64,000 bases of DNA from Sphyrna mokarran (Eukaryota). This document shows positions 1-64,000 of the stretch, in pieces. The notes under the pieces are model-generated. The model ran no database searches and was not told where the DNA came from. It saw only the letters and a program-made list of their open reading frames with translations. The stretch covers positions 75,640,001 through 75,704,000 of the forward strand of contig JAGIQG010000006.1 in the NCBI GenBank assembly GCA_024679065.1, read 5' to 3'. Position numbers and translations under genes: made by a program. Position 1 is the stretch's first letter, and each line of letters opens with the position of its first letter.

Positions 1-424
1 GCCTGGTCCATCATTTTAATTAGATCATGACTAACCTGAGCCATAACTTCATTTACTGACCTCCATATCCCTGATGCCCTTATCTCACAAAAATAACAAT
101 CAAATTCCATGGATAGAACGAGACCATATGCCATTTACAGTGAATCCTGTAGACTTAAAGGCAGAATTTGTGCTTCAAAGAAGTGTTGTCCCCTAGACAC
201 ATGCTCATGAAAAACACTAACAGCACAAACATGCAGGCGGATCTCTGAGACATTACTGACTCTGGATACTTGTTTAACCTGGTAAATAAACAAGTGCCAT
301 TTCTCCATCTCCCTCCTCACATAGTTACTGGGAGGTCCAGAAGCTGCAGGAGTTTTTCAGCTAAGGAAGATACTTTTTGACAAAGAAATTAGTTTAGCAG
401 CCACCCCCAGACCAGCAGGAACTT

Positions 425-531
425 AAAGTTGAGGCCATGATCAGAAGATTCATGATCTTGTTCAATGGTGTAGTCAGCTCAAAGGCCAAACGGCCTACTT
501 CTGCTCTCAGTTTCTAGGTCCTTATGTTCAT
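425..531 (+). mobile_element. Old CR1-like LINE 3' UTR fragment
   Basis: catgatcttgttcaatggtg...ggcctacttctgctc...cttatgttc resembles the CR1 3' end seen at ~12330-12408. Confidence 0.5.
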
Positions 532-1030
532 AAAGAGTCAACTTTGGCCTTTAAATAAATTTGTGACACTGATGTAGAAATTCATTTTACCTTCAGCAAA
601 TGTAGCAAAATTACAGACATGCTGTCCATGTTTCTTTGAGGTATGCTGCTGGTGAATAAGATCACTTGTTGTGTAGTTAGAAAATTGCTTGCAAAAACTC
701 ATTCATTCATCAAATCACTGAAGGATCTCTGAAGTCTTGTTGTTCCCACAATTAGAAGACCGGCATTAGTTAACATTGAATTCAGCAGCTGCAAACTGAC
801 AGATTTGAGCATTTCTAATATTAAATCCATAACCCCAGGACCTTCAACCTTTGGCAGTTTGAGTCCTTTCCCCTCCCCAACAAATAATCTTAAAATTAAA
901 AGTGTAATGAATGAACCAGAATAACCCCAGCCGTACTTGGTTTGAAGTTTTTGTCAGGTGGCATCAATGCTTTTCATGCGACTAACATTCTTACTCATTC
1001 CACAATGAAGAACCAATTACTGATTGGGAC

Positions 1031-1162
1031 CATAGTATCATCGAATCCCTACAGTGCAGAGGGAAGCTGTTGAGCCCATCAACCTTGCACCAACAACAAT
1101 CCCAACAGGTCCTATTCCCGTAACCCCATGTATTTACCTCTTTAATTCTTTAACACTGAGGC
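1031..1162 (-). mobile_element. HE1-like SINE 3' fragment
   Basis: gaatccctacagtgcagagggaag...accaacaacaatccc matches the tails of the copies at 7241 and 49598. Confidence 0.65.
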
Positions 1163-1405
1163 ATGAGTAATATGGAGAAAGTTAAACAATGAAATTCTAT
1201 TGACCTGAAATGTTGACTGTTTCTCTTTCCACAAATGTTTTGTTTACAGGCTAAGTATTTCAAGTTTTGGAACTAATAGGATAGCCCTTTCAAAGAGCTG
1301 TATGGCCTTCTTTTGTTCTAGGTTATTGTATGATTTTACATCAAGTCATTTGCATAGATGCGATTGTCTATGAAGTATTTTCTATAAATTTCCCCTTTAT
1401 TTCAG

Positions 1406-1542
1406 AATTGCCTAAGGCCTCTGTAAACATTACTAATGTTACCGTGGTTGAAGGTGGAGATGTTGCAATTGAGTGTACTGCTGTAGGCCGTCCAATTCCC
1501 ACTTTGGATTGGCAAGAACACATCCTCCATTCGACTTATCAG
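1406..1542 (+). CDS. NTRK2: Trk receptor (TrkB-like) coding exon, first half of Ig-like domain 1
   Basis: Acceptor tcccctttatttcag|, donor cag|gtttga; 137 nt, phase 1 to 0; encodes (E)LPKASVNITNVTVVEGGDVAIECTAVGRPIPTLDWQEHILHSTYQ, similar to TrkB [35 protein letters not shown]. Confidence 0.9.
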
Positions 1543-1604
1543 GTTTGACTATGATGTTCTCAGAATTCAGCATTTCTAATATAACTTGCCATTTTAATAT
1601 ATTT

Positions 1605-1875
1605 TGCTAAGAATAAGAAATGAATGAGATCAGTTGAAAGTCAACCACATTGCTATGGCTTTGGAGTCACATGTAGGCCAGACCAGGTAAGGACAGCAGA
1701 TTTCCTTCTCTAAAGGACTTTAGTGAATTTAGTAGATTCTTAATTCCAGATATTTTTTATTGAATTCAAATTCCACCATCTGCTGTGATGGAATTCGAAC
1801 CTAAGTCCCCAGAATATTGATTGAGCTTCTGAGTTAATAGTCGAGCAATAATACCATTAGACCATTGCCTCCCCA
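1605..1875 (-). mobile_element. tRNA-derived SINE (same family as 23235-23612 and ~46190-46330)
   Basis: agtcaaccacattgctat...gagtcacatgtaggccagaccaggtaagg; B-box-like attcgaacc near the head. Confidence 0.6.
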
Positions 1876-2335
1876 CATGTGTCATTAACCACACAAGCAT
1901 CTATGTTCTGTGGTGTTCTCATCTGGAATTCTTCATCTGCAATTTCTTTCCCCTTTGCTTCTCTACTCTATAAATGCTTCCCTGTTGAAAATAAGGCTGT
2001 AAGGGGATTTTCTCAGTGTCCCTCTGGGGTTGCCTTGTATTCAGCTGATTACAGTTACCACAAAGACTTGTGAAAGACAGAATGCAATTAAAGATGTTCC
2101 TTATTTGACCAACATATATTGGGAGAGAGGTGGTCAGAGGATTCTAGCCTGTCTCTGACATTACATCACATGAGCACAACAGATATAAATTTCTGAAGAT
2201 TCAAACCTCCCGCCCATCTGTCACCCAAGCTGGACAGTCCAATTACATTAATACACTTTATTTCCTTTGGCCAATAGTAGAATTCTAGCAGGATTAAAAA
2301 TTCATGGGTCAACCTTACCTAGCAGTTCTTTCTTT

Positions 2336-2336
<1 letters not shown>

Positions 2337-2372
<36 letters not shown>
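2337..2372 (+). repeat. Poly-C homopolymer (36 nt)
   Basis: Direct read of the sequence. Confidence 0.95.
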
Positions 2373-2374
<2 letters not shown>

Positions 2375-3080
2375 CCAACCATTGCTTAGTAACCTTACAT
2401 GTGCAAATCTGTTAGATTCAAGAGCCACAGAATCAAAAAGGGAATCATCTTTCTTGTCTGCTTTCTGTCCCTTTATCACTGGAGGTTGAAGAATCTATTC
2501 ATTGCAGCTAGAAGCTGAAACCTTCTAGTCATTTCAAAAACCTTGTTAGCTTGTAGCTGTCTGGCCTGTCCCTGATAACAGGGTATATTCTGTATGCTTC
2601 CTTGTTCCAAAAGTAAATGGTCTGTCTAATTAAACTTATTTCCCATTATGAGAAAGGATAAATTGCTTGTTGGCCAAAGCTCCCAAAATGCAAAAATATA
2701 GTTTAAATCTATATGCTTATTCAAAAATGATTATATATGTTCTTATACAGAAAACACCTTTGTATAATAAATGAGGCACACTGTGTTCCCTATTTTAAAC
2801 TCATCTACTTTGTTTTAATAGTCTCAAAAAGCACATGTTTCTGTATACCATACTACAAAGGTTATTTGCTGGGTTCAGTTTTATAGGCATAGAGTTGGAA
2901 GGTGAATCAAAATGTCTGCACCACTGGCCAATGGAACGTCATGACCCAAGCATGCAGCTCACTTCTTTCATAGGTAGCTGTTAGTCATGGATAAGCTGCA
3001 CACTAGTTGGAATGAGAAGCTACTAGTATAAAAGACTTAATATAATCCAGTGAGTGACATCATGTTATTTCTCTTCATAG

Positions 3081-3216
3081 ACAGCAGAAACTTCCAGACC
3101 ACCAGTAATATTAAAGCTCAACAACATTTCTGGTGATGACAATGGAAAGCAACTTGTCTGCACAGCAGAGAATATTGTGGGGGAATCAAAGGTTGTTGTC
3201 AATCTAACTGTTCTCT
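3081..3216 (+). CDS. NTRK2: Trk receptor coding exon, second half of Ig-like domain 1
   Basis: Acceptor ttatttctcttcatag|, donor t|gtgagt; 136 nt, phase 0 to 1; TAETSRPPVILKLNNISGDDNGKQLVCTAENIVGESKVVVNLTVL, similar to TrkB [34 protein letters not shown]; missed by the ORF track. Confidence 0.92.
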
Positions 3217-3225
3217 GTGAGTATG

Positions 3226-3280
3226 CACATTTATCCTCGTACTTTTATCCTGTCACATTTTATCCTCGTACTTTTATCTT
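3226..3280 (+). repeat. ~28-bp tandem duplication just downstream of the Ig1 exon donor
   Basis: cacattt(t)atcctcgtacttttatc(c/t)t repeated twice. Confidence 0.85.
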
Positions 3281-3544
3281 ATACATTTACATCAATGAAT
3301 GGCCGTGATCAGCTTAAAGAGAATCTAATTTGGTTGAAGAATCAAAATGAAAATCAAATTTTCAAATCGCCTAGCCTGCAATTATTTAATCAGTTGCTGT
3401 TTTGCAATGTTTTACATTCTGCTGAACAAAAAACATTGGATGGAATTCAGTGTTGGTGCTGGGGGTCTCTTGCCCACAAGTTGTAGAATCATTGTGTGCC
3501 TGGTCCTGTTTGCTTCAGTCATCTGATGTAATTTGATGGCCCAG

Positions 3545-3690
3545 GCCACTGTCTGTGTAGAGTTTGCACATTCTCCTTGTATCTGCATGGGTTTCCTCCA
3601 GGTGCTCTGGTTTCTTCCCACCATCCAAAGATGTGCAGGTTAGGTTGATTGGTCATGCTAAAATAATTGCCCCTTAGTGTCCTGAGATGC
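3545..3690 (+). mobile_element. HE1-like SINE, central fragment
   Basis: ctgtctgtgtagagtttgcacattctcc...caaagatgtgcaggttagg...ttgccccttagtgtcc, the characteristic HE1/V-SINE-like body. Confidence 0.8.
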
Positions 3691-4835
3691 GCAGGCCAAG
3701 AGCCCCTGGTCAGTCAGAGGATTGCAGATTTCCAGTACTGGCAGTTCCAGCAAACTGTCTTCTCTCTGGGTGAATTTCTCACATTAGTGCTGTCTTTCTA
3801 TGGAATTAATGCCTCCTGTGCAATTTTCCAGGACAGCCATCTTGCCCACTCCAGCAGGCTTCTCTAAACTCCATCCATTGTGACACTGTGTAATTAATGA
3901 TGACAAATCAAAGAAAAAATGCCCAGATGTCACTTGAATAGTTAGAACTAGTAAACAACCTGTAAGTTTAAAGAGACAGATTAAATCTATTGTATCGACT
4001 TTTGTGGTAGAAAAGTGCCCAGTTGTGATTGTAGAGCTGACTCTGGGCCTGACCCCGAATCAAAATGCTGGTTCCATTTGTACTTTCTGTCCCCTTCTAA
4101 AACGGTCTGATTGAGTAGCTAAAAGTTTTTTGCTGATAGTTCCAGTGCATCAACAAGCAGCTACTTTTCCTTTCTCTTTCTTTTGGTTGATCCCCAAGAG
4201 ACAATAGATCATGGCATAGCACCTGCCAGTGCTATTTAATCCTGCACTGACATCAAATACTCCAGCAGGGTCAAGGCAGGAGGTCACTAGTGCCAGCTTT
4301 GCTGCACTCCTATAAACAGAGCAGGGCAAGACAATTTTGCTCACTGTCCATAATCTGGCCAGTGAAGGCTGAACCTCAAGGGGTTCAATGACCTAATCTG
4401 GTTAGTGGAAGTACTAAACACTGCAGTTGTGAGGTGTAAAACTTGTAGTTAGATCATGTATTTATTTACTTTTTTAAAACATTGACAAAACACTTCACCA
4501 ATAGAGGTCAATAAAGTCATGGATGCCAAGTCATGAAAGGAGAAATTAAAAGGAGTGGCTGAAAGCTTGGTCTTAAAGATGGGATTGAGAAGGTTATTAA
4601 AGGGTCAGAGAGAGAGATGGTTGGGTGCAATCTTTAGGGAGGAGGTTCCAGATAGCAAGGTGAAGTGGTTGAAAGTCCTTAAATGATGGAATGAATGACA
4701 GAAAAGTTCTTATTTGAGTATTTTTTGTGCCTAATTCCTGAGGGATTACATTCATATATATTTGGTATTGATACAACCTTCATCATATTCTGTGTAACAT
4801 TGGATTTAATTAACATCATTTGCTTTTCTCTCTAG

Positions 4836-5138
4836 TTCCTCCTCGGATAATGTTGTTGGGTGAGGCAATCCCAGATCACCGTTGGTGCATCCCTTTCAGT
4901 GTAACAGGCAACCCACCACCCAAAATTCAATGGTATCACAATAATTATCCTCTGAATGAAACCGATTTTATACTGACACAAATTCATGAGAAGAATATCA
5001 GTGAGCAACATGGTTGCCTGCAGCTGGACAATCCAACCCATCTGAACAATGGGAATTACACTCTATACATTTATAACGATTTAGGGCAGGATAAGGGCAC
5101 AGTATATGCTCACTTCATGCATCATCCTCCTGGTTCAG
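4836..5138 (+). CDS. NTRK2: Trk receptor coding exon, Ig-like domain 2 (neurotrophin-binding d5)
   Basis: Acceptor ttttctctctag|, donor tcag|gtgggt; 303 nt, phase 1-1; FPPRIMLLGEAIPDHRWCIPFSVTGNPPPKIQWYHNN...HGCLQLDNPTHLNNGNYTL...AHFMHHPPGS; HGCLQLDNPTHxNNG is TrkB-like. Confidence 0.95.
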
Positions 5139-7240
5139 GTGGGTATTTTCTCATTGTTGGTCATTCTTATTGCTACTTTATTTTGTTATCAGTCTACTTT
5201 TTTAAATTCGGAGCAGGATTTTTCTCCCACTCTGCGGTATGTTTCGTGGTAACAGGAGGTGCAGACATTCTCTGATGACAGGATCTTATAGTATCAGTGT
5301 TATCAATGGGGTTTTGTGTTGAATGCATCCCCTATCACCGGGAAACCTGTGATGGGGATATGTTGTTAGCAGACCATAAATTTCTCCTGTCGTGAATGGG
5401 CAAGGTTTTGGTACCCAGTTTCAAAGTGAGTTGTTAATTAGATATCCTCACCAGTCCCATTACCATTCCAATATCATCTCTGTAAATGGCAGTAACACAA
5501 GAATTCAGTCAGTTGTAGAGATCTGTTTCACATGATAGACATAGATCAGAATGGCAAAGATCGTCCTGTAAACATTTAGTGTACTTTTGAATGATAGCTA
5601 AGCCAGAGGTTTGTTTGCAAAACATTGTGCATCACATCAAAATAAGAAGTTTTATTCTGACTCGGAATTTGTGAAGGCAGAAATTAAACATAATGTAAAA
5701 CTGACTTGGTTCGTGCACTAAATTAAAAAAAAAATCATTGGGGTAAAATTTGCCTTGGGTAAAGACGTAGCACAGATGGTATCACATCTGCTATTGGTTG
5801 TGCACTCTTTCTAATATTCTGTTCCATTAACTTCTCTCAACTATTGGCATCAAGAATTAAATATTCAGCTTTTGGTAAGTATATTTTGAACAAATATGTC
5901 ACAAATTAGAATTGTTGTGGGCAGAGCATCATGAAACAGATTTTACAGTCATTGACAATACAATTTTCTCCGCTAGTTAAGTATTAAATAAAACAAACCT
6001 GCTATTGTTTTGTTAATGCAGAGGCTTAAATTCAGACACTGCAACTTTTTTGAACAAATGTGTAGAATGATTGCCCAGGTTGAAGTATATATTTCACACA
6101 TGAGATACGTTGTTTGTACATGGATATTACTTTCCAAGACTACATTCTTTGCTTATCGAAGAAGGTTTACTGAAGACAATTTTACAATATTCTATCCCTA
6201 CCCATTAAAAAGGAAATAATGTTGTGGAATGTGCAGTTCTTTGACAGATAAACATTGGCTATGTGTACTGAGTAATGATGTAATCATTTATATGATATTT
6301 TTTAAATCTATTTTTTATAAATCTCTTTTTCCAATATATCTTGCTCTCTTTTGAGAAACCACCTACATTTTTTCTTTTGTTGTTTATTTTGTTTTGATTT
6401 ATGTTTAATATTTCATATTAGTGCTATTTCATTTTTGTTTACAGCATCTTTGGTAGCACATTAACACTTCATACAATCCTATTATTCCCTTCTTAAATTT
6501 TATTAATTTTCATCCTGTATGCTTTCAAGCTGATGGCTTATTAGTTGTATCAGTATTTTCACTTTTCAGTTTCAGGGTCACACAGTAGTGTAGCTCTCAG
6601 TGCCACACATCATTGGGATGATTCTTATAAAATTGCACCTTGTGGAAATGATGTATAGAATGTATTATATTACTCTGAAATTGATAAACCATCTGCCCAT
6701 AGTATACACTCAATGTTTTCTGATCACATCTGCGAGTCATAATTTTTGTCGGTGGTTTGGAGAATGACCTAATGATTTAAAAGCATTGGATAAATATTTT
6801 AAATGTGCAATCTTACTTTTGCAGCTGATAGTGGCAGCATGAGGGGCTTACAACACATGACTCAACTCACATCACATAAGGAGAGACAGATGATTGTCTG
6901 TTATTAATCCTGAATTTGGATTCTTGAGGTGTTTGAACATTTCCAGGCAGTTAGTTCCCAGTGAACTTGCCATTTTGAAACAAATCCATATATTATCCTG
7001 AATTCTAATTAGTCACAGACCCTAACTTTTCAGGATTTCAGTGTATTTGCCCCATTGGAAAATTATTTATATGTGAAACTGCTGGTTTTTGTCCATTTTC
7101 CTGTGATAATTGTTATTTTTAAATTTTCAACCAAACATTGATAGTATGGATCTATACAATGAAATAGCTATAATGAAGGCACAGATTAGAATCAGACAGG
7201 ACTTCTGGTAATAAAGTTTTCAGAAGTGATAAGGCAGACC

Positions 7241-7470
7241 CATAGAAACTCTGCAGTGCAGAAGGAGGCCATTCAGCCCATCGAGTCTGCACTGACAACA
7301 ATCCCAACCAGGACCTATTCCTGTAACGCCATATATTTATTTCACTAATCCCTCTAACCTATGCATCCTGGGACACTAAGGGGCAATTTAGCAATGCTAA
7401 TGTACCCAACCTGACATTTTTAGACTGGGAGAAAACCAGAGCACCCAGAGGAAATCCGTGCAGACATGAG
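7241..7470 (-). mobile_element. HE1-like SINE (5'-truncated)
   Basis: Reverse complement of the HE1 body and tail: gacactaaggggcaatttagc...gcacccagaggaaatcc. Confidence 0.8.
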
Positions 7471-8416
7471 GATGACAGTAGCAAAAGAGAATTTTACTGC
7501 AGGATTCTGGCATTGTGTTCAGATAAAATCCATATGGATAGCGTTAAGAACTAGAACAAGAGATGATAATGTTTTCCATGTCCATTGCAGTGCACCGAAC
7601 AATGAAGACTTCAGAAGTGTTAATAAGCAGACTGTTGAAAGAGATTGCCCTGTTGATTTTGAACAATATTTTTAACTGTCCATCCTGGGACAGTTAAAAT
7701 AAAAATAATGCATGGGATCAAAGTAGGGAACATTTTTTAGAATTTATCCAGACTGCTTCCTAGAAGAGTATGCCTCTAGTCCAACAAGAAAACACATTCT
7801 TCTGAGAAATGTAGGCCAAATAACTGATATGAGAGCAGGAGAAAATGGCCACAACTGAGTTATATCCCACATAAGAAAATAGAACAATGAAGAATCAAAA
7901 ATCAGGCTATTGGAACAGTAAAGGATAAAGTACAGAGCGATGAGAAGGAATTTTATCCAAATTAATTGGTCAGTAAAAGTGGAGAACAAATTGGATCAGT
8001 AATGGGAAATCTCTGAGTCCAAACTGTATATATTCCATAGAACAGAAAAGGATAATATGAGAATAGGTTAGCCGGTTACATAAAAGGGTAAAGGTTTTTA
8101 ATGATATATAAGTAACAGAATAACTAAAAAGGGAGACACCCTCAAGGATGAAAGATGTGTGGTCACTAAGGAGAGCGAGGTGAGCCTCTCCCGCTAGATC
8201 ACAGTACAATACTAAAGCCTATTGTAGTTGGAAGCTCAATGTTACCTCATTGGGAAGCTCCATAATTCCCAAGATAGTTCCAGGGGGGCAGAGATGTGAT
8301 TAGAAAGATGGTCCCTTATTTTTCCATTGTATTAAATTTCTAAAGATTAATAAACAAAATGACAAATCTGTGGTTCTAAAATATTTGTGCCTGATTCTGC
8401 ACTTTTTGAAATCTAG

Positions 8417-8449
8417 GCAATGAACCAATCACAGATCCTGAATTTTATG
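8417..8449 (+). CDS. NTRK2: 33-nt extracellular juxtamembrane mini-exon (GNEPITDPEFY), likely alternatively spliced
   Basis: Acceptor ctgcactttttgaaatctag|, strong donor tatg|gtaagt; symmetric phase 1-1; sits where TrkB has its short acidic/Tyr linker exon. Confidence 0.8.
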
Positions 8450-9026
8450 GTAAGTAATGCAACATGCAATGTTTTCCTATTTATTGTAAGACATAAACTG
8501 GAGAAAAAATGTCTATGCACTCAGTGTACTTGACAAACTTCTGGAAAGTCTCAATAGAGATGATCACACAGCACAACGCTGCCTGTAATTTGATACTATT
8601 ATAGACATAAATTAGTAACTTGATTCAAAGTGGTCGCAGGATAACTGCTGTATGAAATTGCATCTTTCTCAGAAGAGTCTTATTCTACACCTGACCTGTG
8701 TGTCTTTGTTGCTGATAGTGAGCTTCTTCAATGAAAGCTACGCTGTTCCCCAGAATTAACAATCCTGTTAATGAACACTAAAAACAGGAACAATATCAAT
8801 AATGACCCCTTAAGATACCCTATAATTCAAAAAGATACCGGCTGAACACTTCTTTTATTTTACTGCTTTATCTCCTTATTTCTTGATTCTCTTAGTACCC
8901 AAGGCTGTGTTGATCTCAGCCTTAAATGACTGACTTTCCACAATCATTAGGATAGAGAATTCCAAACATTCACAACCCTTTTAGTGAAGATATTTTTCCT
9001 CACCTTAGTTCCAAGTGGCTGAGAAA

Positions 9027-9152
9027 ATAGCGGGTATTTTACAACCTCACTCAGAGAAGGCTCATAAAATCTTACCCGAGGCCAATGAGAATTTCATTCT
9101 GCAAGACATGCCCTCCCCAATTCCAGGGCAGGCATGGTGGCAAAATTCTGGC
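9027..9152. mobile_element. ~125-bp MITE (putative Harbinger-type)
   Basis: Similar to 10090-10215 (cccgaggccaatg...aattccaggg...aaaattc); TIR-like ends. Confidence 0.55.
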
Positions 9153-9326
9153 AATGACCAATAACTAGTATTGGGACTATCACCAAGAGAAACGTCTGAT
9201 AGCATCTACCTGTCAAGCCCTTTAAAAATATTATATATTTCAATGATTCATTTTACTAAACTCTAAAGAACATAGGATCTATTGAATCTCTCCTCATAAA
9301 TTAGCCCTCTCGTTCCAGGAATCAAT

Positions 9327-9522
9327 GATGTGGAAATGCTGGTGTTGGACTGGAATGGGCACAATAAGAAGTCTCACAACACCAGTTAAATTCCAACAGG
9401 TTTATTTGGTAGCGTGAGCTTTTGGAGCACTACTCTTTTATCAGGTGAGCCCTGATGAAGGAGCAGTGCTCCGAAAACTTGTGCTACCAAATAAACCTGT
9501 TGGACTTTAATCTGATGTTGTG
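9327..9522. mobile_element. Palindromic Penelope-like element relic inserted in an older LINE fragment, with a 13-bp TSD-like duplication
   Basis: Arms ~9376-9445 and 9451-9522 are near reverse complements; flanked by tccaggaatcaat (9314-9326) and tccaggaatgaat (9523-9535). Confidence 0.7.
9448..9485 (+). ncRNA. Minimal type-I hammerhead ribozyme motif (PLE-type): core intact, stems I/III damaged
   Basis: CUGAUGA-A-GGAGC-AGU-GCUCC-GAAA-AC-UU-GUG; conserved CUGAnGA and GAAA flank a perfect 5-bp stem II. Confidence 0.55.
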
Positions 9523-10089
9523 TCCAGGAATGAATTCAGTGAATCTTTATTATATCCTATTAAGACAAACCTAGCGATGGAGTCCAAAATGTATATGGTA
9601 AATTGAGTCATTCAGAGTAAGCATGACACTTGTCGGTGGTGGAATCTTCTGGCCTTATCGCTGTCAATGGGATTTCTGGCTGGTGTTTTTTCATTCTGAC
9701 TGAAAGTTGCAGTCTTTTTTTCATTGTTAAAGAGCTGGGGATTTAAATAACTTCAGATGATGATATCTAACGCATCTTATTCATCTGTTTGTGACTCCTA
9801 CATAAATTAATGATTGCGGATGAAGGTTCTTGGAACAGCAAAACCTATGTCTTTTTGAACTCAGCATTAATCTCAAATGGTGCTTCTGAGTTTGGGTTTT
9901 CCACCTGTGTGATTCATGCCATGCCCCACCCACTTTCTTCTGCTGGCAGGAAGTGGGGTAAGACTTCCACATCCATTTTGAAAGGCCTCCAGAGTTGGTA
10001 CAATTCTGTGAAAATCTGGCCCAGTGTAAGAAAGGAATTGTAAATTATAATGAATCTATTCAGGAAATGTTTTGTATTCTATTGATGTG

Positions 10090-10215
10090 TGCCAGAATTT
10101 TACCGCTTCCTCCACCCGAGGCTTGTAAGATCCCGCCCAAGGCCAATGGAGAATGCCATTCTGCGAGCCTTGCCCACTCCAATTCCAGGGTGGGAGTGCC
10201 AGTAAAATTCCAGCG
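10090..10215. mobile_element. ~125-bp MITE with terminal inverted repeats
   Basis: gccagaattttacc ... gtaaaattccagc; related copies at ~9027 and ~32145. Confidence 0.65.
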
Positions 10216-11160
10216 TGATGTCTGATCTCTATTGAAGTGATGGGCTATTTTGCTGTCAGACTTTGTTCAAGTTCCCACATCTATTTATCTCAGTTTTATA
10301 TTTCTGACAACATAGAATATAATTAAAGGAATGAAAATGTTACAGAGATCATATTAAATATTATTTAATGCATTAAAAGGAAAACTAGATAAGTAACTGG
10401 AGAAAGCAATAGAAGGATGGACTGATGGAGTTAGATGAAACAGGGTGGCAGGAGTCTTCTTTGGAACATAAACACTAGCATAAACCATTGGGGCTGAATG
10501 GTTTTCTTCTGTGCTGTAAATTCTATAAAATTCCATATAATTAAATTTATGCTAGAATTCTCCGGCCTCCCAATGCCGGTTTTCTTGTTGGTGGGAGGCA
10601 GTGCACTGTTGGATGGCAGCAGAAATCTTCTGATCCCTTTCGATGGGCTTTCCCCTTGATTCCACCCTACATTGCCAGGAAAGGCATAATGGAGTAGTGC
10701 CATCAGCAAGATCAGAAGATACCACCAGTGTGAAGAGTTGGACGACAGCACCCATTGAATTTATTTAGAAAATAATGTAATTTCGTTAAGTACTTTTACA
10801 GGAAAGATTGTTTTAAGTAAAGCTTCTTGATGCCTCTATTGTCACTTGTGGCCAAATGATAGATTATGGATTAATGGGGCAGTATGGAGTAGTGATAGTG
10901 GTAAACTTAATGTGCAGTGGAAGGAGAGGTCAGAGCTAATGGGAAGGATTGATGGGCTGAAATCCTCAAAAAAATATAGAAAAATCTTATGGAGGTATTC
11001 TCAGGAAACGATTAAAGCAAGTTGACATCAGATAATGATTTGTACTTCAGGGAAAATTTTATAATGTTCTTATAGGCATATTAAGACCTTAGCAAACTTT
11101 GTCAGTTGGCCAAAGCAGGTAATAACATATTAAAATATTTGATATGTCTCTCACTTACAG

Positions 11161-11264
11161 GTGCATATGACCAGTTTGAGGAAATCTTTGGTGTGACCTC
11201 TGACAATTCAACTGCAATTGGCCCACCTAATGTCACTGAAAAGACAATGGAAGATGGCATTGCT
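11161..11264 (+). CDS. NTRK2: Trk receptor exon, extracellular stalk preceding the TM helix
   Basis: Acceptor tctctcacttacag|, donor gct|gtaagt; 104 nt, phase 1 to 0; GAYDQFEEIFGVTSDNSTAIGPPNVTEKTMEDGIA; frame continuous with flanking exons. Confidence 0.88.
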
Positions 11265-11429
11265 GTAAGTAACATTGGAGAAGATTAATGCCTGATAGAT
11301 CAGATGGCCTGTTACAATTAGGTAAAATAGAGAGCCAGGCTTCTATTTGTACATCATCTTTCATAATCTCAGATGTTGCAAAACTCAATACAATCAGAGA
11401 ATCACTTCTGATGTGCATTGACTGTTGGA

Positions 11430-11742
11430 ATGTAAGAAACGTGGTGGCCAAGTTTCAAATAGCAAGATGCCATAAACAGTGATATTGATTGAGGATGAAC
11501 CATTGACCAGGACAGAGAGAACAATTCCCCCGTTCTTCGTTAAGATATAGCCAGGGAATTTTTACACCATCCAGAAAGGTGAAATGGAGCCTCATTTTAA
11601 TGTTGCATCCAGAAGAAATTATATGGCGAAAGTACAGCCACAGTACAACAATCATTCAGTACAGTCAGCTAATATTATATGCTCAACTCTCTGGAGTGGG
11701 ATCACAGCCTTCTGATCCAGAGAGGCAGAGTGCTTAGCCAAG
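11430..11742 (-). mobile_element. Old DeuSINE/SacSINE1-like SINE
   Basis: ccattgaccaggacagagagaac...tatatgctcaactctctggagtggg...ccttctgatccagagaggcagagtgct; related copies at ~25900-26340 (-) and ~28150-28570 (+). Confidence 0.55.
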
Positions 11743-11989
11743 ATTAGATGGATGTCATTTAGGTATTTGATAGCATTATAATTGAGATCATATTAAATGC
11801 TGGGATGGAGGGAGATAGATTATTTTATCTTTCTGAACACTGTGACACCAAAGAATTCCTATATTAAAATGACGAAGCAGGCACATGCCATGATCAGTCG
11901 TCATTGAAGTTGCACCATTGGAGTCACACTCTGGCCACCAACCCTGAGACTGTCATGCAGCAGATCAATTACCTTCAGCTATATGGCTA

Positions 11990-12408
11990 TACTCTTTGGA
12001 ATTTAGAAGAATGAGGGAGATGTTATAGAACAGATAAAATTATGAAGAGAACAGATAAGATAGAAGCAGGGAAGTTGTTTCCACTGGCAAGTGAAACTAG
12101 AACTAGAGAGCATAGTCTCAAAATAAGAGGAAGCAGATTTAGGACTGAGTTGAGGAGGAACTTCTCATACAAAGGGCTGTGAATCTGTGGAATTCCCTGC
12201 CCAGTGAAGCAGTTGAGGCTACCTCATTGAATGTTTTTAAGACAAGGACAGATACATTTTTGAACAGCAAAAGAATTAAGGATTATGGTGAGTGGGCAGG
12301 TAAGTGGAGCTGCATCCACAAAAAGATCAGCCATGATCTTATTGAATGGTGGAGCAGGTTTGAGGGTCTAGATGTCGTACTCCTGCTCCTAGTTCTTATG
12401 TTCTTACG
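11990..12408 (+). mobile_element. CR1-type LINE 3' end
   Basis: ORF2 C-terminal remnant (NLWNSLPSEAVEATSLNVFK) and ttcttatgttctta tail. Confidence 0.85.
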
Positions 12409-12419
12409 TTCAGGATTTA

Positions 12420-12600
12420 TAGTCACAGAGGTTTAAAGTATGGAAATAGGCCCTTCAGCTCAATTTGTCCATGCTGTCCTTTTTTTAACCACTAAATTAG
12501 TCCCAATTACCCAATTCTCTCTATACCCATCTTATCCATACAACTGTCTAAATGCTTTTTAAAAGACAGAATTGTATCCACCTGTACTACTACTTCTGGC
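12420..12600 (-). mobile_element. CR1-type 3' end, tail-to-tail with the previous element
   Basis: Same subfamily as 29810-30125 (ctttttttaaccactaa...gtcccaatt). Confidence 0.65.
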
Positions 12601-13669
12601 ACTAGTTAAAAAATATTTATTGATTTTTTTGAAAAAAAATTGATGTCAAAGAGTTCCAAGTTTTAGCATGTTCATTAATCTAAAATTAAAAATGCAAATA
12701 ATATAATTTCCTCAGAGCCTGTAGGATATCTTGTTAATATTCCCAATGGGTGCATTTTGCAATATGTCACTGTAATTGTTTCACTGAATTTTTTTACACC
12801 TTTGCAACTTCACGGCACCAATCAACTCTATCATGTTGATTCTTAAATCACAGTTGTAAATAACCCAACAAGGAACTACTTCTTTTGGAGTAAAAGACAG
12901 CAAGGAGAAATTGTCCTGGATTGCATTGCAAAACCATACACATAAACAGCAGTAATAAAGTTAAAATGTGTTTTTGAAAAATTGATACATTGTTTTATTT
13001 TCCCTTTGCAACATCAACATAAGAAGCACATGCTTACTTACACCCAGCGCCAAATGGAAAGCTTAGGAATCACGCTGAGATTCCCAGCTGAGCAACTGCT
13101 GATACTGACTGCTATCAGTGGGAGTTATCAAGTGGAGATGCTTCTCCACAGAAAGGAAGGAGGTATTGATGAGTTAGTGCTTGTGCAATCTCTGAGCAGC
13201 CAGATACAGAGCAGCACCGGTAAAGCAGTTCAGCTGCTGATTAATGCTCAGGGATGTAGAACTGGTAAAAAAGAGAGAAAAGTGCAAAGGGATAAGAAAA
13301 AAAATCTCAGTTGGCTTCAGCAGCTTGGCTAACACCTACTAGATATCAGGAATTAAATTCAACAATGTTCCTGAAACCTAAATTCTGTTTGCTAGGTAAC
13401 CGTTGTACATTTTTGAAGAACTGCAACCTGTGATTACCAGGAGTGCCTTTGTTCTTTTACTACTCACAATGTGAAGTAATGATTTGCACCTTTTATTTTG
13501 ATTTTCTTGTCCATTTTTATGGAGATTTAGGACAATATGTAGCTGCAAGGCCTTACAAAGCAGAGCTGGATGAATGCATGCTCAGGATAGGGATTAGGAT
13601 TAGAAAAGAGTCAACATAGACTGAAATAAAATGATTACTTCATGAAACACAATGGATAAATCGTTGAAC

Positions 13670-13840
13670 AATGGGGGAGAACTGACTGGTGGCGATTTAA
13701 TCTGAAGATCACCACACTTCAGGTGAGGGGCAAGGTTGAGAAGGCAGGCCAATCATGAATAATTTCAACCAGTACAGAAATTGAACCACACTGTTACATT
13801 ACTCGGCATTATAGAGAAGCTGTTCGACCAGCTGAGCTAA
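13670..13840 (-). mobile_element. tRNA-derived SINE fragment
   Basis: Reverse strand begins tagctcagctggtcgaacagc (A-box-like) with ggttcaat (B-box-like). Confidence 0.5.
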
Positions 13841-14321
13841 ATCCAAATACAATATTTTAAACTCCCAGTGAGTTTGGGCGGTTGAATGGTGAGGAAAAAT
13901 GGAAAGTCACCTGTTGCCTCAGGATTCAGGCCCGAACTGTTTCCTAGGTCTGTCCATACACTGCCCATCTGCACTTGGGGAAGCTGGTGCTGGAAGGTCC
14001 TCACAGTCTGGAAGGAGCAGGGGCGTGCTGATTATCTGAAATAGGAGATCTAAACATTTCTTCTAGGACCTGGAAGGGAGCTTGTGATGGCAAGGCAAAG
14101 GAAAGCGTAAAACCTAGCTTTCAGGCCCTCTTCACCTGCCTATCAAGCTCCAACATCCTTTCATCTGATAGGAAAGCCAAAGCAACCCCACCACTAAAGG
14201 CTGAGTTAAAATTGCACGAGGAATTCCACAACATGAACAGATCCTGCTATCCATATTTCCAAGCACTGCACTGACTTTGGCTGGGTTGTGTAATATTGGT
14301 CCAGTAAGCTGTGTAGAAATT

Positions 14322-14512
14322 GAAGAAAATGCTGGAAAATCTCTGTAGGTCTGACAGCATCTGTGCAGAGAGAATAGAGCCCTTCTGAGAGGTCATCCAA
14401 ACTCGAAACGTTGGCTCTATTCTGTCTCCACAGAATCTGTCAGAGTTGCTGAGACTTTCCAGCAGTTTTTGTTTTAGTTTCAGATTCCAGCATCAGCAGT
14501 AATTTGCTTTTA
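14322..14512. mobile_element. Palindromic Penelope-like relic (second family) with degenerate hammerhead
   Basis: aatgctggaaaatctctgtaggtctgacagcatctgtg and its reverse complement; centre ctgagaggtcatccaaactcgaaacgtt. Confidence 0.7.
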
Positions 14513-16377
14513 TATTAACATTAAAATTGCAATTGGTGGGGTGTGGATGGCTTGATGGAGGGTAAGTCAACTCTGGTTTTTACCACGTGTATGCTGAAAA
14601 TGACCTAATCTGCATGTTTGCTACTTGTGTACAGAGATATCAGAAAATCTATTTCAAAGAAATAAATATTTGCTATGAAGGTTCGATGGGTAAACATTTT
14701 GAATTCAGTAACTGAATGGAGTAATAAACCTATGATAATGACATTACTGCCAACTTATAGCAAACATTTGAGCACTAATCTTCATTAGCCGATAAAGAGT
14801 AGTGACAATGTACTTCATTATATATAAAGTAAGTCAATGCTGTCAGTCATAAAATGTTTATATTCACATTAACTTCGGAAATAAAAGTGCGGCTCATTAC
14901 ATAATGTTGACTTATGTGAGTCATTCATGTTGCACTGTCACCACATTCTGATTGCTTCAATTCCTCTAGAGATCTCAGAGCAGCACTGTGTATTCAGAAC
15001 TTAATGTGTAAATAACTGAGAGTCTGCAGCGATACTCAGTGAGAGTTTAACAGGGCTGTGTAAGTGTGTTTGCAGGCTTGGGAATTAACAAAGCGGGCTG
15101 GTTTCAGTGATTCCTTTCTGCCTCTGGCCGCTTTCCTAAGCGGTGAGCTGAGTCTGATTGCAGCGGGAAGCCATTTACAGTCATTTGTGAAATAACAAAT
15201 GGTAACTTTCCCCCCAAAATAACATTGTTACAATGTATTTTTCCTGCAGCTGTTTTGGTCCCCCTTTCTCTGAGGTTTTCACCTTAGTAGCAGACAAACA
15301 GTCCAACTGGTCCTCCTTCCCTCTCAACTTTTTCACCATCCCTTATTGGACAGTGAACCAAAAAGTCGATCCAGATGTGCTTCTTTGATAAACATTTACA
15401 GATCCACTAATTGTCCTAATGGCCAGAAATTAGCTGGAAAACTAATATTCCTAAAAAATGATAGGTGCTGTAATGGTGAGAATAATGGTATGATCTGACT
15501 GGTCTCTCGGGCCTTTCCACACTACAATCCTCTCACACTCAGTTATCATTCTGGAGAATCAGGAATTCTATACCATTAGTGGGGGCGTGGGGGCATGGGG
15601 AGGGGAGGTAAGGGGAGCAGTGGGGTGGGTGGTGTGTATGTGTGTGTGTTTGTAGCCTGAACATGCTGGTAAACGTAGCATCAGAGACTTCATGCCCTGT
15701 TTCGCAAGGGGTTAATGATCTCTCATTACAATGGGAGAACTCCTCTTTCCCCCATGGACATTGGAAATATCCCCTTCATCAGTGGCATGTTCCCTCACCC
15801 TCTCCCCAACAGATGTCGCTGGCATTGGGCCCCTCCGATGGATTCCCCTGCCTAAACTACCCCCCCCAGGTCCTTCCATCATGACCTTCGAAATGCCTCT
15901 CTATCAAGACTCCTGACATGATCCACCCACATTACCTGTTGCATAGCTCCACCACATGATCACCCCGCATAGTCCCTGCACAGCGAGCACATCAAGCACT
16001 CAGCAGGGGCTGTTCTTAACAGCACCAAAAAAACCACCAGAGGACCATGACTCACACTGAATAATGAGACCTAATGCCAACCCAGCACAAAAACTAACTA
16101 GTCCCAGAGAAGGCCACAAACTATGTTTCTTTTTCTTCTGTGGGGACGAGGAGCAGGAATGCTTATTTTACGCCCCATGAATTTTTCCTGCCCCAGACAA
16201 TCTCCACCTTTCCTGAACAAAAAAATTACTTAATGAACAGAAATAATGCAAGATAAATTTACAGCACAGTTGGTACATTTACAGTCCCATAAAAGAATAA
16301 TTAAGGATGGTGTATTATTCAGACTTTAAACAAAAATTGTTTGGTAATTCCTAATATCAAGATTTTTTTTCTTTCAG

Positions 16378-16477
16378 GTGTATGTTGTCGTTGGGGTTGC
16401 AGCACTGGCTTGCACTGGACTGGTACTAATGCTAATAATTCTCAGGTTTGGCAAACACTCCAAGTTTGGAATGAAAG
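16378..16477 (+). CDS. NTRK2: Trk receptor transmembrane exon
   Basis: Acceptor ttttttttctttcag|, donor aaag|gtaagg; 100 nt, phase 0 to 1; VYVVVGVAALACTGLVLMLIILRFGKHSKFGMK(G), cf. TrkB [34 protein letters not shown]. Confidence 0.95.
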
Positions 16478-17777
16478 GTAAGGAAAACAGAAGTTTGTTA
16501 ACTTGATCTGTTGTAAATAAAACTTTATTCAAGCTGGTTGGAGAAGTATTAATTCAACCTGCAGTTGACAACCATTAGATTAGGATTTAATAACTTCATT
16601 CAACTGATGAAATATCATCAAATCAATATACCTCTGAACAATGAATCACTCAAATAAATAACTCTTCATAGGTGTTTTGAATTTCAGGGAACATTTTGCC
16701 AATTATGTATGAGTTTGTCTGTTATTTAATTTGAATGGAGCTGATAATATGTAAAATTCAGGTAGAGTCTTTTAGGCAGATATCCCTTTCTATCACCTGC
16801 ACCCCACCTATTTGTAATTTAAATGATGGAATGAATGATTCATAATTGATAAGTTACTTTATGACGATAATATCAACAAAACTCAGTTGCTTCTGTTTTA
16901 CAACATCCGTCACTTCTTGTCTAGCTTGGTAAGTGCAACAGGAAAAAGCATCTTGGGGAATCATTGTGGTTGAAAGGTATATCTCACTTCACTGGCTGGA
17001 GGAACAGCATTCTGTAAGAGGAAAAATATCAATAAATGAAAGAAGAAAACTGGAGGGATCCCATTTATGGAGTAACAGTTCAATTCAATAAGGGCATTGT
17101 AATTTGTCAAATGACTGGAAGATTACCTTAGAGTGTAAGATCCTTACGTAAAAGAATCAAGAGCTGAAATTTTCCAGCCATTCCTGCTAGTTGAATTTTC
17201 TAGTTCCGCCAATTTGCCATCCCCTACCATAGGTTCTCCAGCATTGGAGGCTGCAAACCTGTTGATAGTGCGGGACTGGAAGCCCCTGCCACTTGCAATG
17301 GCGGGTCACCTTCGCCACCACAAAACACACGATGGAGGGGCTGGAAAACCCCACCCAGCATGTTTGCTATCCAGTGTCAGATAATGTGGATGATTTTCGT
17401 TTTGATTGTCCAATACTGTCTTCTGTGAGAGACAAATATTCAATGCTAAGGGTCCCCAGAAACAATATGATGTAATAACATATTTGTAATGTGGCACACC
17501 TGAACTGAGATATCTTTTCTTATGAAGAGACAAATAAAAGGAGCCTTGTTAGACTTCTGAACAAGCAAAGACTAGTTCAATTGATGTATACAATAGAATG
17601 TCTTTCGGAAAGTCCTCATTATGCCTACATGAGATTGGCATCACTTCATGTGTTTGATGCTGTCCTGCAACAACCCGATATGTATATTCAAACATAACAA
17701 TGACACAGAGGTTGAATAGAATCATATTGAATCTATGTAATATTTCATTTTTGTGGTAACTTTAAAATACCCATTTA

Positions 17778-20133
17778 GGGCTGGATTTTTTCAGAGTTAA
17801 GCTGACTCTGAAGGCCTTCAAGAATGGTAGGCAAGAGCCAAGTGCAGAATTTTCATTTTGGAAGATATAATTTTTGCCATGGTGGGAGAAGATGGGAGCT
17901 GAATCACACAAACTCAGTAGAGCCGTGTGAAAATAATGCTAGGCACAAACAGACTGAAACTTTACTGTTCCAAAGACCTTACCTGCAGAGTGGGGATCAG
18001 GAATTGATCAGGCACAAATGCTCTTGAAAGACAGACAATGTTAAAGTGTCAAGATCTCAAGTTATTTAAATCCTCAGCCTTTAAAGAAGAAAAATAAATG
18101 TGGCTGTTAGTTAAAGAAAAATCAAAAACCTGCTGCTGGAAAGGATTGACTGACAGGCCATTTGAGATAGCTCAGGAAAGAAATTACCATTTGAACCTGC
18201 AGGTTCAACCATCTTCATTGATGGCATTTCCCAAGGCCTGTCATTACAGCTAAGCCTATTATGAGTTTCAAAAGCTCTTAAAATACTTATCTCAGCTGGG
18301 GACTGAGTTCGCATTTTGATAGTCTTAACAGGTTATTAGCTGTCTTTGATGAGATTATTGAATATGGGATTTAAATTTTTGAATGAGTTTCAAAAATTAG
18401 CATTTTTTCAGTACCAACTTTGTATGAATGAAAGCTCTTTTTTATGTTAGAAGGTTATATTTTATTCATTTCTACATAACTTCCATGATCTATTACAGTG
18501 AATTCTGGGAGATTGTGGAGGTGGCTTTGGGATTATGAGGTGGCTATGGAGGTAGCACGGGAGCTCAGACAACTATTACAATAACAGAACACCATAGAAA
18601 ACATTGTTTGCTTGAAATCCCAGACTGTCTAATTTCACAATGTTTGTCAACATAAGTTAATTGGTTCCAAGTTCTTGTAGATGGACATTTTTTTTATTAG
18701 CTTGCCACCCAGACTTTTGTTTCAGAGGAGAAACTGATCAATGGTTTGCATCTTTTCACAGCCTTTTTTTTTTCACATATACCACCTTGCACTATGGTGC
18801 AGTGTCCATTGATTTCAGAAAGTTTATAGTGGATCAATGGACGTGAAAATGTTAGAAGCTAACAAAGGGAGCGTGAGGGGGTGGAGTGAAGGGAATAGCT
18901 TGGCATAGGGGCATTAAGGGAGGGGGATGCAGGTAGAAATCAAAACATGTTTTGGGGGCCTGAGAGGATGAGTGGAAGGACAGAACTTGGCATGGTGATC
19001 ATTAGGAGACATCAGCGGGAGGGGGTGGAGTTTATGAGATAGCATGCATGGGGCATAGGGAATGTTTGGAAGGTGAAACAGATATGTGGTATAAGGGCAG
19101 GAAATCTTTGTGCATTTTTCATTGGGACATTGACATTGAGGTGGAAATTTTAAACAGACTGCTTTGTCACCCAACAGGCTTTGTGGCTGCCTCTGTACTT
19201 CTTCCCGAGTTAGCTGATCAGATTCCAGCTCACACCAAACTCCCAGCAATGAGCAGGGCAAGCCAAGAATTTTCCCACATGAGACATTGATAGGATGCAG
19301 GTCTGGGCCGAAAAGTGGCAGATGGAGTTTAACCCTGATAATGCAAAGTGATTCATTTTGGTCGGACAAACTTGAAACCTGTCAATGGCAGGTTTCTGAG
19401 GAATGTGGAGGAAGAGAGAGATCTTGGGTTTCATATTCACAGATCTCTGAAGGTTGCCACTCAAGTGGATAGAGCCATGAAAAAGGCTTATAGTCTGTTA
19501 GCTTTTATTAACAGGGGGTTTGAGTTTGAGCTGTGGAGTTATGGTGCAACTGTACAGGACCTTGGTGAGACCACATTTGGAATATTGTGTACAGTTCTGA
19601 TTACCTGACTATAAGAAGGACGTGGAAGCATTAGAGAGAGAGTGCCGAGGAAATTTACCAGGATGTTGCCTGTTTGGAGGGTAGGTCTTATGAGGAAAGG
19701 TTGAGGGAGCTGGACTTTTCTCTTCAGAGCGGAGAAGGATGAGAGACGACTTAATTGAAGTTTATAAGATGATGAGGGGGATAGATAGAGTGGATGTTCA
19801 GAGACTATTTCCTCAGGTGGATGTAGCTGTTATGAGGGGCATAACTATAAGGTTCATGGTTGGGAGATATAGGAGGGATATCCAAGATAGGTACTTTACT
19901 CAGAGATTGGGATGTGGAATGCACTGCCTGCTGTGATAGTGGAGTCGGACACTTTAGGAATTTTCAAGTCGTTATTGGATACGCACATGGAGCACACCAG
20001 AATGATAGGAAGTGGGATAGCTTGATCTTGACTTTGGCACAACATCAAGGGCCGAAGGGCCTGTACTCTGCTGTGCTGTTCTATGTTCTATCCTAACCCT
20101 CACCCACTCACCTCGAGGATGAAAATCCAGGAC
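17778..20133. mobile_element. Non-autonomous DNA transposon (putative Harbinger) interrupted by a CR1
   Basis: Ends gggctggatttt / aaaatccaggac, flanked by tta and taa. Confidence 0.45.
19290..20092 (+). mobile_element. CR1-type LINE 3' fragment (decayed ORF2)
   Basis: ORFs HFGRTN...EERDLGFHIHRSLKVATQVDRAMKKAY and RDDLIEVYKMMRGIDRVD; tail ggccgaagggcctgtactctgctgtgctgttctatgttcta. Confidence 0.9.
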
Positions 20134-22526
20134 TAAAGGTCAATTTGTAAAATGAGTTTAAGAGATTAAGGTTAGAGTGATGATTCTTTTCCATTCCACT
20201 TCCCTTCTGTCAGCAGGAAAGCATTTGGTTTTTCACTCAGTGCCTCCCCTCTTCTATTTGGCACCGATCAGAACTCCACTTTTTTGAGAAATTCTAACGG
20301 CTGCTTGAAGCACTGTTCACAATGTTTCTACCAAGAATCTGTTCATTCATATCATTGACATGAGAGTATAAGGAAGTTAATCTTTCTTTCTCTTCCTTCT
20401 ATCCTTACGAATCATTAAAAGAATCATGCAAAATCAATAAATTGTGAACAAAATATAATGTTACTTTTGACTTAATTAGTAAGAGATAAAATTAGCATTA
20501 TAGTACTGAAAAATAGATTCATTAGTAACACAGTTGTCTAATCAAGAATCCAACAATGCAATCTAATGATCTGAGAACCATCAGTTAAATGTTATAAAAA
20601 TGAAAAGACTCTACAGTTGACTTCTGGAAAGTCCTTGAAACTCCATGAACAGTAAAGATTTCTGTGTTTAATTTTCCACCAGGACATGCCCCTTATGTAA
20701 AAAAGGATCGCTTGCATCTTTTAAAAACCACTAGAGAGTAGTTTGTGTAAGATATACTGTAGGCTGGACTATGTTACTACTATAAAAAGTAAGATCTATA
20801 AACATTAATTTGATCTAGTAGGAGATTGTACAGCTCTGGAAGTCAAGACTGGGAAGCACAGATAATCTGTACTTTCTTCAGACCGACCATTGCTTTGTCC
20901 TTTTTTTTCCATCATCGGACGTCAGCAGTGCTAAAAATAGGCCTCTAAAATGAGATTACTATAGAGCATAGGACTCTATTTTTAAATATGTGCTCAGATA
21001 TAACAATTGCTTCAGAAGTAAACCACAATTTTATTAGACTGAAGTTTTCTTTTCTATTGTGGCCACGTACAAAGTCTGTGCATATTGATTTAAATTGAAC
21101 TCCTGATGCATTCACCTTGAATGTGCAGATGACTTTAATGATTTGAATAATAAAAGCAATAGATTGAAACTTGATGTGTTAGGGCTAGGTCTAAATAAAC
21201 AATTCAGCAAATATCTACTTATCCTCAAACATAGAGCCTCAATTCATTATTGTTGGGTGAAAAGTGAACGGGAATTTTCACTATGACCAGTGATTACTGT
21301 TTAATTTTATAAATGTTTCTTATGCTCATCTTAATCAAGGTGATTTATTTTGCGAAATGAGGTGCTTTGCTTTCCAGACAACAACTATTAGCATCAAGAA
21401 CTTGGAGTTCAATGGATAGGAGATAACTGATGTAGTCATTCACTGTCAGATTTGATTGGACCAGTTAAATGTACTGCTATTGTTTGCCCAAACTGGTTAT
21501 GATTTCAGTATTAGCCTGGAATGTAGCTACCAGCTTGATTTTCTCTGCTACGAATCACCTTCTTAACCACTTCTCCTCCATCTCTTCCACCATCAGCTCC
21601 AACAATAAGTATGCGGTGTTCATGGGCTTCTTTGCACTAAGGGATTGTCATTTGATCAGCTTCCTCTGTAGCTTTCCTTCTTACTAATATCTCACTGATA
21701 TTAACTTCCTGTAAAGATATCCCTGGCGCTAGATCTGAACTTGTATCTTTTTCTAGTATCTCCCCTATCTCCTTATGTTTCCTCCAAGCTTATGATGCTA
21801 ATCAGGCTATCTCCTGCTCCCTCCACCTATCCCACTAAATGACTGACCACCCTATTTTTCCTGGTTCCCATGTTAACTGATATTGTTAACAAGTTCTCAC
21901 TCTTAAGATGATGTATCTCTCTCTTTCAAATCCACTTTCACCAGCCCATTCTTGTCTGTCTTTGCAAACTCCTGTCCCCCTCTGATCTCCCTTTATCCTC
22001 CAAAGTCTTTGAATATGCTATCATTTCCGAATTCTGTTTCTTAGAAATCTATGTTTAATCCTTCCACTTAGGTTTCTGCCCCAGTCACAGTACAGAAATG
22101 GATCTTATCAAAATGATGAATGACACACTGTGTGATTGTGGCAAAGGTAAACTATCCCTCCTCCTCATGGTCAATCTGTCTGTAGCCTTTGACATGGTTG
22201 ATCATACCCTCAATCTCCTTCAACATCTCAGCACTATTAACCTGCTGAGTGGGACTGGGCTCACCTGTTTCCTTTCTTATTTACCCAGTCATGGCAAGAG
22301 AATCACTTGTAATGGCTGCTCTCCTCACTCCCACATAGCTACCCAAGGATTCAGCCAAGTATCTATCCTTAGCCTCTTCCTTATTCTCAGTTACATACTG
22401 CTCCTCAGCAACATCTTCTGAAAAACACAGTCAGTTTCCACATACATGCTGATAACACACATTTTTTGACCCTTCCACTGCCTGTCTGATATCCAGTATT
22501 AGATAAGCCTAAATCTCCTTCAGCTA

Positions 22527-22702
22527 AAAACAAATTACTGTGAATGCTGGAATCTGAAATCGAAAGGGAAAGTACTGAAAAATCTCAGTAGGTCTGGCAG
22601 TTGACCCTTTGAAAAAAGGTCACCTGGACTTAAAACATCAGCTGTTTTCTCTCACTACAGATGCTGCCAGACCTGCTGAGATTTTCCAGCATTTTCTCTT
22701 TT
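22527..22702. mobile_element. Palindromic Penelope-like relic nested in the L2
   Basis: Same family as 14322; flanked by ctccttcagctaaa / ctcctccagcaaaa duplication. Confidence 0.7.
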
Positions 22703-23234
22703 GGCTCCTCCAGCAAAACATTGGGCAGATTGATACCTTTATCTTCATTCTACATTATGAAGTCCATTCGCTAGCCACTGATATCATCCTTTGTTCTGCC
22801 AAGTGTCCGATGCTCACCAAGATTGTTTGCAACTTTGGTGTCATATTTGATTCAATTTGACTTTCCAATCAGTCAGGCTGCATATTTCCACTCTGCAATA
22901 TTGCCTGACTCCATCCCTTTCTCACAACCTCTACTGCTGAAACACTCACCCAGGTCTTGCTTACCTCTAAAGTTGACTATTGCAACATACTCTTGACTAC
23001 ACGCTGTAAACTTAAAGTTGTACAAAACTCTGCTGCCCTAACTCCTGTTTGTTGGTTCCTCGTTAAGTAAAGTCCAGACATTAAAACTTTCATCTTTGCT
23101 TTCAAATTTCTCCATGACCTCATTTCTCTTTATCTCTGTAACTTCCTCCCGATCTACAACCTTTGAAAATAACTGCACTCCTCTACTCCTGGTTTCTTGG
23201 ACATCACCAGTTTTAACGTGTTTTGTTCAAGGAC

Positions 23235-23612
23235 ATTATAGTATTGTGATTATGTTAATGGATTAGTAATCCACAGATTTTGACTTGTGATCTTGAGACA
23301 TGAGTTCAAATCCCACTATGACTGTGACAGAATTTACATTTAATTAATTAAATAAATCTGGAATAAAAAGCTAGCATCAGTAATGGGGACCATGAATCTA
23401 TCAGGTTGTCATAAAAACCTGTCTGGTTCATAAAGGAAACATGCCATATGTCATTACAGATGCATAGCAATGTGGTTGACTCTTAACTGTTCCCTGAAAT
23501 GGCCTACCAAACCATTCAGTTGTGCTTAAATAGTGGCTCACCATTACCTTCTCAGTGGCAGTTATGGATTGGGGATAAATTGCACACATCTTGTCAATGA
23601 ATAAAATAAAAA
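23235..23612 (+). mobile_element. tRNA-derived SINE nested in the L2
   Basis: B-box gagttcaaatccc, body shared with 1605-1875, A-rich tail. Confidence 0.65.
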
Positions 23613-24824
23613 GCTCCACCGTTGGCAGCCATGCCTTCAGTTGCCAATTGCTTGAACCTTGGAATTTCCTCTCTATCTTTCTCAAAGCTGTTGTTTGAAA
23701 TCTACATAGGACAATCAAACCATTGCTCATTGCCTATGATATGTGGCTTGATGTCAAATGTTGTTTCATAAAGCTCTTTTGAAGTGTCTTGGGATGTTGC
23801 ACTATATTAAAGACACAATATAAATGCAAGTTGCCGTTCTTCCATTAAATTCACTTCAGTCATAGAGCTTTGCCTTGTTTCCTATCTCTTCTGGTAAAAT
23901 AATCAAAAGAGTGAATGTATTCTTACAGTTAGGATTTCCCTTGATCACTTTCAGTGTGACTTTCAATATAACCAATCACGTGTTCTATATTGCACAGGGA
24001 TAATTAAATAAAGACAATCCTACCTAATATCTATTCTTATGAACATTGGACCCCTAATATTATGACTTCTAAATTGTAAGTTACTACTCTAAGGTATAAC
24101 TTAGTGCTCAACTGGGAGTAGAGGATGAGTTGGAGAAAGATTACCGAATTATTTATATAGTAAGGAATGAAATACAAAAACTATGTTGAGTTTGTATGAA
24201 AAGACACATGTAAATACAAGAGATACAGGAATGAGCATGAGAGGAAAAAACAAAAAATGGGCTCTTAGTCCGGAGTATGCTATTTAACTCTTATTAAAGA
24301 ACAAAATCCAGTGAGTGTAGGAGCTGAATACACTGTGTAGCTAAAAAATAAGCTGCATGTGCCTTCATTAATGATTCAGTAACAGTGGTTTCAGTTTTCT
24401 CTCTGTTAAGGGGAGTGCCAGATAATCAATAAATCAGTTTCAAGGTCAGGAATGTGTTCTCCTATATCTCTCTGTCTACCTGCATCAAAAAGCAACACAA
24501 CATGTTCAGGCTATGCATTTCTTCATTGATTAGAGAATTACCAGCTGGAAGACATTCTACTTAAGAAAAATGTTCAGTATTGCAAATATGTACCAGTGTA
24601 CTCTTTGCAGAGAAGTACCATGCAGACGTTTATAGTGTAATGTTTATTTCCATGTAGTTTTATCTGTTTTTATAACAAATTTTAAAATGAATATTGGGAA
24701 GTTGTTTTGCTCCTGATACATCAGGTTTGTTTGCCTTTGACTTACACAGTAGAAAGTGGGAGTAATGTTGCTGCTGGCATTATTGTGCTTTTCCTTGTTC
24801 TTTCATCCAAATAAATTCAAAGTG

Positions 24825-25752
24825 CCGAATTCGTGTAACAATTGGAGTAAATTGTGCTTTTTTTCAGTGGGATTTTCAAAATGAATCTCCCAGACTCTGT
24901 GCCCAAGCATGAATCATGCTAAAAATCTATGTGCAGGGTCTAATCCCTCCTTTGCTGGGAGGCCAGAAGCAAAGCTCTGAGCGGGTCACTGTGCACGCGC
25001 CAATCTGTCAGTGCGGAGATCAGCAAATGCGCAGTGGCGGCCGTGCACTGCTGGCCTCCCGATCCCTGGCCAGCCCTGCGACTCTGCAATGCTGCGCCTC
25101 CAATCCCCTTACTTCCCCGCCTCTCCCATTGCTGTCCCCCCCGGACGTGTCTGGGCCAGCCCCTACCCCCCCCCACCACAGCAGTCCCGATCTCCTGATT
25201 TCCTTTGCGCCTATGCCCTTCCCCACCATTAGCAGACCCGTCACTCCCCCGGCCAGCCTCGATGGCTCTCCACTCTCCCTCTGACTACGAACCCAAATTC
25301 AGAGTGGGAGCAGGGCCCCACTCCCCTCCCCCCAACCTGATGCTTGGTGTGCAGTGTCAAGTTGCCCTTTGGGTATTTCCACTTTGCCCCTTGAGCAGTA
25401 CTAGGTGGCCAGGCTGGCATTACTAGGCTGTCAATGCCCACGAGGCACCATTTCTTACTTCCTGGGCTCAATAGCCTCCCTTAACTCCAGCGGTGTAGGG
25501 CCGCCAGCTCCCTGTTAATGTGGAGCTGTTGTAAGCCCTGTTGGAGTGAAGCACTCCTGGCGGGGGTGGGGAGACACTAGCTGGCCTGGAGACTTCAGTC
25601 CCGGGCCCTTTAATGATATTAAAACCTGAATTTAAATATTTTAATTAGCTCCAACTGATTTTCAGTGCAGAGCTATGATGCCGAAAATCCAGTGGCCAGA
25701 GACATGCAAAGGTTGCTGGAACAGTGCAGCAGACTGGGAGAATTGCCCCCAT
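24825..25752. mobile_element. GC-rich non-autonomous DNA transposon (putative Harbinger-type)
   Basis: Ends in gggagaattgcccc (TIR type shared by the MITEs here); C-rich interior resembling ~43770-44640. Confidence 0.5.
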
Positions 25753-28727
25753 TATTTTTTCCATGGTATTTAATAGATCTGAAGGAGGAATCTCTTCAAC
25801 AAGTTTCTTTCAAAAGTCGAAGAATAATCAATGCATTTCCCCCACCCCACACCCTGAAGTCAATCAAATTCCAGTTGGTACAAGCAAACCTCTTGATGAT
25901 TTTGCAGTATTCCCACTTGATGTATAGAAAGAAGGTCTTGCTTTCCTATATAAGCTTTGAAGTCCTCAGAATTCCCTCAAACTCTTTGTAACCAATTAAA
26001 TATTTGTGAAGTATAATCACTGTAGGGTCAGAGGAGGAAACAAGGTAGCCAAATCCTACAGAGTCTGACAGAACCTGATTTTTTTTTTAAATGATGGTGG
26101 CTGATGGATAAAAATATTGACCAGGACACTGAGGGAAAGCTCCCCCGTTTTTCTTTTAAATGATTTCATGAAACCTTTCAAGTCCATCTGAGAAAGCAGA
26201 TAAGCTCTTGGTTTAAAATCTCATCTAAAAGACAAGAGCTTTGATGGTGTGCTAATCACTCAGTACTCCAGATAGTTAACACAGATTCTTTATTGAATTC
26301 AAGGGAATGGTGCTTGAGCGTAGAATTTTCAGAGTTGGGAATGCAGTGGTGGAACATTGGAATTACTAATGTTCCAATCCATTTAATTGATTCTTCCCTA
26401 AGCATTGTGCCAATTCTATGTTGACAGTCAAATTATGGATAGGTTTCTGAAATTTTTAAATGTTAAAAAAAAAATCATTCCGTCTGATTAATATTAAGGT
26501 GTTTGATTTTGTTCCATCCATATTTGTTAACCGCTGGAGGTTTTATTGTTTTATTTTGAATGATGATATCGCAAGTGGAAGTATGAGCTGAGCAATGTAT
26601 TGTGACCAACATTGTGAGAATTGAAATGTCGTCAGTTGAGACACAATCATTAACCCAAAAGAACTTCAGCATGAAGTTGTCTTCTTCTTCTCATCCATTG
26701 AGTGGTGCATAAAGCAGATTTCATTTGTTTCCATAGCTAGTAATCCATGCAGCAGGTCTCTCGCCAGGGGTTTATAGCTTGAGACATCAAACGTGGCTGA
26801 CCAGGAGTTTCTCTTGCTCTTACTGCCAGTCATTGGTGAGTCTGCAAGGAATTACAGGTTGACACACTGAATCCACTTGACTGCGATCTGAACGCACCTT
26901 TCTCAGCCATCAAGTCCCAAGGTGGGATTTGAACACAGAGCTATTGGCTCAGAGGCAGGAATGCTACCTACTGCATGAAGTGCATATGCTAATTCAGTTT
27001 GGGAGGTTTTCCAACCAGATAATCCCAATAATAAATCCAAATTCATCATTTCCACAAAAATATTTAGGTATAGCTGAACAAAAAGAGTGTATGGTCAATC
27101 AAAATTCTTTTGCAATGACTTGCTAACATTCAGAAAGGATTTCAAATCTCAGCTAGGAAGCCTGCACAGAGAGCGGTTAGTGGTTGCTGACCAACTGACT
27201 GCCTGAAAAGGGCACAAACAGGCAGCTGTATAGATTCCTGTATTCTGAACATTGGGCAGCCTGGTGGCCACCCACAGGAGCTCAGTTGTGGGGAAGGATT
27301 CAGATGAGTCAGTTGGGTAGGAAGCGGAGTGCTCAGGGACCACCTGGACTTCCTGAAACCACAAGGAAAAGTTTAAATCTTAACTTACTGCATCTATTTT
27401 TTCGATCATTTTTCTCTGAACTGGAAAGACACAGAGGGTGGCTCGCTCAATTAGTGGTTAAAATGCAATCAAGTCCTATGTCCATTATTCCTATTAATTA
27501 TAACTAGTTATTAAAATGGTCTGGTGTCTCTCTGCAGCATTCAAGTGGACTGCCTGCACAGGCGAACCTGCTGCCAGACCTGTTGAGTATTTCCTACATT
27601 CTCTGTTTTGGTATTGGATTTTCAGCATCTGCCATGATTTGCTTTTGTTGAGGAATATTGCTGGCTTCCACCCTTGGAATTAAAATTTCTCATCTAGTTT
27701 GTATTTTTTAATTCAGGTTTTAAATATTTCAAGACCCATTTATATTATTAAAATTACTAAAACCTTTGTTCAAGGTCATTTGTTAATCTGTAATCGCAGC
27801 AGATAGTGTTAACTTTGATTGGTGCTGGTTAAATAAACTTATTGCCTCCAGGAAGTGGCAATAATTTTGAATGAATAAGCACTTGGCGGGGGTCAGTGTG
27901 AATCTCACTGGAAAAAAGACCATCAAAAGGCATTTGAATTAACCCTTAGATTAACCAACCATCATGCTGCTGTGAGCAACAAATCAATTAAAGAGCATCA
28001 GAGTCTCAGCAATAGTGGACAGGTGGCGATCAAAACTTTAAGTTGTACTTGTTTTGAATATCTGGTTTTGCTAGTCAATACCTTTTCATAAGATCAGCTA
28101 CAAATATTAGTTTAGTGTTAGAGTGTATGTTTCATCTAATCAAGTTCAATTCTGGGTCAGAAGTATGTTTTAATGTGTCATCTTATCTCAAATGGTAATA
28201 CTCATGGTCCAAAGATGTTTAAACTTGAGTCTGTACCAAGATAGGGTTTATAATCCAGGCTGAGATTGTAGAGGAGTATTGCATTGCCAGTGGGCAGTTG
28301 TTATACCAATGTTCAGGTTGTTATTAAAGACACCAAGGCATAATTCAAACAAAAGCACTGAACCTATTTGAAATTCTGGTTAACATCTCTTCCTCAACCA
28401 TGAACAGAACAGATTAAGTAACTATTAATTTCATTGCTCTTTGTGAGGTGTTGCTGACACTGAATGATAATGCATGTGTCCACATAATCAATCCACCTCA
28501 AATGTATGCATTTGCATTACATGAAAATTGTTTTATGATTTTTCAAAATTAAAAGGCACAACATGCAAATAATAACAATGTTTGTAATAATATTACAGTA
28601 GAGGAATAGATGACATATGTGCCTGTGCAACAAATATCCAGAGTAATGCACTGTAGCAATCACATTTCCTGTGCTTGATCATGGTTGTAAAACCCATTTA
28701 ATCAAATTGTACACATAAGCAGTTTAT

Positions 28728-28742
28728 CCACTAGATGGAGCA
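28728..28742 (+). promoter_or_regulatory. CTCF-like binding motif
   Basis: ccactagatggagca matches the CTCF core CCACYAGRKGGCRS closely; lies in non-repetitive-looking intronic DNA. Confidence 0.5.
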
Positions 28743-29809
28743 TTAATTAGGCAGCCGTTAGTGCTTTAGAGGATGCTCATGTTTGTTTAATACTTGTTAG
28801 ATTAAATGTGACATTGGTGAATCCATGTTGCCTGCTTTTCACTGATGAAAGGACAAGTTGAGACTCACCAATTCTTTTATTTCTTCTATCAAAAGCCATG
28901 TTAATTTTTTTAGTACAGGTTACAGTAAAATACTATATTAGTCACATTGTCCCTAACAATTTTTTGTGGGGCTTCTCCTTTTAAGCTAAATACAACCTGA
29001 ACAATATTGCAGAGGCAAGCAATTCCCTCTCATAGAAAATTACAGACAATTTTCTATTAGAAAATTTGATTCCTTTAATTCCTAAAATATTTTGTATTTT
29101 AAAAATTAGACCCCCGTTTGCCAAAAATATGACCATCAATTCCATGTGCAGAGTAAATTTGTGTAACTTTTTCTTGTGTTTGTTGAAATCAGCAGTTTCC
29201 GTCCATGAACTTATGAGATTATCTGATTCAAGGATTGACAGTTTGTGAAAATGGAGAAATCTGATCTATTTGCAATCCCATCTATTTCTGTATCATAAAA
29301 CTGTTACAAAAGAAAAATTCATCTGTATCAATAAAAATCTTTGGTGGATTTTATACCCAATCACACCTGGTGGGAACATTGCAACTAGAGGTTTAAGATG
29401 GCAGGGAGGAATTGCTCTGTATTCCTCACATGTCCTCCCATACCATTTTATCTGACCTGAAGTTAGAAGTAGAAATAATAAAGGAAATTTCCTGCCCCAG
29501 TGGCAATGTCCCCAGAGCTGTATCTACCTTGCTGGAGATGGTTTCTGTAGGTTCCAAGTAGTGGCTTGACAGATTCCATCTGATCCTCAACAACTCTCAT
29601 TTCTTATCACTTATGTGCTATTTAATGGCCACTTAAGTACCACACCTCAACATCATCGTTATTTTTTTTCTGTGGCAGGGGGAGATCCATGCCAGGTGAG
29701 GAGCCTGATAGCTTTAACTGAGTGAACTGGTATTGGACAAATGCCTGGGAACCTCCTCTGGAGTCTCCTGTGCCAATTGGAGCCATCGCCATGCCCCACC
29801 AAGGTCATA

Positions 29810-30125
29810 GAGTCATAGCAGTTTACAGCAAGTTTCAGCTCCACTTGTCTATACCGCCCTTTTTTTTAAACCACTAAGCCACTCCTAATTGTCCACATTT
29901 GGCCCATATCCCTCTATATGCATCTTGCCCATGTAATTGTCAAAATGCTTTTTAGTCAAAATTGTATCTGCCTCTGCTACTATCTTTGGCAGCTTGTTCC
30001 AGAAACTCACCATTCTCTGAGTGAAAAAAAAAATGCCCCTCTGGACCCTTTTGTATCTCTCCCCTCTCACTTTAAACACATGTCCTCTTGCTTTAGATTC
30101 CCATACCTTTAGAAAAAGATGTTTA
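29810..30125 (-). mobile_element. CR1-type LINE 3' end
   Basis: Minus ORF SKARGHVFKVRGERYKRVQRGIFFFTQRMVSFWNKLP. Confidence 0.85.
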
Positions 30126-31937
30126 CTACAAAGTTGATCCATCACTCTTTAACTCTGCTCCCTGGCCTATCAAATCTGACCCTCCATTCTGTCATCCCCT
30201 TTGCAGGGACATTATTTCTCAATATCTTTTCCTTAATTGAAGAAAGTTTGTCAAAGAGTCAACATCAATAATGTGGGATGCAATCTTGATGATAAGTCAA
30301 ATCATATTAAGAGGTTGCCAGGAGATGACACGTGACATGGGTTTCGACTACCTAGAGATAATATGAGGGAGGATGACAGAGTGAGATAGAAAACTCCAAT
30401 GTTTGAAGTCCTGGGATAGTAGAGTGTGGAGGTTGAGGGGAAAGAAAACATGTAGCAAGGCACATTTCAATTTCAAAGGCACAAGACAGGAAAAGACAAA
30501 GGAGCGACAACCGTAGTCAATCAATAAAGTACAAGAAGTCAAGATTATAATGGAGACAGGATTCATGATGAGTCTTAAATTTGAAATCAGGAATATCAGC
30601 TGCTGTAAATCCAGAGTCCAAAATATCACAAACACTTACATGTAAGAGATTTTGAAAATTCAGTGTGACTCTCACAATGCTGCATCTATCAGCTCCAAAA
30701 GCGAAAAAACCTTGCAGGAATTTCCATCCATTGATATTAATAAATAGGAAAAGCTGTTTGGGAGGCCTAATCTGTGTGGTAGATTCCTATTGCTGCTGTT
30801 GGCACACAAAATTTTAAACTGAAAGAGTAATAATCTTTAGTATCAAAGGGCTTTCTGGAAATTGGTGTTTCTAGCAGTTGTATGGCAGTCCTAATGAAGG
30901 GCCTCTTCCAGAAAATGACTTGTGCTCTTAATGTCTTTGAAAAACATTGTCAAAAAGATATTCAGTTGTTCTGTCTGTAATCGTGCGCAAGTATTAGCAA
31001 AAAATTTATCCATTGCTGTCACTGAATACTGGATAGTGGGTACTGCAATTCACAGAGCTGGAGCATGGAGTTTGGTTTTTTGAAGTTATAGAGATAATTT
31101 AGCTAACAATGAATGAACCATTTTGCTTCAAAATTGTTTCATGTTTGTATTTATCATTTTCTATATTGACTTTTAGTAACTCAAGTTTAATCCAAATGAA
31201 ACAATCAGCAAAACTGAAGCAGCATGTCCCATTTTAAGCCATTTAAATTAATTCAGGGTGAACATGTGGGGCTCACCATGCTTTTCTTTAAGAATATTCA
31301 GTGAAAAAGTAGTGCAATTTTAGACTCTGCTGTTGTTCTCCAAGGCAGTGTACGTCTGTCCTGCCTTTCAGCATGCTCTGGAGTCCAGTCTTCCTCGCCT
31401 TGCAACATTGCAGAGACTTTCATACTCAGCAGGGAAAGTTAGTATGTGGCATTGGCAGCTGACTAAAGTAGAATGATGGCATGAGCATATTGCTTCAAAT
31501 CTAGGATGTCTTAAGAGAAACACTGTAAATGATTTCTGCTAAAACAACCAAAATAAATGGCTAGGATTTTCTTCTCACAATTGTACCTTAAAGTTGACAA
31601 GATCTCTGCATAGAATATGGAAACTGAGGAATTCTGCTGTCTCACTATTCTCATCACAAAGCAGGTGGTAGCAGCAATGAGGCACTTCCAAACTTCTAAC
31701 AGATAACCCTCATAACCATATCAGTTACCTTTGCTATCCCAAGCGAGGTAATAGTGGGCCCTAGGCAGACAGATAATGATGCTGGGTACCTACAAGTCAG
31801 CCAACCTTACCAGCTTCAGCTTAGCCTTAGCTCAGTGGCAATACTCTCTCTTCTATGTCAGGAAGCTGTCAGGATGAAAAACTTTATGTTGACCCTCCAT
31901 TGTTCCACTCTGGCAGTGTTGAACTGTCAGAGAGTTT

Positions 31938-32073
31938 GGCAAGAATTCTCCAATCTTGTACGCACTGCCACCGTTGCCAGCGAGAATACAGAATTTGGCG
32001 CTCAGCCAAAACTCCATTCACTGTAGAGGGACAGGAGAATCCCAGCCGCAGGCAAGGTTGGAGAATTCCAGCC
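31938..32073. mobile_element. 136-bp MITE with ~21-bp TIRs
   Basis: ggcaagaattctccaatcttg vs caaggttggagaattccagcc; a related truncated copy lies at ~34424-34533. Confidence 0.75.
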
Positions 32074-32464
32074 ATCATTTTTCAGATAAGCATTATAGTA
32101 AGGCCTCATCTATCTTTTACACTTTAGGCTGTTGTGAAAGATAAGAGTGGGATTTTCCAGCCCTCACTCGCCTCAAAACTGGAAAGTCCCACCAGAGGTC
32201 AACGGATCTTTGTAAGGTCTGCACCATCTGCCCATTACAATTTCCATGCTGGCAAGATGAAAAAATTCTCCCTAAGTCTTTCTTTCTGTTCTATTCCTGT
32301 GCAGTACCACAGGGATTTCACAGTTGGAGAGTTCCCTGTTGGTAGCACGAGTTTCCAATAGGCCAGTGAGTAAATGCAACTTACTTGACGCCAGGTTAAA
32401 AAGATCAAGATTCCAGGTTTAACCCATGGTCTGTGTTAAATTAGCTGATCTCTGTCAAAATGGT

Positions 32465-32805
32465 GTTGTTGTGTAGAACTGGGTAAACACGAAGAAGTCT
32501 CACAACAGCAGGTTAAAGAGATTTATTTGGTAGCAAATGCCACCAGCTTTCAGGCTTCGGAGATACACATCTCTTTAACCTATGCTTAATGCTATCTCCA
32601 CTCACATTGTTTGCACCTTTAAGACTTGATTAGCTGTAAAGACTCATATTCTAACCAGTATTCTGTAAACTGAGTGTATCCCTTTATATGCCCTGTTTGT
32701 GATCATAACTCCCCACTCACTTGACAAAGGGGCAAAGCCTCGAAAGTTAGTGATACTTGCTACTGAATAAATCTGTTGGATTTTAACCTGGTGTTGTGAG
32801 ACTTA
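32465..32805. mobile_element. Penelope-like relic with inverted termini and degenerate hammerhead
   Basis: aagtctcacaacagcaggttaaa ... tttaacctggtgttgtgagactt; cactcacttgacaaaggggcaaagcctcgaaagttagtg. Confidence 0.7.
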
Positions 32806-33733
32806 AAACAGTGTTGGACAGGGCAATTGGCAACAAGGTTCTTTTCACTCATTACTATTCAGTAACTCCTGCTGGAAACTGTATATATTTGGAAATTTAT
32901 TAATAACAAGATCAGACTCAACTATGTTGATTCCATAATTCAGTAGGGTGGGCCAAAGCTCATGTGGAGCATAAATACCATCATCAAAGAATCAGGCTGA
33001 CTGGGCTTTCTCTGTGCTTAAAGTTAATGTCTGTTGACATTCATGTGTTCAGGTTCCAACATAAAGTCTGACTACTTGACTGAGGTTATAACTTCCATAA
33101 AGCCAGCCTAATCTGCCTTCAGGAAATGTGGGAAGAAAATTTGGGAAGAAATATCAGGAATCGGTGAGGTTGGGATGCTTAACATATTTGTAGAGTTGAA
33201 CAGTTAGCCCATGTTAATGTGTTAATCAATTATTATGAGTAAACTAAAGAATCATTAAAATGATTGGTGATTTATTCAGCATTAAGCCTTGTTGCAGACA
33301 TTCATTCAAAAAATATTCATTCAAATTCTTTAAACATTACCATGTTTAGTTTTGAAAGGTGAAAAATGATTTACAAAATGGGCACTCAGCAAAGAAAGTA
33401 CAGATTCTAATTTGCCATAGAGACTTTGGTTTTATTTAAAGCATTTTGTTTGTTATAATTTCTGAGTTTGATTTGCCTTAAGTCCATTTCTGCAGCATTG
33501 AGCATTTTTCTGTGAGCACTCAAACCAGATTATAGAAATCCGGATGCACCCAGTGTTGCAGAATTTATACGAAAAGTCCAGAAGCCCATATCTTTATCTC
33601 TCTGTTTATTCACAGAAAGAAATGCACATATCTTTGGAGGGAGGGCATGGGGTGAATGGAAAATTAAACCTTTTCACTATCTAGTGAAAAGTTTTGCAGC
33701 CTATCTTCATTTTTCTTTTGTTAAATTTTATAG

Positions 33734-33762
33734 GAAGACAACGGCATATTGTGGAATGGTGA
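33734..33762 (+). CDS. Candidate alternative terminal exon (coding part) of a truncated, kinase-less TrkB isoform: G-RQRHIVEW*
   Basis: Long U-rich tract and tag| acceptor (tcttcatttttcttttgttaaattttatag); in phase 1 with the TM exon it gives a 9-aa tail then TGA; followed by non-repetitive AT-rich UTR-like sequence and a polyA signal. Confidence 0.45.
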
Positions 33763-34096
33763 AACAAGTGGAGAAGGCTGTCATGCAGATTTGATTTTAA
33801 GGAAATGTACCAAAAGGGATACTGCCTCTTTAATTGCATGTCTAAAGTGAGCTCTAAGTGCTAAAACGAATTACACATTTGACTTCATTATTGTTGCTCC
33901 ACTGCACTTCTTTTTGATGGGTCAACTCAATGCTACATTGCAAGGGTTATAATTAAAGTAATGGCCCATAAGGCTCGCTGGATATGTTCTTCTCATGATT
34001 CAGAGCAGTCTTGGATATAAAGTAACTTTCTAAATTTCATGTCATTAGGTTTTAATTATTTTGTTTTTGTTTTGTTATTTTAATTGAAATGCTACC

Positions 34097-34135
34097 AATA
34101 AAACAATGGTACCTTTTTGTTTTGGTTGTATTTTA
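34097..34135 (+). promoter_or_regulatory. Candidate polyadenylation signal with downstream U/GU-rich element
   Basis: AATAAA at 34097-34102 followed ~10-30 nt later by tttttgttttggttgtatttt; U-rich upstream sequence. Confidence 0.45.
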
Positions 34136-35310
34136 TCATTTATTCTATTTTGTTTGGAGCTACAACTGATTCCACCTTCTGGAATATGATTATGACCTTA
34201 TCATTTGAAATTCTTGTGTTCTTTTTGTTGCTGTATGTATATTTTATTATGTATAAAAGATTGAATCGTTGGATTTTAAAAAAAATGTAATTTTCAGACA
34301 CAAAAAATAATATAGAATAGACTAAGTACTGAAAAATTGACAATATCACTCCATTCTCCTCTTCATCAGAGGTTATTATAAACACAAAAGTTCAAAAGCA
34401 TCTAATTTATGATATTAATACATGGGCCAGAATTCTCGAGTCTTGCATGGCCTGCCACTGCTGGCAGAGAAAATGGAAAACTTGCACTTAGACAAATCTC
34501 TCTTCATAGCAGCGAGACTGGAGAATCCCAGGCATTTTTTTTGTCAAATAGAAGAGGATAGGAGATTAGTCCCTTGTTTGAAAAAAATCATTTAATCTCA
34601 GAATCCTATCTGCTCCCTAAGCGATTTCCCTGTTTGAGTCTGAAACAGTAATTAATGTCACCAAGCTAAGCAATTTTGTTGTAGGTTCAGATGCTGCTAT
34701 GGTTTTTGTAATGAAATTGTTAAACATGCTGTGCTTTTGACAAGCGACTGTGCACTGATGATGTGATTTTCATTCCAAACAAGCATAACCTTCTGTACAA
34801 GATAAAATTCAAAGCCACATCCAGTTCATTAACTGAGAAAGGAACGCACCAACTATGACGGATCTTTTTTTTTCTCGTTTTAAGAAGAGGTGAGCCTGAA
34901 CCATGTTTCCTGCCCTTGCCCTCACCCAATCAATCAGTAGCTGAACAAGTGCAAGGAAATGGCTATTGAACCCTCCGCTGGAAACCATGAAAATAATAGC
35001 TCTCGTTGAGCTGCATGGAAATCTTTCTTTTTAATGGTGCACCTCACTAAATGCCTCTCACTGTGTGCTCAGTTATTCTGTGCCAACATTGCATAGGTCA
35101 TTCTTTTCTTGGCAACGTAATAAAGCAAAGGATATTGTCCCTCAATTATTATTTATAAAGTATATTGCTACACTTCCTGGGTCATTTTACTCTTTTTTTT
35201 TATGCATGCATGCTTGGTATCATATAATTTGGCATACAGAACTAAAATGTTACCTCACTGGAAACCAAGTAGTCTGACAGATAAAAACAAGTATTTTTAA
35301 TTCTTTTTAG

Positions 35311-35328
35311 CTTGTGATGAAATCAGAG
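35311..35328 (+). CDS. Candidate 18-nt in-frame cassette microexon (A-CDEIR-G) in the intracellular juxtamembrane region
   Basis: ttttaattctttttag|CTTGTGATGAAATCAGAG|gtaatt; symmetric and open in phase 1; overlapping TGCATG pair ~100 nt upstream. Confidence 0.3.
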
Positions 35329-37619
35329 GTAATTGAGAGAAAATATTACAGAAGAGTTCACACGTTCTTTTCTTCGTGACAGAGAAATCGATTTTTAAAG
35401 TGGAGATTTTCAAAAAGAATTTAATTCTCGCCCCTCCATCGACATGAGAGCTGGCAGCAATCGAAAAACAGCTGTTATCAGGAGACCTGTCTCGTTTAAA
35501 TTCAAATCAGGCATTCAGTTGGCTGTCATTTGAGTTCCAGACTCATGAGAGGAGAATTTCCTGTTGGAATTTCTCCTCCAGGATGGATGTGCTGCCTCTG
35601 ATAGCTGATGGTCAGGTCACTTTTCAGTACTGGCAACACCACTAGGAGCATTGCCCCGTGCTGTTACTGCAATGAACCCAAGGCTGGAGCCCTGGAATAC
35701 AAGTAAGTTGGCACAGAATTTTCAGGGCTAGTCAGACAACCATGGGGGAAAGGAGCAGTGTAAAGGACTGGGTTGTGTCTTCCTGTTGGTCCCTCCCTTA
35801 CCATCAATGGATCCCTCTGGGCACTAGGTGCCTGAGAAGGAGATATCTGCCCTCAAACAAACCATAGACATGCTCATCAGGGTTTACCTGGCAGTTTGCC
35901 CACATGGTGTGATCTCCACATACTATTCATAGATCATTAGCAATTGTGATTTGTGGGCTGTGATTAAATTGTGATTAAATGACTGCATAAGTAGTCCTTA
36001 AGCGGTCATTTAAAGGCCTCAACTGGCCTGAGGTTTAAAAAAAAACTATTTTTTGATTCTTCCAACCCCTGAATTAATGAGGGAGTAAGGTGGGGGGAGC
36101 AATTGACAAGGCAATGTGGTCTCCAACCGGACCTTCCTTTCCTATTATACAGCCCCCTATTGCAGCTCCTAACCCCCTCTTGGACACAGCATTAAATCCT
36201 GCTCTTCATCTTATAAAGTGCTTCTGAGGACACAGTAGTAACATAATGGTTTGTGTTTCATATCACAACAACATTCAATTAAAAGGAAAGTCTAAAAATC
36301 TATCGTGGTCGGTCTAGATAAAACTATTCATGTATTTTAGCATCTGCTCAACTATGAATAAATTGTCTGTATCGAAGCATCCTGTCTTCCGTTTGAAAAT
36401 TCAAGGACAGAGCATCTGCCCCACATCTGCAGCTTTAAGTGAAGGAGCAGATTTTGGGAAAGAAAGAAGTTGATTCAGTGTTGTTCTGTTTGATTGCGCT
36501 TTTCATTTTCCTATTAATATTCTTCATGAGTTTTTTCTGAGGGGTGAAACTCCCCCATTATGTTTCATTTGGACAGGAATCAAGTAGCTTTGTGGTGGGG
36601 GAAATGGCTATGCATGTGTGAATGTGGCTGGCTACTAAAGTGTGGGAGAGGAGCTTGTTGCAGGATTAGGAACTGGCAATGAGAGGGGCAAGAAGGACAA
36701 CTTTTATAATGAATTTGAGTTTGTCAGCACTGATGGTGGCCACCTCTTCAAATAAAATGTGTCTCTCTCACCCTTCACACTTTTCCTTCTGGGAATAGTC
36801 CTGAATAATACATGTTTTCAAATAAAATCAAGCATCTATTTATCAGCGAAAAACAAAAACTTCAATGTTTTCTGTGCTTGGCTTGAGGCTCTTGTTCCTT
36901 TCCGAAGATTACGGAATACCCCTGGACACAATAAAGACCGAATCTTTTCACACAAATTTCTTTTCCGCTGCGAGTATCCCTAGATTAGTTAAGCCTTCTT
37001 TTGAACAGCCAGGAAACCTATTCATGCCAATAGTGCACAAAAAAAAATTTTTTAACGAGTACCTGACAAGAACAAGGATGAATAGAACAGAGCATGGATG
37101 GTAGCAGTTTGGAATATAAAATTAAACTACTGATGATGAGTGAAAAAAAGTATTTTGTTATTGGTGGTGAAGTTGTGAGGGGTGCACAGCTGTTTAAACT
37201 GCTATACAATGGTAGAGTAATCCAACATAAAAAATGTCCATGAATGTTCCCTTCCACACATTTTCTTGTACCTCTTGTTATTTTTTACAGTTTTTATAAC
37301 ACACTGCAAATTTCATTTTATTGCCCTTGGCAGTATTAATGTCAATGAAAGTCTTGGTCTTCATGGAACAGGAAAACAAACTTTGCTACTTTGTCCTGGC
37401 TTTACTTTCTTTTTTCACAACTCTATTGTTTCTACATTGCTAAGTAGCATCAGTGCCACAATTCACAATGTGGATGTTAAGGATTCATAAGTACGCAGAA
37501 TGCAGCGTGGGACCACAAAGGCCCCTTCACTTGATTCCTTCCCTATAACAAACAATATGTGCTCATTACACTTTTTTTGGAGGTCAGTAAGTTAACGTTC
37601 TGAGGGTGAGAAACTGGGC

Positions 37620-40600
37620 TTGTTAACATTCATTTTCTGGGTGCTATGTATGTCCTCCGAGCTCCAAAATGGCATCCACAATGCATATGCACACTGTAGG
37701 GTGAGTCAGGCTGGCTGTAATATTGGTATGCATGTTTATGTGCGCTAACTACTGGAATTATACAGAGCATGACACTAATCCTGAAGCCAGCGATACCATT
37801 TTGAAGTCCAGTGCCCCAGTCAATGCTTCCTCTTAATCCGTGCACAGCTGAATATGCAGATAGCATCAGGAAGGATTCCTCACCAAGCTTTTGAAAAGAA
37901 CAAGAACTACCTAACAGGTTAGCATCTGATGAATTACTTCTGGCTGTTGCTTCGATTCTGCAAGAGTTTGGTGTTGCTTTGTGTTGTTGTTTAAAGTTAT
38001 CAGTGTCTGCAGGGGTTGGTGTGGCAGATGCACTTTACTGAGAATATCCTCACTGAAATCCTTCACCTGCTGCGGCCACATCTGCAACCTCCAAGCAGAG
38101 TGCAGACCGCATTCCCAGTGGCTGCACAAGGTGACTTTTATACATTTAGTTCCTTCCAGGCTGGAGCTCGATATGTTTGTAGCATCTCACTATTTACCAT
38201 CCTCTTAAAAGTGTGAGGTAATTCACTTTGGCAGGAATAACAAATGTGTAGAGTATAGGGCTAATGGTAGGACTCTTAATAGTGTTGATGAACAGAGGGA
38301 TCGTGGTGTATATGTGCATAGATCCCTGAAAGTTGGCAATCAAGTCGATAAGGTTGTTAAGAAGGCATACGGAGTCTTAGCTTTTATTGGTAGGGGGATT
38401 GAATTTCGGAGCCGCAACGTCATGTTGCAACTGTACAAAACTCTAGTGCGGCCGCACTTGGAGTATTGTGTGCAGTTCTGGTCCCCGCATTATAAGAAAG
38501 ATGTGGAGGCATTGGAGAGGGTACAGAGGAGGTTTACCAGGATGTTGCCTGGTATGGAGGGCAGGTCTTATGAAGAGAGGCTGAGGGATTTGAGGTTGTT
38601 TTCGTTAGAAAGAAGGCGGCTAAGAGGAGACCTTATTGAAACATATAAGATGATTAGAGGTTTAGATAGGGTGGACAGTGATAGCCTTTTTCCTAGGATG
38701 GAGAAAGCTAGCACGAGGGGACATAGCTTTAAATTAAGGGGTGGTAGTTATAGGACGGATGTCAGAGGTAGGTTCTTTACCCAGAGGGTGGTAAGGGTAT
38801 GGAATGCCCCGCCTGCTGCAGTTGTAGATGCGCCAAGTTTGGGAGCGTTTAAGAGGTTAGTAGATAAGTTTATGGATGAAAAGGGAATGGTTTAGGTTAG
38901 AGGGTCATTGCTTTTTCTTAATTGGTCGGCGCAACATCGAAGGCCGAAGGGCCTGTTCTGCGCTGTTATGTTCTGTGTTCTTATTTTGTATAAAGACCAT
39001 CATTAAGGCTCTCTATTCAATGAGAGCTAACTGCATTTCATTTTCTCTTAGCGAAGACAAGCAGGCAAATGGATATGTGGCTTTGCCACAATTGCAGGCT
39101 TCCCCATGATGCAAAATGTCACCGACTGCCTGCTGTTAATACTACCTATATCAGAACTGACAGAGATTCCATTCCCTCAATATGCAGCTAGTGTGGGACT
39201 ACAGGCAGTGAATTATGCAGACCAATGGTCATTATCTTGGCAGCAATCGTGGTGGTCAGTTTCTTCTGTGCTCTCTAGTAGTTGAGTTTGGAGACAGGGA
39301 AGGCAATACTTAGGCATGAGAGTGGCTGTTGGGGATCTTTGCCATCTTCCCACCTCTACCCGAGTTAAGTCTGGAGTGGGAAGGCCCATGGCTGGCCTTC
39401 ATAACCCACTGCTAATTGACATTCTTTAATCAGCAATTAATTACCCTAAGGGCCTCATTCCACTGCTGCTGGTATCGACACAGCTATGGGTGGGCAAGTC
39501 TTTTGGTCTTCAGAGAATGGATTCAAAGGTACTCTGTCTAATCAAGCAACCCAGAGCCAAGAAGAGAGGTCCTGCTGAAAATCACATCCTGTCCAGCCAG
39601 CCCAAATCCCCTAAATCCTCCTACTCCACTATCCCCGACCTCACAGAACCACTCATGCAATTACTTGCCACTGGCCTGAGTCACTCCTCAATACTGAGCT
39701 ATCATGTCAGCTGCAGTCACCTGCTAGCCACTGTTTGGCCAACAGTCCTTAGTAGCCCAGGATCCTGATCCCAGGAAAAGGCCCGCCAATGGTTTCTCAT
39801 CTGCCTGATTGGCTGTTGGTATAATGGGCCTTCCCCAGCATTTCTCCAGCCAGCAGCTAACCCTCAGCATCTCCTCAAGATTCCACCAGATCTCTTCATT
39901 TTGTGGAAGTCTATTACACCAGCTGTATTTGAGCCATTGTAGCAAACCAAAAGGTGGCTTATTGTGTGACCAGGGCGATCTGCTGATGGTATGGTGGATG
40001 AATTCAGTGCAAACCTTATTCAGAAGCGTGAAGAAAACTTGCAGTGAAAGCCATTCTGCCTCATGAAATGTGATGGAGCCAATCATAGGTGTGACCAACC
40101 AACATGCTGAACATTTTTCACACTGCAGAAGTTCTGCTGCTGGAACCAAATGCAGAAGGCGACACAATAGCTGACAGTAGCTGCCAGCAGCTAATTAGCA
40201 GGTTGACTCAGAGTAAAGACCAGCAGTTGTGCCAAATTGCCATCACTCCTGTTGCTGGCAGGAAGACATAATGGCAACAAGACATCAGGCCCCCATCTTT
40301 TCCCAATTTTTGCCAATACGCCCGGCTCCCTACCTTTCTCCAAAGAGCCTGCAGAATTCAGCTCACTGCTGCATTTGGCAAAGCATAGTTGTTTGCTGCA
40401 TGCCGTACAAGCTGTTCGTAAAGAGATAACCTTTTTCACCAGATGTACAGCAAGCAGTTGAGGAAAAAGAGCATGATGATGAGGAGGAAGAAAAATGGGA
40501 AGAAGAAGAAAGGAGAAAGCAAACATCTCTTTTGGCTGAGTTATCTGTGTAGAACTTATCTCAATGTGTTACCAGATACTGCAATCATGATTCTCCCTTC

Positions 40601-41050
40601 ACTCCTCATCTCATAACTTACCTTTGACCACCACAATGTCCACTTGGCTACAATGCAAAAATAAAATCCACAGCAAATGAGATAATTCCCGCTGCATGCA
40701 GAAGTCAATTAATTACCTTCATGCATCCTTTTAGTGCCTATCTTCCACATGCCTTTGCCTATTTTGGCATCCCAGTGTCATGTTCCTCAGTGACTGCCAC
40801 ATGGCTAGTGGAAGGGTGTGACTCTCAGTGAGGGAGGCTGTAAATGCTGGACAACTGTGAGTGGCTTTGGTCTCAGAGAACCATCCTTCAGACTGCACCA
40901 TCCTGGCATGAGTGGAAAAGCCTGGGCTGGCTGACAGGCGACAGTGAGTAGAGATGGGAGGATGGATGCCAACACTCCCCCAGAGAGAGAGCTCAACAAT
41001 AATAATTAATGTACAATCAACCACAATCATTCAAATGAGCTGTTCTGTTT
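37620..41050 (+). mobile_element. Fragmented PIF/Harbinger transposon (HARBI1-like transposase pseudogene)
   Basis: + strand remnants HFTENILTEILHLLRPHLQP..FSSFQAGARYVCSIS (~38030), CIKTIIKALYS..GFATIAGFPMMQNVTDC (~38987), GLLCDQGDLLMVWWMNSV..SESHSAS*NVMEPIIGV (~39955), SIVVCCMPY plus acidic tail (~40385), in HARBI1 order. Confidence 0.75.
38208..38980 (+). mobile_element. Young 5'-truncated CR1 LINE with open ORF2 C-terminus
   Basis: Uninterrupted 193-aa ORF (KKAYGVLAFIGRGIEFRS..YKTLVRPHLEYCVQFWSPHY..LERVQRRFTRMLPGM); CpGs retained; tail ggccgaagggcctgttctgcgctgttatgttc. Confidence 0.93.
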
Positions 41051-44000
41051 CTGTATTACATTCAACAGACGTGGTTTCATTCTATGTAGTGACCCTTGCT
41101 CCGGTTTTTGGGAGGTATCCAAGTTAGTCCTCTTGGTCTTTGTACGTACAACAAAAGGATCCTCAATTGACATTGCAGTTTGTGCTCTCCCAGATACTTG
41201 GTGCAAGAAAATAAACATGTAACACATTGACATGTATTTTAGTTGGATGGGGACGAAGACATAACCGAACTATGAGTAATCTCATACAAGCATGACTGTG
41301 AATGCTATAGCTGTCTGTCAGCACATTTGCTATTAGCAGTCGACCATGACTCCTTGTACCTGGCCTGATTTTGCAGTAGCTAACTTGGGTGCTTCTCACT
41401 GACTGCCCTTGCTTAGTAACATCCTTTAGTGAGTTCGATATGATATATAATGTTCTCTTCCAGAACCTCAACCTCTGAAAATCTTTAGAAAATAATAAAG
41501 CTCAATCATTAGTGGTAAAACATCACCAATAAAATTCTGCTTCACTTGTCACAGTAATACTAGCAATTTCTGAGCATGTACTTTAGAATCATGCAAATCC
41601 GAGTCTATCAAACAGTTCCTTAGTCTGAAGCAGATTTAACTTTTAAATCACCCATGTCAACCTGTATCCTGTCAGACCCGAATCCCTAATGATATCACCT
41701 TGCCAGATCACAACATTGACCAAATCCTGATTCCAAAAGTATGTCGGATAGAATACTTATCCAGTGTGAGAGGTCTGTGCAGACACACAATTAGCTAGGT
41801 GATGATTGAAAAGCTGTTTTCTGTTTAAATAATCGGTACATTCTGGAAAACGCTGGAACCTGACAGAAGCGAAGAAGCTTAACTCCTTTGTAACTTCTGG
41901 TGTATTCAGGGATGACTGATGCACAAAAGTTTTAATAAGGAAATAATAGGTCCAATGTTCCTTTGCACAGTAAGAAAACTCTGAATTTCTAGATGACAGA
42001 TCTCAATTTCCCTTACACTGTAATTCAGATTCTCAGGTCTTCCCCAGGTAAATGATTCTATGCCTACTGCTTGCCAGGAGCAGCCAGAAGACCCTGTGTC
42101 TGGTGGCTAGCCTGTAACGGTAGGCTTCCCTGACCTGCCACCTTCATTTCCTGGCATTAGGCCCTATGAGAGATACAGCGAGCATGCTCATAACTAGGCA
42201 TATCAAGCTAGAGTGCTGAGCATTCAGAATTGATGTAACATAATATGGCTGCTGTGTGCCAGTCAGGCATTTGTTTAAAAAGATGATGGCAGGGTGAGGG
42301 GGTGAGGCAAAAGGAGTGGAGGGGAAGATGGTAAAATAGGACAATCACAAATGAAACCTTGCACCATTATGGACAGGTCTCTTTATTAAAAATCCATTCA
42401 GAGCTTTGTTAGAAGCTGCTAGAAGTTGGCATTGATACAGAAAAACAGAAACCATAATCCAAACAATCTATTTTCATTTTTGGGAATGTTAACTCCTGCG
42501 GATAACAATTCCATAGGAGTTATGACTGTGAATGTTTATTGGTCAATGTTAAAGAAGAATAAAGATGGTCGCCACTAATACTTTTCTAGCAAAAGTAGCA
42601 AGAACAAGTTGCATGAAAAGTTATCTTGGTTGACAAAATATGTTAGTTTTTGCACTACAAATATAGTTGTCAAACTCGATAATTATCACTGATGAGTAAC
42701 ACATTTCACAATGTGCAAGCTTCTTAAAGCTTTTCAGTCTGTGATTTGAAGTAATGAATGCCACAGTGCTTGCAGTCCCATTTCAGGATGAATGCCAAGT
42801 CCTCAGGCACAGCTTGGGTGAGCCTAACCTAGCTGGTTGCATTGTTCTTTGACTTTGCTTTCAATTATTTCTGACAGGGGATAAAAGATGATGTAATAAA
42901 GCAGCTGAGATTCAATGACTCCCCCTCCAACCTCTGATATCTCTTGTTCTTAGAGGGCCAGTCATTTGGTCTATTTAGTTTTTAACTTAATGAAGGCCAG
43001 TGGATTTGCACACTACATGTATTTACGTTAGGCTCATTCACCACCGACACTTGAATTAAACTCAGAAATATAGCATTTTCATGTTATTTTGTTAACTTTG
43101 AAGATAATATGGGGATCAATTTTCTCAACCTTCCCCAGATGGGAGCAGGGTGCTGCTGCTTTGAAAATTGTGGGGGTTACATGTGGTCCTGTTCCCCTCA
43201 TCACTGCCAGAATAGACAGGTACCTAGGCCACCCATGTGAATCCCTCAACCAAGATGATGGCATCAGACGTAGGATGCCTCAGCCTCACAATTCTGCACG
43301 ACTATAGTTAGAAAAAAACTTCATTAGCTGCAAAGTGCTTTAAGATGCTCTGAAATTATGAGAGCCGCTACATATATAGAGGTCTTTGTTTTCTTCCTCT
43401 CAGTTTATAATTATAGTGAATACTATGATAATCACAGTGTGTTCCAAATTAACAGTGCATCATTCTGTCAGGGCTGGGATACTTTTCAAATAAGTATTCA
43501 TCATTAGGGCTTTAAGGGACATACTGTCCTTTCTCTGAAACACTAGATTCAAATTTTGCCCAGACTGACTGAATGAAGGTAGCTCCCTGCTCTAAGCTGT
43601 AATGTTCTTAAGGGAATATGTTGTACGGTTGCTTCAACTAAGTCTATAAAAGCATTAAAAAATTACCCCTATCTGGAGTTTTCATTCTGAACTAACTCTG
43701 TTCAAAATAGAAAATTTCAAAATAGAGAAGTGCTGGGAGTTTCAGATCTGCCTTTTGGATGCGCACCCTATCTGCAAAATTCTGAAGGAGCCTGTTGCTC
43801 AGAAGAAGTCTGCGATCGGGTTTTAACATACCCAAAAACCTGCAGAGGGAGATAGGGAGCAGGTGGAGGCCTCTGATGCTGAACTTGTGCATCAGCAGTA
43901 GCAAAGGTCTGACAGACAGAGAGCTATCAGGCCCATGCTGGTGTGGGCAGCCTGAAGCAGCTCCGATTCCCTACCATCGCAGGGGCTGCAGCCCGAGATA

Positions 44001-47000
44001 CAACCTCCGCCAACACCTGCCCCCCATCTCTACTACCCAGATCAATCACGGTCACGCTACCATCCCTTTGCAGAGTGGCAGCAGGCCACCTCTCCTTCCC
44101 TCCCCTTTCCTCTTTCCACCAATAACTGCAAAGTGGCAACGGGGTCCCTCCTGCCATTAGCCCTGCACCCATTGACCCTTCCTCATTAATCCCTCACCCC
44201 CTGCACTGCCCAGATGCTAGAGTGGCACTGCCAATCTGGCACTACCCACACAGCACCCCCCTTGCCCTTGGCCTCCCAAAGAGCCTCAGTGGCCTCTGGT
44301 TCCATTGGCAGAATGAAGTTGACTGCTCCCCTTTCATGGGGAGCATGTCTATTCCTTGCTGGCAAGAACTTTTCCCGGTGAGGTGATAAAGGCAGATGAG
44401 CTCGGGTGATTGTGCATCGGGTTCGCTAATGAAATGTAAATGCTTCTTTAAACAAATTTCAGTGCATTAAACTGCCTGTTGCCCATTTGTGGCAAGAGGC
44501 TGACCATGCTGGAAATCTGGTACTCATAAAATGGTATTGATTGCAAAACCCAGTGCCAATCACACTAATTGCTTTACACCCTACTTTATAGCCATGTCAC
44601 ACCCCAAAACAGACACAATGTAATGGTAAAATTTCCTTTTGGAAATGCGTAACAACCACATAAGAGAGTATCATCTTCTTTAGTGAAGACAGATGTACAG
44701 TGTTCATTTAATAATTAGCAATGCCCTATGCCTCCACAAGGAGATTTCCTTTTTTGTCCCTAATCAGCTCTGTCCTTCTTTGAACTACTATTTTCAAAAG
44801 GCCTTTGTGTTCCTCATATGACAAGTGCTAAACTATGATCATTCTTTCAACTTGCTCCCTTTTTTTCTCTTTTATTTCTTCATTGTAATTGTAATATTCA
44901 ATTTGGTTCCTCATTGAATTTTGAACCCAATATTTATCATAATGTTTTTTGGGTTCAGTTTAATCTCGATTGGTTACATAAATGGATTACAAAACTCTGA
45001 CACACTATTTTGAAAGAAATAGAGATCTTGAATATTGATATGATGAAAGATTATTTCTCAAATACCAGGATATGGCACATTCTATCAACTTGTCCTCCTT
45101 TAAAAGACACTGTTCAATTCTGTGCCTTGTTTTAAATTTCTTTTAAGCTTAGTTACCTTTCTGGAGAGAACTAGATGCACAATGTTGCACTTATTTTTTC
45201 TTCAGAGCAAAAACAGTTTTCTTCTGCCTTCCCAACCTCACACCACATTTGTATGGACATATATCGGGAAGATCTGGTGTGCAAAATGCATCTTGCATCT
45301 CTCTCTCAAGGTTGGGAGTCACGATTGTGATGATCACGGAAATTTGTATTTTGTGTGGTGAGGTGGGGTTCAGGAAGCATTAAAAAAGTCACATCTCCTT
45401 GGAGAGGTTATGACCACTGGGAAGTTTGTTAAGGTGTTGGGAATATTCTGACAGGTAAGTGCATAATATTTTCATACTTTCAAATATCACAATTAAATGC
45501 TGTATTGTAATGTAGTTGTCTTTTAGTGCAGGGATTAATCATAAGGATCGGTGCTGCAAAAGGAGGTTGACTTTTACATTGATCCGCATTATGTAATTGC
45601 TGTCATGTATTACAGTACTTTAACAATTGTCAAAACATCATTGTACATTAAAACGTAAAGCAAAATGTCCTGTCAGCCTCCACTATCATGCTTTGTACTA
45701 TGATTTAAATCGTCTGATTGCTTCAGTTGTTAAAACAATTTCTGATTTTGATTGTTGAAACAATATCAGCAGCCACTCCCTTCCATTAATTGATCAGCTT
45801 TGCTTTGAAATTAAAATGGGATACCATTATTTATATCAGTTTCAGGCAATGTAACTGAAAACATTCATCACAAAAACTGTAGCCATTATGAATATTTGGC
45901 TGAGTTTCAAAAGCTATTCATGGCTTCAGCTTAGCAGGGTGGTCTATTGATCCAAGAACGATTGACATTTTAAGAGGCTATATTAACAAAATATACCATT
46001 GATATGGTTTTCTCTTGGCTTATAAACCTAATTGCCTCTTAGATAGTTATATTTATTTTATACTGCAGAATACTTCCCCAGTATTAATGATACTGTGTTT
46101 GAATATAAAATGTTATTGGATTTTTAGATTTTTTTTAGTGATTTTAACATAATTCCCATTGCTATTGCATTGTTCATGAGGACTGTACATGGTAGATATA
46201 AATTCACTATCTGGTTCGCTAATGTAATTTAGGGAAGGAAAACTGTCATTCTTACCTGGTCTGGCCTACATGTGACTCCAGATCCACAACAAGGTGGTTG
46301 ACTCTTAAATGTCCTCTGAAATGGTCTGAGTTCAAACATGATTAAGGTTGACCCATCCCATAAATGAATTAAAAAGTGAGTGGTTATGGAGGATACATGT
46401 AGGACATGTATTGGAACCTGAGAGGGCATGTGCGTGGCATTGAATGACAGGAATTGTAAGGTGGCATGGAGTGGCATGGAGATGGCATGAATGGATAAGA
46501 TTTATGGGGCCTATAAATGAAGTCAGGAGTGGGCTGCCATGACAAAAATTTAGGCAGGCCTTCAAATCAGCCCGTCTCTGCACCCACTCAAATTGCGTCA
46601 CGGCTCACAAGATACACTGTAAACACAGACCCTGTGTGAGAAGACAGAAATCCCACACCGTCATTCATGGGTCGGGTGTACACTTCAGAAGGCACAAAAG
46701 TATGGGGGTTGAGTTTTTCTGAGCCCACACAAAATTCCCAGTTTCCATCTAAGTGTTCACATGGCTTCCTTTAATGCTACCGTTGTTTTAATGATGTCTT
46801 TTTCTTTACATTTTCTTTTCTTCTATCACAAAATAACAATCTAAATAATAATACCTTTCATCATCCTTCATGTAATAAGAAATGTCACAAACCACAGCAA
46901 TGTTGTCTGTGAGGGCATCTTAACTTGAAACAGTGGTTCATAGTGGTGCGTAGTCTTGTTTTGGAATGTTGTGAAAAGTCACATGAAACGCCCAGAGAGA

Positions 47001-47726
47001 ATAACCAGCCCAGACATCATGTAACAATTACAAAAAACTATTTATTAAATTAAACACAAATATACGCCACCAGGACTATAACACTCAAAGGCAATTAAAT
47101 ACATAAATTACTAAACGCACACACAGATTATACAGCAATTGCCCATAATTCTAAAGTATATGTATCTGCAATCCCTGAATTCCTCGAGATATTCCTGTTC
47201 CCAAACAACAACAACATTAAAAAAATCTATAAGTCAAATTTAGCTTATAGTTAACACCAAATATAAGGCAGACAGTCAAATCTGGGAAATGTATTTTCTT
47301 AGGCTAGGGAAGATATTTAAAATACCTGCACTGTTTTGGCTCTTAAACTTCTTAGATGTTAAAATGGCCACTGAGCTGTGATATTGGCCTTTCTAGCTCT
47401 TATATGTTACAATGCCTTCTTGGCTGTTAGATGTTAAACTAGCCTCTTAGCTGTGAGATGTTAACTAGCTTGTCTGCTTCTGCAGGTGCTGGCACTAATA
47501 CCTGGTTCCTCTAAGATTTTCCCCTCTGTGTATTTGGACTGTCTGCATCTCATATTCTGTAACTGTCAAATCAGCATCTGTAAACATGCATTGATCTCTT
47601 AGCTGTCCAGGTAAGCTGTTTCCCAATGATAGTTATTTACACTTCCTTCTGTCTACTAATCTCATTATTGGGAAAGGTCAGATTTCATCATCCCCTTTGA
47701 ATGCTGACTGCTGCTGTCACTAGCTA

Positions 47727-48110
47727 TTTGATTTGATTTGATTTGATTTATTATTGTCATATGTATTAGTACACAGTGAAAAGTATTGTTTTTTGCGTGC
47801 TATATAGACAAAGCATATTGTTCATAGACAAGGGAAGGAGAGACTGCAGAATATAATGTTACAGTCATTGCTATGGTGTAGAAAAAGATCAATTTAATAC
47901 AAGGAAGTTCCATTCAAAAGTCTGACTGCAGCAGGGAGGAAGTTGTTCTTGAGTTGGTTGATAAGTAACCTCAGACTTTTTTTATCTTTTTCCCAATGGA
48001 AGAAGGTGGAAGAGAGAATGTCCGAGGTGCGTGGAATCCTTGATTATGCTGGCTGCTTTGCTGAGGCTGCAGGAAGTGTAGACAAATTGGAAAGCTGGTT
48101 TGCCAGGTAG
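47727..48110 (-). mobile_element. LINE 3' end (Rex/Babar- or L2-like) with (ATTTG)n microsatellite tail
   Basis: atttgatttgatttgatttgatttattattgtca tail followed by LINE-like 3' sequence. Confidence 0.6.
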
Positions 48111-48240
48111 ATCCAAGGCAGAAAAAGTACTTTATTGTGGTCAGAAAATCAACAAGACTGTTGTGGACAGAGGAAGAAAAAGAAACTAAGACTCCCCCTC
48201 CTCCCACAATTCCTTTCCCTTTCATCTATAATCAATGCAG

Positions 48241-48531
48241 TTTGTTTTCAAGTGTCACAAGTAGGCTTACATTAATGCTGCATTGAAGTTCCCGTGAAAA
48301 TCCCCTAGTTGACACACTCTGGTGCCTGTTTGGGTATACTGAGGGAGAATTTATCATGGCCAATGCACTAACCAGCACATCTTTTGGAATGTGGGAGGAT
48401 ACTGGAGCACCTGGACAAAACCCACAGATGTGGGGAGAATGTGCAAACTTTGCACAGTCAGTGACCCTAAGAATCGAACTTGTGTCCCTGATGCTGTAAG
48501 GCAACAGTGCTAACCACTGTGCCACCATGCC
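48241..48531 (-). mobile_element. Near full-length HE1-related SINE with an alternative tail
   Basis: Reverse strand starts ggcatggtggcacagtggttagcactgttgcc (tRNA A-box), B-box gttcgattc, V-domain-like body. Confidence 0.85.
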
Positions 48532-48834
48532 ACCTACATATATGTGTGTGTTTTTATGCCCCCTTTGTGTTGTAGCCAATTTTAAAAAAATATCAGCAGT
48601 AGGCCTGCAATGGTTTAAACAAAAACGATTATTTATTCACATATTTACCCTGAAAGATCTAAACGCTAGATCAGTTACACAATACTCTCAAGAAAGATAC
48701 AGTAAAATGAAATAGTTTACTTCAACAAGCGTAACCAGAAGAATGGTTTACTGTCATGCCTCTTTGTGGGTCCATTGAAGAAAGAAACTTTTCATATTCT
48801 TATTGTAACTCAGATAGGGTTCAGAAGGCCAGGA

Positions 48835-49017
48835 GTTGGACATCAGAGCTAACGTTTTGAGTCCAGACGGCCCTTTGATCCTTTCGGACAAAGGGTCATC
48901 TGGACTCGAAATATCAGCTCTTCTCTCTCTTTACAGATGCTGCCAAACCGGCTGAGATTTTCCAGCATTTTCTCTTTTGGTCTCAGATTCCAGCATCTCC
49001 AATAATTTGCTTTTATC
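48835..49017. mobile_element. Palindromic Penelope-like relic with degenerate hammerheads on both strands
   Basis: agagctaacgttttgagtccagacggcccttt / aaagggtcatctggactcgaaatatcagctct. Confidence 0.7.
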
Positions 49018-49374
49018 AGGATTACCTTAAAGGGAAGGATGTTCAGTAAGTCATGCAGTTAGATACTTACTGTTATTGTGTCAGGAAATCCGTTTTCATT
49101 GTAGGTGAATTAAGAGTTTGGAATCAGGCTGGGAGACTTTGAAAAAATATCTTCAATCCTTTTGGTTCTTAAAAGGTGGCAAATTATTTCTGCAGTTTTG
49201 TCTAGTTGGTCTTATCTGCAGACTGGCCTTCAGCCTGTTCTGAGTTCTTGGTTAAAAGGATTTCAGTATCACAAAACTAGTTTCACATGGTCAATGTTGA
49301 ATAGAGAGTTTTTCACACTTGTGGATAGTTGCCTTTGTCAGCTTTCCTTTGTTATGCTGTAAACATGGAGACAG

Positions 49375-52300
49375 GGGACAGAATTCTCCCAAGCTCCGGG
49401 GACTGCTTCTTGCTGTAGTGACTATACATTCCAGTCCCAATGTCAATAATTATGTATTAAGGAATTTTGCACCATTATGGCCAGGTGCCATATTTCCAAG
49501 GTGCTTGAACATCCACAATGTCAGACCAAAACCAGAAATCTGCGAGCACTGTGCTCACATTCAATCATGCCCAAATATTCTTCTGGACCATATTGAAATA
49601 ATAGAATCATAGAATCTTGGAATCCCTGCAGTGCAGAAAGAAGTCCATCGAGCCTGCACCAACAACAATCCCACCTGGTTCCTTTCCTCTTAACACTACA
49701 TATTTGCCTTGCTAATCCCTCTGCCACTAAGGGGCAATTTAGCATGACTAATCCACCTAACCTGCATACCTTTGGACTGTAGTAGGAAATCAGAGCACCC
49801 GGAGGAAACCCAGGCAGACATGGGAAGAATATGCAAACTCCACATAGTCACACTAGCTTGGAATTGAACGTGGATCATTGATGTTGTGAGGCAGGAGTGC
49901 TAAGCATGCCATGAGATGTATAAGAATGTGCCATACTCTCCTGATGGGAGGAGAAGACCAAGCAGGGAAATCAAATCTGCATGGGTGTAGGTCAGTGCCC
50001 ATGGGGTTCACAAGAAGTCGACAACACAATGCCAAAATGCCAGGATAAATAACTTTATTTGCTTTGCCAGAGTAAATCTCCTTGATCGTTGCACAATTCA
50101 CACTCCAATATGTTAGGGTCAGTCCCACTTCAGTGCATTCAAGCCGCTGTGGAGTCATCACTGTGCCTCATTTACTCTTCAGCAGACATGAGACACCGTA
50201 TGGAATGGGGGTTGGTGCTGGGTGAGAGGCAATGGAGGGGATCCAGGATAGGCGCAGAGGAATCAGCAACCTCTGCAAATCACATGCATGTGTGAGCCTT
50301 CCCCTTGCATGTGGATGTGCTCAGGCTCTCTGGAGGGAGCTGTTTTACAATCTCTGCCAACTTCATAAAAGTGGGCTATCTTACAAGAAGAAGAATGATA
50401 AATAAAATGAATTTCAGTGCTCCAATGAATATGCCATGTAACTCTTCTCAAAAATGGGCTCTTATTTTAGCAGGAGAAGCTCCGTCACAAACATGCCGAA
50501 TGTGAGAAGATGGGTGGGAGGGGTGAGAGCGACTATTTAGCAGGTCTCTGCCTGCATTTGAGGAGAGGACTTTGAGCTTCTGGGATTGCAGTAGGGCAGA
50601 GCCATTGGCAATATGGTACTTAGCCTTAGACACCCACCTTGTAAAGATTCATCCATTCAACACTGAGCTGAGGTTGAATATGCCTCTATGTTGGAGCAGC
50701 TGATGCTGTCACTTACACTCTTCTTTCTCACTTTCTGTTCCTCCGTAAGAGACAAAGGCCTGAGGAGGAGGAATAGGAGAACTTCTTATCAGGCCCCAGT
50801 CCCAGCCACAACCCAGAGATGAGCAAGGAGGGGGTCACAGCAGTCACTTGCATCCTCCACTGGTTCAGTGGGCATTTGTGCTCGTTCAGGAAAGTCTTGC
50901 AATCTGGTGGTTACTGCATGGACATGTGTTCATAGCAGGAGGAGGCAGGTTCAGCTGAGTTCCCTGGGTGTCGGAAGACTGCCGGGGAAAGAGGAATCTG
51001 TGAGCTCAGGAATCGGCTTCCACAGTCATGGTGGAGAATCAGCAAGAGTCGGGGTAGTATTGGAAACCCTCAACAGTGAGGCATGCCAGTTGGAGGAGTC
51101 AGTTCTACTCACTGATGAAATGGAGCCCGTATGTGCCAGCCTCATGCTCTCCATGTGGCGAATGGCAAACACCATAGAAACCCTGATCCAGCAGAATGCC
51201 CAATTTTTGTTGGAGATGCACACAGACTTGCACTCTCCTACTATTGCCATTGGAGAGTTCATATAGTGGCAACGTGAGAGGAGAAAAGGGCACCTTGACA
51301 TCCCTTCAGATGCCTGTTATTCTCAAGAGGTCTGGCCGGTGGCCCAGGTACTTGAACAGAGGCGAAACAGTAGCTGGACACCCTTGGGTCACCCACTCAG
51401 GACTCAAGGAGAGATTGTCTGCACCCTCCTAATCCCCTTGAACTATGAGCCTTGCAGTCTCACCCACTGTCAGCACAGAGAGAGCAGCTGGTCCACTGGT
51501 GGGAGGCCAAAGTAAGTCAGCACCCATCAGGCCTCAGCTCTCCAGAGGATAGCTGTCAAAATCGTTAAAGACAACAGGGTCAACAATTACACTTGGTGTC
51601 TACATCCCAGCTACAGATGTTGTGGCAACACTTAGAAGAAGTAATGGGCCAAGTAAAATCAAGAAATTCTGATCACAAGTGGCTGCGTGGAGGCACTCTG
51701 TATTATCTGCACATGTATTTACTGTCCCTAAATAATGTCTAGTGTTATCTTTCAACATCATTATATTGGCTTTGTGAGATCTCTCCCCCATCCTCTCAAT
51801 ACTTACGGTTCAGCTGCACATAGCCGCACCCCAAGTGATTCTGGAGGGAGAAGTATCTGTGGAAGGGCCTTTCACAGCCTTGTCCAAGTACGTCTCTGCA
51901 CAAGCACATCCTCCAGCTATAACATTCATGTCCCAAGCTGCTGTTGGGGTTTCTCCTTCAGTTGTCCAGCTGAGCCGACCAGCCCTGCCCACTCACTGAT
52001 TGAACTCCCAATGCGGCACTTGTGAACTTCCAATGTGACACTCATTTTTGAAGACAAAGGTCGTTGTCTGCTTTTTCATCAGCCTCCCTCTCATTTTCCC
52101 ACCACACTGACTGTATTCTTTCCTCCATCAATGTGGATACCCTGGTGTCACTTTCAACCTTCCATCATTACCCTACAGCCTGAACTCTTCTCCTTCAGAA
52201 ATGTCCAGGTGAATGGGTACCTTTGTGATAATCCCATCCCCACATTGACCTCTGTGATCTCTCCTTCCCATCCACCGTGTTGATATTTATCTCCATGTCC

Positions 52301-53241
52301 TCACCAACCATCCTTGCCATCCCCTCTATTGATGGCATTACATCCTTACCCTTCCATCCTACTGACCCTCATTGTCTCCTCTCACACTTAATATTCTATC
52401 CTTTCACACCCACCCTCAGTTCACTCCCTAGGAGGCAAAAATTTTCTCTGTAAATCCCTCCCTTGCACATTCACTTGGCTATTCCACCTCCCACTCCTTC
52501 CTCCCTCCTTACTTCTTCTTTCCCCCTTACTCTTTCCCCTCTCTGAACTCTCTCCCTCCTCTCAGCTTCACCTGATAACTTTGTTCCCCCAGCTTCACAG
52601 CTTCACCCCCACCCCTCCATCACTCAGACATTCCTCTCCCACTCACAGATAAACCTTCCCCCTACCACACCCCTACTTATCTCAAGTTTAGCAGCCTGTG
52701 GCAAAGACCCTGAAATTCTGAAGCAAATCCGAGACATCATTGAGGACCATGGAAAATGCTACAAGTCTGTGGCAAAGGCCCTGAAGTTCCAAAGCATTTC
52801 CGAGATTAGCAAAGTTGAAGCTGCTGGGTGGGATCTCCTGCCTTCTAAGAGCTGCTTCACACAGTGATGCATTTGCATGAAGACCCATCCAATGTGCATT
52901 GCACGTGTTCTTCCGGGGACTGAAAGCTGCAGCTCTCCAGCATCTCCTTCTCCTCAGATGACTGCAATCTGAGCAAGGGCCGAAAGATAAGCTCTGACTT
53001 TTGCCCGTCACATTGGATCAGATGTGCTCTGTACGAGAATGTTTTCCTGCTAGAGTAATGGAGAATTGGGCATTGGGGGAAAAGTCCAGTTGGGCCTTCA
53101 TTTGGATCCCATTAGTAGGATGAAATTTGCTTTCATGCTAACATGCAGTGGGATTCCCAATCCGCCATAGGGGCATCATCGGAAGACCTCATTCATGCCA
53201 GTGTAAAGCCAGTTTTTGGACCTTCTGCCAAATTCTAACCC
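49375..53241. mobile_element. Large decayed Harbinger-type element with Myb/SANT-like accessory gene remnant (+)
   Basis: TIR-like ends ggggacagaattct / aaattctaaccc; remnant QEKLRHKHAECEKMGG..LPAFEERTL at ~50472 resembles Myb/SANT (MSANTD-like) Harbinger proteins; coiled-coil-like ORF 50868-51266. Confidence 0.5.
49598..49910 (-). mobile_element. HE1-like SINE nested in the Harbinger-type element
   Basis: atagaatcatagaatc tail, ctaaggggcaatttagcatg, gcacccggaggaaaccc. Confidence 0.85.
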
Positions 53242-53269
53242 TCCTCCCACCTCTGCTCCCCTGCCCCCC

Positions 53270-54775
53270 TAAAAACTCTCAATTATTTCTACTTCGTCCT
53301 CATTGATGTAAACATGGTCTCCTTTACGCTTCCTGAAGTCGATGACAATCTCTTTCATTTTGTTGACATTGAGGGAGAGATTATTGTTGCCATACCAGTT
53401 TACCAGATTCTCTATCTCATTCCTATATCCTGTCTCATCATTGTTTGAGATCTGACACACAACCGTGGTGTCATCAGCAAATTTGAAAATTGAGTTGGAG
53501 GGGAATTTGGCCACACAATCATAAGTGTATAAGGAATATAGTAAGGGACCAAGGACATAGCCTTGTGGAGCACGAGCGTTGAGGATGATTGTGGAGGAGG
53601 TGTTGTTTCATATCTTTACTGACTGCTATCTGGAGGTTAGAAAATCTAGGATCCAGTTGCAGAGGGAAGAGCCGAGCTCCTCACAAAGTTTAGAGTTGAG
53701 TCTCATAAGAATTGTGGTATTAAAGGCTGAGCTGCAGTCTTTGAATAGGAACCTGACATAGATGTCTTTGTTATCTAGATGTTCCAGGATTAAGTGTAGG
53801 ACTAGGGAGAAAGTGTTTGCTGTGGACCTGTTGTGGCAATAGGCAAACTATTGTGGATTCAGGTAGTCTGGTAGGCTGGAATTGATTTATGCCATGCCTA
53901 ACCTTTCGAACCACTTCATAATGATGAATGTCAGAGCCACCAGATGATAGTCATTAAGACACGCTGCTTGGCTTCGCTTTGGTACTGGGATGATGGTCAT
54001 TTTCTTGAATCAGGTTGAGGTAAAGAGAGGTCAAAGATTTCTGTGAATACCAGCTAGTCGGCACAGGACCTGAGTGCTTGTCCAGGTACCCCATCTGGGC
54101 CAGTCACTTTCTATGTGTTGACTTTTCAGAAGACTGCTCTGACTTCCGCAGTGGTGCCTCGAATATAGTTTCATCTGAGATTTTCAGAATGAAGGGCGTG
54201 CTCTCACTGATCTCTTGCTCAAAACAGGCGTAGCCTATATTGAGCTCACTGGAGAGGGGTGCATTTGAGTTGGTGATTTTACATGCCTTTATCTTGTAGC
54301 CTATTATGTTTTGCAGACCTTGCCATAGTTGGGAGTCCGAGTGGCTAACTTGGGATTCTAGCTTGGTCCGGTACTGTCTTTTGGCATCTTTGATGGATCG
54401 CCGTAAATCATATCTGGCTTTCTTGTAGAGGTCAAGGTCTCCTGACTTGCATACCTTAGACCTGGACTTCACCAAACAATGGATATCTCTGCTCATCCAT
54501 GGTTTCCAATTGGGAAACATACAGATTTGCTTCTTTGGCACACAGACTCCTACACCTTTATTAATGAAGTCAGTTTCTATAATGGGTGGTGTTCTTGTTC
54601 AGGCTGGTTGCAGAGTTTTTACAGTCTATTGACTCTAATCAATCTCGTAGAAGATCATCTGATTCTTCAGATCAACCATGCACAACTTTCTTTTAAGGAT
54701 TCTCCTGTTTCAGCTTTGAATGCTTTGTGAATTCCACAAATGCCTGTTCGAAGAAGAGGCACTCATGCGGTATAA
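53270..54775 (-). mobile_element. Rex1/Babar-like LINE internal fragment (RT)
   Basis: Minus ORFs IFKFADDTTVVCQISNNDETGYRNEIENLVNW..LSLNVNKMKEIVIDFRK and FPNWKPWM..YKKARYDLRRSIKDAKRQYRTKLE. Confidence 0.85.
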
Positions 54776-55257
54776 TTCAAATTGGAGCTTTCCAGAGCTT
54801 GATTGTTTAGGTTGAAGTTGAAAAAGTCACCTGTTTTCTTTGACAGCTACCTTAACTGTTCATCAGTGTCCACTTTTAAATAAATCGAGGCAGTTTCAGA
54901 AGCTTCTATGTGAGTCCAGTTCACATTTAAAGATATGAACATCACATATCTTTTACTAGGCATGACAACATGCAAAGGGATGTGATCCAGGCATCACCAG
55001 TGAGGAGAAGTCAAGGTTGGCTTTGAATTTATTACCTTCTGATTCTCACTGTAATGATTTACACAAGAATTCATCACCATTTGTATTGGGGGAGCAAAGG
55101 GACATTGAACAGCACCGAGTAAAGTGTCAACACCTTATGAATGAAGAGGGAACAAGAGAATTGCGGAAGCAAAATGAAAGTAAAAACATAATTGGATAGA
55201 TTTTCAAAGTGACTTTCCCTCTGCCACCGATTAATAATCATTAAGGATGTTCTGTTC

Positions 55258-55500
55258 TGTCGATGTGAAGTTCGCACATTCTCCCCATGACTGTGTAGGT
55301 TTCTTCTGGTTGTTCAGGTTTCCTTCCATAGTACAAAGATGTGTGGGTAGGGTTGATTGGCCATGCTAAGTTGCCTCTTAGTTTTAGGGGATTAGTAGGG
55401 TAAATACATGGGGTGTGGGTATAAGGCCTGGATGCGATTGTGTTGATGTAGGCTTGATGGACCGAATAGCTTCCTTCTGTACTGTAGGGATTCTATGTTA
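55258..55500 (+). mobile_element. HE1-like SINE (5'-truncated)
   Basis: gcacattctcccc...gattggccatgctaagttgcc...ctgtactgtagggattctatg. Confidence 0.8.
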
Positions 55501-55759
55501 TGTTTTCAGCATGTTCTGCCATTCATTTGATTGTAGATACACTATCATCCCATCCATTATTTTGTCATAACACATAAGGACCATGATCTGTAATAGTCAT
55601 TTCACACAAATACTTATCAAATTGAACCCATCGACAGTTTTATAGTCAGTGAGCAAGTTGAAGTACATTTTAAGTTCATTCTTGTTAAAGTGGAAGGTAG
55701 ATAATTAAAGTGGAAGTATCCTATTTTGACAGCTTAATGGGCTGCAATGTAACGCTATA

Positions 55760-57110
55760 GTGGAATTTGGGTTGAGAAATCAGAATTGATTTTGCCCAGC
55801 ATTTGGGTGCCCAGACATGGTGGAAATATCTGCTGGAAATATGCAAATGAGATAGACCAAGGCATCAATCAACTTGTTGCACTAATTTGATGCCAGTGAT
55901 GCCATTCTGGAGCTCAATGTTGCAGCTCACATAGTCAAACACACATCTGCAATAGGAAGGAACACCCACCAATGAGATTATCAGCTGCTTGTTCTGATTC
56001 TACCACTATTTGTTGCTTTGTATAGTTATCTTAAATTACAATAGTCTATAGCGAGTGGTGAGGTAGTTGCGCAAAGATATTTTGCTGACTTCATGGCTTC
56101 TTCATAAACCTATTGCATCCAGACATGGGTGAAAAAATTGTCTTTCTGTTTGGAATGCAATCTGACTGAGGAAGTGAACAGGTATCATGCAGAGCAGTAC
56201 AAGCTGTGCCTGTTCCTCATTACTTGGCACTTGCCGACCCCAATTGTGTACAAGCTTCTCCTGTAAAAGACAGGGAGGTATGTCAGACTGTGTGATGCAA
56301 TCTGTTGAGTGATGTGGCTGCCATGGTTGGAAAGCTGGCAATGTTTGCAAGCCTTGAGATGTAGCTGTGAGACTTGCAGCATTGCTAAGTGTGTGAGGAT
56401 ATGGTAAAGCCATGAATGTTAGGTAGGTCATCTGATTAGCACTGATTGTTGTTAGGCAAACAATGGGTGTGTGTTGAGTTCAGCAATTTCTGAGACCACT
56501 AGTGCAGTTGATATGATTTGACATTTGAAGATGCGTCCACTCATGTTGACCACTGGAATGAGATTGTTGAACTTCTGAACTCGGCTGCATTCAGGATCTC
56601 AGAGTTTGATGTCTGACATTGACCTCCGCAACTATCTGCTTTTGATGGTGTGTCTGGAAGGTACCCTGGTCCCCAGCAGAACCAGGACATCTTTCCTCCT
56701 TTTCACCACCTTCCCATGGCCTTTGGTGCAGCCTCTAACACCTTGAACACCACTCTTTTCCAAATTGTGTCATTCTTTACTGTTTCCCAGAATCACTTTT
56801 TAAACAACTTTAAGCACTCATTTGCTGTCAACCTTCATCTCCCCTTTAAGCAGTACAGTCTAGCTTTAACTGGTGCTTAGTGCTGACAGTATACGTCCCC
56901 ATTGATATATCCAGCCAATCAGCAATACCTTTAACATTGACTGGATGCTGAAATCAGTGAAATGAGCAGGCAGCATGAATTTAGCATTCTTTGTATTTAA
57001 ATGATTTTAGTTAACAAAAGTATAGGTACTTCTGTGCAAACAAAGCTTTCTAATTACTACAATTAGGCAAAGGTAGTAATGCCATTTAGCCACACTTTAC
57101 TAGTTAAATC
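55760..57110. mobile_element. Decayed Harbinger-type element with Myb/SANT remnant on the minus strand
   Basis: Minus ~56545-56745 reads KVVKRRKDVL..RVPSRHTIK..VAEVNVRHQTLRS..QKFNNLIPVV (Myb/SANT-like); 55780-56070 resembles 37640-38020. Confidence 0.55.
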
Positions 57111-57581
57111 TTAGGTATGTCTTGTCCTTATAGTAGATTAATACTTCACTGTCATTATACTCCTCTTATTTCCCACTGAATCATTACTTTCAGTGATCAA
57201 AAAACAATTGTGTATAATTTAGGAGAAGCTTTTCTTCCTTACATGTCATATTAAAAAAGACTTTCCTGACTAGAAATAGTTTTATATTTGTAATGTGTTG
57301 TTGTGGTGGGATAGAGTTTATAACTATAGTTATTGATCATAAAGAAGAATATTACCTGAGAATGAGGATGTATACTATTAAGTTGTAAGTATGCAATATA
57401 TTGAGACACAATCACTTGATCAATTACTTTACAAGAGAAAATAACTTATAAAAGTAAATACTCACTGAGATTGGCAGAAAAAGTGATGTCACATCAATAC
57501 GTTAAGTGTTTATACACTAACTTGGCACAACTTAATATCAAGAGTCATAAATGCCACATATTGTGCTACACTGGTGCTGAA

Positions 57582-57790
57582 TGGCAGCATGTTGGCACAG
57601 TGGTTAGCATTGCTGCCTCACAGTACCTTGAGTACAGGGACTTGAGTTCAATTCCGGCCTTGGGTGACTATCTGTATGGAGTTGCACATTCTCTCTGTGT
57701 TTGCGTGGAAAGGGGCCTAAGTGAGATGTTCTGTCAGAGAATTAATGCATACTCATTGAGCCAAATAGCCTCTTACTGTAAGGATTCTAT
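57582..57790 (+). mobile_element. HE1-like SINE with internal deletion
   Basis: ggcacagtggttagcattgctgcctcacag...gagttcaattccggccttgggtgact, joined directly to the tail. Confidence 0.8.
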
Positions 57791-59627
57791 AAACTGTTTC
57801 TATGAACTTCAGGAAACCTGCAAATTGGAGTGAAATTTGTTCATGTTCAGAATCCGCTCCCTTATGTGGGCTGCGCTATTATTTTCTGAGTTGATCTGTG
57901 CCCTTCCCATGATGTGTACATTGGTGTTGTTTGAAGCTTGTTATAGTAATGAGCAGCTCCTGCAGCAAGTTGTGCATTTCTGGCCAAAATCTCTTAGTTT
58001 ATTTTTTTTTCATGAGATGCGCCATTATGTATTTCCGTCTCTGCTTTTTTAACATTTAATTTTAAGTTGTGTAACTTGAAATGCTGGATAAAGCTGAGGT
58101 CAGATCTCACACTCTTGAAATTCCATTTCAGCTATATTTTCCTTATATATGTCATAATAAGACTAAAATGTGATTTGTAATAGGAGTTTTATAATGGTTG
58201 CGTTTCTGTCAGTTGTAATCTGGTCATTTTCAAGTTATGAAGATACAAATGTGTCTTGAAATATAGAAAGTGCAAATGTTAGGGCTATTCCCAGATCTCA
58301 CTTTTCGAACTGAAAGCATAGAATTGACCTTTGAATTCTTTTGATGGCTATATCAATGAAATGAATCTGCTGTATATACTAGGAAGGCTTTCCATTACCA
58401 AATGTTCCTGGGATGAGGAAGGGATGAGGCATGTTCCTGGGATGAGGAACTAACATCTGATCAACATTCAGAGTCTGCTGTTGGAAAGGCATGCATGACA
58501 TTAGGACGGTACACATGTTTGTTATAGTCAGATGACATGTTGATACTCAGCCTAGGCTCATGTTTGAGGGAGGGTAAGTTGGGAAAGGCACCTGGGGCTG
58601 CTGGCCCTGTGGAATTGCAGCACAGGGCCATGTAGAGGGCAGGAGAAACACTGGGGAAATGGGGAGGGAAAGGGACAATGTTCTTGGAAGCTAGTAATGT
58701 GTGAGGCAGCATTTTGGGAAAGAAAATCAATATTGGGTGACAATGAGTGATTGGTATTTTTGACTCTGACTAATAGTTAAGTGACCCTATTTAATTAGAA
58801 TGACACAGCACTTATACACTCTTTCAGAAATTAGCATTTAATTTAAGTTAGACAATTCCTGGTAATCAATGTAAGACATTTTTGGTAAAGTATTATTAAT
58901 GCATTTTCAAAAATTGCTTTCTGCTAAATGCCAGTAAGTTTTTTTTTTGAAATCAACTGTTTGCTGAGTAGCTTGTTTTATAACCACCAAAAGTAAAGAA
59001 TAGCCCTTTGACCATCCCTCAGTCATACATAGACCACATTTCCCTGCTCGGATGTTTCAGAAATTTGCTGCTATGCTGAACAAAATTTTTCAACTTAGGT
59101 TCAAGATGGGCAACAGAGAACATAAGAGTCAAAAGGCACTTCTAAATTGGGTTATTTGCCCCTGATGGCACTGCTGGCATCCGATCGGTTGATACAGAGG
59201 TTGTGAGTGTGATCAGTGCTGGGTTACCAAGCATCAGTTACATCCCAGCTGAATGTCAGGATATACAAACCAACACCACCCACTAAAACACTAATTCTTA
59301 AACCATGAGCATTATTTTGAACAGATGACCAGAATACTTTAAAAACAAAACTAGAATCAAATACATTTGGAAATGTGCTGATGTAAATCTGCTTCTAACC
59401 ATAGCTCCCCACCCATGATCCAAAATCCCTGTGTATTGAAGGATTGCATAATCAACACGATCATGTAGCAACTTACAACTTATTATTTCCTGTTCTTTAG
59501 TAACTTTAGCAGAACATTAAACCTGATTTACAAAAAACAATTTACTGTCAATAGAAGTATCTATGTCAGTTTAAAGCAGCTGGTAAATACTGCTTGAAAT
59601 TTATCATTTGTGATTCAAAGTAGCATA

Positions 59628-60390
59628 GGGCTAGATTTTACACTCCCCCCCAGCTGGTGTGAAAGAGAGACGCACATGAAATCCAAGCTTACTCTGCTCA
59701 CAACTTATGTTTTGCCCTGGATCCTCTGCAATTATAAGTGTGGCAGGGGAGTCGCTGGGGTCCTGACCCCCCTTGGGTCAACTGAGGCCTTTGAGTGGCT
59801 AATTAAGGCCCATCTCATATGTGAAACTTGACAGCTTTAATTTCATAGGATAGGGGAGAGCTTATATATACATATAATATAAATAAGCCTGTATAAGCCC
59901 TCTTGGCCCATCAAAAGTGCCTTCCATAGGTCCACCCCCCACCCCTCCCCACATCCCCATCCCCCTCCCCCCCCCAGCCGTTTAACCTACCCTCCTCTGC
60001 TGGTTATCAGTTTTAACACCCAACCCCACTTCATGCCCTTTGTTGAGGCCTGCCAGCCTAGTCCTTGTGATAAACCTTCCCAATACTTACCTCACATACG
60101 GCTCTGGTCCTTGGCTCCTCAATGTCTGAGTCTGGATGCAGTCCCAGGAGTGGCCACCACTTCCAGCAGTGTTTTTGCACTATAGAGATGCTGGCCATCC
60201 AATTGGCTAGGAGGTCTTGAAGGCAAGATCCACACCCCGACCCCTCCCCTGCCTACCCCTTTCAATGTGTGCAAGACCTGCCTGAAGTTAATGAACGCTT
60301 CTGACATCATTAACTGAATGAAAGGGAGCCATCTCGCCAGATGTTTTATCTAGGGGGCAGGGACCATAGTGCCCTGTTAAATCTAGTTCA
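59628..60390. mobile_element. Non-autonomous DNA transposon with TIRs
   Basis: gggctagattttac ... gttaaatctagttc; C-rich interior. Confidence 0.5.
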
Positions 60391-60987
60391 TAAAGTTGCA
60401 GCTGAGATGGTGACCATTTGGCCCATCATATCCATGCTAGCTGAAAAAAAAACTATCTGACCTCATATCACTTTACTGCTTTTGTCCTGTAGCCCTGTTG
60501 GTTATGACACCTCATGTGCATTTACTTTTTTTAACATGTGGAGGATTTCTGCCTTTATTGCCCTTTCAGGCAATGAGTTCCTGATTCCCAACATCCTCTG
60601 GACGAAAAATAAAGTACTCCACAACTCTGCCTAATCCTTCTACCAATTACTTTAGAACTGTTTCCTATGGTAATTGACCTCTCTGCAAATGGAAACAGAC
60701 CCTTCCCGTTCACACTATTTAGGCCCTTCATAATTATATGCATGTCAGTTCAATCTCCCTCCGCATCTTTTGTTTCCAAGAAAACAAACCCAACCAGTTC
60801 AATATATCCTCGCACCGAGCGGCACTTTTGTAAATTTACACTGAATCCTCTCAAGTTTGATCATATCCTTTCCATAATGCAGTGGCTAGAGTTGTCTGCC
60901 ATTGCTTGGTGGAAGGATCTTCTGGTCTTTTCATTGTCGGTAGGGTTGACTGTACCTCTTGCCACCATAAAACCTATGGTGAGGTTG

Positions 60988-62218
60988 TGTATGAAATGGA
61001 ATCAAATGGGACCATATGTATTGAACTGAGGAACAAAAAGAGGCAATCACATGCTGGAAGTATACTATAGACTCCAAAAAGTGATAGAAAAGCAAATATA
61101 TCAGCATATTACTGGGAAGTGTGGAAACAATAGGGGAACAATAGGCTTTCAGAATGGCCATAAAGATCTGGCCAAAGTCTCTAATGGTCAATTCTTTCTT
61201 TTGTTATTTCTTTGTTCTTTATGTATTTCTAAAATATCTTTGGATTTTCCTTAATTTTACTTGTTAATGTTTAATTTAAGTTTAGTTTTTGCTCTCCTCA
61301 CTAGCTTTTTAATATTGCTCCTGCACTTTCTAAGTTCCTCTAAGCTGAGGTCTCCATAATATTGAGTTGTTGACATTTGCCTTGGCCTCTTTTGCCTCCT
61401 CCTATTCTGTTTGCTCTTTGAAAACCAGGCAAGTTTAGATTTATAGGAGCTACCTTTTACTTTGTGGGAACATAGTGTTGTCAACATATTTGAATTCCCT
61501 CGTCTCTTCCTTGAATGCTTCCCACTGCTCCCTTACTGACTTACATTCAGGTAGATGTTTCCAGTCAATTTTTGCCAAATTGTGTGTCAACTTAGTAAAA
61601 TTAGCCTTCCTGTAGTTTAAAATTGAACTCTTGGGTTATTTTTATCTTTCTCATAACTACTCTCAATCCAACTAAATTATGGGCTACATATGCCTTGTTT
61701 GTGAACCTAGCTCCTCACTCACCTGACAAGGGAGCAGCTTTCCAAAAACTTATGGTACCAAATGAATCTGTTGGACTTTAACCTGATGTTGTGAGACTTC
61801 TTACTGTGTCCACCCAGTTCAATGCCGGCAACTCCACAACACAACTGAATTATGATAATTGTTACAAAAATATTCTATCACTTATACACCTTGCACCTGC
61901 CCAGATTCATTTGCTAAAGTTAAGTCTGGAATTGTCCCACCTCGTGTTTGGCTTGCTACATACTGGGTAAAAAAAATCTTGAAAGCATGCCAACAATTCA
62001 ACATTCTCGATAGCTTTTGCACTGAATTTATCCCAGTTAATATTAGGGTAATTGAAAGCCTATTGTTCCCCTATTGTTTCCACACTTCCCAGTAATATGC
62101 TGATATATTTGCTCTTCTATCACTTTTTGGAGTCTATAGTATACAAAGAGGCTATGTGATTGCCTCTTTTTGTTCCTCAGTTCAATACATATGGTCCCAT
62201 TTGATTCCATTTCATACA
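60988..62218. repeat. Near-perfect ~165-bp inverted repeat pair (60988-61151 / 62053-62218)
   Basis: Arms are reverse complements apart from about one substitution and one short patch; the ORF track shows YEMESNGTICIELRNKKRQSH on both strands. Confidence 0.92.
61680..61838 (+). mobile_element. Penelope-like relic nested in the CR1, degenerate hammerhead
   Basis: cactcacctgacaagggagcagctttccaaaaactt...tgttggactttaacctgatgttgtgagacttcttactgtg. Confidence 0.7.
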
Positions 62219-64000
62219 TACCATCCCTCTTCACAGCTTTTTTGACTGATATTGGGTCCTCTCTTTTTTTCCCTCTTTTCTGTTTGATAATCCTGTAACC
62301 ACTAATAATAAGCTGCCAATCTGCCCTTCTTAAACCACATTTTAATAATAGTCATGATATAATTCTAAAGTCCTCTCACCAGCTGCATATTTAGCTGAAC
62401 TGCCTCCTATTTCTGCGCACATTAGGCATAATATTAGGCATAATCTTGAGATGTTCAACTTTGGCGCTTGCTTTTCAATTTGTTTTCTAGCTTCCTAAAA
62501 TCTGCCTGTAGGACCTCATTCCTCTTTCTATCTATATCATTGGAACAATTTGGACCATGGCTGGTGGCTGCTCACCCATCTCTCTTAGAATATTCTGTAT
62601 CATCTTCGTGACATCCTTGACCCTGGAACTGTGAGGCAACATAATATTGAGGCTGCAGAAATGCCTTTCTCTTCTCCTAACCAGTGAACCTCCTTTCACT
62701 ATTGTTTTCCTTTCTCTCCTCCTTCACATTCCCTGTAGAACTGACCCGCCCATGATGTTGTGAACTTGGATCTGACTGTATTCTTTTAAGTTGAACATTG
62801 GTTGGAGAAAGAACCACCTCACTTCCTGTTTGGATTTCCTGACAGTCACCCATTCCCTCTCTCATTCTTAAACTATTGAGTCACCACTTCTTGAAATGTG
62901 TTGTCCATTTAGCTAACAGTTTTGCAGATGCACCACAGTGAGACCAACTGCAGCTCTGAAGACAGAGTGAGAGATCCTCCAGATGACAGCACTTCTTGCA
63001 CTTGTGGTTGTATTGGGAAGTGTCCTGCAGTTTCCACGTGGCATACAATGAATATCTGACACGATTGAGGTGTTCTACCATCCATATATTAAATAGATTG
63101 ACTGAACTTAACAGAAATAAATTAAAGATCAATAGAAGGAACCTCACCAGCAATCTGATAGTTCCTTTTACTGATTTTACTTTCATGTTCCTTTTGGCTC
63201 ACATCTCATGCTCACGCTCCCTCTGGGCTCCGATCATTCTGCTGCTACAATTCCATTCTGTCTATGATCCTTATCTCTGGCTTTGGTCCAGGTGCTGCTC
63301 CCTACTAAACTTCTTTAGGTTCATGTTTCTTACTTCCAGCTCCAGTCTCTGCGTTGTTTCAGCCTCAAACTCCTTAAGATTTATGCTCCTTTTCCCAAAG
63401 CTTCCCAGTTTTTTTAATTTCCTGAACTTAAATACCAGAGCTGCAATGATGAGATGTCCCTGGAGCAATAGCCTGGCTCCATGAATAACTAGTTCAGGTA
63501 GTTAACACTATATCACCCCTCATTATTTTTGTACTTGTAACTATTTCTCGAATGAGTTAAAGCAGATCATAAATCTATGTTAAACCAAAATCTGCATAGT
63601 ACCAGTGAGAACATTCATAATGTGGGACAGTACTTATCATCCCTCCAAACTCTCCATGCTCATCTTAGCTCTGCTACGTGCAGAACTATTCTTTTTTAGG
63701 TATTATCAATTCCTTCAAGTTCTATTATCTATCATCATGAGCATTTTGTTCACCCTTATTGTGAGATATTTCCCTTTAGCAATAAGAATGATGTTGACAG
63801 AAGGACTTCCTTCCTGCATGATATTTGCAGAGTAATGTGTTCTTCATCTCAAATTGAAGCAAGTTATTTTAACCATTTATGCTCAATCCTAAGATCACTC
63901 TCAGAGTGACAAGGATGAGCTTGATACGTAAAGCTCCAGGAAACACTCATGGAACTGTACTTGCTCATACAATTATGAGCTTTCAGCAATATTGATTATG

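Follow-up and report, generated by a model that had tools for sequence, protein, structure and literature searches.

We report that NTRK2, the gene for TrkB, has an alternative last exon in the shark Sphyrna mokarran that very probably gives rise to a kinase-less TrkB ending in GRQRHIVEW, a form common to skate and chimaera and the likely counterpart of TrkB-T1, the truncated receptor that binds BDNF and damps full-length TrkB. On the sequences compared here, cartilaginous and bony vertebrates each have a conserved tail at this position of the gene, and the two tails differ. The comparison points to a kinase-less TrkB, though not to its tail sequence, as a feature of jawed vertebrates as a whole. 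This amounts to a tail swap carried out by nature, with which to address an old question: how far T1 acts as a decoy (possible with any tail) and how far through tail-specific signalling. The isoform is missing from the elasmobranch NCBI entries examined, which matters for work on BDNF and TrkB in catshark and skate.

In mammals and birds, TrkB-T1 (NTRK2 exon 16, tail FVLFHKIPLDG) is likewise encoded by a last exon that lies between the transmembrane (TM)/juxtamembrane part and the first full-length-specific exon. According to sections of the TrkB-T1 review, this exon has its own stop and a 3′ UTR with several poly(A) sites, and the receptor has a short tail without the Shc site or the kinase (PMC8934854). 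The same source describes T1 as both a dominant negative and a ligand sink, with a tail that is required for calcium signalling and that binds Rho GDI1 (PMC8934854). Mammalian T1 is described as the main TrkB form outside the nervous system (PMC10325033). In the sections of the review that were available, conservation of the T1 tail is cited only for rodents, human, and chicken.

The window analyzed here is a stretch of 64,000 nt, to which the coordinates below refer unless a genomic location is given. A sequence-only reading of it had proposed a shark-specific terminal exon that truncates TrkB with a tail unlike that of T1. We follow this proposal through assembled sequencing runs, protein collections, and the literature.

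A spliced alternative last exon of NTRK2

The window is part of NTRK2, on the + strand (Table 1): its ectodomain and TM exons are nearest to TrkB, and the exon ending in ENPQY follows them. The second Ig domain exon encodes what we take to be the neurotrophin-binding domain of Trk receptors. It is 98% identical to TrkB of the catshark Scyliorhinus torazame and matches Pfam I-set with a score over the cut-off. The shark protein P0136 contains the translation of the TM exon without a single change. About 5 kb past the end of the window, at G000:C1215:75709072, comes the next exon of the full-length form (GPSSVIST...ENPQY; 98% identity to P0002), and the intron between the TM exon and this kinase-path exon is about 52.6 kb long; we scanned it entire, with the gap beyond the window included.

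Our run search listed 22 runs, of which 20 contain the terminal-exon stretch (13 studies, 8 coded organisms); an RNA origin is guessed for 14 of these 20 and on record for none. Four of the 20 (X1, X2, X15, and X3, from four studies and organisms A, B, C, and C) were mapped to 16300-35300. The RNA evidence consists of assembled contigs, from three runs guessed to be RNA and one of unstated kind. The junction 16477->33734 lies within a single contig in every one of the four mapped runs (from 4 studies and 3 coded organisms). The junction contigs are 2052, 1150, 1715, and 1952 nt long, cover the TM exon, and pass over a stretch of precisely 17,256 nt bounded by GT..AG, the raw contig joint of 16475->33732 having been shifted by +2 to read as GT..AG. 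They have 98 letters on the shorter side of the junction, a depth of 5.5-30, and 0-1 differences in the terminal exon. The terminal-exon stretch is single copy in the genome, and a retrocopy as the origin of the joint is ruled out, there being only one genomic match.

The shark terminal exon is a real spliced alternative last exon of NTRK2. Its layout is that of T1, in which the TM donor is spliced to an acceptor within the next intron and an in-frame stop comes after a short tail, ahead of the Shc site and the kinase. What the sequence-only reading had described at this site is all there: the U-rich acceptor ending at 33733, the phase-1 splice from the TM exon giving GRQRHIVEW and a stop, and a non-repetitive stretch with TGCATG, the AATAAA at 34097, and a U/GU-rich downstream element (a search for tandem repeats in the stretch found none). 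Its central claim, that the exon truncates TrkB with a non-T1 tail, is borne out by the spliced junction in the four runs, where the 16477-to-33734 joint that it had put forward as a check is seen in the assembled contigs.

The 3′ ends of the four junction contigs fall at 34090, 34113, 34125, and 34040, with none beyond 34125. Two of them thus end 11 and 23 nt past the AATAAA at 34097, and the other two stop ahead of it. Contig ends are a weak hint at RNA ends and no proof of them, and the poly(A) site behind this signal is a putative one. Low-depth contigs at 34643-35097 (X15) and 34866-35040 (X1) are separate from the terminal exon; together with the AATAAA at 35119, they possibly reflect a form with a longer 3′ UTR.

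By themselves, the motifs of the terminal exon are no more than chance expectation. Acceptor-like sites number 108 in the intron; at 17 of these, an early stop and, within 500 nt, an AATAAA follow. The density of AATAAA is 0.84 per kb. The exon exceeds chance because its spliced junction occurs in 4/4 runs and because skate-type and chimaera proteins have the same tail. Its 3′ UTR has no stable structure (z = 0.73), and positions 30000-40000 of the window have no Rfam match.

Table 1. NTRK2 exons and sequence elements in the window
Feature	Position	Strand	Basis or remark
Second Ig domain exon of NTRK2	4836..5138	+	splice sites read from sequence
Extracellular juxtamembrane exon, 33 nt	8417..8449	+	fits linker of shark TrkB P0136; AG/GT ends
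Extracellular juxtamembrane exon, 104 nt	11161..11264	+	fits linker of shark TrkB P0136; AG/GT ends
Transmembrane (TM) exon	16378..16477	+	ends KFGMK plus 1 base, phase 1 (AAA G/GTAAGG)
Pyrimidine tract and acceptor AG (33732-33733) of terminal exon	33700..33733	+	sequence; used in 4/4 runs
Coding part of alternative last exon, (G)RQRHIVEW and TGA (33760-33762)	33734..33762	+	sequence; skate/chimaera proteins
3′ UTR of kinase-less isoform, one TGCATG at 33835	33763..34125	+	junction contigs, 0-1 differences
Proximal polyadenylation signal AATAAA	34097..34102	+	U/GU-rich downstream stretch about 34113-34160
Possible distal polyadenylation signal AATAAA	35119..35124	+	putative longer 3′ UTR form
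TGCATG	33835, 34444, 35012, 35203, 35207	+	sequence

Other features of the locus concern the intron and the Trk family. Interspersed repeats at about 19340-20030, 22560-23460, 29860-30080, and 32020-32800 are covered by very many piled-up contigs in each of the four runs and are probably SINE/LINE copies, and the six long intronic ORFs have no Pfam match. A paralogous Trk exon (L003, G000:C883:4227755-4227934), with 67% identity to the TrkB ENPQY exon, is probably an exon of NTRK3.

The tail in skate and chimaera

The tail is not confined to sharks, contrary to the 'shark-specific' label that the sequence-only reading had given it. P0004, a Logan protein of skate type (472 aa, seen on 26 contigs), ends in GRQRHIVEW and is identical to Leucoraja erinacea TrkB at 463/463 residues as far as the junction; the tail is present in 6/6 members of its cluster. 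P0006 (UniProt V9KMQ8) from the chimaera Callorhinchus milii ends in GRQRHIVEC, with the last residue changed from W to C, and agrees with the full-length Callorhinchus entry at 458/458 residues. These are the two kinase-less chondrichthyan proteins among the best 120 of 197 matches listed. The shark tail is identical to that of P0004 at 9/9 positions and to that of V9KMQ8 at 8/9, and both proteins represent the same isoform as in the shark, deposited under a generic receptor name or nameless. The shark-batoid split is placed at 306 Ma and the chimaera-elasmobranch split at 421 Ma (in the part of PMC3692497 available); since the chimaera has the tail, the tail dates to about 421 Ma.

To compare the tail with its flanks, P0136 was used in place of the window's own protein. 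Past the junction residue, the skate tail is identical to that of the shark at 8/8 positions, versus 19/33 for the TM exon (binomial P 0.012); against the last 88-90 residues (63/88 identical), P is 0.069. The chimaera tail (7/8) is conserved no more than its flanks (P 0.17-0.31).

Among the listed NCBI-type elasmobranch entries (26; 15/17, 8/8, and 3/3 cluster members), none is kinase-less. Residues 380-472 of P0004 as query gave three matches among 49 candidates and nothing new. When HMMER was run with the cluster representatives, multi-Ig giants dominated, and the 17 Trk-like proteins among the 150 matches listed had no such tail.

Three side observations belong here. In a comparison involving P0004, P0005, P0150, and P0151, the TM segment of skate TrkB is unusually diverged, and those of other rays, birds, and frogs are near the shark sequence. 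A second kinase-less Callorhinchus model, P0128 (A0A4W3ITT0), ends in another peptide, GLDHHITE, for which no counterpart was found in the shark intron; it may be a gene-model artefact. The only metagenome match to the shark tail pattern (L005) has 60% GC, a stop shortly before the match, and no Trk context, and we discarded it as chance.

T1-type tails in bony vertebrates

A profile search for relatives of 116-606 residues (best 120 of 126 listed), combined with cluster look-ups, yielded at least 34 proteins with T1-type tails (20 distinct), collected by the pattern G-[FCYS]-[VA]-[LMF]-F-[HQ]. Their owners are mammals, birds, snakes, one frog, one caecilian, and many teleosts, a wider range than the amniotes to which the sequence-only reading had assigned T1. 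The tail reads GFVLFHNVPVEVVAR in zebrafish 'isoform 6', GFVLFHTVPLDG in the frog Ascaphus, GYVLFHKIPLDG in the caecilian, and GCVLFQNIPVEVVSR in percomorphs; the teleost proteins include P0291, P0270, P0283, P0284, P0287, P0302, and others. Bichir, gar, sturgeon, coelacanth, lungfish, and lamprey contributed no kinase-less entry with a spliced tail among the matches listed. As far as sampled, T1 thus appears to be a feature of bony vertebrates.

The T1-type proteins of teleosts and amphibians resemble the shark form in being kinase-less, in having a short tail, and in using the same junction after KFG[MIL]K, and the teleost tails share with the shark tail a V-E pair near the end. GRQRHIVEW nevertheless falls outside the T1 type. 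It lacks the block by which the 34 proteins were selected (and which all of them therefore have), it counts nine residues versus the 12 of T1 (junction G included), with no measurable similarity, and it begins with basic and polar residues where T1 is hydrophobic. The proximal 3′ UTR of the shark is only about 360 nt. The shark exon lies 17 kb past the TM exon and 35 kb ahead of the next one; mouse T1 is described as having two 50-kb introns (PMC12435732). TrkB-Shc is, like the shark form, a kinase-less NTRK2 isoform, but it is described as keeping the Shc-binding site (PMC10325033), whereas the shark stop lies about 35 kb upstream of the exon with that site (ENPQY), which sets the shark form apart from TrkB-Shc.

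The sequence-only reading had failed to find a canonical T1 exon in the window, and the wider search agrees: none was detected in the 52.6-kb intron, and an exact search of the genome with a degenerate pattern found none either. The T1 peptide, run against six frames of the intron (105,116 windows), reached a best score of 27 versus a self score of 60, and the teleost DNA profile reached 29 and 40 versus control scores of 39 and 45. The degenerate T1 pattern had 0 exact matches in the G000 genome, a search that a diverged copy would escape, and the teleost T1 pattern had 0 matches in the metagenome scans.

In the literature searched (subscription journals and supplements lie outside it), no paper was found for the shark, zebrafish, or percomorph tail strings, and nothing relevant for a kinase-less TrkB of cartilaginous fishes. 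The word 'truncated' is absent from the available text of two catshark neurotrophin papers (PMC10253963, PMC11993139), and the zebrafish TK- form of TrkB is treated without a tail sequence in the available part of PMC12686537. The tail sequence is already deposited (V9KMQ8), and we found no paper that names it.

Two observations concern other exons and models of this region. In P0098 (Acanthochromis) and P0160 (Catharus), the T1 exon is read in a shifted frame, probably through annotation or assembly errors; together with their in-frame relatives, these models fix the T1 exon DNA almost uniquely. Birds, lizards, and gar (P0016, P0156, P0008, P0171) each have cassette exons peculiar to their lineage in the intron after the TM exon. 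Two bird cassettes, the gar cassette, and GLDHHITE are absent from the shark intron, where they score at best 20-27 versus self scores of 40-177. The intron between the TM exon and the next seems prone to exon recruitment.

Common descent or independent origin

We lean slightly toward one ancestral last exon of jawed vertebrates, whose tail would have diverged between the cartilaginous and the bony lineage, possibly by a shift of the acceptor. We do so because the two exons share intron position, phase, and last-exon design; sequence cannot decide the matter. The rival account, which the sequence-only reading had raised as a possibility, is that cartilaginous and bony vertebrates each recruited another intronic site, such that kinase-less TrkB arose twice. 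It concerns origin only and is compatible with a real exon. We regard it as quite possible, if somewhat short of an even chance, and divergence of the shark exon and T1 from a common ancestor as at least as likely.

The peptides themselves are on the side of independent origin. In a comparison with the 20 T1-type tails, the shark tail was equalled or outscored by 1164-2410 of the 2616 peptides taken from other AG sites of the intron, depending on which of five scorings was used, which places the apparent similarity of the shark tail to T1 at chance level. Over more than 400 My, however, a tail of 9-12 residues can lose its similarity. Global alignments of the tails slid off the ends and were uninformative, and the H..I.VE that the shark tail shares with T1-type tails by eye was unsupported by the five-scoring test.

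At the DNA level, the indications are divided. T1 DNA profiles were inferred from two annotated reading frames each of the bird and the teleost T1 exon, and the bird-derived DNA agrees with a mouse T1 primer (PMC6715404) except in the first codon. The teleost-derived profile misses the shark site (ranks 593 and 522 of 751 bins; scores 13 and 23); with the bird-derived T1 sequence, by contrast, the same profile gives a good alignment (scores 39 and 45), which favors two separately recruited exons. The bird-derived profile, on the other hand, ranks the shark site at 62 and 33 of 751 bins. The 26-base mouse primer also speaks against two origins, matching shark 33718-33743 at 16/26 bases, ungapped, with its U-rich F-V-L-F-H-K codons over the shark pyrimidine tract and AG. 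The same score is reached by 19/52,568 positions, 18/656 bins, and 6/107 other acceptor-like sites, and we treat the match as suggestive, since it falls short of significance once the several templates and settings tried are taken into account, and since U-rich sequence readily produces matches.

The layout of the locus can be read in both ways as well. With 17 motif-complete candidate sites in the shark intron, recruitment looks easy, which favors two events. Against them stand the shared intron, phase, and last-exon design, the presence of a single exon of this kind in each lineage, as far as the examined proteins show, and the absence of a T1 remnant from the shark intron.

A more specific version of common descent is that the shark exon is the ancestral truncating exon and that the T1 tail arose in bony vertebrates by a move of the acceptor about 19 nt upstream. 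We consider this unlikely; it rests on the 16/26 primer match, which is non-significant after several tests. If it were true, the old pyrimidine tract would have become the U-rich F-V-L-F codons, with a changed frame, and the 'invariant' T1 signalling motif would be exonised splice-site sequence on an older decoy receptor.

Proposed mechanism and function of the kinase-less receptor

The TM donor at 16477 serves two paths, one to 33734 and the other across about 52.6 kb to the kinase-path exon. When 33734 is used, translation stops after nine residues, and the Shc site and the kinase are lost. Cleavage past the AATAAA at 34097 would terminate the transcript, and 3′-end formation there would compete with the splice that leads to the kinase-path exon, another 35 kb downstream. 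With its stop in the last exon, the message should escape nonsense-mediated decay. As the full ectodomain and the TM helix are kept, the protein would, by analogy with T1, hold neurotrophin back and combine with full-length TrkB into inactive pairs. The kinase-less TrkB of the shark is likely a BDNF decoy and a dominant-negative receptor. The calcium signal of T1 depends on T1's own tail and therefore need not apply to the shark tail.

A further possibility is that GRQRHIVEW is an active signalling or sorting motif unlike that of T1, with a basic RQRH, a hydrophobic end that may bind a PDZ domain, and a role beyond the decoy; we hold this to be rather doubtful. The RxR ER-retention and PDZ-binding readings of the RQRHIVEW tail are presumptive and are not counted as evidence. 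In favor of an active tail, shark and skate have it in identical form although their TM exons have diverged (19/33), but splicing signals within the exon's first 29 nt, or the slow evolution of chondrichthyans, could account for this conservation, and the last residue is C instead of W in the chimaera. That Trk tails can signal is clear from the short tail of T1, with its calcium response and Rho GDI1 binding (as described in PMC8934854).

Leaky intronic polyadenylation, with the junction as functionless splicing noise, would be in keeping with exon motifs that are common throughout the intron and with the absence of the tail from the listed NCBI-type elasmobranch entries (26, three clusters), but it is very improbable. 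Conservation of the tail over about 421 My, from shark to skate and chimaera, largely refutes it, and the junction lies within long contigs in 4/4 runs and the skate-type protein on 26 contigs.

RBFOX motifs

In mouse, TrkB isoforms are described as being under RBFOX control via tight deep-intronic motif clusters and not via the 3′ UTR (PMC12435732, PMC6715404), the clusters holding nine and seven (T)GCATG motifs in about 300 nt (PMC12435732). The shark intron has at most four GCATG per 300 nt (at 46426), less tight than the mouse clusters. The 1.5 kb past the shark acceptor contain four separate TGCATG (Poisson P 0.003, for a window picked post hoc), a number also reached by 12/961 other overlapping windows. 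We take RBFOX control of the shark terminal exon as a lead only. The densest intronic GCATG groups, at 46426-46730 (four in 300 nt) and 49742-51240 (seven in 1.5 kb), lie downstream of the terminal exon and are possible counterparts of the downstream RBFOX cluster of mouse.
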